Shown here piece by piece: positions 1 to 64,000 of a stretch of 64,000 nucleotides of DNA. The stretch is taken from the NCBI RefSeq assembly GCF_006345805.1, contig NC_043000.1, positions 163,060,001 through 163,124,000 of the forward strand. Reading direction: 5' to 3'. Positions within the stretch are counted from its first letter, which is position 1. Each line of letters opens with the position of its first letter. The stretch comes from Octopus sinensis. Lineage: Eukaryota. Position numbers and translations under genes: made by a program. The notes under the pieces were generated by a model, which worked only from the letters and a program-made list of their open reading frames with translations, made no database searches and was not told the origin of the DNA.

Positions 1-170
1 ACACGCATTAATTACAGGCAAGAAAAATCAAAACAAAATTTTAAAAATCTGTGTAGCAGTGGTGAAACCAAACAAGCATTTTGAGAACACTGAAAGTGTA
101 AAATAAAAATAAAAATAAATAGAAAGGGAAAAAGAAAGGAAAAGAAAATACGGTCCTGATAAAAGTTTAA

Positions 171-338
171 TACGTTCTGAGTTCAAATTCCGCCGATGTC
201 GACTTTGCCTTTCATCCTTTCGAGGTCGATAATTTAAGTACCAGTTACGCACTGGGGTCGATGTAATCAACTTAATCCGTTTGTCTGTCCTTGTTTGTCC
301 CCTCTGTGTGTAGCCCTTTGTGGGTAATAAAGAAATAG
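171..338 (+). mobile_element. 5'-truncated tRNA-derived SINE (family A)
   Basis: B-box GAGTTCAAATTCC, core GTCGACTTTGCCTTTCATCCTTTCG and tail gtaataaagaaata, as in the copies at 22793 and 46104. Confidence 0.85.
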
Positions 339-511
339 AAATTAATTGTTCGCTATCGTGAAAGTGGCTGATGTCGTAAACTCCAGTATTGTCCGTAATT
401 TATTGTTTCCATTTAAATGTGTTTATATTTATAAAATATTCAGTAGTATCCTATAAATCGGATTGTGTGTCAATATATATTTATGTGTGTGTGTGTGCGT
501 GTGTTTGTGTA

Positions 512-1218
512 CAGACATACCTCAGCTTAAGTTGTTTCGATTTAAGTCGTTCTTGATTATGCGTCGGTTTTCAAAAATAATATATGCAAAAATAAAAAAA
601 ATAAGTTAAGTCATTTTACTCAACCTTACGTCTGTCCGCCACAAATATTGGAATCGTAAAATCACTAGAAAACCGTTAAAAGCATATTAAAATCATGTAA
701 CTATACAATAAATAAGAATAAAAGCATATAAAATCATATCAAAATAGTACAGTAAATGTTAAGATACACACCATAAAGTAGTGTGGCTTAGTGAAAGAAA
801 TCATGAATTCAGCTGTGTTGTCTTATCGGTCTTTCCGAGCTCATATTGCACTGTAATTCCAATATCTATAGTTAGGCGTCGTTGTCACTCGTGATTCCCG
901 CGATTGTTTTGATTTCAGATTTGTTTATGTTTGTTTATCGACTACTTTCTCATTCTCATTCATTTGTGACTTTATTTTTTGTCCCTTTGGCTCCTAAGAA
1001 AATTCATAGTGAAAGTGCTAAGCATCATGTTATAACGCTAGAAGATAAACTGGCTATGATAAAACGCCATGAAAAAGGTAAAAAATTGGTAGCAATTGCT
1101 CGATTTTGGGGGATGAGTCGGACAACTGTATCGACGATTGTATATAACAAGGACAAGATTTTAGCACATATCGAATCTGAAGCCCCAGGGATGAAGAACA
1201 CTGTTATCAATAAGAGAA
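512..1218 (+). mobile_element. Tigger/pogo-type DNA transposon, 5' fragment with CENP-B-like HTH remnant
   Basis: Starts TA/CAGACATACCTC (Tigger-like TIR); ORF HVITLEDKLAMIKRHEKGKKLVAIARFWGMSRTTVSTIVYNKDKI is a psq-type HTH N-terminus, truncated. Confidence 0.8.
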
Positions 1219-1301
1219 AATTATTTGTTTTTAAACTTAAAATAGATTTTATTAATCATGTATTATTGAAAATGCATTCATTAATAAAGTAAAGAACGGG
1301 A

Positions 1302-1978
1302 ATGGATATTATCGGTTTAGCCTAGAGACAAGTAAATAAGTCCTGGTGTCGATTTGTTCGACTAAAGACACTGCTCCAGTATGGTCACAGACAAATGACT
1401 GAAACAAGTAAAAGAATAAATGAAATGTATATACATACATGTATAATAAATATACATACATGTATAATGCATATATATACATATATATGCATGTGTACAT
1501 TCATATATATATATATATATGTGCATGTATATATACGCATGTGTATATATGTATATATATTTGTATATATGCATGTATATATATGTATATATATTTATAT
1601 ATGTATGTATATATATATGCATATATATATATGTGTGTGTATATATATATGCATGTATATATATACATATATATATTATTAAAATTTTATGTATTGATTA
1701 AGTCTTTCCTTGTTTGTTTTGCAAAATAGTGGTTTTGTCTCTAATAATATTATATAATATTTTACTATAAAATTGGATTTAATCCTAAATCTGATTTTTT
1801 CCCTGTAAATTTGGATTTATTCCCTAATATTTATTATACATGTATGTATATACATTTCATTTATTCTTTTACTTGTTTCAGTCATTTGTCTGTGACCATA
1901 CTGGAGCAGTGTCTTTAGTCGAACAAATCGACACCAGGACTTATTTACTTGTCTCTAGGCTAAACCGATAATATCCAT
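1302..1978. repeat. 152-bp inverted repeat (1302-1453 and 1827-1978), arms derived from a family B SINE tail
   Basis: Arms read as exact reverse complements by eye; the spacer holds a TA-rich microsatellite. Confidence 0.9.
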
Positions 1979-2149
1979 ATTATATATACATATACATACA
2001 TATATACATACAAATATATACATACATATATATGCATGTATATATACATACATATATAAATATACATATATATACATACAAATATATACATACATATATA
2101 CATATGTATACATGCATATATACATACGTATATACATATACATACATGT

Positions 2150-3521
2150 GTATATGGTGATTGTCTACTCATTATGCAGATTTTGACCACCTCCTGTACC
2201 TACACCTTAGCACCATCGTGGCATCTGATGTGGCTTTTTAAACCAGACAAAGTTCTGAAAAGACACCCACATAGATTGCACATCCGATTTGGACGACCAA
2301 GAGCTGCAGATAAGTTCTGATCTTTGTGGATCTTAAAATGTCTTTTGAGGTCTCCGTTGGATTTGCAAACCTTCTGGCATACACTGCATTCAAAGGTGTG
2401 CAGACATATAGGCAGAATAGTTGGTGGAGGTTCACCTTCTCCATCGTTAAATTCTTCCTCAGATCTTCCTCGAAATCGAAATCGAATCGAAATTGAACCA
2501 ATCCTGTGACTGGCACCCGGCAGATGCCAGGACCCCTGGACTGGTGGTACGTAAAAAGCACTATCCGAATCGTGGCCGATGCCAGCGCCGCCTCGACTGG
2601 CTTCCGTGCCGGTAGCAAGTAAAAAGCACCATCCGAATTGTGGCCGATGCCAGCGCCGCCACGACTGGCTTCCGTGCTGGTGGCACGTAAAATGCACCAA
2701 TCCGACCGTGGCCGTTGCCAGCCTCGCCTGGCACCTGTGCAGGTGGCACGTAAAAAGCACCCACTATACTCACGGAGTGGTTGGCGTTAGGAAGGGCATC
2801 CAGCTGTAGAAACATTGCCAGATAAGACTGGAGCCTGGTGCAGCCTTCTGGCTTCCCAGATCCCCGGTCGAACCATCCAACCCATGCTATCATGGAGAAC
2901 AGACGTTAAACGATGATGATGATAATGATGATGATGATGTGCTCTTTTGAGTCTTACATACGTTACCCTAGCCTCTTCAAATGCTTTCACTCCACTCCAC
3001 ACCTTTGTTCACCATCCAACTCGATCCGAAGTAAGGGTTTCTATGCCTTCTGGATCCATTCCAAGTGACGCCATCCTTAAACCAATTTTTTTTTGTTTAC
3101 ACCGATAGCGTTTCCCCTCTGCAAGCTAACCATAAAACAGCTGTTTCGGCAAGCGTTCCTCTGCTATTCGAACAATATGGCCACACCGTCTCATTTGGTT
3201 CCTCAAAATCATAGCTTTAATTGAGGTGATACCTGCAGATGCAAAGACGTCTGTGTTTGGAGTAAAAGAACTCCAGTTAATTTTTAAAATGCGATGAAGG
3301 CATTTTTGGTGGAATTGTTCTAACAATTTAAAAAGCCTTTCATAAAAAGTTTCACAGAAATACAACAGGGATGATAAGACAAATGATTTGTAAAGAGCCA
3401 GCTTTATATACTTATTTATGTGTCGCTGGCACCAAACGCGTGACTCCAAGCCACCAAATGCTTTTCCTGCCCTTTGAATTCGCACCTGTATTTCTGTAAC
3501 AAGATTTCCATCGGCGTAAAC
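2150..3521 (-). mobile_element. Degraded 3' part of an RTE-clade LINE ending in two C2H2 fingers, interrupted at 2472-2938
   Basis: EIQVRIQRAGKAFG...LLYFCET...HIVRIAEERLPKQLFYG; joining across the insert restores LKRA-RGRSEEEF, followed by CSVC..H..H and CNLC..H..H. Confidence 0.88.
2472..2938 (+). mobile_element. RTE-type 3'UTR copy with modular GCCGGTGGCACGTAAAAAGCACC repeats and (GAT)n tail
   Basis: Very similar to 24880-25230 and 52380-52745; the same module series follows the RT ORF at 33130-33580. Confidence 0.88.
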
Positions 3522-3540
3522 ATATATATATATATATATA

Positions 3541-4015
3541 TATATGAAAAAACAAGTCAAAAATAGAAAATGCTAAGATAATTTATAGTGAATCTTTCAG
3601 TACCGTTTTCGGTCATTTTGAGACCTTTTCAACTGTAACGATTAAATAATTAAATTTAGAAAAATTAGAAGAAACGTTTTTTTAAAGGAATATTGTATAG
3701 TAGTGTTCAAATATAAGTGGCATTCTGCCTTTCTCTGACTCCCTTGTTTGCACTTGTGTGTTCGAACACACAAGTGCAAACAAGGGAGTCAGAGAAAGGC
3801 AGAATGCCACTTATATTTGAACACTACTATACAAATATTCCTTTAAAAAAACGTTTCTTCTAATTTTTCTAAATTTAATTATTTAATCGTTACAGTTGAA
3901 AAGGTCTCAAAATGACCGAACCGGTACTGAAAGATTCACTATAAAATTATCTTAGCATTTTCTATTTTTGACTTGTTTTTTCATATATATCAACTCGTGT
4001 GTTCCTTTCCACCCT
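3541..4015. repeat. Near-perfect ~450-bp palindrome with Penelope-like termini
   Basis: Centre TTC/GAA at 3763/3764 with no loop; arms 3541-3763 and 3764-3988 differ at a few positions; flanked by (TA)n. Confidence 0.92.
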
Positions 4016-4030
4016 TATATATATATATAT

Positions 4031-4062
<32 letters not shown>

Positions 4063-4693
4063 TGTATATAAATAGAATATAGTGGTTATATTTACATGCC
4101 GAAATCTACCAGTAAATAATTGTTGGTTTTTTGAAAAACCATCGAAGAAATTATTTACTTTTATTATATTATTATTATTATTATACATACATTCATACAT
4201 ACATACATACATACATTTATACATGTATATATACATACATACATATCTTTTCTCTTTTCAAAAAATCTTTCTCCCGGCGTTCACTATTTTCCTCTCGTTC
4301 TGGTCTGACGACCCTGCAATGTTTGTTTCCGTTCGGTGTCTTTCTATGTTTCCACTGTCATGTTTTTGTTCCCAACTTTGACCCTTCATAAATCCTAAAT
4401 TTTATTTTAGAATTTATAGGAGCATGTATATATTCGAACATGTATATATACGCATGTGTATATATGTATATATATTTGAAGGCTCTATTGTTGCTGAATG
4501 CTCGAAATGAGAAGTAGATAGACAACTGATGAAAGGTCCTTTCTCTGTGTTTTCTTGGCCTGTTTTCTATTTTTTCTCGTTGCTTGCGTATTTAACTCGT
4601 TTCTTTACGTATTTCATGTTATTTGCACCGTTTGTGACATCCTCTACCCATATATGCACACACACACACACACACACATATAATATTATATAT

Positions 4694-5030
4694 GCATGGC
4701 TCAGTGGTTAGAGCGTCGAGCTTACGATCGTGAGGTTGTGAGCTCGAATCCCGGACCGGGCTGCGTGTTGTGTTCTTGAGCAAGGCACTTTATTTCACGT
4801 TGCTCCAGTTCACTCAGCTGTAGAAATGAGTTGCGACGTCAGAGGTGCCAAGCTGTATCGACCTTTGTCTTTCCCTTGGATAACACTGGTGGCGTGGAGA
4901 GGGGAGGCTGGTATGCATGGGCAACTGCTGGCCTTCCATAAACAACCTTGCCCGGACTTGTGTCTAGGAGGGTAACTTTCTAGGTGCAATCCCATGGTCA
5001 TTCATGACCGAAGGGGGTCTTTACCCCTTT
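4694..5030 (+). mobile_element. tRNA-derived SINE (family C)
   Basis: A-box TGGCTCAGTGG, B-box-like AGCTCGAATCC, core GTTCTTGAGCAAGGCACTT; a partial reverse copy lies at about 13490-13730. Confidence 0.85.
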
Positions 5031-5276
5031 ACATATATATATTATATTTTATATATATATTATATATATAATATACATATATTATATTATATACATATAT
5101 ATATATATATCATATATTATATATGCATCTATTATATTATATATCTATATCATATATTATATATACATCTATCATATATTATATATATACACATACATAT
5201 ATACATATATACTTATATATGTATTTACAAATACATAACCGCGCGCGCATGCACATACATACATACATACATACAT

Positions 5277-5308
<32 letters not shown>

Positions 5309-5310
5309 GC
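5030..5310. repeat. Compound TA/CA/TACA microsatellite; similar tracts at 1430-1680, 1980-2150, 16550-16600, 26970-27130 and 38640-38970
   Basis: Directly visible; these tracts produce the spurious YIYI-type ORFs. Confidence 0.95.
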
Positions 5311-5556
5311 ACGCACGCACGCGGCTAGCTGGCAGAATCGTTAGCGCGTGAATTTAAACTCCTCCGCCGAGGTCGACTTTACCTTTTATCCTTTCGAGGT
5401 CGATACAATAAGTATTAGTTGATCACTGGGGTCGATGTAATCGACTAAAACCATCTCTTTCTATATTTTCGCTGACCTTGCGCCAAAATTTAAAACCATG
5501 TCGTTTGTGTCCCATTTAATTGATGTTGTTAATTTTCAGCGTGTTGATGATGCGTG

Positions 5557-8048
5557 GTGAGGGTGAGGATTCTCCCTAAAAAAGTCCATCGCTCCAAGAA
5601 AGTGGGCCGACCACGCATCAACACCGCCAGAACCTCGGACCCTACACTGCGAAAATGTTTTGCTGCTTCTATCAAGGTTGCCCTCAGTAGCTGCCCAACC
5701 TCCTCTGCTGAAAGTAGGTGGGACTATATCAAGGAAGCCTTGTATACGACATCATTGGATACTTTCGGCATGAGAGAAAGGCAAAACCCAGATTGGTTCA
5801 ATGCTGGGCTCTCAGAGCTGGAGCCAGTTATCGAAGCAAAGCGTGCAGCTCTGGTGCAATACAAGAGTGACTCTTCTACAAAGTCACTCGAAGAACTCAG
5901 AAAGGCACGAAATAAAACCCAACTGACAACCAGACGCTGTGCAAATAGGTATTGGCAGGAAATCTGTCAGAGTATCCAGTCAGCTGCTGACAGGGGCGAC
6001 ACCCGTGGGATGTATGCTGGTTTGAAGAAGGCCCTCGGTCCATCCGCAACCAAGTCAGCCCCTCTGAAATCAACTACTGGAGATCTCATCAGGGATCAAG
6101 GCAAGCAAATGGATAGATGGGTGGAGCCCTACCAGGATCTCTACTCACGGGAGACCACAGTGGCTGAGGCTGCAGTCGAGAGTGTCAAGATCTTGCCAGT
6201 CATGTGCGAACTTGACAGTCCGCCATCTATAGCAGAGCTCACCAAGGCTGTTGACTCCCTAGCAAGAAATAAGGCTCCGGGAAAAGACGGCATCCTCTCA
6301 GAGATCATCAAAGCCGGCAAAAACACCATCCTGCTTCGGCACCTTCATGAGCTTCTGTGTCAGTGCTGGGAAGAGGGTACAGTCCCTCAGGATATGCGGG
6401 ATGCCAACATCATTACGCTCTACAAAAACAAAGGTGACTGTGGTGATTGTAACAATTACCGTGGTATATCCCTTCTAAGCACTGTTGGAAAGACCTTTGC
6501 CCGCGTTATCCTGGCCAGGCTACAACTACTTGCTTCTCGAATCTATCCGGAATCGCAGTGTGGCTTTAGAAGAAGCAGATCAACTATCGATATGATATTC
6601 TCCATACGCCAACTTCAGGAGAAGTCCAGAGAACAGAAAATGCCATTATATATGGCCTTCATTGATCTAACAAAGGCTTTTGACTCGGTAAGCAGAACAG
6701 GCCTCTTCCTCCTGCTCCAAAAAATCGGATGTCCACCAAAGCTGCTGAGGATCATCAAGTCTTTCCATGATGACATGCAAGGCACCATACAGCACAACGG
6801 TTCAACATCAGCCGCCTTCCAAATAAAAAACGGGGTAAAGCAAGGCTGTGTCCTCGCTCCTACATTGTTTGGCATCTTCTTCTCACTCTTGCTGTCACAT
6901 GCCTTTCAGACATCAGATGATGGAGTGTTTCTGCACAGTAGAAGTGACGGGAAACTGTTCAATCTCTCGCGCCTGCGTGCCAAGACCAAAATCAGAAACG
7001 TCCTGATCAAGGAGATGTTATTTGCTGATGATGCCGCTCTGGTAACACACACAGAAGAAGCCCTCCAAAGGCTCATTAACTGTTTTGAGCAAGCATGTAA
7101 CGACTTTGGCTTAGCTATCAGCCTTAAGAAGACCAACATCATGGGCCAGGCTACATCGGACATCCCAAACATACATATTGGAGACCACAGATTACAAGAG
7201 GTGAAGTTTACCTATCTGGGCTCTACCGTCACCTACAACCTTTCCCTTGACGCTGAGCTCAATATACGCATTGGCAAGGCAGCTGCTGCGATGGCCCAAC
7301 TCTCCAAACGGGCTTGAGACAACAATAAGATGACCAAGACCACAAAAATGAAGATCTACCAGGCATGTTTACTCAGCACTCTACTGTATGGAAGCGAGAC
7401 CTGGACGCTATACACACGCCAAGAGCGTCGCCTAAACATCTTTCACCTGCGCTGCCTCCGAAAAATCCTCCACATCAAATGGCAGAATCATATCCCCAAC
7501 AAAGATGTCCTCAGGCAAGCAGGAATACCAAGCATGTTTGCACTCCTCACACAAAGAGATGGCTTGGGCATGTTAGCCGTATGAAAGATGGCAGAATCCC
7601 CAAGGACATACTCTACGGAGAGCTTGCTAGGGGTACTAGGTCTGTGGGTAGACCGATCCTACGTTACAAGGATGTTTGCAAAAGGGATATGAAGGCCTGC
7701 AACATCAACATTAGCGGTTGGGAGGCAGTCGCCGGCAACCGTGGAGAATGGCGACGTACAGTAAAAGAGGGTATACAGAGGAGTGACAGAAAGAGAGAGG
7801 AGAAATGGAAAGAAAGGAAGAGACATAAACAAGAGACTATGGCACTACAACCAGCCAGGAACAGTCTTCGCTACATTTGCAGTACCTGCCAGAGGGAGTG
7901 TTTGTCCAGGATAGGACTACACAGCCACAGCAAGAAATGTAACAGGAAATAAAATATAACAGCCGGACTAGACCTAGAAAAAAAAAAAAAAATGCGCAAC
8001 TCCATTGTCTCCCGAGACAGAAAGGATGCCAATACAATACAATACCAA
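5557..8048 (+). mobile_element. 5'-truncated RTE-clade LINE (RT region plus C-terminal Zn finger) with 12-bp TSD
   Basis: ORF with NYRGISLL, QCGFR, FIDLTKAFD, GVKQGC, LFADD; TGA at 7315 in place of Trp and a frameshift near 7560; (AATAC)n tail; TGATGATGCGTG at 5545-5556 and 8049-8060. Confidence 0.96.
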
Positions 8049-8060
8049 TGATGATGCGTG

Positions 8061-9260
8061 ATTAGGGAAGGTTAGAGAAGAATGAAGGTCAGTAACATCT
8101 AAACAAGAGTGGATGTTGTTGAGTGTAACAGCAAGCAGGTCAATTATATATATAGAGAGAAAAGTGTGAAGAACAAAAGTGGAGCACAACGGATATGTTA
8201 AAGTGTGGATCTTAAAAAAGCTCCATCAACACGTTGCGATAATGCTGTCAGAAAGAGAACTACAAATTGAAGAGATGAGAGACGAATGGAACCCATAGGC
8301 AACCAGTTTCAATAAAAGATTTGAATACCAAATATGGTCGAAAGCTTTGCTTGTGTAGAAGATAGTAACATTGCTTTCATAAATGTTCTTTAATATGAGA
8401 CCTCTGGCTTACGGAAACCGTACGCGTCGTTAAGGAGAAGGAGAGATGAGAAAGAGAAAGATAGATAGGGAGAGAGAGATACAAGGTGGTAGAGAACATT
8501 GTTGTTAATGGTTGTTAGAACTAGCAGAATCGTTAGCATGCTGGACAAAGTGCATTTTTAATTTTCTGGCTTTACGTTCGGAGTTCAAATTCCCCGCGAG
8601 GTCGACTTTGCTTTTCTTCCTTTCGGGGTCGATAAAATAAGTAGCAGCTGAGAACTGGTGGTCGATGTATTCGGTTAGACCCACCACCACACACACAAAA
8701 TTTCAGGCCTTGTTCCTGTTGGAGAAAGAATTATTTTAGAGAAATTGGAAGTGAGTGTGATAGGAGGGTAGTCAGCAGGGTCAGTATTTACCTTTCTTGA
8801 GGATGAGATACAGTCTAAATTGCTTCCAAAAATAAAAGTATATTCCTGTATTGACAGAAGAATAAAATAGTTTAGTAAACGCAGAGACAAGCTCAGGGAT
8901 GTTTAAGGACAGAGGTATCAAGGCCGGCGGTCTTTTCGTTTGAAACAACCGGAGGTACTTTCGCATCGAGCGTGTGTGCATGCAAAGTGAGGAACCTGAT
9001 GAGACAGAAAGAGACAGATTTGTCGGGAGATATGCCAATGGTGTAGTGTGGAATTGGTTGCAACTCGAGAAGTAAAGGTGAAGGCTTTCTCCGAAATGGT
9101 ACTGCTCGTAGAGTCATGGTTGAGATATGGAAGAAAGCAAATTCTACAAATTTGGGGAAAATTCTTTTCAGCAAGGAAGACGGCAATATAAAGCATGATT
9201 GTAAATATTTTAAACTTCAAAAATAAAACAAACATCGAGAAATTCTAGGAAATACGATGT
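8061..9260 (-). mobile_element. Highly decayed CR1/L2/Jockey-like LINE RT, interrupted by a SINE at about 8510-8735
   Basis: Remnants PELVSAFTKLF..G..WK...ILKKG, DPADYPPITLTSNFSKI and FLSIYIIDLL...IHS resemble RT motifs 0-5. Confidence 0.65.
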
Positions 9261-12200
9261 GGTTTCAGAGAAAACAATTTAACGAAGGAGCGGAATAAAC
9301 TGAAAATTAAGTAAAATACGAGACAGGTATGAACACCTACGCAACATTTAGATGTTAATGATTATTTAAACAAAAATTCCTTGCGGTTTTTCCTAATGAC
9401 TATTAATGTCTTAAGTCCAGATTCCGCTAGAGTTAATTTTGCCTTTCATCCTTTCTGGATCGATAAAATAAACATCAGTAATGGTGTCGATATAATTTAT
9501 TATAAGCAACCACCAGATTAGTGGTTTTGTGTGCATCAAAATTATTTATACAGAAAACTTTTGCGGTATTTAGATATATACCTTGACGTTCTGAGACCAA
9601 TTCTCGCCAAGGCAACATTGCCTCTCATTCTCACATTCTCAGTGAATAAAATAGTCGTTATATATCCGTATGTATTGTACTCAGTTCAAATCTTCGTAAC
9701 ATCGTGCCCGTGTGCTGATGTTACGAATCAGATGGAAACGACAGACACCATATAAAATACCTCGCAGCATTTAATTCTCTTGCGATCTGATTTCAAATTC
9801 CACTCAGGTGGACTTTACCTTTTATTCTACAAAATCGATTTTTACCCTTCACTAAATTAAGCCTGTTACTTGTTCAAATCACTTTTTGGTTCTTGATTTC
9901 GTATACAAAATAGCTAGAAATTTAAATGAATCTCCGTTGATTTTAGTGACAAGCATTCCAAATGTCTGACCATAAGAATAGTCTACTCAATGAATCAGCA
10001 TGTAAATGGCTGGGTATATCTTAGATACATGTACCTACAATACAATCGCAGGGTAGGGTCAATCAGTGATTTAAAAAACTTGTCCTTTGAATTACAGGTC
10101 CAGACCATCAATGGGTTTCCAGACAGTTTCTATCTACTTAGTTTCAGTCACAGGTTTTGGATCAACCTGATGCTATGGCAAAAGGATAGGAAAAAAAAAA
10201 ATCAACATAAACACCTTGCCTATGCTGCTATGCAATGGGATTGAATCTGATATATCATGAATGTAAACCGGATAGCTTAACTGTTTGGCCATGCCTATGT
10301 ATATAACTACCTTGCTGTATATAACTACCTTCATTGCTAGTTCACATTGTTTGCTATGACAACCCAGTTATTGGTGCTCATATGACACCATAAGCCACAC
10401 CTGGCATGGAATTGTTATAATGGATTAATTCAACCACAGTACCTAACTAGTTTTTTTCATTTTATTGACCTCAAAAAGAAGAAAAGCAAAGTTAAATTTG
10501 GCAAGATTTGAATGCACAAAGCAAAAGAAAACACAACTAAATAATGCAATCTATTTTTGTCCAATAACCGACTGACTTTACCATGTGAACATTGTGATGG
10601 CAAAAGTAGTAGGATGTCGATAAATTAGGTGATTATGCAACATTTAGTTACATTCCTTGACATTGTAGTTCTAATGTTACCCCAAATTCAAATTTTTCCT
10701 GGTTGCTGATAATATAAACACTGGTGTTGATTTCCATCAATTGTATACTCCAAACACACGCTGGCCAACGAAAATTAAGTCCCCTGAATACTTTGCACCA
10801 CATTTTCAATATTATCGATTGAAAATATCGATCCTCTCCTTTTACCTCCAGTTAAACTTCACGGTTTAAAAGAAAATATTTTGCTAAGACACAATATATA
10901 AATTATTGCAAGTGTGAGGTGTCAACTATCTGAACCGACCAATGATGATATCATGGGAGGAGGGTGAAGTCAACATTAGGGTAATTTTTTACTACTAATA
11001 AACCACTGCATGTAGCAGTAAATGCAATGCAGGAAGTAGTCATCTCTATTCAACATTAACTTGCTAGAAGCAATTGAGTCTCTATGTAACTACCTGGACA
11101 GCTAAAAATAGAAGCCAAGTCTCCCCTACTTCATTAACCTTTTCTTTTATTTTCAGATGTTCTTTGTTTCTTTCAATTACTTTAAATATAACAAAGAATC
11201 TAGTAAAATAACTTTGTTATCATTAAGCTAGTGTTAAGAGCATAAATTGTGACTAAGGTTTAGTGAAAGATTTTTAATTCAAAACTTACAAAAACAGAGC
11301 CAGAGCCAGATTGGTAACGAAAGGGTTAAAGGTGGATACATTAGACAAAAGAAGAAAAGATGGCCATGGCTGGAACTATTCTAATCATACTAAAGTCTGG
11401 CCCTTTCAACTAGAGTTCCAAGCCATCACTATGCTTCCAAACAATTTCTATTTCTACCTAGCTTCATTCACAAGGCTTGGGTCTATGTCAGAATCAAGAG
11501 TTCAAATCCTTGCATGACTAACATTATCTTTCATCCTTTTGTGGTTAATATAATAAAGTAACAAGGTGGTGAGCAGCATTTTGTTCATTTTCACACTCTG
11601 AGTTAAAATTCTGCCAAAGTCGACTTTGCCTTTCATCCTTTCAGGTTCGATAAAATAAGTATCAGTTAAATACAGCAATCGATGAAATCAACTTACTCCC
11701 TCCCCAAGAATTGCAAGCCCCATGTCAAAATTTGAAATCAATATAACAACTAAACACCAGAGTTAATTTTATTAATTATAGCTTCCATCAAAAATACCAG
11801 TCATATAGTAGAGTTTACTTCATTAATTATACTTTCCCTCAAATGTATCAGTCAAGTACTGAGGCTGAATTAGTCAACAACATCCTCCTTGAAATTTTTT
11901 CTCCGTGTGCCAATGTTAGAGCTCATTAGTGCCAAATAAATTACCTTGCAGCAATTAGCTGTACCCACATTTGATTAGGTCTCATCAGAGTTGATTTTAC
12001 CTTTCATCCTTCTAGTGTGCCAATAAAGTAAGTACCAATCAAGTACTGAAATTAATTTGGTTAGTTTCAGCCAGTCGTACATAAAAGCTATCATTTTATC
12101 TGTTATTATGTCTTTATATGTTCTGCAGTCACCTACCATGGAAGTCAACTATAAAATTCCCTATAATTTTGTGGCTTTTGTCAATGTATGAAATCTTAGA

Positions 12201-13806
12201 CATTTCTTAAAAGAAAGATGGTGATAGATATTTTATAAAGAGCAAATACAAAAAATAGGAATAAGCAGAAAAATTATGATTACATTTTCAGAAACAGAAT
12301 GTTGGTTAGTAGCTTTCCTTTGGCGGATAAAATCAAATTAAAGATAAGTCCTTCATCAGATTCTTTTCGCAAGCCAAATGGTTACATTTTGCATGTGAAA
12401 TGCATATTCAACTGATTTTACATGGGCTCTCAGGGATAGGGTCAATGATATATTTGGATGCCTATGGAAGTTTTCAGTTGGAGAAAATTCACTTCTCCAT
12501 TGCTTGTAAGTTAAAATAGCTAAGTGGCTGTCACTATGAAAACTTCATTTTTCAAAAATAAATAAATTGTCCCTCATCAACCAATACATACACACACAGT
12601 ACATACTTAAAAGTAAAAAAGGGATTAAAACATCCAGGCATATATATATTATATATATATATATATATAATCTATATATATATATATATATATATGGTGG
12701 GGAGGAAAATAATAGCAATTTGTAAACCATAGTTGCTAGATCAAATTTCCAGGCATATATATATATACACATATACATTCACATATATACACTTTTATGA
12801 CTACAGCCAACGATTGTAGCCAACACACAAGACAGCCATTATGCTCCCCACCAAAAAAAAAAAAAACCACCACATGAACTCTGTTGAGACTAGTAAGAAA
12901 CAATTATGAACTTTTTAATTACATTTGACTTTTTAAAATATTTTTGATAAGGTTCGTTTTTTTCAAGAAGAACCAAAACATGTAAAATCTCTAAGAAAAT
13001 TAAAATTTATCTTATATAGTGGCGTTTTCAAACTTCTTTTTAATAAATACACATATATACATATGGTGGGGAGGAAAATAATAGCAATTTGTAAACCATA
13101 GTTGCTTGTACAAATTTTTTAACATTGCCAGGCAACCACATGTAATGGCTTCAGATCATCCATTGTCTACCATGACAAAGATTATAAATTCTACAATTAT
13201 CAATGATTGTAACAAGAATGAATAACTACTTGTGATTATTTACTACTGTCAACATCCCTGGTCCTATGATTGCCTCCAATAATAACCAAATTACCATAAC
13301 TGATCTAATTACTTTCATTGACAATAATCCCAATCAGTAGTAACCTCGCCTCAGAACCAGTATCATCCATGCTACAATGTTCTATTAATTACCAATGCCA
13401 CTAATAATCAGAAAATGGTTTATTTATTAACAGTAATTATAACTACAATTAATTTGTCAATGATTACCATGTGTGATTTCTCGGACCCCCTTCAAACATG
13501 AATGACCATGGGATTGCATCTAGAAAGTTCCCCTCCAAGGCACAAGTCCATGCAAAGTTGTTTATTGAAGACCAGCGGTCACCCATGCATACCAGCCTCG
13601 CCTCTCCACACCACTGATGTTATCCAAGGGAGAGGCAAAGGGGCCGATACAGCTTGGCACCAGTGATGTCGCAACTCATTTCTACAGCTGAGTGAACTGG
13701 AGCAACGTGAAATAAAGTGTTTTGCGTGTAATAACTTTCCAAATCAAAAGTTTAGATCAACAGTGACTTACTTTCACAACTCACTGTAACCATCATTAAT
13801 TAATCT

Positions 13807-14030
13807 ATTTCTTTACTACCCACAAGGGGCTAAACACAGAGAGAACAAACAAGGACAGACAAACGGATTAAGTCGATTATATCAACCCCAGTGCGTAGCT
13901 GGTACTTATTTAATCGACCCTGAAAGGATGAAAGGTGAAGTCGACCTCGACAGAATTTGAACTCAGAACGTAACGGCAGACGAAATACGGCTACGCATTT
14001 CGCCCGGCATGCTAATGTTTCTGCCAGCTT
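13807..14030 (-). mobile_element. tRNA-derived SINE (family A), just downstream of the XPF stop
   Basis: Reverse complement of the 46104-46337 type. Confidence 0.9.
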
Positions 14031-14184
14031 CTCTAACATACACTTCAAACATATACATACTTGATTCAGTAATGTAAGTTAGAAAACGAAAAAACTCAGA
14101 CCATGGATGAGGGTAAGCACGGGTAACATTATATTGCCCAACAAGTAACAAAAACTTCCCAGTTTGTCTTCAACTTCATTTATT

Positions 14185-14430
14185 TCATAATTTTCTTTTA
14201 AATGGCCGTTTTTTCTCTGGTTTACTTGGCGCTGAAAAAAGGCCTACCTGATGCAAACCATCTGCTTTTGACCTTAGAAATCTTAACAACTGTTGTGCAT
14301 TGCTAGCATTGCCCAAAATCTTCGTCAGTTCTTCCTCAGTCAGCTGACTCAATTCATAAATATTCGTCACTTTGTTCATAATAAGCCGATAGTTTTTCAA
14401 ATTGACTCCGGGTAATTTCAGAAGAAAGTC
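14185..14430 (-). CDS. ERCC4: XPF last coding exon ([10 protein letters not shown]...PFKRKL*), HhH2 domain
   Basis: tttcag acceptor; matches human DFLLKMPGVNAKN...LGNAANA; TGA is followed directly by AATAAA. Confidence 0.96.
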
Positions 14431-16549
14431 CTGAAATAGTAAAAATAAATTATTTTAAAATTGTTCTTATAAAGACATTAAGAAAAATTAGAATAAAATT
14501 TGAATAGTTGAATGTTGTAAAAGTGAAATCCAAGTGCCAACACAAACAGAAGAAGTGTCTTAGTGTAGCTGTATGATTGGAACTATAGGTTTAGTTTCAA
14601 ACTGTTTCCTTGGAAAAACACAGGCTTCCAAGCCTTAGTTACATCGGTGCCAAAAGCAAATTTACCATTCAAAACAGAGTTAGTAAGGAAAATCAAGATG
14701 TAAAATAAATAGCTCCAACAAAATGAAACTATCTTAGCTATGTTTGTGTAGAAAAATAGTTTGTAAAACTGGTTAAAGTCAGTGAAAGAGCTATTATTGG
14801 CTATGATACCATTACCTGCTAGAAATGATAGCCAAATCTCCCACAACTCATTCCCTTCCTTCATAAAGGCTTCCCAACCACATGGTTCTGGGTTCAGTCC
14901 CACTGCATGGCACCTTGGGTAAGTGTCTTCTACTACAGTCTTGGGCTAACCAAAGCCTTGTGAGTGGACATCATGAATGTGTGTATCTGTCTGTCTGTCT
15001 CCAAACACCGACTGACAACTGGTGATAGTGTGTTTACATCCCCATCCCTGTAACTTAGCTGTTTGGCAAAAGAGACCAACAGAATAAGTACCAGGTTTCA
15101 AAATAAGTACTTGGGTTGATTAATTGGACTAAAATTCCTCGAGGTGGTGCCCCAGCATGGCCACCGTCTAATGACTGAAACAAGAAAAAGAATAACCAAC
15201 ATAATCATACATATAACTAGATCTATTGGATCAGATCAGACTTAGAGATAAGCAACAATAGCAACAACAACAAAAGCTTGCAAGAAAGCTTTCAAGGAGA
15301 TGCTTGAATCAATCTAGACAAAGGCAACCACTGACACTAAAGCTTCATCATCATCATCATCATCATCGTTTAACATCCGCTTTCCAATCACAGCCAGGAG
15401 GCTGCACCAGGCTCCAGTCTGATCTGGCAGTGTTTCTACAGCTGGATGCCCTTCCTAACGCCAACCACTCCGTGAGTGTAGTGGGTTCTTTTTACATGCC
15501 ACCGGCACAGGGGCCAGAGGAGGCTGACAATAGCCATGATTGGTTGGTGCTTTCTACATGCCACCGGCACGGACACCAGTCAAAGTGGTGCTGGCATCGA
15601 CCACGTTCAGATGGTGCTTTTTACATGCCACCAGCACGGGTATCACAACTTCAATTTCCATTTGATTTTTATTTTGATGTACTTGACTCATTAGGTCTCC
15701 TCTAGCACAGCAGGCCGTCCTGCGAGCCATGAACTCACTTCATTTGTCGGGTCTTCGCAATCACAGTATATCTCCAGAGGCCTCGGTCTTTCGTCATTGA
15801 CTCTGTGAGGCCCAACATTCAAAGGTCACGCTTGACCAGCTCCTCCCATGTCTTCCTGGGTCTACCTCTACCCCAGATTCCTTCAACTGTTTGGGAGTGG
15901 CACTCTCAACTAATCTCTTATCTCTAAAATGGAAATTACTAATTTCACTTGTAAATCTTCAGTTAATAAGTGCTGGGTTGGGTGTATGGTTAAGAAATTC
16001 ACATTGCTACCATACGGTTTCAGGTTCCGTTTCACTGCACAACACCTTGGGCAAATGTCTTCTGCTATAGCCCTGGGCTGATCAATGCCTCATGACTGAA
16101 TTTGGAGGAAGGAAACTGTAAAAGAATATTGTGTGTGTGTGTGTGTCTTTGTTCCTACCACTTAACAACCATATGTTGGTTTGTTTACATCTCTGTAACT
16201 TAAACGCTTGGCAAAAGTGACTAATAGAATAAGTATTAGACTTAGAAAATAAGTAATGGGGTTTATTTGGATGACTAAATCCCTTCATGACTGCAGTTGA
16301 TAACTGAAATAAGTAGAAGATAAAAGATAATATGTGTATATCATCATCATCATCGTTTAGCGTCCGCTTTCCATGCTAGCAGGGGTTGGACGGTTCAACT
16401 GGGGTCTGGGAAGCCAGAAGGCTGCATCAGGCCCAGTCTGATCTGGCAGTGTTTCTACAGCTGGATGCCCTTCCTAACGCCAACCATGCCGTGAGTGTAG
16501 TGGGTGCTTTTTACGTGCCACAGGCACAGATATGTACCTACTAACACTC

Positions 16550-16603
<54 letters not shown>

Positions 16604-16964
16604 GGAAGATTTGAAATAGATCCTTCTGTGTATATATATAGATACTTCCAAACAAACATGACTTTAAATGAAATCCCAATATATTTTTTTGAAATTTTTG
16701 TTTAATATTTTCTCACGATATTTCCTTGTAAACTGTTTTTAACATTTTCTTATTATTATCAGAGAATGTAAATATGTATTGTAATCTTTTGTGACAACCA
16801 ATATTTAACACAACAAAGCTTTTACAAAGCTTTACATTTTACTTTTGACAATCTTTTTCTAAAAAAATTAAACCGGTCAAGTGAATAAACATCTTTTAAA
16901 TTGCATTTTCAAACCTTCTTTCATATATATTTCCACTCATGTGGTACCTTACAATTTAACTTTG

Positions 16965-17017
<53 letters not shown>

Positions 17018-20000
17018 CATCATCATCATTTAACATTCGCTTTCCATACTGGTATATATCATAATCATCGTCATCATTTAACGTCCACTTTCCATGCTGG
17101 TATGAGTTGGATGGTTTGACTGAGGACAGGCAAGCTGGGAGGCTGCACCAGGCTCTAATCTGATCTGGCAAGGTTTCTACAGATGGACGCCCTTCCTAAT
17201 GCCAACCACTCCAAAAGTGTACTGGGTGCTTTTTATGTGCCACCAGCATGAGAGCCAGTCAAGTGGTACTGGCATTGACCACACTCAAATGGTGCTTTTT
17301 TATATGCCAAAGCAAGGAAGCCAGTCAGGCGGTACTGGCATAAGTCACACACCAATGGTGCTTTTTATGCTCCACCAGCATGGGCGCCAATCTGGTGGCA
17401 CTGGCATCTGCCACACTTGAATAGTGCTTTTTATATGCCACTGGCACAGGGGCCAGTGACGCGGCACTAAAGAGAACTCTTTAGTCTTGCAGGCAACAAG
17501 GCAACCTCTTTAGTGCTGGTTCCAGAATAAGACATACCTACTAACACTCTATATAGTGGTTAGAGAAAGGAGGGCATCCAGCTTTAGGAACAATGCCAAA
17601 ACTGGAATATACAAGTGAGATGTAGTCCCCAACCTGTCTAGGAGGGTGGTAACTTCCAATCAAGACAAATTCAGACCTTGACAACCAGGTCACACCATGG
17701 CAACATAGAAACACATACAAACATAGGGTGATGTAATGATGATGATGATGATGCACTACTATATAGATAAATAACAAAAGAAAAGTGCTAACATATTTTA
17801 ATCTAATTAAAAATAAACATATACCTATATAAAACCTTATTAGTCAATGGTTAATATTTCCATTTTCCAGGGAAGTTTCAGTCTTATTCTGACCTCTTAA
17901 GGGCAAAACATAATTTTAGCAAACTTGCTAAGGCAGTGATGAAGGATTATTTATACATTCAATCACCACCATCAACAGTTAACACCATTGGTATAGGAGA
18001 GTGAAACTACTTCAGAGATACTATGAATATGAACAACAAAAGCTTAGTTAGACTGAACATGTAAAAGAATATAAAATTATAGAAATTGGTTTTATGCTGG
18101 GGCTAGGAAGGGCATCCAGCTGTAGGAACCATGTCAAAACAGACAATGGATCCCAGTGAGGCTTCCTGCCCTACCAGCTCCTGTCAAACCATCCAATCCA
18201 TGCCAGCATGGAAAACGGACATTAAATGATGATGATTTATAGTGGAGTCATTTTTACTGACGATCAAATTATTTTTCATTTGGTAGCAACTCTAGAAATA
18301 AAGTCAAGGAGGAAAAAAGGAAGCTTACCTGAGGTTTTGGGTTGTATTTATCAATATAGTCTGTTGTTTCACTCACAGCAACGGCAGCAGAGGCAGAAGG
18401 CTGTTCCCTTCCAACCTGAATGCAAAACAAAGAAAGAACAGTCATATGTATGTATTTGTGTGTGTGTATTGTGCATGCATATATTTGTGAATGTGATTTT
18501 GTCTATCTTAATCTCACACGTACCCTATGTACCAAGGGAAGTGAATAAAACCTTTGGCATCAGAAAGAACATTAAACTGCCCCTTGTCAGCCAGCAGAGA
18601 AAAGAAGACATAAAAATGATGATACTGATTACTTCATTGACAGGTTTTTGTTGTTGTTTTTTTTGGGGGGGAAAGGTCTTGGTGTAACATCATTTTTAAA
18701 CTCTATTTATTTATATTTCAACATTGGTTCCAGGTTTCAATCCCTGTGATTGCTGACTGAATAAATATGACAAGCATCTTTAATATCGCTTGCCTTGCAA
18801 TTATATTTCTCTTATTCTCTCTAAGTATCATTTAATGCTCCATACATATGGGAATTAGAGAGAGAGAGAGAAGATAAAAGAGATGGCCAGAGGATAGTAA
18901 AGTATTTTGTAAGTTTGTGAGTGTAGCATGTGCCTACATGTATCATCATCATCACTTAACATCCATGGTCCATGAGTTGGATAGTTTGACTAAGGCTGGT
19001 AAGCTGAGGGGCTGCACCAGACTCCAGTCTGATTTGGCAATGCTTCTATGGCTGGATGCCCTCTGAGAGTGTAATAGGTGCTCTTCTATGCCACTAGCAT
19101 GGGTGTCAGTTGCATGACACCAGTACCTACTACAACTATGATTTCACTTGGATTGATGGAGCTTCCTTATCAAGCACAGCATATTGCCAAAGGTCTCAGT
19201 CATTTGTCATAGCCTCTGCAAGGCCCAGCGCTCGAAAGGTGCTTTTTATGTGCCACCAGCACAGTTTGTTAGTTCCACATCATTGGCATCGGCCACCTGG
19301 TCTCCATGAGGCCCAATGCTCAAAAGGTACATTCTACATGCCACCAGCAAAAGTGCCAGTTATGTGACACTGACAACGACCACAATTATCATTTCACTTG
19401 GCTTGATGACTCTTCTCAATTATGGCATATCGCCAAAGGTCTCAATCACTAGCCATTGCCTCAGTGAGGCCCAACATTCAAAGATCATGCATCACCACCC
19501 CGTCCCATGCCTTCCTGGGTCTCCCTCTCCCACAGCTTCCTTCTACTGATAAATATCAGCACTTCTTCACACAGCTGTTCCCATCCATATGCCTCACATA
19601 GCCATACCAACGCAGTCATCTCTCTTGCACACCACATCTGATGCCTCTTATGCCCAGCTTTTCTCTCAAGTCGTTTACACTCTGTTGTGCATGTACACTA
19701 ACATTGCACGTCAATATGCCCCCGAGCCCTTTCTAAGCAAACAACATAGCAGTAAAGTCTACAAATACCTTGACTATAAATGTAGATATGAGGTAAATGT
19801 AAGAAAATATGCTGTAGTTGATTCTGCAAACAAATCTCCAGAAAAGGTTGGACTATTTTCGTAACAGTGACTGAAATTGGAAAGCCAATAACAAAACATT
19901 CAATATGTTGTTGTTGTTGACCAGCCTCAAATCAGCTTTGACCAAGCAAACTAAAGTTCAAAACCTTGACCATCACGGTTTTTGGTAGCATCTACTACAG

Positions 20001-23000
20001 TTGCTGCAGCTACTGCTACTACATTATCCAAATTAATCCTGCATTTATTAAGATGGTACAATGAATTGGAGAGGACTTGGTTAGTATTTCTAACAAGTCA
20101 AACAACTGCATACAGGTTCCTTCATTTGTTTGAAATGTAAAAGACACGGAGTGATGACAGACATGTTAAAGCCACAAACTGAGACGACTCAAAGAAATGC
20201 TGTGAAAAATATGGAAGAGAGAAGCAATCTAACAACGGAAACATGGTGTGATGCGTTCTCCTCAACATTAAGCTGTTCAGGATCAACCAATAACATCAAA
20301 TACATCCCCTCATCAATGTTTTAACACTCATCTCTCCAGACAGATATATTTCACACACAACATTTTCATTCATCTCATTCCAGTACCATTTTGTCAGTGA
20401 AACCTGAAGTTCTTGGGTCTCTCCAGATCTTTAGCTTTATCATTACAATTGCAGTCCATTCTCTTTATATATACAAATTGCCTCTCCTGCATACATTAAT
20501 CAATGCTTTTGAAGCTTATACGACCAAATGCAGGACTTCTAAATAGTCAACTGAGTATTCCATTAAGCTTTCATCAACAGTACAAGCATCACTCCTGCTA
20601 AATATTGCTGATAAATGGTGAAATTGTACTGACACTGCCTAAAAATAAAACAACAAAACAAAACAATTATGTTCTCCAAAATATGAGCAGATTCATTATG
20701 CCACGAGTTTGACTCCTACTCCCAGTGCTTTGCAAGGTTACATTAAAACTCACACACAAACGTACACACTAAATGTGTGATATTGGTACCTTTAATTCAT
20801 GAAACAATTCAGCTGTTGCATAAGGGTTTTGACACCAAAGTATTCGGAGATTTGGAAAATGAAGAGTGAGGAGAGCAAGGCGTGAGGTATTGTCACGAAT
20901 GGAGACGTCGTTATCCAACTGGTACTTGTTCTGTAATACAAAAAAAAACAAAAAAAAAACCAATTTTGTTTTTAGTATTATCATGGCAAAAGTTAAATTG
21001 GCAAAATGCATGAAATGAAAGCTTCTTACTTTAGATTTATGCTTCATGTCCATTAGCTTACAACTCATTTCTTTCATATACTTCAGGCAAGACACTGAAC
21101 TAAATTCATCTATCAAACTTGTAATGATTGATATAGATTTTAAAGTTATGTCAACTGAGACAGTGGCATAGCAAGGGTTCACACTGCCCAAGAAGTAAAA
21201 GTCTTTTAGTGCCCTCCCACAACCACCACTTTGGTGAAAACAATTCAGTTGTCCCTCACATCGGTAAAGGCAAAGTTGTTAGAACATGAAGAGAGCAGCT
21301 TGTGTTTTCAATTCTGATTCTTTGCACCATGAATTCAAATCCTTCTGAGAGTAACTTCACCTTTTGTCTTTCTGAGACGAATAAAATACCACAAATAAAA
21401 TGTTTGTGGTTGAATCTTCTGTCCCTCAACCCCCAACAAAGAATCTACAATGCTGTGTTGTAAGAAGGGTTGTGAGAGGCTACTTACAGTACCCCTCCCT
21501 TCGAAGATTTGACAAGGGATTAATAGTTTTTCCTTACACAAAAACTGATATATTAATGAAACCAGCCAAGCTCCCATATATGCATTACAGCATGAAACAA
21601 AAATAAAGCAGACATCAGCAAAACTTTTGAGTGTTGAGATGAGAACATCTAAGTTGGTTACTTCTGGAATCTAACCAACACATCAAACCAAGATGGTTTG
21701 AAGGTTTCCAGTCTCATCCCTTTCGTAAAGAATGCATTGATCAAGCTTCATCAACTTTCATTTTCTCAAACCTATTGAACTTCAAGATTCAGTTAAATCA
21801 TTGATGCTCATATTTCTGTACATTAAGGGTTACTTACTGTTACTATTAACAATACTCATCTCCACACAAATGATATCATCTTTCATTCTTTCTTAGCCTT
21901 CTGTACACATACAAAAAATATAAAATAAAATGAAAGAAAGAAACTGAGATACTTCATGACATATATTTACTGGTTCTATGAACAGGATCTTTCATCAATG
22001 GTGACAAGACAAGCAGGTGTAATTCAATAGCTTGACACTATGGCTACATATATCAAAGAAACAGTCTGGCAATTGTATCCACACTAGTCACATCAAAAGC
22101 CCTCAAAGTCACTACATCCATGAATCAACACAATCCGAATGACTTTGCATTTACAATATTACCAAACATTACTAAATGCAAAACTCAAAAACTAACTTCC
22201 TTCTCAGAAACAATTTCAACTCAGAAGTTTTCAATGTTCAGAGAATATCAATTGCAACAAACAATTCTTCTCATAGCTTGGACTGCTTTACTACTACACA
22301 CAAATATACTATAGCAAATGAAGGTCAATTGGCTGACTATTTCATTTCTCATTCTGCAATATAATACCAGTCGACAGTGTGTGTGTGTTTTTTTTCTTTC
22401 TGACGCTTCTACACTATGACAATAGCCTTTGACTTTCAACCTTGAGCAAATACGTAAGCTATACATAAATACATATAGCTATATATCAGGAAAGACAGAG
22501 AGACAGACAAATACACCCACACACATATCATTTGATTTAGATCCATTTTCCCATGCTAGTATGAGTTATACAAATACATTTTACAGAGGAATTGTTCAGC
22601 AGCTGGATATTCTGCCACACAATAGGGATTTTCCTTCAACTCATCTTCAAAAGTGTAGAGCTTTTGAAGCCCTATTCAACATTCATGCACACATATAAAA
22701 ATGCACACAAAGATATCATTATGTGTGTTGGTGTGAGAGAAAGAGAGACAGACAGACAGACAGACAGTTTGGGAGATATATTCTCTGGGCAGCGAGCTGG
22801 CAGAAACGTTAGCCGTATTCCGTCTGCCACTACGTTCTGAATTCAAATTCTGCCGATGTCGACTTAGCCTTTCATCCTTTAGGGGTCGATAAATTAAGTA
22901 CCAGTTACGCACTGGGGTCAATGTAATCGTCTTAATCTGTTTATCTGTCCTTGTTTGTCCCCTCTGTGTTTAGCCCCTTGTGGGTAGTAAAGAAATATAT

Positions 23001-25975
23001 ATTCTCTGGGCAGATTCTGTGGTAGCTTCCATTTATATTCCTGGTTACAGCTAACTGCATCGATTAGTATTTAATGTCTATGACTACTTGGTGTTATCAC
23101 TCACACTGTAAATTTCTCCGATGGGTAATTCTGTGTTCGCTTCATTGGATTGTGATATTTGGAGTATATATTTCCAATAAATATAATGATACAGAATATG
23201 GAGATTGGTACAAACTCAAAATTTACTTCCTTTCATTTTGTGGTATGTCATACAGCATATTCTTATCTTAATATATAAAACAGAGTGTCTGTCTGTCTGT
23301 GTGTCTGTGTGTGTCTGTGTGTGTGTGTGTTCCATATGGATTTGAAAACTGAGTTGCCAATTTTGATGTGTGAGGTATCAAAAGATTCAGTAATCTTTCA
23401 GCTACCAAATAAAGTATGTTTTTTGCAAAACAGCTCTTTTTTACAACAAAAATAACCTTGAAAACAAGGTCAGGTTGCACAATTTTGAAGTCTTTAGCTA
23501 AGGGAGGCAACTCTACCCAAACAATCTATGTCAGAACATGAGAAAATGTTTAAAATACATGTTTTACCAAGGAGTGAAACTTTGAAGATATATTGCCAAC
23601 TTTAGTAGTATTATTTAGTAGATAAACTTTTAATGTAAAGCGGCGTTTTGTTTAGGCCAGAGTTGCCTCTGATGTAACAGACTCATCACATAGTTTTTTT
23701 TTTCTTTTTCTTCCTGAAATACAGTAAATTTGTGTCTTTCTTTTGATGAAAGGGTGTGTTTTAAGAGACATTTGGCTACTATTTGTAGTAGCTCACGTTA
23801 TCACAGACACACCTGTGTGTGTGTGTGTGGTAATACTTTTTCACAGAATATTTTGCACAAAAAATTTTTAAAGAAATCTGGACATCTTTCTTACTGCTAG
23901 CTATTCAACTTCAAAATACAATTGTTAATTGTTGGAAGTCAAGTAGATTGAGATGTACGTATACTGTTATAGTATAGAGTGGAAGTCCAAAACAAAGTTT
24001 TGAACTCATTATCTTGAGGTTAGTAATCCATTACCTTAAATTTGAAGCTATTAAGTCTTTAAACATTATTTTACTAGGTTTAGTTTTTTGACTGTCACCA
24101 TGATGAGGTATCCCCTTCAAAACTTTAACTGATAAAACTGACATCAGCACATATTTGAATCTGGCATTTATTTTATAGACATCTGTTTGATGAACTGCTA
24201 ACTTTGAGACACAGTGAGACACGATACTCGATAAACACACAAATACATATAAGATGTAAGAATGGCTGTGTGGTTGAGAAGTTTGCTTCCCAACCACATG
24301 GTTCCACATTCAGTCCTTCTGCATGGTACCTAGGGCAAGTGACTGACTTTGGTAGATGGAAACTGCAGAGTTGATCATCAGAAAATGACTGCAAAACATG
24401 TTTGTGAAGAAGAGTTGTTTGCTTCATACTCCTCATGTGGCGATTCTGCCCATAAGAGAGGAACAAGTAATATAATGTGGCTGTAGGTCATAACACCCAG
24501 GCAATGCCGGGGTGCATTGCTGGTATTATATACGACATACTGTAAAATGAAAGGAAACAGATTTTGAGGATGTTACCAGTCTCCAGATTCTTTATCATTA
24601 TACTTATTGTGTGTGTGTGTGTGCATATATGTATATACAACGTATGGAGGCAATTATGTAGATAAACAAATTAAATATAACAACTTTATTTATACAATAT
24701 ATGTGTGTGTGTGTGTGTGTGCGTGCGTATGGTTGTATGTATGCATATGTATGTGTGTGAGTGAGTATGTATATATTGGGTAAGCGAAGTCAAAATCGAA
24801 CCTCATCCGACGACAGGCACCCATGCTTGTGAAGACCTGTTGGGGCAAGTGAAATCAAAATCGGAATCGAAATTGAACCAATCCTATGACTGGCACCCGG
24901 AAGTTGCCAGGACCCTGGTCTGGTGGTACGTAAAAAGCGCTATCCGAATCGTGGCCGATGCCAGCGTCGCCTCGACTGGCTTCCGTGCCGGTGGCACGTA
25001 AAATGCACCAATCCGACCGTGGCCATTGCCAGCCTCGCCTGGCACCTGTGCAGGTGGCACGTAAAAAGCACCCACTACACTCACGGAGTGGCTGGCGTTA
25101 GGAAAGACATCCAGCTGTAGAAACACTGCCAGATCAGACTGGAGCCTGGTGCAGCCCCTGGCTTCCCAGATCCCCGGTCGAACCATCCAACCCATGCTAG
25201 CATGGAGAACGGACGTTAAACGATGATGATGAATTACAATTTTATTCATTTACTTAACATATTCTGCTCTCAGATTCACACACTTACTGCAGCAGACTTT
25301 CATTTTTCCTAAGCCCTGTAAAAGAACTCAGAAAGGTTCTTACATGATACCCTTAAAGCCAGGGACTTTTCAGCACCCTATCAAATATATGCAGAGGAAT
25401 GCAGAGGACAGGCACCAGACTCCATTCTGATATATGATGGCTTTCATTCAGTCACCATCCACAAGATCCACTCACAAGGCTTTACTCAGCCAGGGGCAAT
25501 AGAAGAAGACTTTTTCCAAGGTGCTATGCAACAGGATGGAACCCAAGACCACATCGTTAGGAAGCAGCCTTTTTAATCACACAACCACTCCAGCACCAAG
25601 ATAGATATATATATATATACTTGTTTCAGTCATTTGACCGTGGCCATGTTGGAGCACCACCTTTAGTCGAGCAAATCAACCCCAGGACTTATTCTTTGTA
25701 AGCCTAGTACTTATTGTATCGGTCTCTTTTGCCAAACTGCTAAGTTAAGGGGACATAAGGGGACATAAACACATTGGTTGTCAAGTGATGTTGGGGGGAC
25801 AAACACAGACACACAAACATTCACACACATATACACATATATATACCTATATATATATAACGAGCTTCTTTCAGTTTCCGTCTACCAAATCCACTCACAA
25901 GGTGCCATGCAGTGAGACTGAACCCAGAACCATGTGGTTGGTAAGCAAGCTACTTACCACACAGCCACTCCTATG

Positions 25976-26015
<40 letters not shown>

Positions 26016-26983
26016 AAATGTGATCATCATTTATATGAAGAGCATTGTAGCTTGCTTGAAGCATTGTGATTAAGAAACTACCCAAATAATAGAGACAGAG
26101 ACCTTCTTACAATGCAAGGAGGAAAAGTTTACTAAATTTTAGATTTTTCAGGCATAAAAGCCTAACTTAAGAAGTAAACAGCCAAGAAATGTATAGCTCA
26201 ATATTTGTTGAATGTTTACCTGTGAGGATGGGCCTTTCTGTTTGAAATGCATAGAGGTTATAATACTTTATCTTTATATTATCATATGGTCTCTGTCTTC
26301 CTTGTTTGGCTATTTTACTTCTATCTCTGTTTATCTATATTTGTGTGTGTGTATAAGTAACTGAGTCAATGACCAGTCATAGAGTGACCAGGCATTGACT
26401 TAATTACTTTTAACACATTACTGCTTTATGCTTTGGAGTGTGCTTCTGTTTCGGATACAGGATACACTGACAACGTGTGTGTGCATATATATATATATAT
26501 ATACACCAGTATCTCACAGAAGTAGGTACACTTCTAAAAAATTTCAGTAAAATTGCCATTACTCTGATAATATTGAAGGAAATGAAATGAAATTTATACT
26601 GAATAAGATATATTACACATACAAATACGGAACACAAAACAATAAACATTTTCAAAGATATGAACGAAATATCAATTTTCAGATGTTACAAAACAAAAGC
26701 GAGGTCATTGACAGTGCCGCTGGACTGACTCCTGTGCAGGTGGCACATAAAAAACACCATTTCGAGTGTGGCTGTAGCCAGCACCGCCAGACTGGCCCTC
26801 ATGCCGGTGGCACGTAAAATCACCCACTACACTCTCGGAGTGGTTGACGTTAAAAAGGGCATCCAGCTGTAGAAACTCTGCCAGATCAGATTGGAGCCTG
26901 GTGCAGCCATCTGGTTCACCAGTCCTCAGTCAAATCGTCCAACCCATGCTAGCATGGAAAGCGGACGTTATATATATATATAT

Positions 26984-27032
<49 letters not shown>

Positions 27033-27072
27033 ATATTATATATATATATATATACACACACACATATATATA

Positions 27073-27129
<57 letters not shown>

Positions 27130-28243
27130 TATACCTGCAGGTGTGGCTGTGTGGTAAGAAGCCTGCTTCGCAACCACATGGTTCCAGGTTCAGTCCTACT
27201 GCATGGCACCTTGGGCAAGTGTCTTCTACTATAGCCTCGGGCCGACCAAAGCCTTGTGAGTGGATTTGGTAGACGGAAACTGAAAGAAGCCCGTCGTATA
27301 TATGTATATATATGTATGTGCGTGTATGTTTGTGTGTCTGTGTTTGTCCCCCTAGCATTGCTTGACAACCGATGCTAATGTGTTTACATCGCCGTCACTA
27401 AGCGGTTCGGCAAAAGAAACCGATAGAATAAGTACTGGGCTTACAAAGAATAAGTCCTGGGGTCGATTTGCTCGACTAAAGGCAGTGCTCCAGCATGGCC
27501 ACAGTCAAATGACTGAAACAAGTAAAAGAGTAAAAGAGTAAAGAGAATATCTATCAGATTGGAGCCTGGTGCAGCCATCTGGTTCGCCAGTCCTCAGTCA
27601 AATCTTCCAACTCCTTGCTAGCATGGAAAGCAGATGTTAAATGATGATAATGATGATAATAATGATGATGATGATGATATATATATTGAGTTGTCTGGAA
27701 AGTTTGTGCCGATTTTTAAAGGAAAGAAAAAGGTCAATAAATACACTTTTAATCAACTAAATATGAACCATTTTGTTGCACAATGCGTCTCCATCTTTCC
27801 TTTAACTTGAACATACCCTCTTCCCAGATTTGAGGTGGTTTCATGGCAAAGAATTCATCAAGGTATCTTTTTACGTCATCCAAGGAATTGAAATTTTTAT
27901 CATTAAGACTATTCTGCAGAAACCTGAATAAGTGGAAATCCTAAGGAGCAATATCTGGTGAATATGGATGGTGGGGTAACACATCCCAGCTGAGCTGCTG
28001 CAGCAATTTTTGACTGGTTCCCAAATCATCAAGTGCCGAAAATGAACTTTCTTATTTTCGATTTTAAAGGGTTACAGAATTAACACAGGTTATAGGAACA
28101 CAAACCTTCTCCCAGGAAAAGATAGCTTAAACTGTGCTCTAAATGGAGTTGTAGTCAAATCCTATTTTATGGACTCAACCATGTTCTAAAATAAGTCGAA
28201 AGGTAAGCTACTATAAATCAGCAAAAACTTTCCGGACAACCCA

Positions 28244-28277
<34 letters not shown>

Positions 28278-31200
28278 CCTTAAACTTTTATATTCATGAA
28301 CTTTTCAAACCTATTACATAAACCTGTTACAGAAAATTAAACTACTTTTTATTGTATTTAATCTTGTTTTATTTTAACTTTTTCTTTTATTTTCCTCCTG
28401 CCAAGGTTGACTTTGCTTTCCATCCTTTCGGGATTGATAAAATAAGTACTAGACAATCAACTAGGCAATCAACTAGGCAGTCAACTAGGCAGTCAACTAG
28501 GCAGTCAACTAGGCAGTCAACTAGGCAGTCAACTAGGCAGTCAACTAGGCAGTCAACTAGGCAGTCAACTAGGCAGTCAACTAGGCAGTCAACTAGACAG
28601 TCAACTAGACAGTCAACTAGACAGTCAACTAGACAGTCAACTAGACAGTCAACTAGACAGTCAATAGACAGTCAATAGACAGTCAACTAGACAGTCAACT
28701 AGACAGTCAACTAGACAGTCAACTAGACAGTCAAATAGACAGTCAACTAGACAGTCAACTAGACAGTCAACTAGACAGTCAACTACAGTCAACTAGACAG
28801 TCAACTAGACAGTCAACTAGACGTTCAACTAGACAGTCAACTAGACAGTCAACTAGACAGTCAACTAGACAGTCAACTAGACAGTCAACTAGACAGTCAA
28901 CTAGACAGTCAACTAGACAGTCAACTAGACAGTCAACTAGACAGTCAACTAGACAGTCAACTAGACAGTCAACTAGACAGTCAACTAGACAGTCAACTAG
29001 ACAGTCAACTAGACAGTCAACTAGACAGTCAACTAGACAGTCAACTAGACAGTCAACTAGACAGTCAACTAGACAATCAACTAGACAATCAACTAGACAA
29101 TCAACTAGACAATCAACTAGACAATCAACTAGACAATCAACTAGACAATCAACTAGACAATCAACTAGACAATCAACTAGACAATCAACTAGAAATCAAA
29201 CTAGACAATCAACTAGACAATCAAACTAGACAATCAACTAGACAATCAACTAGACAATCAACTAGACAATCAACTAGACAATCAACTAGACAATCAACTA
29301 GACAATCAACTAGACAATCAACTAGACAATCAAACTAGACAATCAACTAGACAATCAACTAGACAATCAACTAGACAATCAACTAGACAATCAACTAGAC
29401 AATCAACTAGACAATCACTAGACAATCAACTAGACAATCAACTAGACAATCAACTAGACAATCAACTAGACAATCAACTAGACAATCAACTAGACAATCA
29501 ACTAGACAATCAACTAGACAATCAACTAGACAATCAACTAGACAATCAACTAGACAATCAAATAGACAATCAACTAGACAATCAACTAGACAATCAACAG
29601 ACAATCAACTAGACAATCAACTAGACAATCAACTAGACAATCAACTAGACAATCAACTAGACAATCAACTAGACAATCAACTAGACAATCAACTAGACAA
29701 TCAACTAGACAATCAACTAGACAATCAACTAGACAATCAACTAGACAATCAACTAGACAATCAACTAGACAATCAACTAGACAATCAACTAGACAATCAA
29801 CTAGACAATCAATAGACAATCAACTAGACAATCAAATAGACAATCAACTAGACAATCAACTAGACAATCAACTAGACAATCAATCAACTAGACAATCAAC
29901 TAGACAATCAACTAGACAATCAACTAGACAATCAACTAGACAATCAACTAGACAATCAACTAGACAATCACTAGACAATCAACTAGACAATCAACTAGAC
30001 AATCAACTGACAATCAACTAGACAATCAACTAGACAATAAACTAGACAATCAACTAGACAATCAAACTAGACAATCAACTAGACAATCAACTAGACAATC
30101 AACTAGACAATCAACTAGACATCAACTAGACAATCAAACTAGACAATCAACTAGACATCAACTAGACAATCAACTAGACAATCAACTAGACAATCAACTA
30201 GACAATCACTAGACAATCAACTAGACAATCAACTAGACAATCAACTAGACAATCAAATAGACAATCAACTAGACAATCAACTAGACAATCACAACTAGAC
30301 AATCAAACTAGACAATCAACTAGACAATCAACTAGACAATCAAACTAGACAATCAACTAGACAATCAACTAGACAATCAACTAGACAATCAACTAGACAA
30401 TCAACTAGACAATCAACTAGACAATTCAACTAGACAATCAACTAGACAATCAACTAGACAATCAAACTAGACAATCAACTAGACAATCAAATAGACAATC
30501 AACTAGACAATCAACTAGACAATCAAACTAGACCAATCAACTAGACAATCAACTAGACAATCAACTAGACAATCAACTAGACAATCAACTAGACAATCAA
30601 CTAGACAATCAACTAGACAATCAACTAGACAATCAACTACTAGACAATCCAACTAGACAATCAACTAGACAATCAACTAGACAATCAAACTAAGACAATC
30701 AACTAGACCAATACCAACAATAGACAAATCAAAATAGACAATCAACTAGACAAAAATAGACAACTAGACAATCAACAACTAGACAATCAACTAGACAATC
30801 AACTAGACAATCAACTAGAATCAACTCAACTAGACAATCAACTAGACAATCAACTAGACACTCAACTAGACAATCAACTAGACAATCAACTAGACAATCA
30901 ACTAGACAATCAACTAGACAAAACTAGAACCATCAACTGACAATCAACTAGACAATCAATCAACTAGACAATCAACTAGGGACAAATCAACTAGACAATC
31001 AACTAGACAATCAACTAGACAATCAACTAGACAATTCAACTAGACAATCAACTAGACAATCAACTAGACAATCAACTAGAGCCTCTCTGACAAAAAATTT
31101 CAGGCTTTATGCCTAAAGCAGAAAGAATTATTAAAGAAATGATTATAATACAGACTGAAATAAAAAGGAGTTGTAACACTACTTACTAATGAAAAATATT

Positions 31201-34200
31201 TATTGGTATCAAACTCTATAAGAAGAACCGGTCGCTTGTAATGTCGGCTCATGGAAACACACTGGTTGTACAGACGTCCATTACTGAGTGAACCAATCAA
31301 ATCGCTTATGCTTTTTCTTTCAACGCAGATGTCAGGGGTCAAAATGTAATCTCCAACCTGCAAATGAGAAATTTATTGAAGAGCTTTATAGCACAAACAT
31401 TATACATACATATTACACATACATACACGTTATACATAAACATACATACATATCAGGGATGGTTGCCTTCCAAGCAATACATCCACGTTCAACTCCTATC
31501 CAATGCAAGCATTAGCTTTTATAGGCATAGAAATGGTTGTGTGGCTAGGAACCACAAGGTTTTGGGTTCAGTCTCAGTGCACAGCACCTTGGGTAAGTAT
31601 TTCTTGTACTATAGCCCTAGGCAGACCAATACCTTGTGAGTGAATTTGGTACATGAAAACAATATGGAAGCCCATTGTGTGTGTGTGTGTGTGTGCAAAT
31701 AAATATATATTTTATACACATTACATGCATGCAAACATACATACAGACATACATACATGTCAGTGGTGTAATGGTTAGTATGGTTGTCTTCCAAGCAATA
31801 TAGCCAGGTTCAACTCTTAGCTAATGCAGGCATTAGCTTTTATAGGCATAGGCATGGCTAATGCTATGTTTCTGGTAAGGCAGCTGCGCAGCCAAATACA
31901 AACCTCTGTACTTAGCTTTTGTTGACTTGGAGAAAGCCTTTGACAGGGACCCACAGTCTCTTATCTGGTGGTCAATGTGGAAACTAGGGATAGATGAGTG
32001 GTTGGTGAGAGCAGTACAAGCCATGTACAGGGACACTGTCAGTAAGATGAGGGTTGGCAATTAGTACAGTGAAGAATTCAGGGTACAAGTAGGGGTTCAC
32101 CAAGGATCAGTCCTCAGCCCCCTCTTGTTCATCAGAGTCCTCCAAGCAATAACAGAGAAATTTAAGACAGGCTGTCCCTGGGAGCTTCTCTATGCTGATG
32201 ACCTCGCTCTTATAGCTGAATCTCTACCAGAACTAGAAAAGAAGTTCTAGGTATAGAAGTAAGGTCTAGAAATGAAGGGCCTTACAGTTAATCTAGCAAA
32301 AACCAAAGTCTTAGTAAGTAGGAAGGCAGACAAATCACAAATCCATTCAGGTAGATGGCCCTGCTCAATCTGTAGAAAAGCATAGCAGAAACTCCATAAG
32401 AAGTGCCCAGTGTAGGCTATGGACACATAAGAGTTGCAGCAATATCAGAGGAAGGTTAACAGCGAAAATAGCTTTTGTGCATGGAAGATGCAGAGGGGCA
32501 ATAAACACCAAAAATGTACAGAAAATAGACACCATTAACTGCCAGTGGGGTAAGCTAGAGGTAGTAGATAGCTTCCGTTATCTAGGTGACCAGGTTAGTA
32601 TTGGAGGTGAATGCTCTGAGAGCATAGCTGTGAAAATAAGAATAGGCTGGGCTGAGTTCAGAGAACTCCTACCTCTGCTAGCAACAAAGGGCTTCTCTCT
32701 CAAAGTGAAAGGCAGATTGTATGATACTTGTGTTCAAACAGCTCTGCTACATGGCAGTGAAATATGGGCTCCAACAGCTAGGGACATGTGTAGGCTTGAA
32801 AGAAATGAAGCCAGAATGCTTCACTGGATGTGCAATGTCAGTGTGCCTATATGATAGTTGGACATAAGAGGCATCAGATGTGGTATCTAAGAGAAACGAC
32901 TGAGCTGGTATGGTGAGGTGATGTGATGTGATGTGTATGGACAAGGACAGCTGTATAAAGAAGTGCTAACCTTTTTTTGGATGGAACCTGTGGAACTTGT
33001 GGATGGAACCTGTGGTAGAGGTAGACCCAGAAAACAGGGGACGAGGTGGTGAAGCATGATCTTCAAACTTTGGACTTCATGGAAGCAATGACTAGGGACC
33101 AAGACTTTTGGTAATATGTCCTCCTCAAGAAGAGCTGTCAAGCCAAGTGTTTATGTCCTTGTAGCATAGCGGTTCAGCAAAAGATACTGATAGAATAAGT
33201 ACTCATGGTCAATGCTGGTGTCACGTAACTGGCACCCATACCAGTGGCACATAAAAAGCACCTGTTGAGTGTTGAGCCTCACAGAGGCAATGATGAATGA
33301 CCAAGGCCTTTGGCATAATGCCATGCTTGAAAAGAAGACCCATCCAGCCAAGTAAAATCACAGTTGTAGCAGATATTGGTGTTATGCAAATGGCACCCAA
33401 GTCAGTGGCACATAAAAGCACTCATTACACTCTCAGAGTGGTTGGCATTAGGAAGGGCATCCAACCATGGAAACCATGCCAAATATCAGACTGAAGTCTG
33501 GTGCAGTCTTCCAGTTTACCAGCCCTGGTCAAACTATCCAATCCATGCCAGCATGGACAATGAACATTAAATAATGATGATTATTTGTATATATATGAAT
33601 GCAAATATAAATATATATATATATATTTAAAAAAGGAGATGTGGAACACGAGTTGTGATATATAAAAAAAGGAAATGAAGAAAATGCTGACAAAATAATT
33701 TAAGTAAGGGAGAGTGTATTTAATTAGGTGAAAGTTCTTTTTACCGGTTGCGCATTTGTTATGCTTATCAAAAGATATTTTTTAAGAGAGATAGAGTTCC
33801 TTTCTGATAGATTTTTTTCTCTTATCTGACTTTATGTTGGGTTTGCTGTCTCTTATATGTGAAAAAAGAGGCTCCAGAGTTGTTTAAGATTTGCTTGGTT
33901 TCGCACCTAAAATTTCTTGTGGACAATGGTCAATACAATTTTGATTGGTCATTATAAAGGGGTCATTTCTTACCCCACGTCCATAAGGAAGAAAAGAACC
34001 CTGGAAACCCTCACCACCAGAATTACATTAACGAATTTCCCCCTTCAATGAGACACTATACACAACAACTCAACAACTACTCGAATACCTTATTAACAAA
34101 TAAAAGAGGATTCCACTACCAGGATAGACACAACAACATCCACACCACGAGGGGACAACAAGGTAATTTTCACTTTCTCAACTCTCACAATACACAACAA

Positions 34201-37200
34201 GCCCATACCACTCGATACAAGCACCCACGTAGGCCACTCATATCACCACAATCCAACATGACACAAAGAAACACACACCAACACCCGCAATACAGGAACA
34301 CCCCATTCTATCCACAACCACGAACCCGAACCATATTTCACAACAAGGAATATAACAAACACACAGGACCTCTTAACACCAACAGACAACCCCTCTACCC
34401 CAACCATTTTTTAGACACAGCACACAGATACAGGCAAACAAGATAACACAGGACAGGGAAGAGAAACAGAAACTAATTAAAGTCATCAATTTAACCAATA
34501 CAGAACCCAACCCCAACCTTCTCAACTTACTCTCCAAAGGTCTTAAATTCACCCCCCCCCCACGTCCAAACTACTACGAAATGAAGGAAGACATTACAGA
34601 ATTTTGTAGAAAATTGCGACTTAGTGAGGAACTATTCGACCAGCACAATGAGGATGAGTCACTAGCTAGAAATAAAAGCAACTACACCCCACCAAAAGAT
34701 AGAAATAAAATCCTAGACGAATTCTGTGAGCACATTACAAACTTCCCCTACCAACACTTACACAAACCAAAACCCAAACCAAACCTCAACAAGAAAGAGT
34801 GGGAAGAATTAAACAAATTAAAAAATGAAAGATCTATCACCATTAAAGAGGCCGATAAAGGAAGTGCAGTAGTTTTAATGGAGACAGAATACTATATCAA
34901 CTTAGCACTCTCCACCTTGGAAAATGGAACATATTACGAAAAGGCTGAACACTACAATCAACAGAAAATTATGAGAAACTTAAAAACCCTGATCAACCCC
35001 CACAAAGAAGAACTCACTAACAAAGAATTCAACTTCATCACAAATTTCACTAGTAAAACCAGCCTCTTCTACGGTATTCCCAAAATTCATAAAAGCGAAT
35101 TAATAAGTAAGGCATGCAAGGAAGCCACAAACTCTATAATCAATGTCCCCTCACGAAATGACCTCAAATTGAGACCTATAATAGCAGGTCCCGCTTGCGA
35201 AACCCACCGCCTTAGCAACTTCATTGATACCCTTCTCAAGCCCTTCCTCAAACACATTAAAAGCTACATAAGGGACGATCTAGATATGCTCAACCACCTC
35301 CCCAATACACTTCTTGCTGAACAAACCCTGCTAGTAACATTCGATGTAGTTAATCTTTACTCCAACATCCCCCACAACCTAGGAATAGAAGCTATCCAAT
35401 TCTGGCAGGATAATTACTCCAACGAACTCCCACACTGCATCAAAAAGGAATTTATTTTAGAAGGACTCAAATTCATCTTAGAGAATAATTTCTTCACCTT
35501 CAACAACAAATTCTACAGACAGAAATCAGGGACGGCAATGGGAACGAAAACAGCTCCCACTTACGCCAACCTGGTCATGGGATACCTGGAAATCACCCTC
35601 TATAATAACGTTCTTAACCAATTTGGCACCACTCTCCACACACACATAGAGAAGACTGGAAGAGATATCTTGATGACTGCTTCATCCTTTGGCCCGAAAC
35701 CATCGAGAAGCTTAAAGAATTTCACACCCTTATAAATGGGCTCAACACAAACATTATTTTCACAATGGAATACAGCCCTCAACAAATTCCCTTCCTCGAC
35801 ATCCTCATTAAAATTCACAACAAAAAAATAGAAACAGACGTATACTACAAGCCCACAGACTCCAAGCAATACCTCCCTTTCAATTCACCCTAGACACGTT
35901 AAAATTAACATTCCCTACAACTTAGCCAAAAGAATTTGCACTATAGTCTCCAATAAAACCACCCGTCTCTTACATCTACAAGAACTTAAGGACACATTAA
36001 CAAGCAGGGATTACCCCATGTCACTAATTGACAATGGGATCCAACGTGCCCTAAAACTCAGCACACAGGAACTTAGACGCCCTAAACCTGTTACATCGAA
36101 ACCCCATACTCTACCATACATCTCTACACACAACCCCCTCAACAATGAAGCTTTTGACACCATCCTCCAGAACATTCCTGTATTAAAAAAGGACCATAGA
36201 ATGAACCAAATCCTCCTAACACACGAAATAATAAAGAGCAAAAGGCAACCCAAATCATTGAAAACCATCCTAACAAATGCCAAAGTACTGCCAACCACAA
36301 CAACTAAACCCACAGTAAACAAATGCAATAGACCCAACTGTGGTATATGCATCAACCTAATAGAAGGTCCGGAATTCCGTTTTAAACAAGGACAACGTTT
36401 CACAGTAAAACACAACTTCACATGCGCATCAGAAAACCTAGTATATGTCTTAACTTGCTCGGGCTGTAATGAACACTACATAGGCCAAACTAAAAATAGC
36501 CTCTGCCAACGCATGACTGTCCACAGATCCCAAATAAAAATACAGGAATACAGAAAAATAGCACTTAGTGCACATATTGATACCTGTGCCGCACAACTTC
36601 ATCCCAATTTTAGAATCTTTCCCCTCTACAAATTTAAAGACAATGCCACTCATACCCAGCGAATAACCATGGAATCCCACCTTATTAATAAATACAGACC
36701 ACTTCTAAACACATCCCCCTAACACGAACCCACAACAAACACACTTACACCTGCACACACCCTACACACACTTTTACCCAGATATTAACACCATGACACA
36801 CGCAAATATATGGTTCCACACATACACATAATTTGATACGGGTGCAAAACATCCAACACTATTTTTTGGAAATGACTGTAAATATTGACTTCACACAAAC
36901 ACGTTGCTTCCCGATACAGGCACAAGGCCAGCAGAACTATAAATATTGAAAATTGTACCCACACGCACACATATATACAGGTGCGCGCGCCCCAACATAC
37001 ATATAAACTCACACTCACACACGCGCGCGTGCGCACATACATACATATAGCTCTTCCTGTCCTAAACGAACTTACTTATCCAGCTCAAATTCAGTCAAGC
37101 GGAAAATACACTCCTTAACTACGCACTAAAAAGTTATTTAAAATATCCACATGACGTTTACTGACCAGCCTGAACAATAAGAATTTTCAACAACGCTATT

Positions 37201-37690
37201 TTTCGAAAACTCCATACACAACCCACATCAACATTCATTCTAAACATTCACGTGACCTCTCTATTATGACCACATCCACGTGACCTCTTTATTATGACCA
37301 ATAAGAGATTTTAGGCGCGACACTAGCCAAATTTTAACATCTCTGGAGCCTATTTTCTTATCCCAACACCAACTTCCATTCAAACATTCACGTGACCCCT
37401 TTATAATGACCAATCAAAATTGTATTGACCATTGTCCACAAGAAATTTTAGGCGCGAAACCAAGCAAATCTTAAACAACTCTGGAGCCTCTTTTTTTACA
37501 TATAAGAGACAGCAAACCCAACATAAAGTCAGATAAGAGAAAAAAATCTATCAAAAAGGAACTCTATCTCTCTTAAAAATATATCTTTTGATAAGCATAA
37601 CAAATGCGCAACCGGTAAAAAGAACTTTCACCTAATTAAATACACTCTCCCATACTTAAATTATTTTGTCAGCATTTTCTTCATTTCCTT

Positions 37691-37722
<32 letters not shown>

Positions 37723-38640
37723 TATAAATTAGAAAAAAACCCCACCTTTTATGAATTCAATAATGAAAAATTAAATTATACCATTTAGAAAAATTACTAA
37801 GAGTGTAGTGGGTGCTTTTACATGCCACCAGCACGAGGGCCAGTCAGGCAGTACTGGCAACAACATCGCTTGATTGTTTTTTCATGTGCCAGTAAGGTGA
37901 CGCTGGTAACAATCACACTCAAATGATGCTTTTTATGTGCCACCGGCACGGAAGCCAGTTAGCTGCTCTGGCAACGATTACACTCAGATGGTGCTCTTAG
38001 CGATCCACTATCACGGATGCCAGTCATCGAATTTGATTTTGATTTCAATTTCACTTGCCTCAACAGGTCTTCGCAAGCAGAGTTTAGTGTCCAAAGGAGG
38101 AAAAAGTACGCATAAGTGGGCTGGTTACACCCCTGGCATAGGCCATGAGTTATGGTCTCACTTGGCTCACCGGGTCTTCTCAAGCACAGCATACTTCCAA
38201 AAGTCTTGGTCACTAGTCATTGCTTCAGTGAGGTCTAATGTTCGAAGGTCGTGCTTCGCCAGTTCATCCCAGGTCTTCATCCTGGGTCTACCTCTTCCAT
38301 AGATTCCCTCAACTGCTAGGTTGGAGCACTTTTTCACACAGCTATCCTCATCTATTCTCGCCACATGCCTATCCCAGCACAGTTGTCTCTCTTGCACACC
38401 ACATCAGGAGAGACGACTGCGCAGGTATGGGCATGTGGCAAGAATTTTATTTGTTTCGGTCATTTGACTGCAGCCATACTGGAGCACTGCCTTTAGTCGA
38501 GCAAATCAACCCCAGGGCTTATTCATTGTAAGCCTAGTGCTTATTCTATCAGTTTCTATTGCCAAACTGCTAAGTTATGGGTACGGAAACACACCAGCAT
38601 CGGTTGTCAAGCAATGTTGGGGTTACAAACACAGACACAC

Positions 38641-38691
<51 letters not shown>

Positions 38692-38918
38692 TATATGACA
38701 GGCTTCTTTCAGTTTCTGTTTACGAACCCACAAAGCTTTGGTCAGCTTGGTGATGTAGCATATACCCAGAACCCTGTGGTTAAGAAGCAAGCTTCTTACC
38801 ACACAGCCACATCTGTGCCTATATATACATACATACATACATATATATATACATACATACATACACATATACATACATACATACATACATACACATATAC
38901 ATACATACATACATACAT

Positions 38919-38975
<57 letters not shown>

Positions 38976-39962
38976 GACACAAACTGTGTGTGAGAGAGAC
39001 AGACAGACAGCCTTCTGCACAGTTTCTGTCTACCACATTCATTCAAAAGGCATTGGTTGACCTGGGACTATAGTAGAAGACACCTGTTTAAAGTGCCATG
39101 CAGTAGGGTGCAACCCAAAAATATACAGTTGTAAAGTTAACATAATCATACAGCCATACTTATTATACTTAAAAAGAAGGAAAAGAGATTTCTTCAAGAG
39201 AGCACCCGTGCCGGTGGCATGTAAAAAGAGCCCACTACACTCTTGGAGTGGTTGGTGTTAAGAAAGGCATCCAGCTGTAGAAACCCTGTCAAATCAGATT
39301 GAAACCTGGTGCAGCTCCCCAGCATACCAGTTTTTAGTGAAACCATCTAACCCATGCCAGCATGGAAAACAGACGTTTGATAATGATGAAATGAAGATAA
39401 AAAAACAACTAAAACAGTAAAGAAAGTAAATATTAAAAAAAAAGAATAAGCAGTACTAAAAATATTTTCATTTATTTGAAATAATGTTAAGCTTTTTGTG
39501 GGTGTATACAGGTAGGTGTTTACATGAGTCTTAAGTTCACACCTGTAAATTATTTTTAGAACATGCCAGAAATCCATTGAAACCAGCGTGCTTACCTCTA
39601 ACGTAATAGGTTCTATATGAATACCTCGTCGATGCAACAATGAAGGTAGTTCACTGCGAAATTCACGCATATCAACAATGATCTGAAGTCAAACAAAATT
39701 TGTTTATAAAATCATAAGGTCAGTTTGCAAACAGAAAGAAAAATAACAAAGGAACAACTACAATGTTGCACTGCATCCTTAAAAACTTCCATGCTTCCTG
39801 AGATTCGCCAACACTACACCTGATTTTCTCCCCTCCATACACACACAAGCATGTATCTGACTCATACACTGTTCGCTTTCCAGACATTTGTACATTACTG
39901 CATATGCTTTATACACACTTTCTGACAAGTTGTGGTGCACCTGAGCACTGTATACAACAATT

Positions 39963-39993
<31 letters not shown>

Positions 39994-40211
39994 TATAAGA
40001 AGTATAAAAAAAAAAGGAAATAAATCTCTTCATAACTCCATTATTATGCTCACTTTTGTTATTATTACTACTGCCACTACTACAACTATTAATAATTTCA
40101 CCACTGTTGACCACCACTACTATTATCATTATCACTCTGCCACACTACCACTGCAACTATATTTATATAGAGAGAGAGAGAGATGAGAAGGAGAGAGAGA
40201 CAGATAGCGAG

Positions 40212-40256
<45 letters not shown>

Positions 40257-43200
40257 ATAGAAATGATAAGACAACAAAAGAATGAAAGAGACCTCGATAT
40301 TATGTAAATAGAGCATTTTCATAGCATTTTTTTTGATGGCCCGATAACTGATGAGATGCCGGCGTGGGTTTCTGCCACAACATCCAAAACTCAGAGTTTT
40401 ATCATGGCTACCAAATAATTGCCAGTTATTATATTTACAGATATGTGTGTATGTGTATCATCGTTTTTAACATTTGTCTTCCATGCTGACATGGGTTTGA
40501 GAGTTCCAACAACTTCACAGAGTGTGCCAAGTGCCTTGTTTTTCCATGGCACCAGCACTAGTGAAGTAATTTCCAAGACAAAAAGAAGTCCTTTTGACTG
40601 AGTGGGAGAGTTGTAGAGAGGTTGATGGCTTTATGTCTGGTGTTGAGAGACTACAATATGATAGAGAGACCGAAATAGGTGCCTTGCTACAGAGAAGCTA
40701 CATGGTTATTCTGCATTATATAGGTGTGGGTAGTGGGAGAAGCTGTGGAGAGGTAAAAATGTTGGTGATGAAGTGTCACAGAGCCAAAAGAGATATCCAT
40801 GCCATTTCATCCAATGTTGTATCATTCCACCGATCCACTGCCATGGACAGGGAATTTGATCCAAAACCAGCTTAGGGAGGACCCAAACTCAGAGTGCAGA
40901 CACTAAGACAAACACCACAAAACGTTTTATCTGACACTAAGAATTCAACTAATATAATGCCATACAAAGTGTGCGTGCATGTGGTGGTGGTCATCATTAC
41001 CATATAAGGTTTGTCTTCCATGTTGTCACAGGCTGAATGTTTCAACAGAATCCAATGAGCCAGAGTACGGCATAAAGCTCCATGTCTACTTAGGTCTGGT
41101 TTCTATGACTGGATGACCTTCCTCATGCCAACCATTTTACTGTACTGGCTGTTTCTTTTTCCTTGAGGTTGTTATGTAACTAACACAACATAAAAACCCC
41201 TCAACTGAATGAGAATGTAGTAGAGAGAGCAAGATTGTCTAATGGCAAGATTTACATATAAAACACTTACTACCATTAGTCTTGGACAGATTTTTAAGTG
41301 GTCACTTAATGCAACTTGAATTTTGTACCACTCACATTCCAAAGGATGGCAATGCTAATTACACATAGATTCATTCTTGTAACTGTCTTAAATACAATTT
41401 ATTTTTAAAATCTTCACATTTATAATTATATAGTTGTTAGTTGTCGGAGCACTGCATCCTTCAAAACTTCCATGCTTTCTGAGATTCACCAACACTACAC
41501 CTGATTTTCTCCCCTCCATACACACGCAAACATGTATCTGACTCATACATTGTTCGCTTTCCAGACATTTGTACATTACTGCATATGCTTTATACGCACT
41601 TTCTGACAAGTTGTGGTGCACCTGAGCACTGTATACGATAATTTCATAATTATTATATATTATATATATGATACAGATAAGGAAATAATTTATTCTCAAA
41701 TGCAGAATAATGCTGTTAGAACAGCAGGAATGGCATAAAGTATCCATATTTTGCAGAAAAATTGTCAGAAGCCAGCCATGAGACTTGAACTCACATCCCT
41801 GCAATTAGCGGTCAAGTGCTTTACCAATGAAGCCAAACTGCCCACTGACAGATTAATCTGCTCCTTTTGAACTTATAATCTAGCTTATAAGCACTTGACT
41901 GGTAATCACAGGGATGCGAGTTCGAGTCTTATAGCTGGCTGCTGACAAATTTTTCCACGAAATATGGATACTTTATCCGGTTCCTGCTGTTCTATCGGCA
42001 TTATTCAGCATTTGAGAATAAATTATTTCCTTATCTGTATCTTACATTTCAACACTTCTAAAAGCAAACTTTGTTTACATTTACCATAATTATATATGTA
42101 TTATTCAACAGCCACTTCAACATGACGGTCTAGCCGAAGGGATTCAACTGCAATCTTTTTAACCCCAAGAGAGCATCTCCTCTAGCTGATTAAAAACGCA
42201 AAGCAGCATCTGATAAATTCCAAGTAGGGGAGCAAACCCTTACCACCTTCTAACGACAGGACCAGCAGACCAGTCCTGGACACCTCGTACTAGAAATGGC
42301 AGTAGCTTGCCTCTGCTTGCAACATATACAGATATATATATATATTTCAAGTGAACACACAGTCACTGATTTTGCAACAAGCAAAAATGCTGGTTCTAAA
42401 ATCTCTCTAGGAGATCAACGCAGTAGTTGTACTGACAAGTAATATTCAGAGACACTTCAACGTGGCTGTCCATTCAAATGGACTCTACTGTGATTTTTTT
42501 ACCCCCTCTTTGCAATTTATCGGATGCAGCTCAGCATCATTAACCAACTAGAGATGTCCTCTTGGGGTAAAAGATGAACATCCATGTTGAAGTGGATATA
42601 TATGTCGCCCCGACTGGCCTCCGTGCCGGTGACACGTGAAAGCACCATCCGTTCGTGGCGGTTGCCAGCTTCGCCTGGCCCCCGTGCCGGTGGCACGTAA
42701 AAAGCACCATCCGTTCGTGGCCGTTTGCCAGCTCCGTCTGGCACGTAAAAAGCACCCACTACACTCACGGAGTGGTTGGCGTTAGGAAGGGCATCCAGCC
42801 GTAGAAACACTGCCAGATCAGACTGGGCCTGATGCAGCCTTCTGGCTTCACAGACCCCAGTTGAACCAGCCAACCCATGCTAGAATGGAAAGCAGACGCT
42901 AAATGATGATGATGATGATGATATATATTGCAAGCAGTGGCGAGCTACTGCCATCTCTAGCCAACAAGGTGTCCAATCCTGAAGAGCGGCAGAAATAGCC
43001 TGAAACCAGGACTGGTCTGCTGGTCCCATCGCTAGAAGCAGGTAGGGGTTCACTCACCTGCTCGCAATTAATGGGATGCAGCTCTTCATCGTTAATCAGG
43101 TAAAAATGATGTCCTCTTGGAGTTAAAAAACTGCAGTAGTTTGTTCGAACAGACAGCCATGCTGAAGTGTCTCTGAATATTACTTGATAGTACAACTACT

Positions 43201-46200
43201 GCATTGATCTCTCAGAGAGATTTTAGAAATAGCATTTTTGCTTCTATATGTACTCTTGGGATTAATTCTTGATACAAAACATCAAATTTGAGATACTTGA
43301 AAATGTTAGAGTAGCCCCTTTTGCTGGTCCACGGAGGGTTAAGTGACTATGAAAATATCTATTCTCCTAATATGATATGTGAGGAGGTGGTACTGAAATT
43401 TTATAACACTGATTTAACATAATTTGATAGGAGATGATAGATGCTCTTGGTGTAAATGGTAACATATGCACTCGAAATGTGATAGAGATAAGGTTTGAAT
43501 GTTACTGGAGGGTTTCTTCCCCAAATATCCTGAAACTGAAATTCTTGTTAGACAACATATTTACAGTATATTTTGTTAGAATATCCTCTGCTCTAATCTC
43601 AAGTGTGCCTTTTGGATTTAGTTATGTTCCCACATCCTTTCTGGGACTTCACACTCTGGTGTGCGCTCTCTCTCTCTCTCCCTCAATACTTCTGCTCTAT
43701 GTATATTTTGGATGACACCAACAAAACTAAAAATAATAATTTTAACACTAGTACAATGCTATAAATTTAGTGAGGAGAAAAATTAATTCAACCAAAATAT
43801 TTGACTGGTACTCTTTTACTTAATTTGATCAACCATAAAACAATCAACTTTGGCATAATTAAAACTCAAAGTATAATGAGTTATAAACCAAATATCATAA
43901 AGAATTTTATCCTTTGATTCCACTGATTCCACTAAACACTTTACTGATGAGTGCTACAAAAGTGGTTCAAGGAACGGTCAATCAACCGGTTTCTACTCCT
44001 AGACTGTTCCTTATTCTATCAAGGTGGGCAGGATGAAAAGTAAAGTCGATCTCCAGTGGCTTTAAGCCCAAAATGTAAAGGGAGATAACAATGCATGCGT
44101 TTTGTTAACCCTCTACTCTCATCTAATTAGTCTTGATAGTAATTATTTCTTTTTGATCCCAGCAGGATGAGAGTATTTCATATAGGGACTGAACATAAAG
44201 CAAAATAACTTTATAAAAAATAAATGTGCCATTTTTAAAGCCTAGCCAGGCTCATGAGCCCGGTTTCCCGGTTTCTATGGCGTATGTGTTCCCCAGCTGG
44301 ACGGGACGCCAGTCCATCACAGCGTTACTCATTTTTGCCAGCTGAGTGGACTGGAGTAACGTGAAATGAAGTGTTTCGCTCAAGAACAAAACGCGTTGCC
44401 CGGTCCAGGAATCGAAACCACAATCTTACGATCATGATGATGACACCCTAACCACTAAGCCACATGCCTCCATAAAACAACTTTATAGGGTGAGCTAGTT
44501 AGTGAAATTCATACCTACTTTAATAACTTAGCCACAATGCTTCATTGTTTTAATAGATCTTAGTAATTATTTTACCAATCATTAGAACATAAAGGAATAT
44601 AGTGCAACATTGCAAGACATTTAATCACTCATCCTTGCATTTCTACCTCCACAAGCTTCTTAATAAGGTATAAACACAAACCAGAGGATGTGATAGAGAA
44701 TAAGAATCATGGGATTTTATAAGATTTCTCTACAAAGATTGACCATACTATTGAAGCAAGATGACCTGATATGATTAAAGAGGACAAAAGAAGCAGTTTA
44801 AGATCACAGACTTTGCAATACCAAATGAGAACAGCGAAATTTATACTCAGAAGCATAAGTCAAAAGAAATGGTGCTAAGCATTTTGTCTGCTGCACTAAC
44901 GATTCTGCCAGCTCACTGCCTTAATAGTAGTAGTAATAGTAGTAGTAGTAGTAGTAATAATAATAATAATCATGATTTCAAATTTTGGCACAGAGCCAGC
45001 AGTTTTTGTGGAAGTCAATTAAATTGCAAACCCCACATAGTACTTGATTGGTGCTTATTTTATTGATAGTAAAAAAATGAAAAGTGAAGTCAACTTCTCA
45101 GCATTTGAAGTGAGAATGTAAAGCCAGAAGAAATGCTGCTAAGCATTTTGTCCAGTCTGCTAATGGTTCTTCTAGCTTGCCGCCTTAACAATAATAATAA
45201 CACCATCTAACATTCGCACAAGAACAATTTTTGTTTTTTCACATGGTGATTTTCGTAAAAGAAAAAAAGAAAGTACCAGTTCTAAACCAGAACTTAATTT
45301 CATGAAACAGAAGCACAAAAAAAAAACAAAGCTGCAAGACATTTCTATTTGGTACTGTATTGATTTTGTTACCCTATAACAAACACATCAAATAAATACA
45401 TTAATTTGTATACATAACAAAAAACAAACCTTGTGATTTTCTGCTTTCACTTCCATTCCTCCTTTACGAGAAGAAGTAGGGGCTTGGAGTGCAGAAACTG
45501 CATGCAAGTTAGGATCATTTTCAAGCTTCCCATCTCTCTCTTCTGGGATTACCATTAGCTGTGAATGGAAAGTGGTTAATGATAAGACATTGATATCACA
45601 GGGATATGAGGGTGGATGAGTGAGTGTCAGTTGTTGTTTAGACCTAGACCTGTCCAATCGATCAATCCTGAAAGGATAAAAATAAAAAAAAGGATATGGT
45701 CCCAGCAAGATATGAACTGAGTACACACAGAGACATGACTTAAACATCCACAAGCATTTTGTTCAGCACTCAACTATTTCAGTGACTTGACTGTCATGTA
45801 ATAATAACAACTGCTTCTAATGAAGACACAAGGACAGTCATTTTGAGAGTAGAGGGTTAGTCGATATCAACCAAGTATTTGACTAATACTTTGTTGACCC
45901 CACAGGGATGAAAGGCAAGGCTGACCCAAGTGGTATTTGAATTCAGAATATAAAGAACAAGAACAATATATTGCCAGGTACTGATTCCGACACAAATGAC
46001 TTAAGCAGCTCACTGTCCTTTTATGTAATAATAATGGTTTCACACTTTAGTAGAGAGTCAGAAAGGTTAAGGAGAAGGAGAAGTTGATTATATTGATCCT
46101 AGTCAAGGCGGCGAGCTGGCAGAAATGTTAGCACGCCGGGCGAAATGCGTAGCCATATTTCGTCTGCCGTTACGTTCTGAGTTCAAATTCCGCCGAGGTC

Positions 46201-49200
46201 GACTTTGCCTTTCATCCTTTCGGGGTCGATAAATTAAGTACCAGTTACGCACTGGGGTCGATGTAATCGATTTAATACCTATATCTGTCCTGGTTTGTCC
46301 CCTCTATGTTTAGCTCCTTGTGGGTAGTAAAGAAATATATATTGATCCTAGTGCTGAACTTAGAACTTATTTTATAGATGCCAAAAGGATGAGATGCAAA
46401 GTCAATCTTGTAGAATTTGAATTCTGAACATAAAGAGCTGGAAGAAATACCGTTAAGCATCACAAGTTAACGAGTCTGAAAGCTCGTCACCATCATAATG
46501 ATAAAAGTTTTTGCTTTCACAGGCGAACTCAGATGTTAGAGAAGGAACAGAACCAACCAAACCAACTCCAAATTGGTTCTTACTTAATTTACACCAAAAG
46601 GCAAAATTTGAATTTGGAATGAGAAATGGGAAGGGAGATAACTAAGGCAATTTTCTTGTTACTCTGACAGTTTTGCCATTATGATAACAACAACAATGCA
46701 TTTCATAATAAATAAACAAGTGGAAGAAGTAATGATGGCTACTTACAGCCTTTTCTTTGATAAGGAACTCAAAGGCTTCTTTTTCTTTACGAAGAGTAGT
46801 TAGATACTGTTGTTCTTCAACAGAATTGCTATATATTAAGAAGTAGACCCGTAAAGGAACATGTGGCCTTGTAGCATGATAGACCTGTTGAATGAAAGAG
46901 AAAAACATGAAGAATTTTTTAATAAAAAGAAGAAAAACTTATTCAAGAGAGACGTGGATAGAAAATAAACTGAATTATATATCATGAGTGAAATCATCAG
47001 GCAAGCAAACGACATGACAACCCATCTGATGTTGGTGCCATGATAAAATACACCCACTACACAGTAAAATGGTTAGCAATAAGTACTCAGTCGCAGAAAA
47101 CATGCCAAAAACAAAATGTGATCTTCAACCATTCTAAGAGAGTAGTAACCCAAAATAAGAACTGACTTAGTAAGTGATGACTTATCTAATCCATGCCAGC
47201 ATAAAAAAGCAGATGCAAATATCAACTATGAGATCAATAATGATCAAGTGCTTATGGTTTCAAAGTGTTTTATTTTTTTAAGGTTATCAACATCAACTAT
47301 ATTTTAGCATCTGTCTTTCATGATGATAATGAGTATTTCTATCACCATTATCAGTTTTACACCAATCTTTTTATCTGTTTTGTATGTTGGCACTAGTTGT
47401 CCAAGTATAGTATCAAAAATAAACCATTCAGTTTCATGCAATCACTAATTAGTGTACCACATAAAAACCTTCCAAATTTTCAATCTTCTTTTGACTCAGT
47501 TCAGACAAAATTACTCCTCAGGTTTGAGACTATCTTAGGCTGATCTGTTTCCATCTATTTTGAGAATGGCCATTTCATGTGGCCCAATATTTACACATCT
47601 AGCTGAACTTCACCTTATACCTTCCTTTAACGTTTATATTACATGCCTTAGAAGTAAAAAAGGTAGCACCCACAACCCTTTTTCAGGGACACCAACACTA
47701 GAAGGGAGAGAGTTATCTTTAACTAGCAGACACTGCTAAAGGAATCTATGGTCAAGTGATGGTGTTAAATTGGGTAACATTAAATCAACCACCCCAAAAG
47801 AAGTATGATCCTTCCAACATGCTTTCAGCTTTCATTTACCCAGTTTCACTTATAAGGCTTGGGTCAACCTAAGTCTAACATGGAAGCCATTTTCAGAAGG
47901 TGCCGCTAAGTGGAATCGAACCTGACACCAGAACTGACAGCTAACTTTTTTCACCACATAGTTATTACCTCTCATGTAGATATCTTATATCTTCGAATCA
48001 CAACACATTCTTTTTACCCAGCATTTTCCATCTATTCACAGAAGACAGTAATCTCTCCTGCAAAATATTGGTCAATGTGTTTATCTTCAGCAGCTTCTTT
48101 AAGCTCAAATAGCAATCAACTTCTTCCATAAGGTGATAATGCACATAGAACAGAACGTTTTGCTCTTAAACAAGCAACAAATTTCAGCAAACCCAGCAAA
48201 AGTCTAAGAAACTTGGTTGATAAGGAAGTGTCTTTCTCCGCATAAAAAATGAATGGTAGGTAGAGGTGTAAAAATGTAATGGTATACAACAGTGGAAAAT
48301 ATAGAAAATCTACAAGATTGGCGAGAAATAATGCACTGAGAAAGACTTGGTGTTTATTAAACATCTAACTTTTTTATATTGTTGATGTTTTTATAAGGCT
48401 TTTGACTGTAATTTTTGTTTTTACAAATGGGTGCTATTCAAACTGTTTACAAGTTAAAAAGTGAAATCTCTTTTTTATCTGAACAAAAACAAGTTCCTCT
48501 CTGATAAGTAAGCAGTTTTATTTAGCATCCAGAGGTAAAGACAGTTTATAACAAAATGCAAAAACAGAAAAAAAACACCAAGAATAAAAAAAATTAGATG
48601 TTAAAACAAAACAAAAAAAAGGCAAATTCTACATAATACATTCCTCACCAATCCAACAAATTTTCATCATTCTCTGCTCTACACTAATTTACCCTCTTAG
48701 ACCTCCATTCCACACTAGTCTACTTTCTCCATGAGATGACAGAGTACTAGATAATCTGTTGGGGAGGGTAGAGTGATGGTTTAATCCAATAGCACAGTGG
48801 TGTATCTGTGTCTAAGATGCTTAGTTGTCAACAGTCAAATCCACCATTTAGTTTTTGAATGCCTTAATACAGTTCATTATGTTACAAGCGCTGGGTTGTA
48901 AGCACTAGGTCACAGGGCCGAAGATCTCTCCCCCTTTCCTCCCACCGGAGGGTCCTAAATAATAAAAAAAAGAGATGGGCACTGCCTTTCTGACAATAAA
49001 ACCAAAAAATAAATAAATAAATAAACATTCATTGTTAGCCTCAGAATCCCTTCTGAGATCAAGATCAGGTATTTTAAGTGATCATACCTTAGATATAGTT
49101 TGAATTCCCTAAACCCTCAGTCTTATATGCAGTTCAGTAATAATAAGAATTTATTGGAGACATAGGACTTTAAAAGGACTTGCCTCCAGTTCTCTCACAA

Positions 49201-52200
49201 ACTTCATGCAGGAATCGTACAGGATTACATAATGTGGGTTTATCTCCCAGAGAGTACGCTGCAATCCAAGAGAATCAGAGCCACCATGGATTGGATGGAT
49301 TATGACAGCTGGTTGTGAAAGGATTCCATAGTAAGCATCCTGCGAAGAACACCTGAAATTCTCTTCTTCATTGGATTCCTACAAAGTCAAAATGAGATCA
49401 GGTTTAATATGTTTAGTTGCAAAATGGAAAGACAAGATATACAAAAGTGTAGTTTTTAAAATACATTCACTAGAATTTGAAGATCAGCCCTGGATGGACA
49501 GATATATAATCAAAAAGGGTTCTAGCAATGACTTCACATTTCTTTTCCAAACACCAATTATCTAGTTAATATATTAGCCAGTCTAGTCTTAGATATCACC
49601 ATTTTAAAGACAGTGAAGTATCTTTTAAAAGAATTTTGCAGCTATTTCTTACACAACAGGTATTGGCTGCTCCCTTGTCAGCTGGTTAGGAGACTTGTTG
49701 TGGATCTGTGTTAGTAGGAGCAAAATTAAAAAAATATAAATGGTCAAGAGGAGATGTATGTGTAACATTTTGAGCAGCACAGCCCTTCATCAAATCAGCA
49801 ATGTCCTTCTCATGTCATAACAACAAAGTATTTACTATTTCCTCTCTCTGAATCAAAATAACACATTTTAATTACATATAGTTTTTTTTCAACAGGTGGT
49901 ACTTACCACTTTGACAGCAAAAGGGAACTAGTCAATAAATTAATTTCAATTAAATTAACATGTGACAAAAAAATAAGAAGAAGATATGTTAGATACCTCT
50001 TCAGTGTTTAACCTTGAAGCTATCTCCTCTGGCTCCATTTCTGTCAACTCAACTAAAGTTGCTTCTTTGGTAGGTTTTGTTTTTGTTAATTTTTGTTTCT
50101 TCTTCTTTGGAGACTGTAATTATAGATGTATATATATATAGACACACACTTACATGTATATGTATGTATATAAGGGAGAGGAGAGCAGAGAGGGAGGGCA
50201 ACAAAGTGAGAGAGATAGCAAGGGAGAGAGTGTGAGAGAGTGATGAAGCACAAAGTAAGAGAGAGGGAAAGAAAAAGAAAAAAAGAAGAAAATTAAAAAC
50301 TACAAAAAGGTAAAAGTGCTTATTCTAAATACTAGATATATAAATTTATCTGAATTTGATATGTTATGATCAGCAGTAACAATTCCTCTCTGACTTATCA
50401 CATTTACAGAAATTGGTTAAGTTCCACAGAGTAATCTAATAAAATTCACCAGTTTTACAATGTTACAACTGTTTAAAACACCTGAAATGCTTAGACCTTT
50501 AGCATTCAGATGACCCTCTCAATGTAATCATTTTTTATTCATATAGTTTTGAACTATCACGCATTATCCTGCAGCTTTGACTTCAATGATGCGATTTTTA
50601 TTTTCAGAATGACATTGTAGGATAGGAGAGAAAGGCTGGATTTGGCCATTTTGAACATAAAACAGGTAGAATAGTTGGGCCTGAAATGGCCAGTTTAAAT
50701 GCTAAAAGGCTCAAGTGTTTTAGCCAGTGCCTACAGTAAGTATTCTTACAACATCAACTGTTGATCTCCTTGACAAGTACTATGTGCTTGTCATGGAATT
50801 TCCATGGGCCAATACAAAGAAGGTTTCTTATTGTCTTCCTTTGGGTACTGTTTTTATAAGACACCACCATGTCAGCTAGACACAGACAAGTTTGCTACAC
50901 TAAACTGTTTATTTGGAGACTTAAAAATTGAAATAACACAAAGCAATTTGTCCAATGCTCTAAAAATTCTGTCCCCTCAACACCCTGGACTAGTACTTTG
51001 TGTTATCATTCCCTAAAAGACGAAAGGTAAAACTGACCGCAGCAAGATTTGAACTCTAAACAAAGAGCATGAACAAATACTGCAAAGCATTTTATCTAAA
51101 GCTACCAATTCCCTATAATTTGCTGTTGTCAAATATGTAAATGATACAAGTATTGTTGCTTAGCCCCAGGTCAGCTTTCATTAAGTAGACTATGGTCAGA
51201 ATGCATTAGAATTGTGACTATACTCTTACTCTTTACTCTTTTACTTGTTTCAGTCATTTGACTGCGGCCATGCTGGAGCACCGCCTTTAATCGAGCAACT
51301 CGACCCCGGGTCTTATTCTTTTGTAAGCCCAGTACTTATTTTATCGGTCTCTTTGCCGAACCGCTAAGTAACGGGGACATAAACACACCAGTATCGGTTG
51401 TCAAGCGATGTTGGGAGGGGACAAACACAGACACACACACACATACATATATATATATACATATATACGACGGGCTTCTTTCAGTTTCCATCTACCAAAT
51501 CCACTCACAAGGCATTGGTCGGCCCAGGGCTATAGTAGAAGACACTTGCCCAAGGTGCCACGCAGTGGGACTGAACCCGGAACCATGTGGTTGGTAAGCA
51601 AGCTACTTACCACACAGCCACTCCTGCGCCTATCCAGTATATTTTTATTTTTTTCAGATACAATATATCTAGGTCCACATTTTTCTATTTGTCCTTCCTT
51701 ACTCCTTAAGACAAGAGGGTGCAATCTGAAGAAAACAGAGTTCTCTTCATAACTTGGCAATTTATTAATATTCTGTAATGCTGCTTTGCTGATGTCAAAT
51801 CAAATCATGTAAAAGGGGCCTCTACCAAAATGACTTGCCCTTAAAAAAATAGAAGTTATCCAATATTTTAATAGATTTAAGGAATTACCATTATGACCAT
51901 AAACAGATTCCAGTTATCTTAGTCTACTATTTAAACACTTATTTAAACATCTTTTTTTGGAAATATAGCAATAGGAATTCTTACTGTAACTTCCATATAT
52001 TTGCCTTTTGAAGCCAAATATCTGTTGTAGAGAGAAGCTAGAGTATTCTTTCCACCTTTTGATAAAAACTGAAATAGAAAAATATAAAGACAGAGTATTA
52101 AATGAAAACTCACACATGAACACACATATACAGATGCAAATACATACAGACATATAAACACATATATAAACAAATGCATACGTTGAAAATCATGTCATCA

Positions 52201-55200
52201 CATTCATTCACATACCCCTTCACATATATATATATATATATATGCATGCCTTTCCTCCCTTGGACACACAAAGACCTGTTGAGGCAAGTGAAGTCGATAT
52301 CAAACCTCATCCGACGACAGGCACCCATGCCAACCCCCCTTTGCTTGCAAAGACCTGTTGGGGCAAGTGAAATCGAAATCGAACCAATCCTATGACTGGC
52401 ACCCGGCAGATGCCAGGACCCCTGGACTAGTGGTACGTAAAAAGCACCATCCGAATCGTGGCCGAAGCCAGTGCCGCCTCGACTGGCTTCTGTGCCGGTG
52501 GCACGTAAAATGCACCAATCCGACCGTGGCCGATGCCAGCCTTGCTTGGCACCTGTGCGGGTGGCACGTAAAAAGCACCCACTACACTCACGGAGCGGTT
52601 GGCGTTAGGAAGGGCATCCAGCTGTAGAAACATTGCCAGATAAGACTGGAGCCTGGTGCAGCCTTCTGGCTTCCCAGATCCCCGGTCGAAACGTCCAACC
52701 CATGCTAGCATGGAGAACGGACGTTAAACGATGATGAGGATAATGATATATATGAGATGTCATCGGGTGTACCACAGGGATCTGTCCTTGGTCCCCTCCT
52801 GTTTGTGGCATACATTAATGACATAGATGCCAATTTAAAGAATGCCACAGTATTGAAATATGCAGACGACATCAAGCTGTACCTTGAAATCAAGAGGACT
52901 GATCCTGATGTCTACAACTCTTTCCTGCAATCAGACCTAGACACAGTGCAGCAATGGATCACAGACTGGCAACTGAAACTGGCTGTGGACAAGTGTACCA
53001 CCATGCATTTTGGGAGAAAAAACCCTGCGTCCACATACTCCCTCCACAACACTGATATCAAGAAATCCTCTTGCGAGCGTGACCTAGGCATCACTGTCAG
53101 CAGTGATTTGCGTTGGACAAAGCATATCTCTAAAATTGTCAAGAAGGCCGAGGGTGTCTTGGCATCACTCAGCAAGACTTTTGTTAGCCGCTCTCCAGCC
53201 ATCTATTTAAAACTGTATACAGCTATGGTACGACCACACTTGGAATTCGCATCATCAGTTTGGAATCCCTATCTTGCTCAGAACATTGACCTCCTGGAAT
53301 CTGTCCAGAGACGTGCAACCAAACACATACCCTCCATCAGACACCTACCATATTCTGAGCGCCTTGTTTCCCTGGACATGGATTCACTGAAGCTCCGGCG
53401 TCTGGCGACGGACTTGGTAAACACCCACAAGGTTATCAACCACCTCGCCAACAACAACACTGAACACCCTTTTGATCTCCATGTGTCTAACACACGTGGA
53501 CATGCCTACAAAGTCAGAAAACAGCACAGCTCCCATGACTTTCGGAAACATTTTTTCACGCTCAGGGTTGCTGAAGCGTGGAATAAACTGCCTGCATCAG
53601 TTGTTGACTGCCATGACACTGCATCCTTTAAGGCCCTCATGCTTCCCGAAATCCGTCGAAACTACACCTGATTATATATACACTTTAGATGAGTTGTAGT
53701 GCACCTGAGCACTGTACACAATTATTATTATTATTATTATATATATATATACCAACCATTTTATGGGGTGTAGCAGATGTACTTCTTATGGCACCAATAC
53801 AAGATAAGCTATCATACTCTTGGCAAGACTAGAGCCCACCACACTTGAGTGGGAGAATAGGAGAGAGGTTGATGACTTTTGGGAAAATGTTGAGAGAAGT
53901 TAAAGTATGACTGGAGGACCATTTTAGTGTTGGTGTCATAAAAATAGCACCTGCTACACTCAGTAAAATGTTTGACAAATCAAACAGATACAATGCAAGA
54001 TCAGTGCTGGTACAAAGAAAATATGATGTCTGTGAACTGTGGCATTATTGAGAGTGAGAGGGAGAGAGACACGCACACAAATAAAATAGATGCACATCAA
54101 CAAACAAAATGGTGAATTATCTATAAAACAAGCAGAAAAAGAATGGGAACATATGACAGAGGTTGGTAGGCAAATGAAATGATATTCAATGAAACAAACG
54201 ACCAATTGAGCTCCTGACCTCCCTCAGTTGACTACAAGTTCGGTCATCTTCAGCTACAATTAAGATTTTTCCTCTCCCAAAGTCGGGATCCAGTTCAGCA
54301 TTCTCATTCTGAATCTCAGCCAGGATTTCTGACAAACCAGTCCATTTGGGTGGGATTTCCAAGTCTGGAACATTCTCTAGGAGGTGAAACAGATATAGGC
54401 ATTAGTGAAAAGAATAAAAGTCAAGAGATGCCGTAGAAGACTCATCTATCATCTACTTAAAAGCTACAGAATTGGATTTGTTCTGTTAGATTCAAAACAT
54501 TTAATGTAACGAACATAAAAAACTTAATTTGGCAAAAGACAAAATTAGCTCAAAGTCTATTATATTCTTAATCGTTTTGAGAAGTTGGTTGTTCATTTGT
54601 TTTACATCCATTTATCCATGTTATCATGGGTTAGATGAAGTATATAATGAAGCTTTCATTTTACAACAGGATGTCACTAATTCTTGCCTTTTTCTAAGGA
54701 ATGGACTTTTGGTTCCACTTGTTTATGAAAGCATACAGCCACAAGGTGATGTGTCAGGAGAAAATGTCAACAAATGTCACCATAATTTTGGTCAAAGGTA
54801 AGATGTGGTATGTAAACACAGACACAAACGCACACACACACACACACATACAGGTATGTATGTGTGCATGCATACATACACATACACATACTCACACAAA
54901 CATTATGGACTTCCACAATGTTTCCATCTACTGATACAAAACTAGAGAACTTGCTCAAGGTGCCACTCAGTAAGACACTCCAGACATGATCCAGTTTTAT
55001 TCCGTCTCCTGAGCAACATAAAAGCTTGAATTTGCAATCTTTATTCTTACTACAATATTAGGACATGTGCACATATAGATATACTGCACTTGAGAAGGGA
55101 TAAGGAGCATGTTCTGAAGAAGGTGCTAGAGTTTGAGGTTGTAGCAATAGCCATTTTAGCCATTTTGAAATGTGGTGCGAATTGGCAATATGACGTAATG

Positions 55201-58200
55201 TTGTATTGCCGAAGAATTATCATTTTCGTTTTTTTCCATTGGTTAATATAACTGCTCATATAAAGATTCTAAAAGTTTCGTAAAGAATATCTGTCATGAA
55301 TTTCGATTCTTTTTAGTCAAGTTGAGCAGTTATAAAAACCCTGGATTTTGGAAAATAAATGAGTGTTCGTTTGGTAGTCATTCAACTCCACGTCACTCAC
55401 TCTTTTGGAGACATCAGTAAATTTTTATGCCATGTCTAAGTTAATCACAAATCTATTTTGATTTGTTGGTTAGCATATTAGATAGAAAGAAGAAATTAGC
55501 TAAGGAATTTAAAGTCGTTTTTCTTCACGACGAAGTTATCTTTCTTACTGTAAAAAAATATAAAATGTTATATTTATATAATAAAAATAATCAAAAAGAA
55601 AATGTTTCTCTTCACGTTTGTTTTTCAACTGAGCATAGATAAATATGCATTTCTGTAATCTTTGTTTTATGTTTCTTATAGCGGTTTAAAGGACACGATT
55701 AAAATATTCAACATACATGGTCGTTGATGTAGCGTTCCATGCGTATATGTCTATATGACGTTATAACTGCAGTTAGGGTTAAAGATATAATGATAACACT
55801 TGAGTATAAGTGACGTTGAATCATTATATTTTCCCTTACTCAGAGGAAAGCCTAAATAAATAATATAACTTAAGAGAAAGCTTAGGGTAGAATAAACCGA
55901 GAGCCGCCATAGGAAAAAGTAAATGGACAGTGAAAACGAGGTAGACCGAGGAAAATGTGGAGGGGACAGGTGGTGGAGGAGATTGAGAGGGTTGACTTGA
56001 GAAGGGAGGACACCCAAAACCGAGCAAGATGGTGAGACGGTATGAGGGCAGTTGCTATGACATTCAGGTAGATCCGGCCACCCACGTTAACGGGGACAAA
56101 ACCAGGATTCAAAATGATGGATGATAATGATAAATGAGAATGCAGAATCCTCTGTGCAGCAAAAAATGGAGATGGAATATAAGACCCTTAAATACTTTGG
56201 TCAATGGCCAGGCAATACACTGACCCTACAAGCTATTTCTTAACAAAAGTTAGAATGTAAAGAAAAGTTTTACAAGCCTTACCATTTTCTCTGTTTTCAG
56301 ATGCAACACCTTTCAGTTTAGAATCTTCCTTCTTTTTAGAGCTTTTGTTAGTTTTGTAAACCCTCATCTTTGAGTTCTGTAAATCAAAATACCAAAAATA
56401 CATATCTGTACCATCTATTATATTTTTTGGAAAGTGACCAAAAAAGACATATATTTAAATATAACATAAAGATATATACATTTATGAGTTATATAAATAT
56501 TTCTTGTAATATCTGAAAATTTTGAATTCAGTATATAATTTCATCTCTATGATCAAAGTTCCAATTCCAGCAAAGATCAACTTCTACTTTCCGTGCTCCA
56601 AGATCAATAAAATAGGCATCTGCAATGCAATGAAGTTGAATTAATAATACACACACACAGATATGTGTATGTGTATGCTAGTATTTGTGTATGTATATAG
56701 ACAGGTGTACTGCTGCTTTATATGTTTTAACAGATGAGGAGTGCTAAAAGTAGGGGGCGGGGAATGAAAAACAAAAGAAAACAAAACAAAGAACATGAAA
56801 AATGCATAAAGGAAAATTTGGTTTTAAAAGTAAATAAATTTATTTCATATAGCTTCAACCATTGGTTACACATTTGTCCATCTGTTTACTTCAACTATGA
56901 AATGTAGAAATGCAAAATTATCTCAGGCTTTTTCTACAGTGATGTTTTCAAATATTTCTTTAGTTTCCATATGAGCGTGATCGTTGCCAGAGCAACAAGC
57001 TGGCCTCCATGCCGGTGGCACGAAAAAAAACACCATTCGAGCGAGATCGTTACCTGCATCGCCTTACTGGCACTTGTGCTGGTGGCATGTGAAAAAACAT
57101 TCGAGTGAGGTCGTTGCCAGTGCCGCTGGACTGGCTCCTGTGCAGGTGGCACATAAAAAGCACCATTTGAGCATGGCTGTTGCCAGTACCGCCTGACTGG
57201 CCCTCATGCCGGTGGCACATAAAAGCACCCACTACACTCTCAGAGTGGTTGGCATTAGGAAGAGCATCCAGCTGTAGAAACTCTGCCAGATCAGAGTGGA
57301 GTCTGGTGCAGCCATCTGGTTCGCCAGTCCTCAGTCAAATCGTCCAACCCATGCTAGCATGGAAAGCGGACGTTAAACGATGATGATGATGAATGCTTCC
57401 ATGACTATGATATTTATATGTTAATTGAGCTGATACAAAAATGATATAATGCTATATAGGACTATATGGCAACCGTGGAAAATTGTGAGGTCATTCTGAC
57501 AAATGGATTCAGTGCAAATACTGACATGATGAAACAAGATTCCACATGATAATTTTCCTTGGCATTTGTCAAATGATGTTCCCTAAATTTTTAATTGCTA
57601 TTACAGCCTTAAGTCATAGTGTCATCTGCATTGAGATATTCAATATAAACACCTTTAGATTCATAAAACACATACTGTCATCCTGTCTGAATTGACTTTG
57701 TTTGATGGGATGTCAATATACTTTAATCCCCCGTTCTATGAACTGTTGTTTCTTTGTTGAATAATATCCAGAAGCCATGTTGCATTACCAGTAAAATTTG
57801 TTGTGAAAAATCTTCAGAGATCATTGTCATAAATATCACTGCAATCGTTGTACATCTCAACTCTTTTTTGCCAATGAATACTTGTCAAAATATAAGGAAT
57901 CCACCTAAAACTACTCTTGCACATCTTCAAAAGTCTGTGAAGTATTTGCAGAACTAAGCCTTCATTTATATTCCACATACATGTAGTGCTTCTTGTCATC
58001 CTTGAATCTGCTTCAAGTAGGCTCTTCACAAACTCAAGGTTGCTTTCAGCCCTCAAAATTGGCCTACAACAATCTTCATCATGTATTGAGTCCTTATCAA
58101 CAATAGTGACAATAATGATAAGGCATATATTTACTGTTTAAACCCCACATTTCTTAATTACAATAAAGATTTTCTTTGTTTTGCTTTTGTTTTGTCTCTC

Positions 58201-59074
58201 ATTTTCTTTACATTCATGCTACATATTTTAGGGGCATCACCATAGTGGTTTGGTGGGACAGCACTTATAAATTTATAGATTTGCTTAATATTAGAAAAGA
58301 AATAACTCACCACAATCAGACTATCAGCTGAGTCCAGAAAAAGCCAACCAGAATTTTCCCCAAATGTTTTCTCACTTGTACTGAAATACACAATAATTTC
58401 TTGTTTGTTGTAAGCCTCTGTTACTTTAGTTTTCATTTTGATTTTTTTAATGTTTTTTTGTACAGACAGGCCTCCGTGCCGGTGGCACGTAAAAAACACC
58501 ATCCAATCGTGGCTGTTTGCCAGCCTCGTCTGGCATGTATAAAGCACCCACTACACTCACGGAGTGGTTGGCATTAGGAAGGGCATCCAGCCGTAGAAAC
58601 ATTGCCAGATCAGACTGGGCCTGGTGCGGCCTTCTGGCTTCCCAGATCCCAGTTGAACTGTCCAACCCATGCTAGCATGGAAAGCGGACGCTAAATGATG
58701 ATGATGATGAATAAATACACCTAGCCAGTTTACTCAAGTCTTCAGTGATCATTCTACAACATAATGATGTTAGAAGATTATACAACCTACAGTGTAGAAT
58801 GCATATTATGTGTCTTATGTCACTGAGACAAGTGAGGTTACATGCATCAAGAATAAAGATCTTCTACCCCATATCAGATTTTATTCAGACTTACTACTCT
58901 CCCAGACAAAGTTGTCTCTGCAACAGTTTGCAGAATTCACTTCTCTTTCATTCTTCCTTTCATTCTTCCTTTCATTTTATACAGTATAATTCTACAGCTA
59001 ATGTCTTTCTCATTATCAACCACTATATAGTATGAAATGGGTACCTTTTATTACAGATGTATACACACACACAC

Positions 59075-59112
<38 letters not shown>

Positions 59113-62100
59113 CTATATATATATATTCCAATGTACATATAAATATATCAAAATTTGCTTACCAAATAGAATTCACCACACTAAAAAATGTGACACAGTC
59201 ATATTGGGTCAAATCCCTGCAAAAGAAATAACAATTAACATAGGTAAAACAAACAAATGAGAGGATTCTTGAAATGTATTTGTGTGAAAGTGGAGAGGGA
59301 AAGACAGACAGATAGCAAGTATATATAACATATTTACATACACGGATGTAAACAAACAAACACATACAAACAGACAAATGCATATAAACATGCACACTTG
59401 CATGTATGTTACACACTTCAGAGAATAACTATCCATTAAATTACCAATATTTATTAGAGATGGAATACTTAAAGCAATCAGTTATTTAGTTAAAAGACCT
59501 GGCTGTACGGTTCACCCCATGATCTGAGCTAGTCTTTTAGATAATTTATACTACCATACTCTAACCAATTTAGATGAATCAAGCAAGTGCTTGATTCTCT
59601 CCAAGACACTAGAGATTACTACATCAACAAAATTCAGATTTACAAGTTTATAGTCATCTCATGAACAAGAGACATAACTCTGTTTATTTCAGTTAGGTGG
59701 ATTAAACAAAAACCCGGTTTCAATCTTACCAGGTCTACATTGCCTTTTATTTTTTAATAGCTGACACCAAGTACAAGTACTATATTGAGTACAGCTACTT
59801 AAATTCATTACTTCTAATTAGTGAAGTAAATATATTACATAATGCTACAGAAGAAACTGATACCAAGCACCTAAACTCAGTAGTCTTGAGTTTTGTAATT
59901 CTATCACTTATTATAAAGTAGGAGAGTATGGATGGTATGATAGTGATAGAGGTAGCAAGCTGAGAGGTTAGCATCTTGGATTTTGTCAATGCTACAGCAG
60001 GTTTCGATTTGTTTGTTTTTAAATTATTAATTAGACAGAGAATGGCAATGAACATGGCTTCTGTAAGAAGGCTCTGGACCAGTAGAACTAACGTTCAGTT
60101 TGAATTTCTTGAAGGAGGGACAGAATTCCCAAGAACTTCGGCACTGAGGAGGCAAAGGTTTAATGTGTTTTGTTGGGGTAACAAGGTATTTCCTGTCTCT
60201 TTAATGCCACAGAAATGATGATAAGCACCAGCATAATGAACCAAAAAGATATGTCAAGAGTCAGGTAATTTATACCAAGATTTGTCTCAGATCAATGCAA
60301 GGAAATCAGAGTTAAGGACTGAATTCAAAGATCCTCAGGAATTACAAAAGGTTCAACATCTATACTGCAATATCCTAAAACATTTAGTCAAAAAACCTTG
60401 CACTGAAAGCCTCAGGACAACAAAGAGTGATAATGCTGACAGACTTACTGGCTAATCATCCTCAAGGTTTTGAGATCAGAGACAATCTGCTTGGCTTTGC
60501 TGCTGAGCTGGTTCCAAATAGGATTCAGTTGATGTCGAATCATAATATCAAAGGACTTGCCAATCGCATTTTCCACTGTTATCTCATCAAAATCAATCTG
60601 AAGAAGATAGAAGAAAGAAAAAGTTTATCTAAATGATACAAATAAATATACTAAGCTGGTGCCCCAGGATGACAGAAAGAAGTAAAAAATAAAAGACACA
60701 AACAAAAGACAGACCACTAGAATGTCTTCTTTTGGATCAGTAAATTATCGATCATGGACATGAACATAGTCCTGCCCTCAGATTTGTGGATTTGCTCTGA
60801 ACTAAGAAATCATTATCATCCTTACTGTTGTTAATTTCATTTGATGACAAAGAAATGTGGAGGCGCAATGGCCCAGTGGTTAGGGCAGCAGACTCGTGGT
60901 CGGAGGATCGCGGTTTCGATTCCCAGATTGGGCGTTGTGTGTGCTTATTGAGCGAAAACACCTAAAGCTCCATGAGGCTCCGGTGGGGGGGGGGGTGACC
61001 CCTGTTATACTCTTTCACCCCAACTTTCTCTCACTCTCTCTTCCTGTTTCTTGAGTGATGCTGCAATGGACTGGCATCCCGTCCAGCTGGGGGGAACACA
61101 TATGCCATAGAAACTGGGAAACCAGGCCCATGAGCCTGGCTAGGCTTTAAAAGGGTGCATAAATAAAAACCAAAGAAACGGAGGTTACAAAATCATTTTT
61201 ATACATGCAGCTTCAAATCTTGTATAAGTTGCATTTATCTTCTATTCTTCAGTGGTTGATTTAATCAAATGTTTCTTCCCAAGAAATGTGTTGTCTTGGT
61301 AACAACATCAGGAATTTTAATTTGTTATTCATTAAGGACGTTTTTCTAACAAAAAGAGAATATTACAACACAGGATTACAGAATAGGTAAAGAGCCAAAC
61401 AAAGAAAAATGTTTTGCAGGGTTTAGGTAAACTTCTTTTTATGTTCTCAGTTCAAATCTTACTAAGGTACCAGTAACGTATTGCGGTCAATTGAATTGAT
61501 GCCAGTCTTTTACTATAAATTTGTAACCTTGAGGCAATATTAGAAGAAACCTGTATTACCACAGAATAAAATATCACCTACGGCAGAGGTATATCTTTTG
61601 AGATCAGAGATGCAGGAATTAATAAGATCAAGAAGGGCCGTTTGGCAAGCAACCATTGTACTCGTCATCTGGATGTGCAGCTCAACAACCTCTATCTAAA
61701 ACAAAAGAAAAACAAAAAATGAATCACAGAAGCAAAAAATGAAAAATTTTAAATGAGTGAATAAAGAATGGAAAGACAAGAGAGAAACTAAAGGAAATTT
61801 ATGATAATCATAGAAATAGCAAAGACAGAAATCAACAGAAGTCGTCAAGAGTGGCCAGCAGAGTTATTGAGGAACATGTGCTTTTTGAGTAAAAGAAGAG
61901 TGGAGGTTACCAGCTGACTAGCTAAGAAATTATTAAACCAATAAAACCAATAAGCATATGTTTACCTTTTACCATCTATATATTAATCTGCTTGTCCTTA
62001 AATAATACATCTTCAACTAAATTGTTATGCATTCCTTAATACCTTTTTAGACAACATTGATATGTATGTGGCCTCTGACTTGTTAGAAATGATAACCAAA

Positions 62101-63973
62101 TCATTTCAAATCACATCCAACTGTCTTAAAACAGAAAGGAAGCACAAAATATGTAGTGCAAAAGATTATCATGGCTAGAATGTCTGATAAAAGATCTGCT
62201 CAGTTAGGAGTGACTCAGGGATAAGCATCAACAAAAGAAATGTCTACTCAGGTTAACATCCACTAAACTGATCACAGCCCACTTTGATCCAGTGCTGATT
62301 TCTTCAATCTAACTATATATTAGGTCAAAAGTAAATGATCATCACAGAATGTAAATGAAACAAAACACATACAAAAACAAACAAAATTATTAACAAAAAT
62401 CAACAGTTTTAAATGAAATCTTACCTTATGTTTATCCAAGCAGCTTGCAACATTAGCATGGAACCGTGGCCACAAGAACAGTTTCTTGAGAAAAAGATTT
62501 TTCATTACGTTTTCAACATGGGCAAAACCAGTTGTGAAACCAGAAGGCCGGTCAGAAAAGGCCTTGATAAAACCAGTCTATAACAGATAAATATTTGGTA
62601 TTTAGAACAGAACATGAATACTGCTGCCAAAGCATTAAATATGTTATTTTTGTTGTTGAATAATTGTAATTAACCGCATATGAACAACGGAAACCTTATG
62701 ACACAGATGTAGTAGCAAGATAAATCACAAGATTATTACATCCAATTAGACTATGCTTCAATTAGCTCTGCAAACATATTGTATTTTACAACCATACAGG
62801 TTATGTAGGGGAGGTGCAATGTGATAGCGGATGAGGATGATAATCAACATGTAATATCTAGATTTTACCTTGGTCCATTATTAAGCTTCCTAAGAGACAC
62901 AATCAAAAAGACTGGGAAGAAGCTGTATTACTGTCAACAAGTCCAACATATAACAGCATAGAAAATAGGAAACAGAATGGATGATGACAGAAAACGCAAA
63001 AGTCAAGGTGATGCAACTTTACTGTAATTACTATGGATTTTCACCTTTGTGTTTTATAACCCAACTCAGACTACAAGATTTAGAGGAAATTGGCGAAGGG
63101 ACTACACTCTTCTGAGGTACATGCGTATGCTTTCTCCCCACCTTATTTTAATTTTTAACAGAAACAAAGAGAAGAGAGAGCAAAAAGATTGATACTACAA
63201 TAGTATGTTGCCAATATTTTTATAAGGTATTTACCCATTTTTATGTTCTGAGTTCAAGTTCTGTCAAAGTCGATTTTGCCTTTCATCCTTTCGAGGTCGA
63301 TAAAATAAGTACCAGTTGAGCACTGGGATTGATGTAATTGACTTAGCCTCTCCCCAAAATCTAGAATCAATGTTTTATAAAGTACTAGCAGTATCGCCCG
63401 GCATTGCTCGGGTTTGTTTTGACTCTTTAGAATTGGAATTTTTGAAAAGTAAAAATTTTGCATAATGTAGCTTGTTATTCTCTTCAAGTGAGCATTTTTC
63501 TGGTTGAAATACACCGAAAAATGGTGACACAGCAGTCAAAAAATCGTAAAAAATTGAGATTTTCATAGAAAGAAGCACCTTTTTAATGTAAATAATTTTT
63601 GGTCTTAACATGGTCTGATTTGAATTTTTTTTTCTACGGAATGAAGAGCAAGCCTCCCTCTATCATACTCTCAATTTTGGCCAACTTGCACCGCAGGGTC
63701 TCAGAGGAGATAGTGTTAGTTGAAGGCTAACAACCCTGCCACACACAGACAACTTCAGCTTTATATATATAGATAATTGGATATATTATTTGAAAGCAAC
63801 CAAGGATAAGTGAGATATGTTAAAATTGCTTTGTAAGTAACCTCTTCAAACTTTTAGTTTTCTTATCTAATTAGAATATAATGGGATATACTTTAAACTC
63901 AGAATTTCCACTTACTTTGTTTTTCTGTCGGTAAAGTCTGAGAATAAAAGCTTCCTGGCATGAATCCAAGATT
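14185..63973 (-). CDS. ERCC4: DNA repair endonuclease XPF, multi-exon gene; 5' end lies beyond the window
   Basis: 19 exons with AG acceptors, GT (one GC) donors and compatible phases give about 741 aa collinear with human XPF: SF2 helicase-like region ([27 protein letters not shown]), ERCC4 nuclease ([18 protein letters not shown]) and C-terminal HhH2 region (LLKLPGVN). Confidence 0.97.
14860..15190 (+). mobile_element. tRNA/CORE-like SINE (family B)
   Basis: ccaaccacatggttctgggttcagtcccactgcatggcaccttgggtaagtgtc head and gactgaaacaag tail. Confidence 0.8.
15340..15910 (-). mobile_element. RTE LINE 3' end (ORF tail and modular 3'UTR)
   Basis: Reverse strand reads [11 protein letters not shown]..., then the repeat modules and a (GAT)n tail. 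Confidence 0.8.
17000..17460 (-). mobile_element. RTE 3'UTR copy with about 5 repeat modules
   Basis: Repeated GGTGCTTTT(T)ATGTGCCAC on the plus strand; (ATC)n tail. Confidence 0.75.
18329..18415 (-). CDS. ERCC4: XPF exon ([14 protein letters not shown]...DKYNPKPQ)
   Basis: 87 nt, attcag acceptor, gtaagc donor; matches human QPDAATALA...EKYNPGPQ. Confidence 0.93.
18950..19720 (-). mobile_element. Decayed RTE LINE 3' end
   Basis: Same ORF tail and 3'UTR modules as 37800-38420. Confidence 0.7.
20790..20930 (-). CDS. ERCC4: XPF exon (NKYQLDND...[28 protein letters not shown])
   Basis: 141 nt; matches human [28 protein letters not shown]. Confidence 0.97.
22793..22996 (+). mobile_element. tRNA-derived SINE (family A) with 17-bp TSD
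   Basis: ATATATTCTCTGGGCAG at 22776-22792 and 22997-23013. Confidence 0.92.
23266..24523 (+). mobile_element. Putative non-autonomous Helitron containing a SINE fragment
   Basis: A/TC start (TCTTAATATATAAAAC), 3' CCCAGGCAATGCCGGGG hairpin-like motif and CTGG/T end, resembling the ends of 63385-63773. Confidence 0.55.
24780..25230 (+). mobile_element. RTE 3'UTR copy (young subfamily)
   Basis: Near-identical to 2472-2938 and 52270-52745. Confidence 0.88.
25600..25975 (-). mobile_element. tRNA/CORE-like SINE (family B)
   Basis: Same as 51224-51631 with an internal deletion. Confidence 0.82.
26700..26968 (+). mobile_element. RTE 3'UTR copy
   Basis: Modules followed by CATGGAAAGCGGACGTT, running into (TA)n. 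Confidence 0.8.
27137..27545 (+). mobile_element. Full-length tRNA/CORE-like SINE (family B)
   Basis: Head GTGTGGCTGTGTGGTAAG, GGTTCAGTCC B-box, CCTTGGGCAAGTGTC core, internal microsatellite, (AAAGAGT)n tail. Confidence 0.88.
27686..28244 (-). mobile_element. Internally deleted mariner element with both TIRs and TA TSD
   Basis: TIRs TTGAGTTGTCTGGAAAGTTT and AAACTTTCCGGACAACCCAA; the minus strand encodes [20 protein letters not shown]...[13 protein letters not shown]. Confidence 0.9.
28449..31080. repeat. 12-bp tandem array (CAATCAACTAGA and variants), about 220 units
   Basis: Directly visible; ordered variant blocks; more indels toward the right end. Confidence 0.98.
31187..31357 (-). CDS. 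ERCC4: XPF nuclease active-site exon ([16 protein letters not shown]...KYFSL)
   Basis: 171 nt; GDY and VERKxxxD catalytic motifs. Confidence 0.98.
31855..33580 (+). mobile_element. 5'-truncated decayed RTE-type LINE with a Cys-rich insert in the RT region and the modular 3'UTR
   Basis: [52 protein letters not shown]; stops and frameshifts; GAT-type tail. Confidence 0.9.
33630..37692 (+). mobile_element. Penelope-like element with ~300-bp inverted terminal repeats, antisense in an XPF intron
   Basis: 33662-33965 is the reverse complement of 37393-37692; RT and GIY-YIG coding region between; (TA)n on both sides. Confidence 0.94.
34356..36722 (+). pseudogene. Penelope-like RT and GIY-YIG endonuclease ORF with frameshifts
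   Basis: [49 protein letters not shown] (frame shifted near 35655), FLD, SHP region (shift near 35890), VYVLTC..C..HYIGQT. Confidence 0.93.
37800..38420 (-). mobile_element. RTE LINE 3' end
   Basis: [24 protein letters not shown]...GRGRPR..WDE...AVLEKTR followed by 3'UTR modules. Confidence 0.85.
38440..38820 (-). mobile_element. tRNA/CORE-like SINE (family B)
   Basis: Homologous to 51224-51631. Confidence 0.78.
39596..39682 (-). CDS. ERCC4: XPF exon ([29 protein letters not shown])
   Basis: 87 nt; start of the ERCC4 nuclease domain. Confidence 0.97.
39766..39990 (+). mobile_element. CR1-type LINE 3' terminal fragment
   Basis: Encodes an ORF end like [11 protein letters not shown]; GGTGCACCTGAGCACTGTA and (ATT)n tail shared with 53640-53750. 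Confidence 0.8.
41448..41660 (+). mobile_element. CR1-type LINE 3' terminal fragment (second copy)
   Basis: Closely similar to 39766-39990. Confidence 0.8.
41669..42042. mobile_element. Fold-back element with ~155-bp inverted arms, each containing a tRNA-like head
   Basis: 41670-41822 is the approximate reverse complement of 41887-42041; B-box-like GAGTTC(A/G)AGTC in each arm, followed by a T5 run; TA on both flanks. Confidence 0.8.
42600..42920 (+). mobile_element. RTE 3'UTR copy
   Basis: Three GGCACGT(A/G)AAA(A)GCACC modules and a (GAT)n tail. Confidence 0.85.
44218..44472 (-). mobile_element. tRNA-derived SINE with family C core and a different 3' tail
   Basis: Head GTGGCTTAGTGG...GGTTTCGATTCC; tail GATGGACTGGCGTCCCGTCCAGCTGG shared with 60857-61168. 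Confidence 0.85.
45430..45558 (-). CDS. ERCC4: XPF exon ([11 protein letters not shown]...SSRKGG...NHK)
   Basis: 129 nt; matches human MVVPEEREG and TRKAGG. Confidence 0.94.
46104..46337 (+). mobile_element. Full-length tRNA-derived SINE (family A) with 15-bp TSD
   Basis: TATATTGATCCTAGT at 46089-46103 and 46338-46352. Confidence 0.95.
46747..46884 (-). CDS. ERCC4: XPF exon ([18 protein letters not shown]...EFLIKEKA)
   Basis: 138 nt; PLRVYFLIY and [15 protein letters not shown] motifs. Confidence 0.97.
49184..49339 (-). CDS. ERCC4: XPF exon ([16 protein letters not shown]...[12 protein letters not shown]) ending at a GC donor
   Basis: Matches human DAAFGIL...IIHP...LYDAELTFVRQLE; donor GAG/gcaagt. 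An alternative acceptor at 49352 is possible. Confidence 0.92.
49907..49927 (-). CDS. ERCC4: Probable XPF 21-nt microexon (FPFAVKV)
   Basis: gactag acceptor, GTG/gtaagt donor, frame-preserving, 69-nt upstream intron; occupies the position of human FDVNLSS. Inferred from splice signals only. Confidence 0.55.
49997..50113 (-). CDS. ERCC4: XPF exon ([10 protein letters not shown]...LNTEE), Lys-rich NLS-like linker
   Basis: 117 nt, phase 0/0, ttacag acceptor; basic cluster resembles human KKKKRKLTL. Confidence 0.82.
50491..50714. mobile_element. MITE with degenerate TTAA-CCCTTT-type ends (piggyBac-like)
   Basis: TTAGACCTTTAGCATT and AATGCTAAAAGGCTCAA; a similar end (GTAACGAAAGGGTTAA) occurs at about 11315-11328. 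Confidence 0.5.
51224..51631 (-). mobile_element. Full-length tRNA/CORE-like SINE (family B)
   Basis: Reverse complement of the 27137-27545 type; well preserved. Confidence 0.9.
51985..52068 (-). CDS. ERCC4: XPF exon ([28 protein letters not shown])
   Basis: 84 nt, phase 0/0, tttcag acceptor, gtaaga donor; positional match to human YITLGAEAFLLRLY. Confidence 0.85.
52270..52745 (+). mobile_element. RTE 3'UTR copy (young subfamily)
   Basis: Near-identical to 24780-25230. Confidence 0.88.
52756..53750 (+). mobile_element. 5'-truncated CR1-type LINE with an uninterrupted 304-codon RT C-terminal ORF
   Basis: [57 protein letters not shown]; (ATT)n tail. Confidence 0.95.
54219..54376 (-). CDS. 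ERCC4: XPF exon ([11 protein letters not shown]...[16 protein letters not shown])
   Basis: 158 nt; matches human NPKWEALTEVL and [16 protein letters not shown]. Confidence 0.95.
55080..56130 (+). mobile_element. Decayed RTE 3' end split by a ~780-bp insert (55140-55920)
   Basis: Left part reads [11 protein letters not shown]; right part reads NGQ*KRGRPRK.W...[10 protein letters not shown] with a GAT tail. Confidence 0.65.
56283..56376 (-). CDS. ERCC4: XPF exon ([19 protein letters not shown]...)
   Basis: 94 nt, ttacag acceptor, gtaagg donor; start matches human NARARVY and phases fit both neighbours. Confidence 0.88.
56830..58130 (-). mobile_element. Decayed mariner transposase remnant interrupted by an RTE 3'UTR copy (56965-57390)
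   Basis: [18 protein letters not shown]...[20 protein letters not shown] resembles the mariner HTH and WVPHEL region; FTGNATW and FYESKGV resemble the GDETW and VFWD..GV motifs. Confidence 0.7.
56965..57390 (+). mobile_element. RTE 3'UTR copy with 4-5 modules
   Basis: GCCGGTGGCAC..AAAAGCACC modules at about 62-65 bp spacing; (GAT)n tail. Confidence 0.85.
58311..58380 (-). CDS. ERCC4: XPF exon ([23 protein letters not shown])
   Basis: 70 nt, tttcag acceptor, gtgagt donor; matches human [16 protein letters not shown]. Confidence 0.95.
58470..58710 (+). mobile_element. RTE 3'UTR copy
   Basis: Same subfamily as 42600-42920. Confidence 0.85.
59163..59216 (-). CDS. ERCC4: XPF exon ([17 protein letters not shown])
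   Basis: 54 nt, phase 2/2, ttgcag acceptor, gtaagc donor; YDCVTF motif. Confidence 0.94.
60449..60597 (-). CDS. ERCC4: XPF exon ([17 protein letters not shown]...DLKTLRMIS)
   Basis: 149 nt, ends in phase 2 at gtaagt; matches human LSLENAIGKPFD...DLKILR. Confidence 0.95.
60857..61168 (+). mobile_element. tRNA-derived SINE with a distinct central domain
   Basis: A-box TGGCCCAGTGG, B-box GGTTTCGATTCC; tail shared with 44218-44472. Confidence 0.85.
61582..61695 (-). CDS. ERCC4: XPF exon ([11 protein letters not shown]...LKRYTSA)
   Basis: 114 nt with AG/GT ends; matches human PEVVEIHVSMT...ACLKELK. Confidence 0.93.
62425..62577 (-). CDS. ERCC4: XPF exon (TGFIKAFSD...[17 protein letters not shown])
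   Basis: 153 nt, phase 0/0, ttatag acceptor, gtaaga donor; matches human GFIKAFTD...LWPRFH. Confidence 0.96.
63385..63773 (-). mobile_element. Non-autonomous Helitron
   Basis: Minus strand starts A/TCTATATATATAAAGC and ends CCCGAGCAATGCCGGG hairpin, then CTAG/T. Confidence 0.75.
63916..63973 (-). CDS. ERCC4: XPF exon ([19 protein letters not shown])
   Basis: tttttag acceptor, gtaagt donor; matches human [19 protein letters not shown]. Confidence 0.95.
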
Positions 63974-64000
63974 CTAAAAATCAGAAAAAAATTATTATTT

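What the first reader, a model, noticed from the sequence alone, without database searches (positions are those of the whole stretch)
41669..42042. Fold-back element made of two back-to-back tRNA-like Pol III units
Seen: the left arm read on the minus strand gives GGGCAGTTTGGCTTCATTGGTAAAGCACTTGACCGCTAATTGCAGGGATGTGAGTTCAAGTCTCATGGCTGGC (A-box, anticodon-like arm, B-box), then TTTTT about 10 nt later. The right arm gives the same unit on the plus strand with a shortened D arm and a CT-GGT-AA loop (Thr-like), also followed by TTTTT. Both arms share a further ~95-bp tail ending GTATC. The centre has a small palindrome (CAGATTAATCTG) and TA flanks both ends. It has MITE geometry but SINE/tRNA content, fitting neither standard class. 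Inference: a DNA-transposon-like carrier of divergent Pol III promoters or TFIIIC sites, making short tRNA-like RNAs.
Basis: partly seen in the sequence, partly recalled or inferred. Interest (0 to 1): 0.7.

Follow-up and report, generated by a model that had tools for sequence, protein, structure and literature searches.

The report
Decayed fold-back of tRNA-like units
A 372-bp hairpin-shaped repeat in an octopus genome is built from two inverted, decaying copies of a tRNA-derived unit; it is probably a MITE-like fold-back or a local inverted duplication, and I found no sign that it is a working tRNA gene pair or a new class of element.

Summary
Window 41670-42041 is a 372-bp imperfect palindrome. 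Its arms match at 87% over the outer ~150 nt and perfectly over the last 34 nt. A 12-bp palindrome lies within 1 nt of the midpoint.

Each arm reads outward as a tRNA-like head, then T5 9-10 nt later, then an 87-nt trailer ending GTATC. The left head is clearly tRNA-derived but degenerate: Rfam tRNA scores 24.7 bits against a cut-off of 29, ARAGORN is silent, and no stable cloverleaf forms. The right head lacks the acceptor stem and the D loop.

The window is Octopus DNA. I found no second copy, paired or solo, in about 150 kb of reachable sequence (about 127 kb of it Octopus). No searchable collection holds unannotated octopus DNA, so whether this is a repeat family could not be tested.

The left-hand "TA" flank is the microsatellite tail of a LINE 3' fragment, so it is not evidence of a target-site duplication. 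Neither the arms nor the whole element has a target-site duplication above chance. The internal T5 and the missing tails argue against two ordinary SINEs.

My ranking:
- Copy of a low-copy MITE-like fold-back built from a tRNA-derived unit: about 0.45.
- One-off local inverted duplication: about 0.3. Three other fold-backs lie in the same window.

RNA production is untested.

The parts
41670..42041 (.). Whole fold-back element (372 bp), GATACAGATAAGG...CCTTATCTGTATC
   Evidence: Inverted repeats; arm alignment; single hairpin of -128 kcal/mol, z = -23.8
41670..41843 (-). Left arm. Read on the minus strand from the centre outward: tRNA-like head, T5, 87-nt trailer
41770..41842 (-). Full-length but degenerate tRNA-like head. 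A-box-like TGGCTTCATTGG (with C at the A14 position), canonical B box GTTCAAGTC
   Evidence: Rfam tRNA 24.7 bits, model positions 1-71, cut-off 29. ARAGORN calls it only at the relaxed ps90 threshold, with an unreliable anticodon. No stable cloverleaf, z = +1.6
41757..41761 (-). T5 run (Pol III terminator-like), starting 9 nt after the left tRNA-like 3' end
   Evidence: Read directly from the sequence
41844..41880 (.). Asymmetric 37-nt centre. It contains the 12-nt palindrome CAGATTAATCTG (41849-41860) within 1 nt of the element's midpoint
   Evidence: chance about 0.001
41881..42041 (+). Right arm: 5'-truncated tRNA-like head, T5, 87-nt trailer
41881..41940 (+). Partial tRNA-like head. It starts at tRNA position 8 (TAGCTTA), has the D loop deleted so that the D stem becomes the palindrome GCTTATAAGC, and has no 5' acceptor strand. 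B box GTTCGAGTC
   Evidence: Rfam tRNA 14.7 bits over model positions 8-63, which covers 41881-41932; the remaining bases to 41940 were read by eye (reading)
41950..41954 (+). T5 run, starting 10 nt after the right tRNA-like 3' end
41670..41703 (+). Left terminal 34 nt, identical to the reverse complement of 42008-42041
   Evidence: 0 mismatches on both strands
42008..42041 (-). Right terminal 34 nt, a perfect inverted copy of 41670-41703
41433..41669 (+). Context, not part of the element. A 5'-truncated LINE 3'-UTR fragment with an (ATT)n(AT)n tail that ends exactly where the fold-back begins
   Evidence: 94% identical sister copy at 39768-39981, and the LINE 3' end at 53600-53751. Homology to the O. 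vulgaris LINE 3' repeat starts at 41432
41416..41432 (+). ACATTTATAATTATATA, the upstream copy of a candidate long direct repeat (possible target-site duplication) around the composite 41433-42076
   Evidence: the 11-mer ATAATTATATA occurs only twice in the window, at 41422 and 42086. 4% of random window pairs at the same spacing score as well
42077..42096 (+). ACATTTACCATAATTATATA, the downstream copy of that candidate direct repeat, 35 nt beyond the fold-back's right end

Best explanation
The element is an old, decaying fold-back repeat.

Ancestral unit: about 175 bp that already looked like a worn tRNA gene. It had a tRNA-derived head with A and B boxes, an oligo-T stop 9-10 nt downstream, and about 87 nt of trailer.

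How the palindrome formed: the unit was duplicated in inverted orientation around a short central palindrome. This gave a hairpin-shaped DNA with about 150-bp inverted arms.

What this copy most likely is: a member of a low-copy, non-autonomous MITE-like (fold-back) family. Such a family would move as DNA through its conserved ~34-bp ends. This copy landed at the end of the TA-rich tail of a LINE fragment.

Role of the tRNA-like parts: they are passengers and relics. The left one keeps a formally complete Pol III unit that could yield an unstable RNA of about 85-90 nt. The right one keeps only a B box.

Shown: the palindrome, the tRNA derivation, the T5 runs, the perfect ends, the central axis, and the nature of the left flank.

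Inferred: mobility as a unit, the transposase-type mechanism, and any transcription.
For: - Sharp ends with 34/34 identical terminal bases against 84% identity over the next 116 positions. The naive probability is about 0.003. After discounting the 9 of 18 substitutions that are CpG decay, it is about 0.05.
- The 12-nt palindrome sits at the geometric centre, with a chance probability of about 0.001. The whole element folds as one hairpin, z = -23.8.
- tRNA derivation is significant for the tRNA model alone.
- The arms cannot be ordinary SINE copies. They carry an internal T5. They have no simple-repeat tail of their own: the left microsatellite belongs to the LINE fragment, as its sister copy shows. 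They have no per-arm target-site duplication. No solo arm exists in about 150 kb.
- The position next to (TA)n, with TA on both sides of 41669-42042, fits a TA-targeting DNA element.
- A second complete palindrome in the same window is also flanked by TA repeats: 3538-3990, 453 bp, 98%.
- MER6 in mammals is a published case of a MITE that carries SINE-derived sequence (PMC6887750).
Against: - Only one copy is known. None was found in the window, in 63 kb from three Octopus genomes, in one other fetched locus, or in any collection scan. Those collections hold essentially no unannotated octopus DNA, so this is weak evidence.
- The TA flank is trivial inside a (TA)n tail, and the terminal bases of 41669/42042 (T and T) are not complementary.
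- No transposase gene or second element shares the ends.
- The ends match no transposon superfamily signature that I can name. This comparison is from memory, not a test.
- A candidate 17/20-nt direct repeat encloses the LINE fragment, the fold-back and 35 further nt. A simple later insertion of a MITE does not explain that arrangement.
- Three other local inverted or duplicated structures in the window show that inverted duplication happens here without transposition.
Confidence: 0.45

Rival explanations
1. One-off local inverted duplication. A single tRNA-derived unit (a pseudogene or an old retroposon copy) lay next to the LINE tail. After a break, hairpin-primed repair or replication template switching at the short palindrome CAGATTAATCTG copied it backwards. 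The resulting palindrome never moved and has decayed in place.
For: - The mini-palindrome lies at the axis.
- No other copy was found anywhere reachable.
- The same 64 kb holds three more such structures. The first is 1302-1453 / 1827-1978, 152 nt at 100% identity, whose identity runs past a dispersed repeat into unique flanks; that marks it as a local duplication. The second is a 453-bp zero-spacer palindrome at 3538-3990. The third is three local copies of a ~340-nt unit, one of them inverted, at 42098-43243, directly beside this element.
- The T5 and trailer are retained in both arms, as expected for a DNA-level copy.
Against: - The 34 perfect terminal bases against about 84% identity further in are not expected from uniform decay (probability 0.003 to 0.05).
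- The 27-28 nt on either side of the central palindrome are unrelated, which a continuous fold-back copy does not predict.
- If the 17/20-nt direct repeat is a true target-site duplication, both arms arrived after the target was intact.
Confidence: 0.3
2. By-product of a single LINE-mediated insertion. Reverse transcription began on a Pol III or read-through RNA of the tRNA-like unit. The cDNA snapped back on itself, or the template was already palindromic. Synthesis then jumped to a LINE RNA 3' end. Together these steps produced LINE fragment, tail, fold-back and 35 nt inside one target-site duplication.
For: - The candidate 17/20-nt direct repeat encloses exactly 41433-42076, and its upstream copy ends at the LINE fragment's 5' junction.
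- The LINE tail abuts the left arm's outer end to the base.
- The order of segments fits end-to-end template jumping. That last point rests on my knowledge of LINE reverse transcriptases and was not tested here.
Against: - The arms differ by 12.7%, while the LINE fragment differs from its sister by only 5.6%. That is only marginally compatible with arms born identical in that same event.
- A snap-back copy has no reason to stop at GTATC rather than run into the 35 nt.
- The direct repeat is AT-rich, and 4% of random window pairs score as well. A rival duplicate of the same motif lies inside the tail itself, at about 41646-41660.
Confidence: 0.1
3. Chance head-to-head pair of two independently inserted copies of a tRNA-derived SINE.
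For: - Octopus genomes are rich in tRNA-derived SINEs (Ohshima and Okada 1994, cited in PMC4824008).
- The right arm looks 5'-truncated, as retroposed copies often are.
Against: - No solo arm exists in about 150 kb, even with a profile search, whereas the abundant SINE of this window has more than 10 copies.
- Neither arm has a simple-repeat tail or a target-site duplication.
- Both arms carry T5 straight after the head, which would stop Pol III before the trailer.
- The 12-nt palindrome sits exactly at the midpoint.
Confidence: 0.05

Closest known systems
MITEs that carry SINE-derived sequence, e.g. mammalian MER6/MER6A (PMC6887750)
   Same: Small, non-coding, inverted-repeat geometry with SINE-type content inside. 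The SINE part is a passenger of a DNA-type element.
   Different: MER6 has mariner-derived ends and a single internal V-domain piece, and it is a proven multi-copy family. Here the whole of each arm is the tRNA-like unit, no transposon-derived ends can be recognised, and no family has been shown.
tRNA-derived SINEs of octopus (OK, OR1, OR2; Ohshima and Okada 1994, cited in PMC4824008)
   Same: A tRNA-related head with A- and B-box-like motifs followed by a tRNA-unrelated body, in the same host genus.
   Different: The arms have an internal T5, no LINE-type tail, no target-site duplication and no other copies nearby, and they are arranged as an inverted pair.
Inverted SINE pairs such as inverted-repeat Alus (from my own knowledge)
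   Same: Two SINE-like units in opposite orientation that would form a long double-stranded RNA stem if transcribed through. Such a stem would be a likely substrate for editing or dicing enzymes.
   Different: Those pairs are independent insertions from an abundant family, each with its own tail and duplication. They are spaced arbitrarily and have no central axis palindrome.
Fold-back (hairpin-primed) inverted duplications at short palindromes; for DNA palindromes in general see PMC7999016 (seen, title and abstract only)
   Same: A short palindrome exactly at the axis, a decayed centre, and other local inverted duplications nearby.
   Different: The arms are not continuous up to the axis, and the ends are better conserved than the rest.

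Membership tests
Functional tRNA gene | Scores above the curated tRNA model threshold and is called by tRNA finders | tested here: not met
   Rfam tRNA scores 24.7 bits (left) and 14.7 bits (right) against a gathering score of 29. There is no hit at gathering level. ARAGORN at default settings finds nothing here. It calls the left arm only at ps90, with a doubtful CTA anticodon.
Functional tRNA gene | Stable cloverleaf with paired acceptor and anticodon stems | tested here: not met
   The left arm's minimum free energy is -15.4 kcal/mol, no better than shuffled sequence (z = +1.6). The anticodon stem pairs at 3 of 5 positions in both arms. The right arm lacks the 5' acceptor strand.
tRNA-derived SINE | Internal Pol III promoter (A and B boxes) in a tRNA-related head | tested here: met
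   Left arm: A-box-like TGGCTTCATTGG and a canonical B box. Right arm: a canonical B box but only the start of an A box. The match is by motif only; activity was not tested.
tRNA-derived SINE | 3' end with an A-rich or simple-repeat tail, or a tail shared with a partner LINE | tested here: not met
   Both arms end at GTATC. The microsatellite on the left belongs to the neighbouring LINE fragment. The right flank is unique sequence. The trailer has no similarity to any LINE in the window or the fetched loci.
tRNA-derived SINE | Each copy flanked by its own target-site duplication | tested here: not met
   The centre-versus-flank alignments score no better than shuffled sequence.
tRNA-derived SINE | Body free of Pol III terminators, so the whole unit is transcribed | tested here: not met
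   A T5 run lies 9-10 nt after the head in both arms.
tRNA-derived SINE | Dispersed, multi-copy | tested here: inconclusive
   No further copy exists in the 64-kb window or in 63 kb from three Octopus genomes. Whole genomes could not be searched.
MITE / fold-back DNA element | Terminal inverted repeats, small size, no coding capacity | tested here: met
   The arms are about 150 nt long, with 34 perfect terminal bases. The element is 372 bp. The only ORF crossing it has no Pfam match.
MITE / fold-back DNA element | Target-site duplication of fixed length or sequence | tested here: inconclusive
   TA lies on both sides of 41669-42042, but the left one sits inside a (TA)n tail. Nothing longer exceeds chance.
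MITE / fold-back DNA element | Many copies with the same ends and different flanks | not testable with these tools
   No collection available here holds unannotated octopus DNA. The best unnamed reverse-transcriptase hits are at most 70% identical, so the negative scans say little.
MITE / fold-back DNA element | Autonomous partner sharing the terminal sequence | tested here: not met
   The 19-mer end with up to 3 mismatches occurs only at the two ends of this element. It is absent from the octopus loci. The search covered only about 150 kb.
Local fold-back duplication | Short palindrome at the axis, and unique in the genome | tested here: inconclusive
   The axis palindrome is present. Uniqueness holds only for the sequence I could reach.

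The most novel reading that the evidence does not exclude
Octopus genomes may carry a family of DNA-mobilised fold-back elements whose entire arms are Pol III gene-like units: a tRNA-derived promoter plus its terminator. Transposition would then scatter pairs of divergent TFIIIC/Pol III sites and short tRNA-like transcripts. That would be a hybrid between the MITE and SINE kinds that fits neither class.
Probability: 0.1. Interest if true: 0.65.

Novelty: new variant of a known kind. Interest (0 to 1): 0.3.

Why it matters
If this is a family, it would show a tRNA-derived, Pol III-type unit turned into the arms of a DNA-type fold-back element. That would be a route by which B boxes (TFIIIC sites) and long hairpins spread without reverse transcription.

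In cephalopods, long double-stranded RNA stems matter as possible substrates for their very active RNA editing. That link is inference and was not tested.

If it is a single local duplication, the element is ordinary genomic debris. The more useful point would then be that this 64-kb stretch holds four separate fold-back structures. That deserves a genome-wide count and a check against raw reads.

Tried and rejected
Searches for further copies, all negative or uninformative:
- Exact and 3-mismatch pattern searches, blastn with word size 7, and nhmmer with single-sequence and two-arm profiles, run on the window and the fetched loci. Only the element itself matched.
- A JGI metagenome scan with the terminal 22-mer gave one hit, which was a chance match inside a coding-looking bacterial contig.
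- Two viral-contig scans and two prokaryote-genome scans gave nothing.
- A six-frame peptide query of the whole element against 5.8 billion proteins gave nothing. This is uninformative because the database appears to hold no ORF-called octopus contigs.
- I sampled octopus DNA through reverse-transcriptase proteins. This yielded 21.6 kb of O. bimaculoides, 20.7 kb of O. sinensis and 20.6 kb of O. vulgaris, none with a copy.
- One further locus turned out not to be a close relative of Octopus (no similarity to the window).
- Two O. bimaculoides proteins and two window ORFs were not on record.

Literature:
- Searches for tRNA-like MITEs, octopus MITEs and the element's own sequence strings found no description of it.

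Ideas considered and dropped:
- An 'empty-site' test that joined the two flanks found no paralogue.
- Extension of the left-flank homology into the element was not found.
- A Thr isotype was rejected because the two arms disagree and the stem is unpaired.
- From memory, the ends match no hAT, piggyBac, PIF or Helitron signature.
- I dropped a chronology argument (arms older than the LINE fragment) as too weak: 12.7% against an upper bound of about 11%.
Full report
**Observation**

Window 41670-42041 is a 372-bp imperfect palindrome.
- The repeat finder reports arms of 100 nt at 89% and 65 nt at 85% complementarity.
- Aligned from the outer ends inward, the arms are identical for 34 nt, then 85% (positions 35-100) and 82% (positions 101-150) identical. 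The innermost 27-28 nt on each side are unrelated.
- As single-stranded DNA it folds into one hairpin of -128 kcal/mol. Shuffled sequences average -35 kcal/mol, z = -23.8.
- The 12-nt palindrome CAGATTAATCTG (41849-41860) is centred 1 nt from the element's midpoint. Only 25 G/C-containing 12-nt palindromes occur in the 64 kb, so the chance of that coincidence is about 0.001. The symmetry axis is therefore real.

**Anatomy of an arm**

Read from the centre outward, each arm has three parts: a tRNA-like head, a T5 run 9-10 nt after its 3' end, and an 87-nt trailer ending GTATC. The left arm is read on the minus strand and the right arm on the plus strand.

Rfam's tRNA model matches the left head end to end at 24.7 bits. 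It matches the right head from model position 8 at 14.7 bits. Both are below the curated 29 bits. The tool's E-values are multiplied by 4227 families. For the tRNA model alone, the left arm is about 2e-4 per window. Only one other tRNA-like hit exists in the window, at 31757-31828. The derivation from tRNA is therefore solid.

These are not tRNA genes:
- ARAGORN is silent at default settings.
- At a relaxed threshold it calls only the left head, and in a different anticodon register.
- The left head folds no better than shuffled sequence (z = +1.6).
- The anticodon stem pairs at 3 of 5 positions in both arms, so it was already degenerate before the arms separated.
- The right head lacks the 5' acceptor strand and the D loop.
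The 'Thr-like' label is therefore not supported.

Both B boxes keep every invariant base. The left arm also has an A-box-like motif, so on paper it is a complete type-2 Pol III unit with a terminator.

**Host and surroundings**

The window is animal DNA of about 37% G+C, full of LINE and Penelope-like fragments. The reverse transcriptases are 76-84% identical to Octopus bimaculoides, O. sinensis and O. vulgaris proteins. The window shares SINE copies at 85-94% with loci from those genomes. It is therefore an Octopus genome.

The left flank, 41433-41669, is a 5'-truncated LINE 3'-UTR fragment on the plus strand. Its (ATT)n(AT)n tail ends exactly at the fold-back.
- A sister copy at 39768-39981 is 94% identical.
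- The parent-type LINE 3' end at 53600-53751 shows the same tail.

No direct repeat above chance flanks either arm or the whole element.

One candidate long direct repeat exists. ACATTTATAATTATATA (41416-41432) ends at the LINE fragment's 5' junction. ACATTTACCATAATTATATA (42077-42096) lies 35 nt past the fold-back.
- The shared 11-mer occurs nowhere else in the window.
- However, 4% of random window pairs at the same spacing score as well, and a similar motif lies in the tail itself.
- If it is real, the LINE fragment, the fold-back and the 35 nt all arrived after the target was intact.

**Is it a family?**

I could not find out. No second copy, paired or solo, is present in any of these:
- the window;
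- 63 kb sampled from three Octopus genomes;
- one unrelated locus;
- a profile search over all of the above;
- the metagenome, viral and prokaryote scans, or a six-frame peptide search.

The large collections evidently lack unannotated octopus DNA. The best unnamed relatives of an abundant octopus LINE are only 70% identical or less. These negatives therefore bound the density only loosely, at less than about one copy per 60-130 kb.

**What the single copy says**

Against two ordinary SINEs meeting by chance:
- The family is not abundant here, whereas the common SINE of the window has more than 10 copies.
- Neither arm has its own tail or duplication.
- Both arms carry T5 directly after the head, which would end a Pol III transcript before the trailer.
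- The axis is marked by a palindrome.

For a mobile fold-back:
- The ends are sharp and perfectly conserved for 34 nt, against 84% identity further in. The probability is about 0.003 naively. It is about 0.05 once the 9 of 18 substitutions due to CpG decay are set aside.
- The site is TA-rich.
- Another complete palindrome in the window (3538-3990) is also bounded by TA repeats.

For a one-off local duplication:
- The window contains a 152-nt, 100% identical inverted pair whose identity runs beyond a dispersed repeat into unique sequence (1302-1453 / 1827-1978).
- Three local copies of a ~340-nt unit, one of them inverted, lie immediately to the right of this element (42098-43243).
- None of these structures has copies elsewhere in reach.

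A third possibility is a single LINE-mediated event with a snapped-back cDNA and template jumping. It would explain the long direct repeat and the exact abutment of the LINE tail. It fits the arm divergence only marginally: 12.7%, against 5.6% between the LINE fragment and its sister.

**Verdict**

The structure is real, and its content is tRNA-derived. I rank the explanations as follows:
- Copy of a low-copy MITE-like fold-back built from a tRNA-derived, Pol III-gene-like unit: 0.45.
- Local fold-back duplication: 0.3.
- LINE-coupled by-product: 0.1.
- Chance SINE pair: 0.05.

In every case this copy is decaying. The right unit is incomplete, and production of tRNA-like RNAs is unproven.

A MITE that carries SINE-derived sequence has a published precedent in MER6 (PMC6887750). 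Even the favoured reading is therefore a variant of a known kind. One whole-genome BLAST of an arm, plus the orthologous site in a sister species, would settle the matter.

Noticed in passing
window 3538-3990: A 453-bp zero-spacer palindrome, 98% complementary. The outer arms are 100% identical and the mismatches lie near the TTCGAA centre. It is bounded by (TA)13 on the left and ATATATAT on the right. It is not tRNA-like, and no other copy exists in the window or the fetched loci. It could be a young fold-back element, a fresh duplication or an assembly artefact.
   Followed up: partly
window 1302-1453 and 1827-1978: A 152-nt inverted pair at 100% identity with a 373-nt spacer that includes a TA/TG microsatellite. 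Arm positions 34-122 belong to a dispersed retroposon 3' end (copies at 27449, 51232, 38445 and 25618). The identity extends about 30 nt beyond that repeat on both sides, so this is a local inverted duplication or an assembly artefact.
   Followed up: partly
window 42098-43243: Three local copies of a ~340-nt unit, two direct and one inverted, at 74-88% identity. They surround an inserted SINE copy (42606-42928). The unit also contains its own internal hairpin (42158-42230 pairs with 42503-42572). It was not found elsewhere. It starts directly after the candidate direct repeat at 42077-42096, one base (42097) further on.
   Followed up: partly
window 42606-42928, plus 2589-2929, 15392-15639, 16340-16520, 24934-25232, 52441-52753, 57076-57392, 58469-58710 and others: An abundant SINE-like family of about 320 bp, with more than 10 copies in 64 kb. 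It has 62-nt internal tandem sub-repeats and an (ATG)n tail. It is shared with O. sinensis and O. bimaculoides loci at 81-94% identity. Rfam's tRNA model does not recognise it, and it is unrelated to the fold-back.
   Followed up: partly
window 31757-31828 (+): A tRNA-Gly(TCC)-like sequence called by ARAGORN, scoring 27.8 bits in Rfam (below 29). It has a T4 run about 12 nt downstream and lies about 60 nt upstream of a reverse-transcriptase fragment that starts at 31890. It is probably a tRNA pseudogene or a retroposon head.
   Followed up: partly
window 39768-39981 and 41449-41663; L004 10690-11396: Two short LINE 3'-UTR retroposon copies 1.7 kb apart are 94% identical, the closest repeat pair in the window apart from the perfect palindromes. 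In O. vulgaris the homologous ~100-nt piece is tandemly repeated inside a LINE 3' UTR.
   Followed up: partly
window 5554-7952 (+): A LINE reverse-transcriptase ORF (587 aa, followed by 195 aa) is 65-70% identical to elements annotated in oyster, amphioxus, shrimp and carp. It is 84% identical to an O. bimaculoides copy. That is unusually even similarity across phyla and hints at horizontal spread of this LINE lineage.
   Followed up: no
window 34581-36722 (+): A Penelope-like retroelement with a reverse-transcriptase ORF and a separate ORF carrying a GIY-YIG nuclease domain. The reading frame is broken between them.
   Followed up: partly
window 28000-38000: A strongly strand-asymmetric stretch, with GC skew down to -0.38 and AT skew up to +0.35. 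It covers the Penelope-like element and its neighbours.
   Followed up: no
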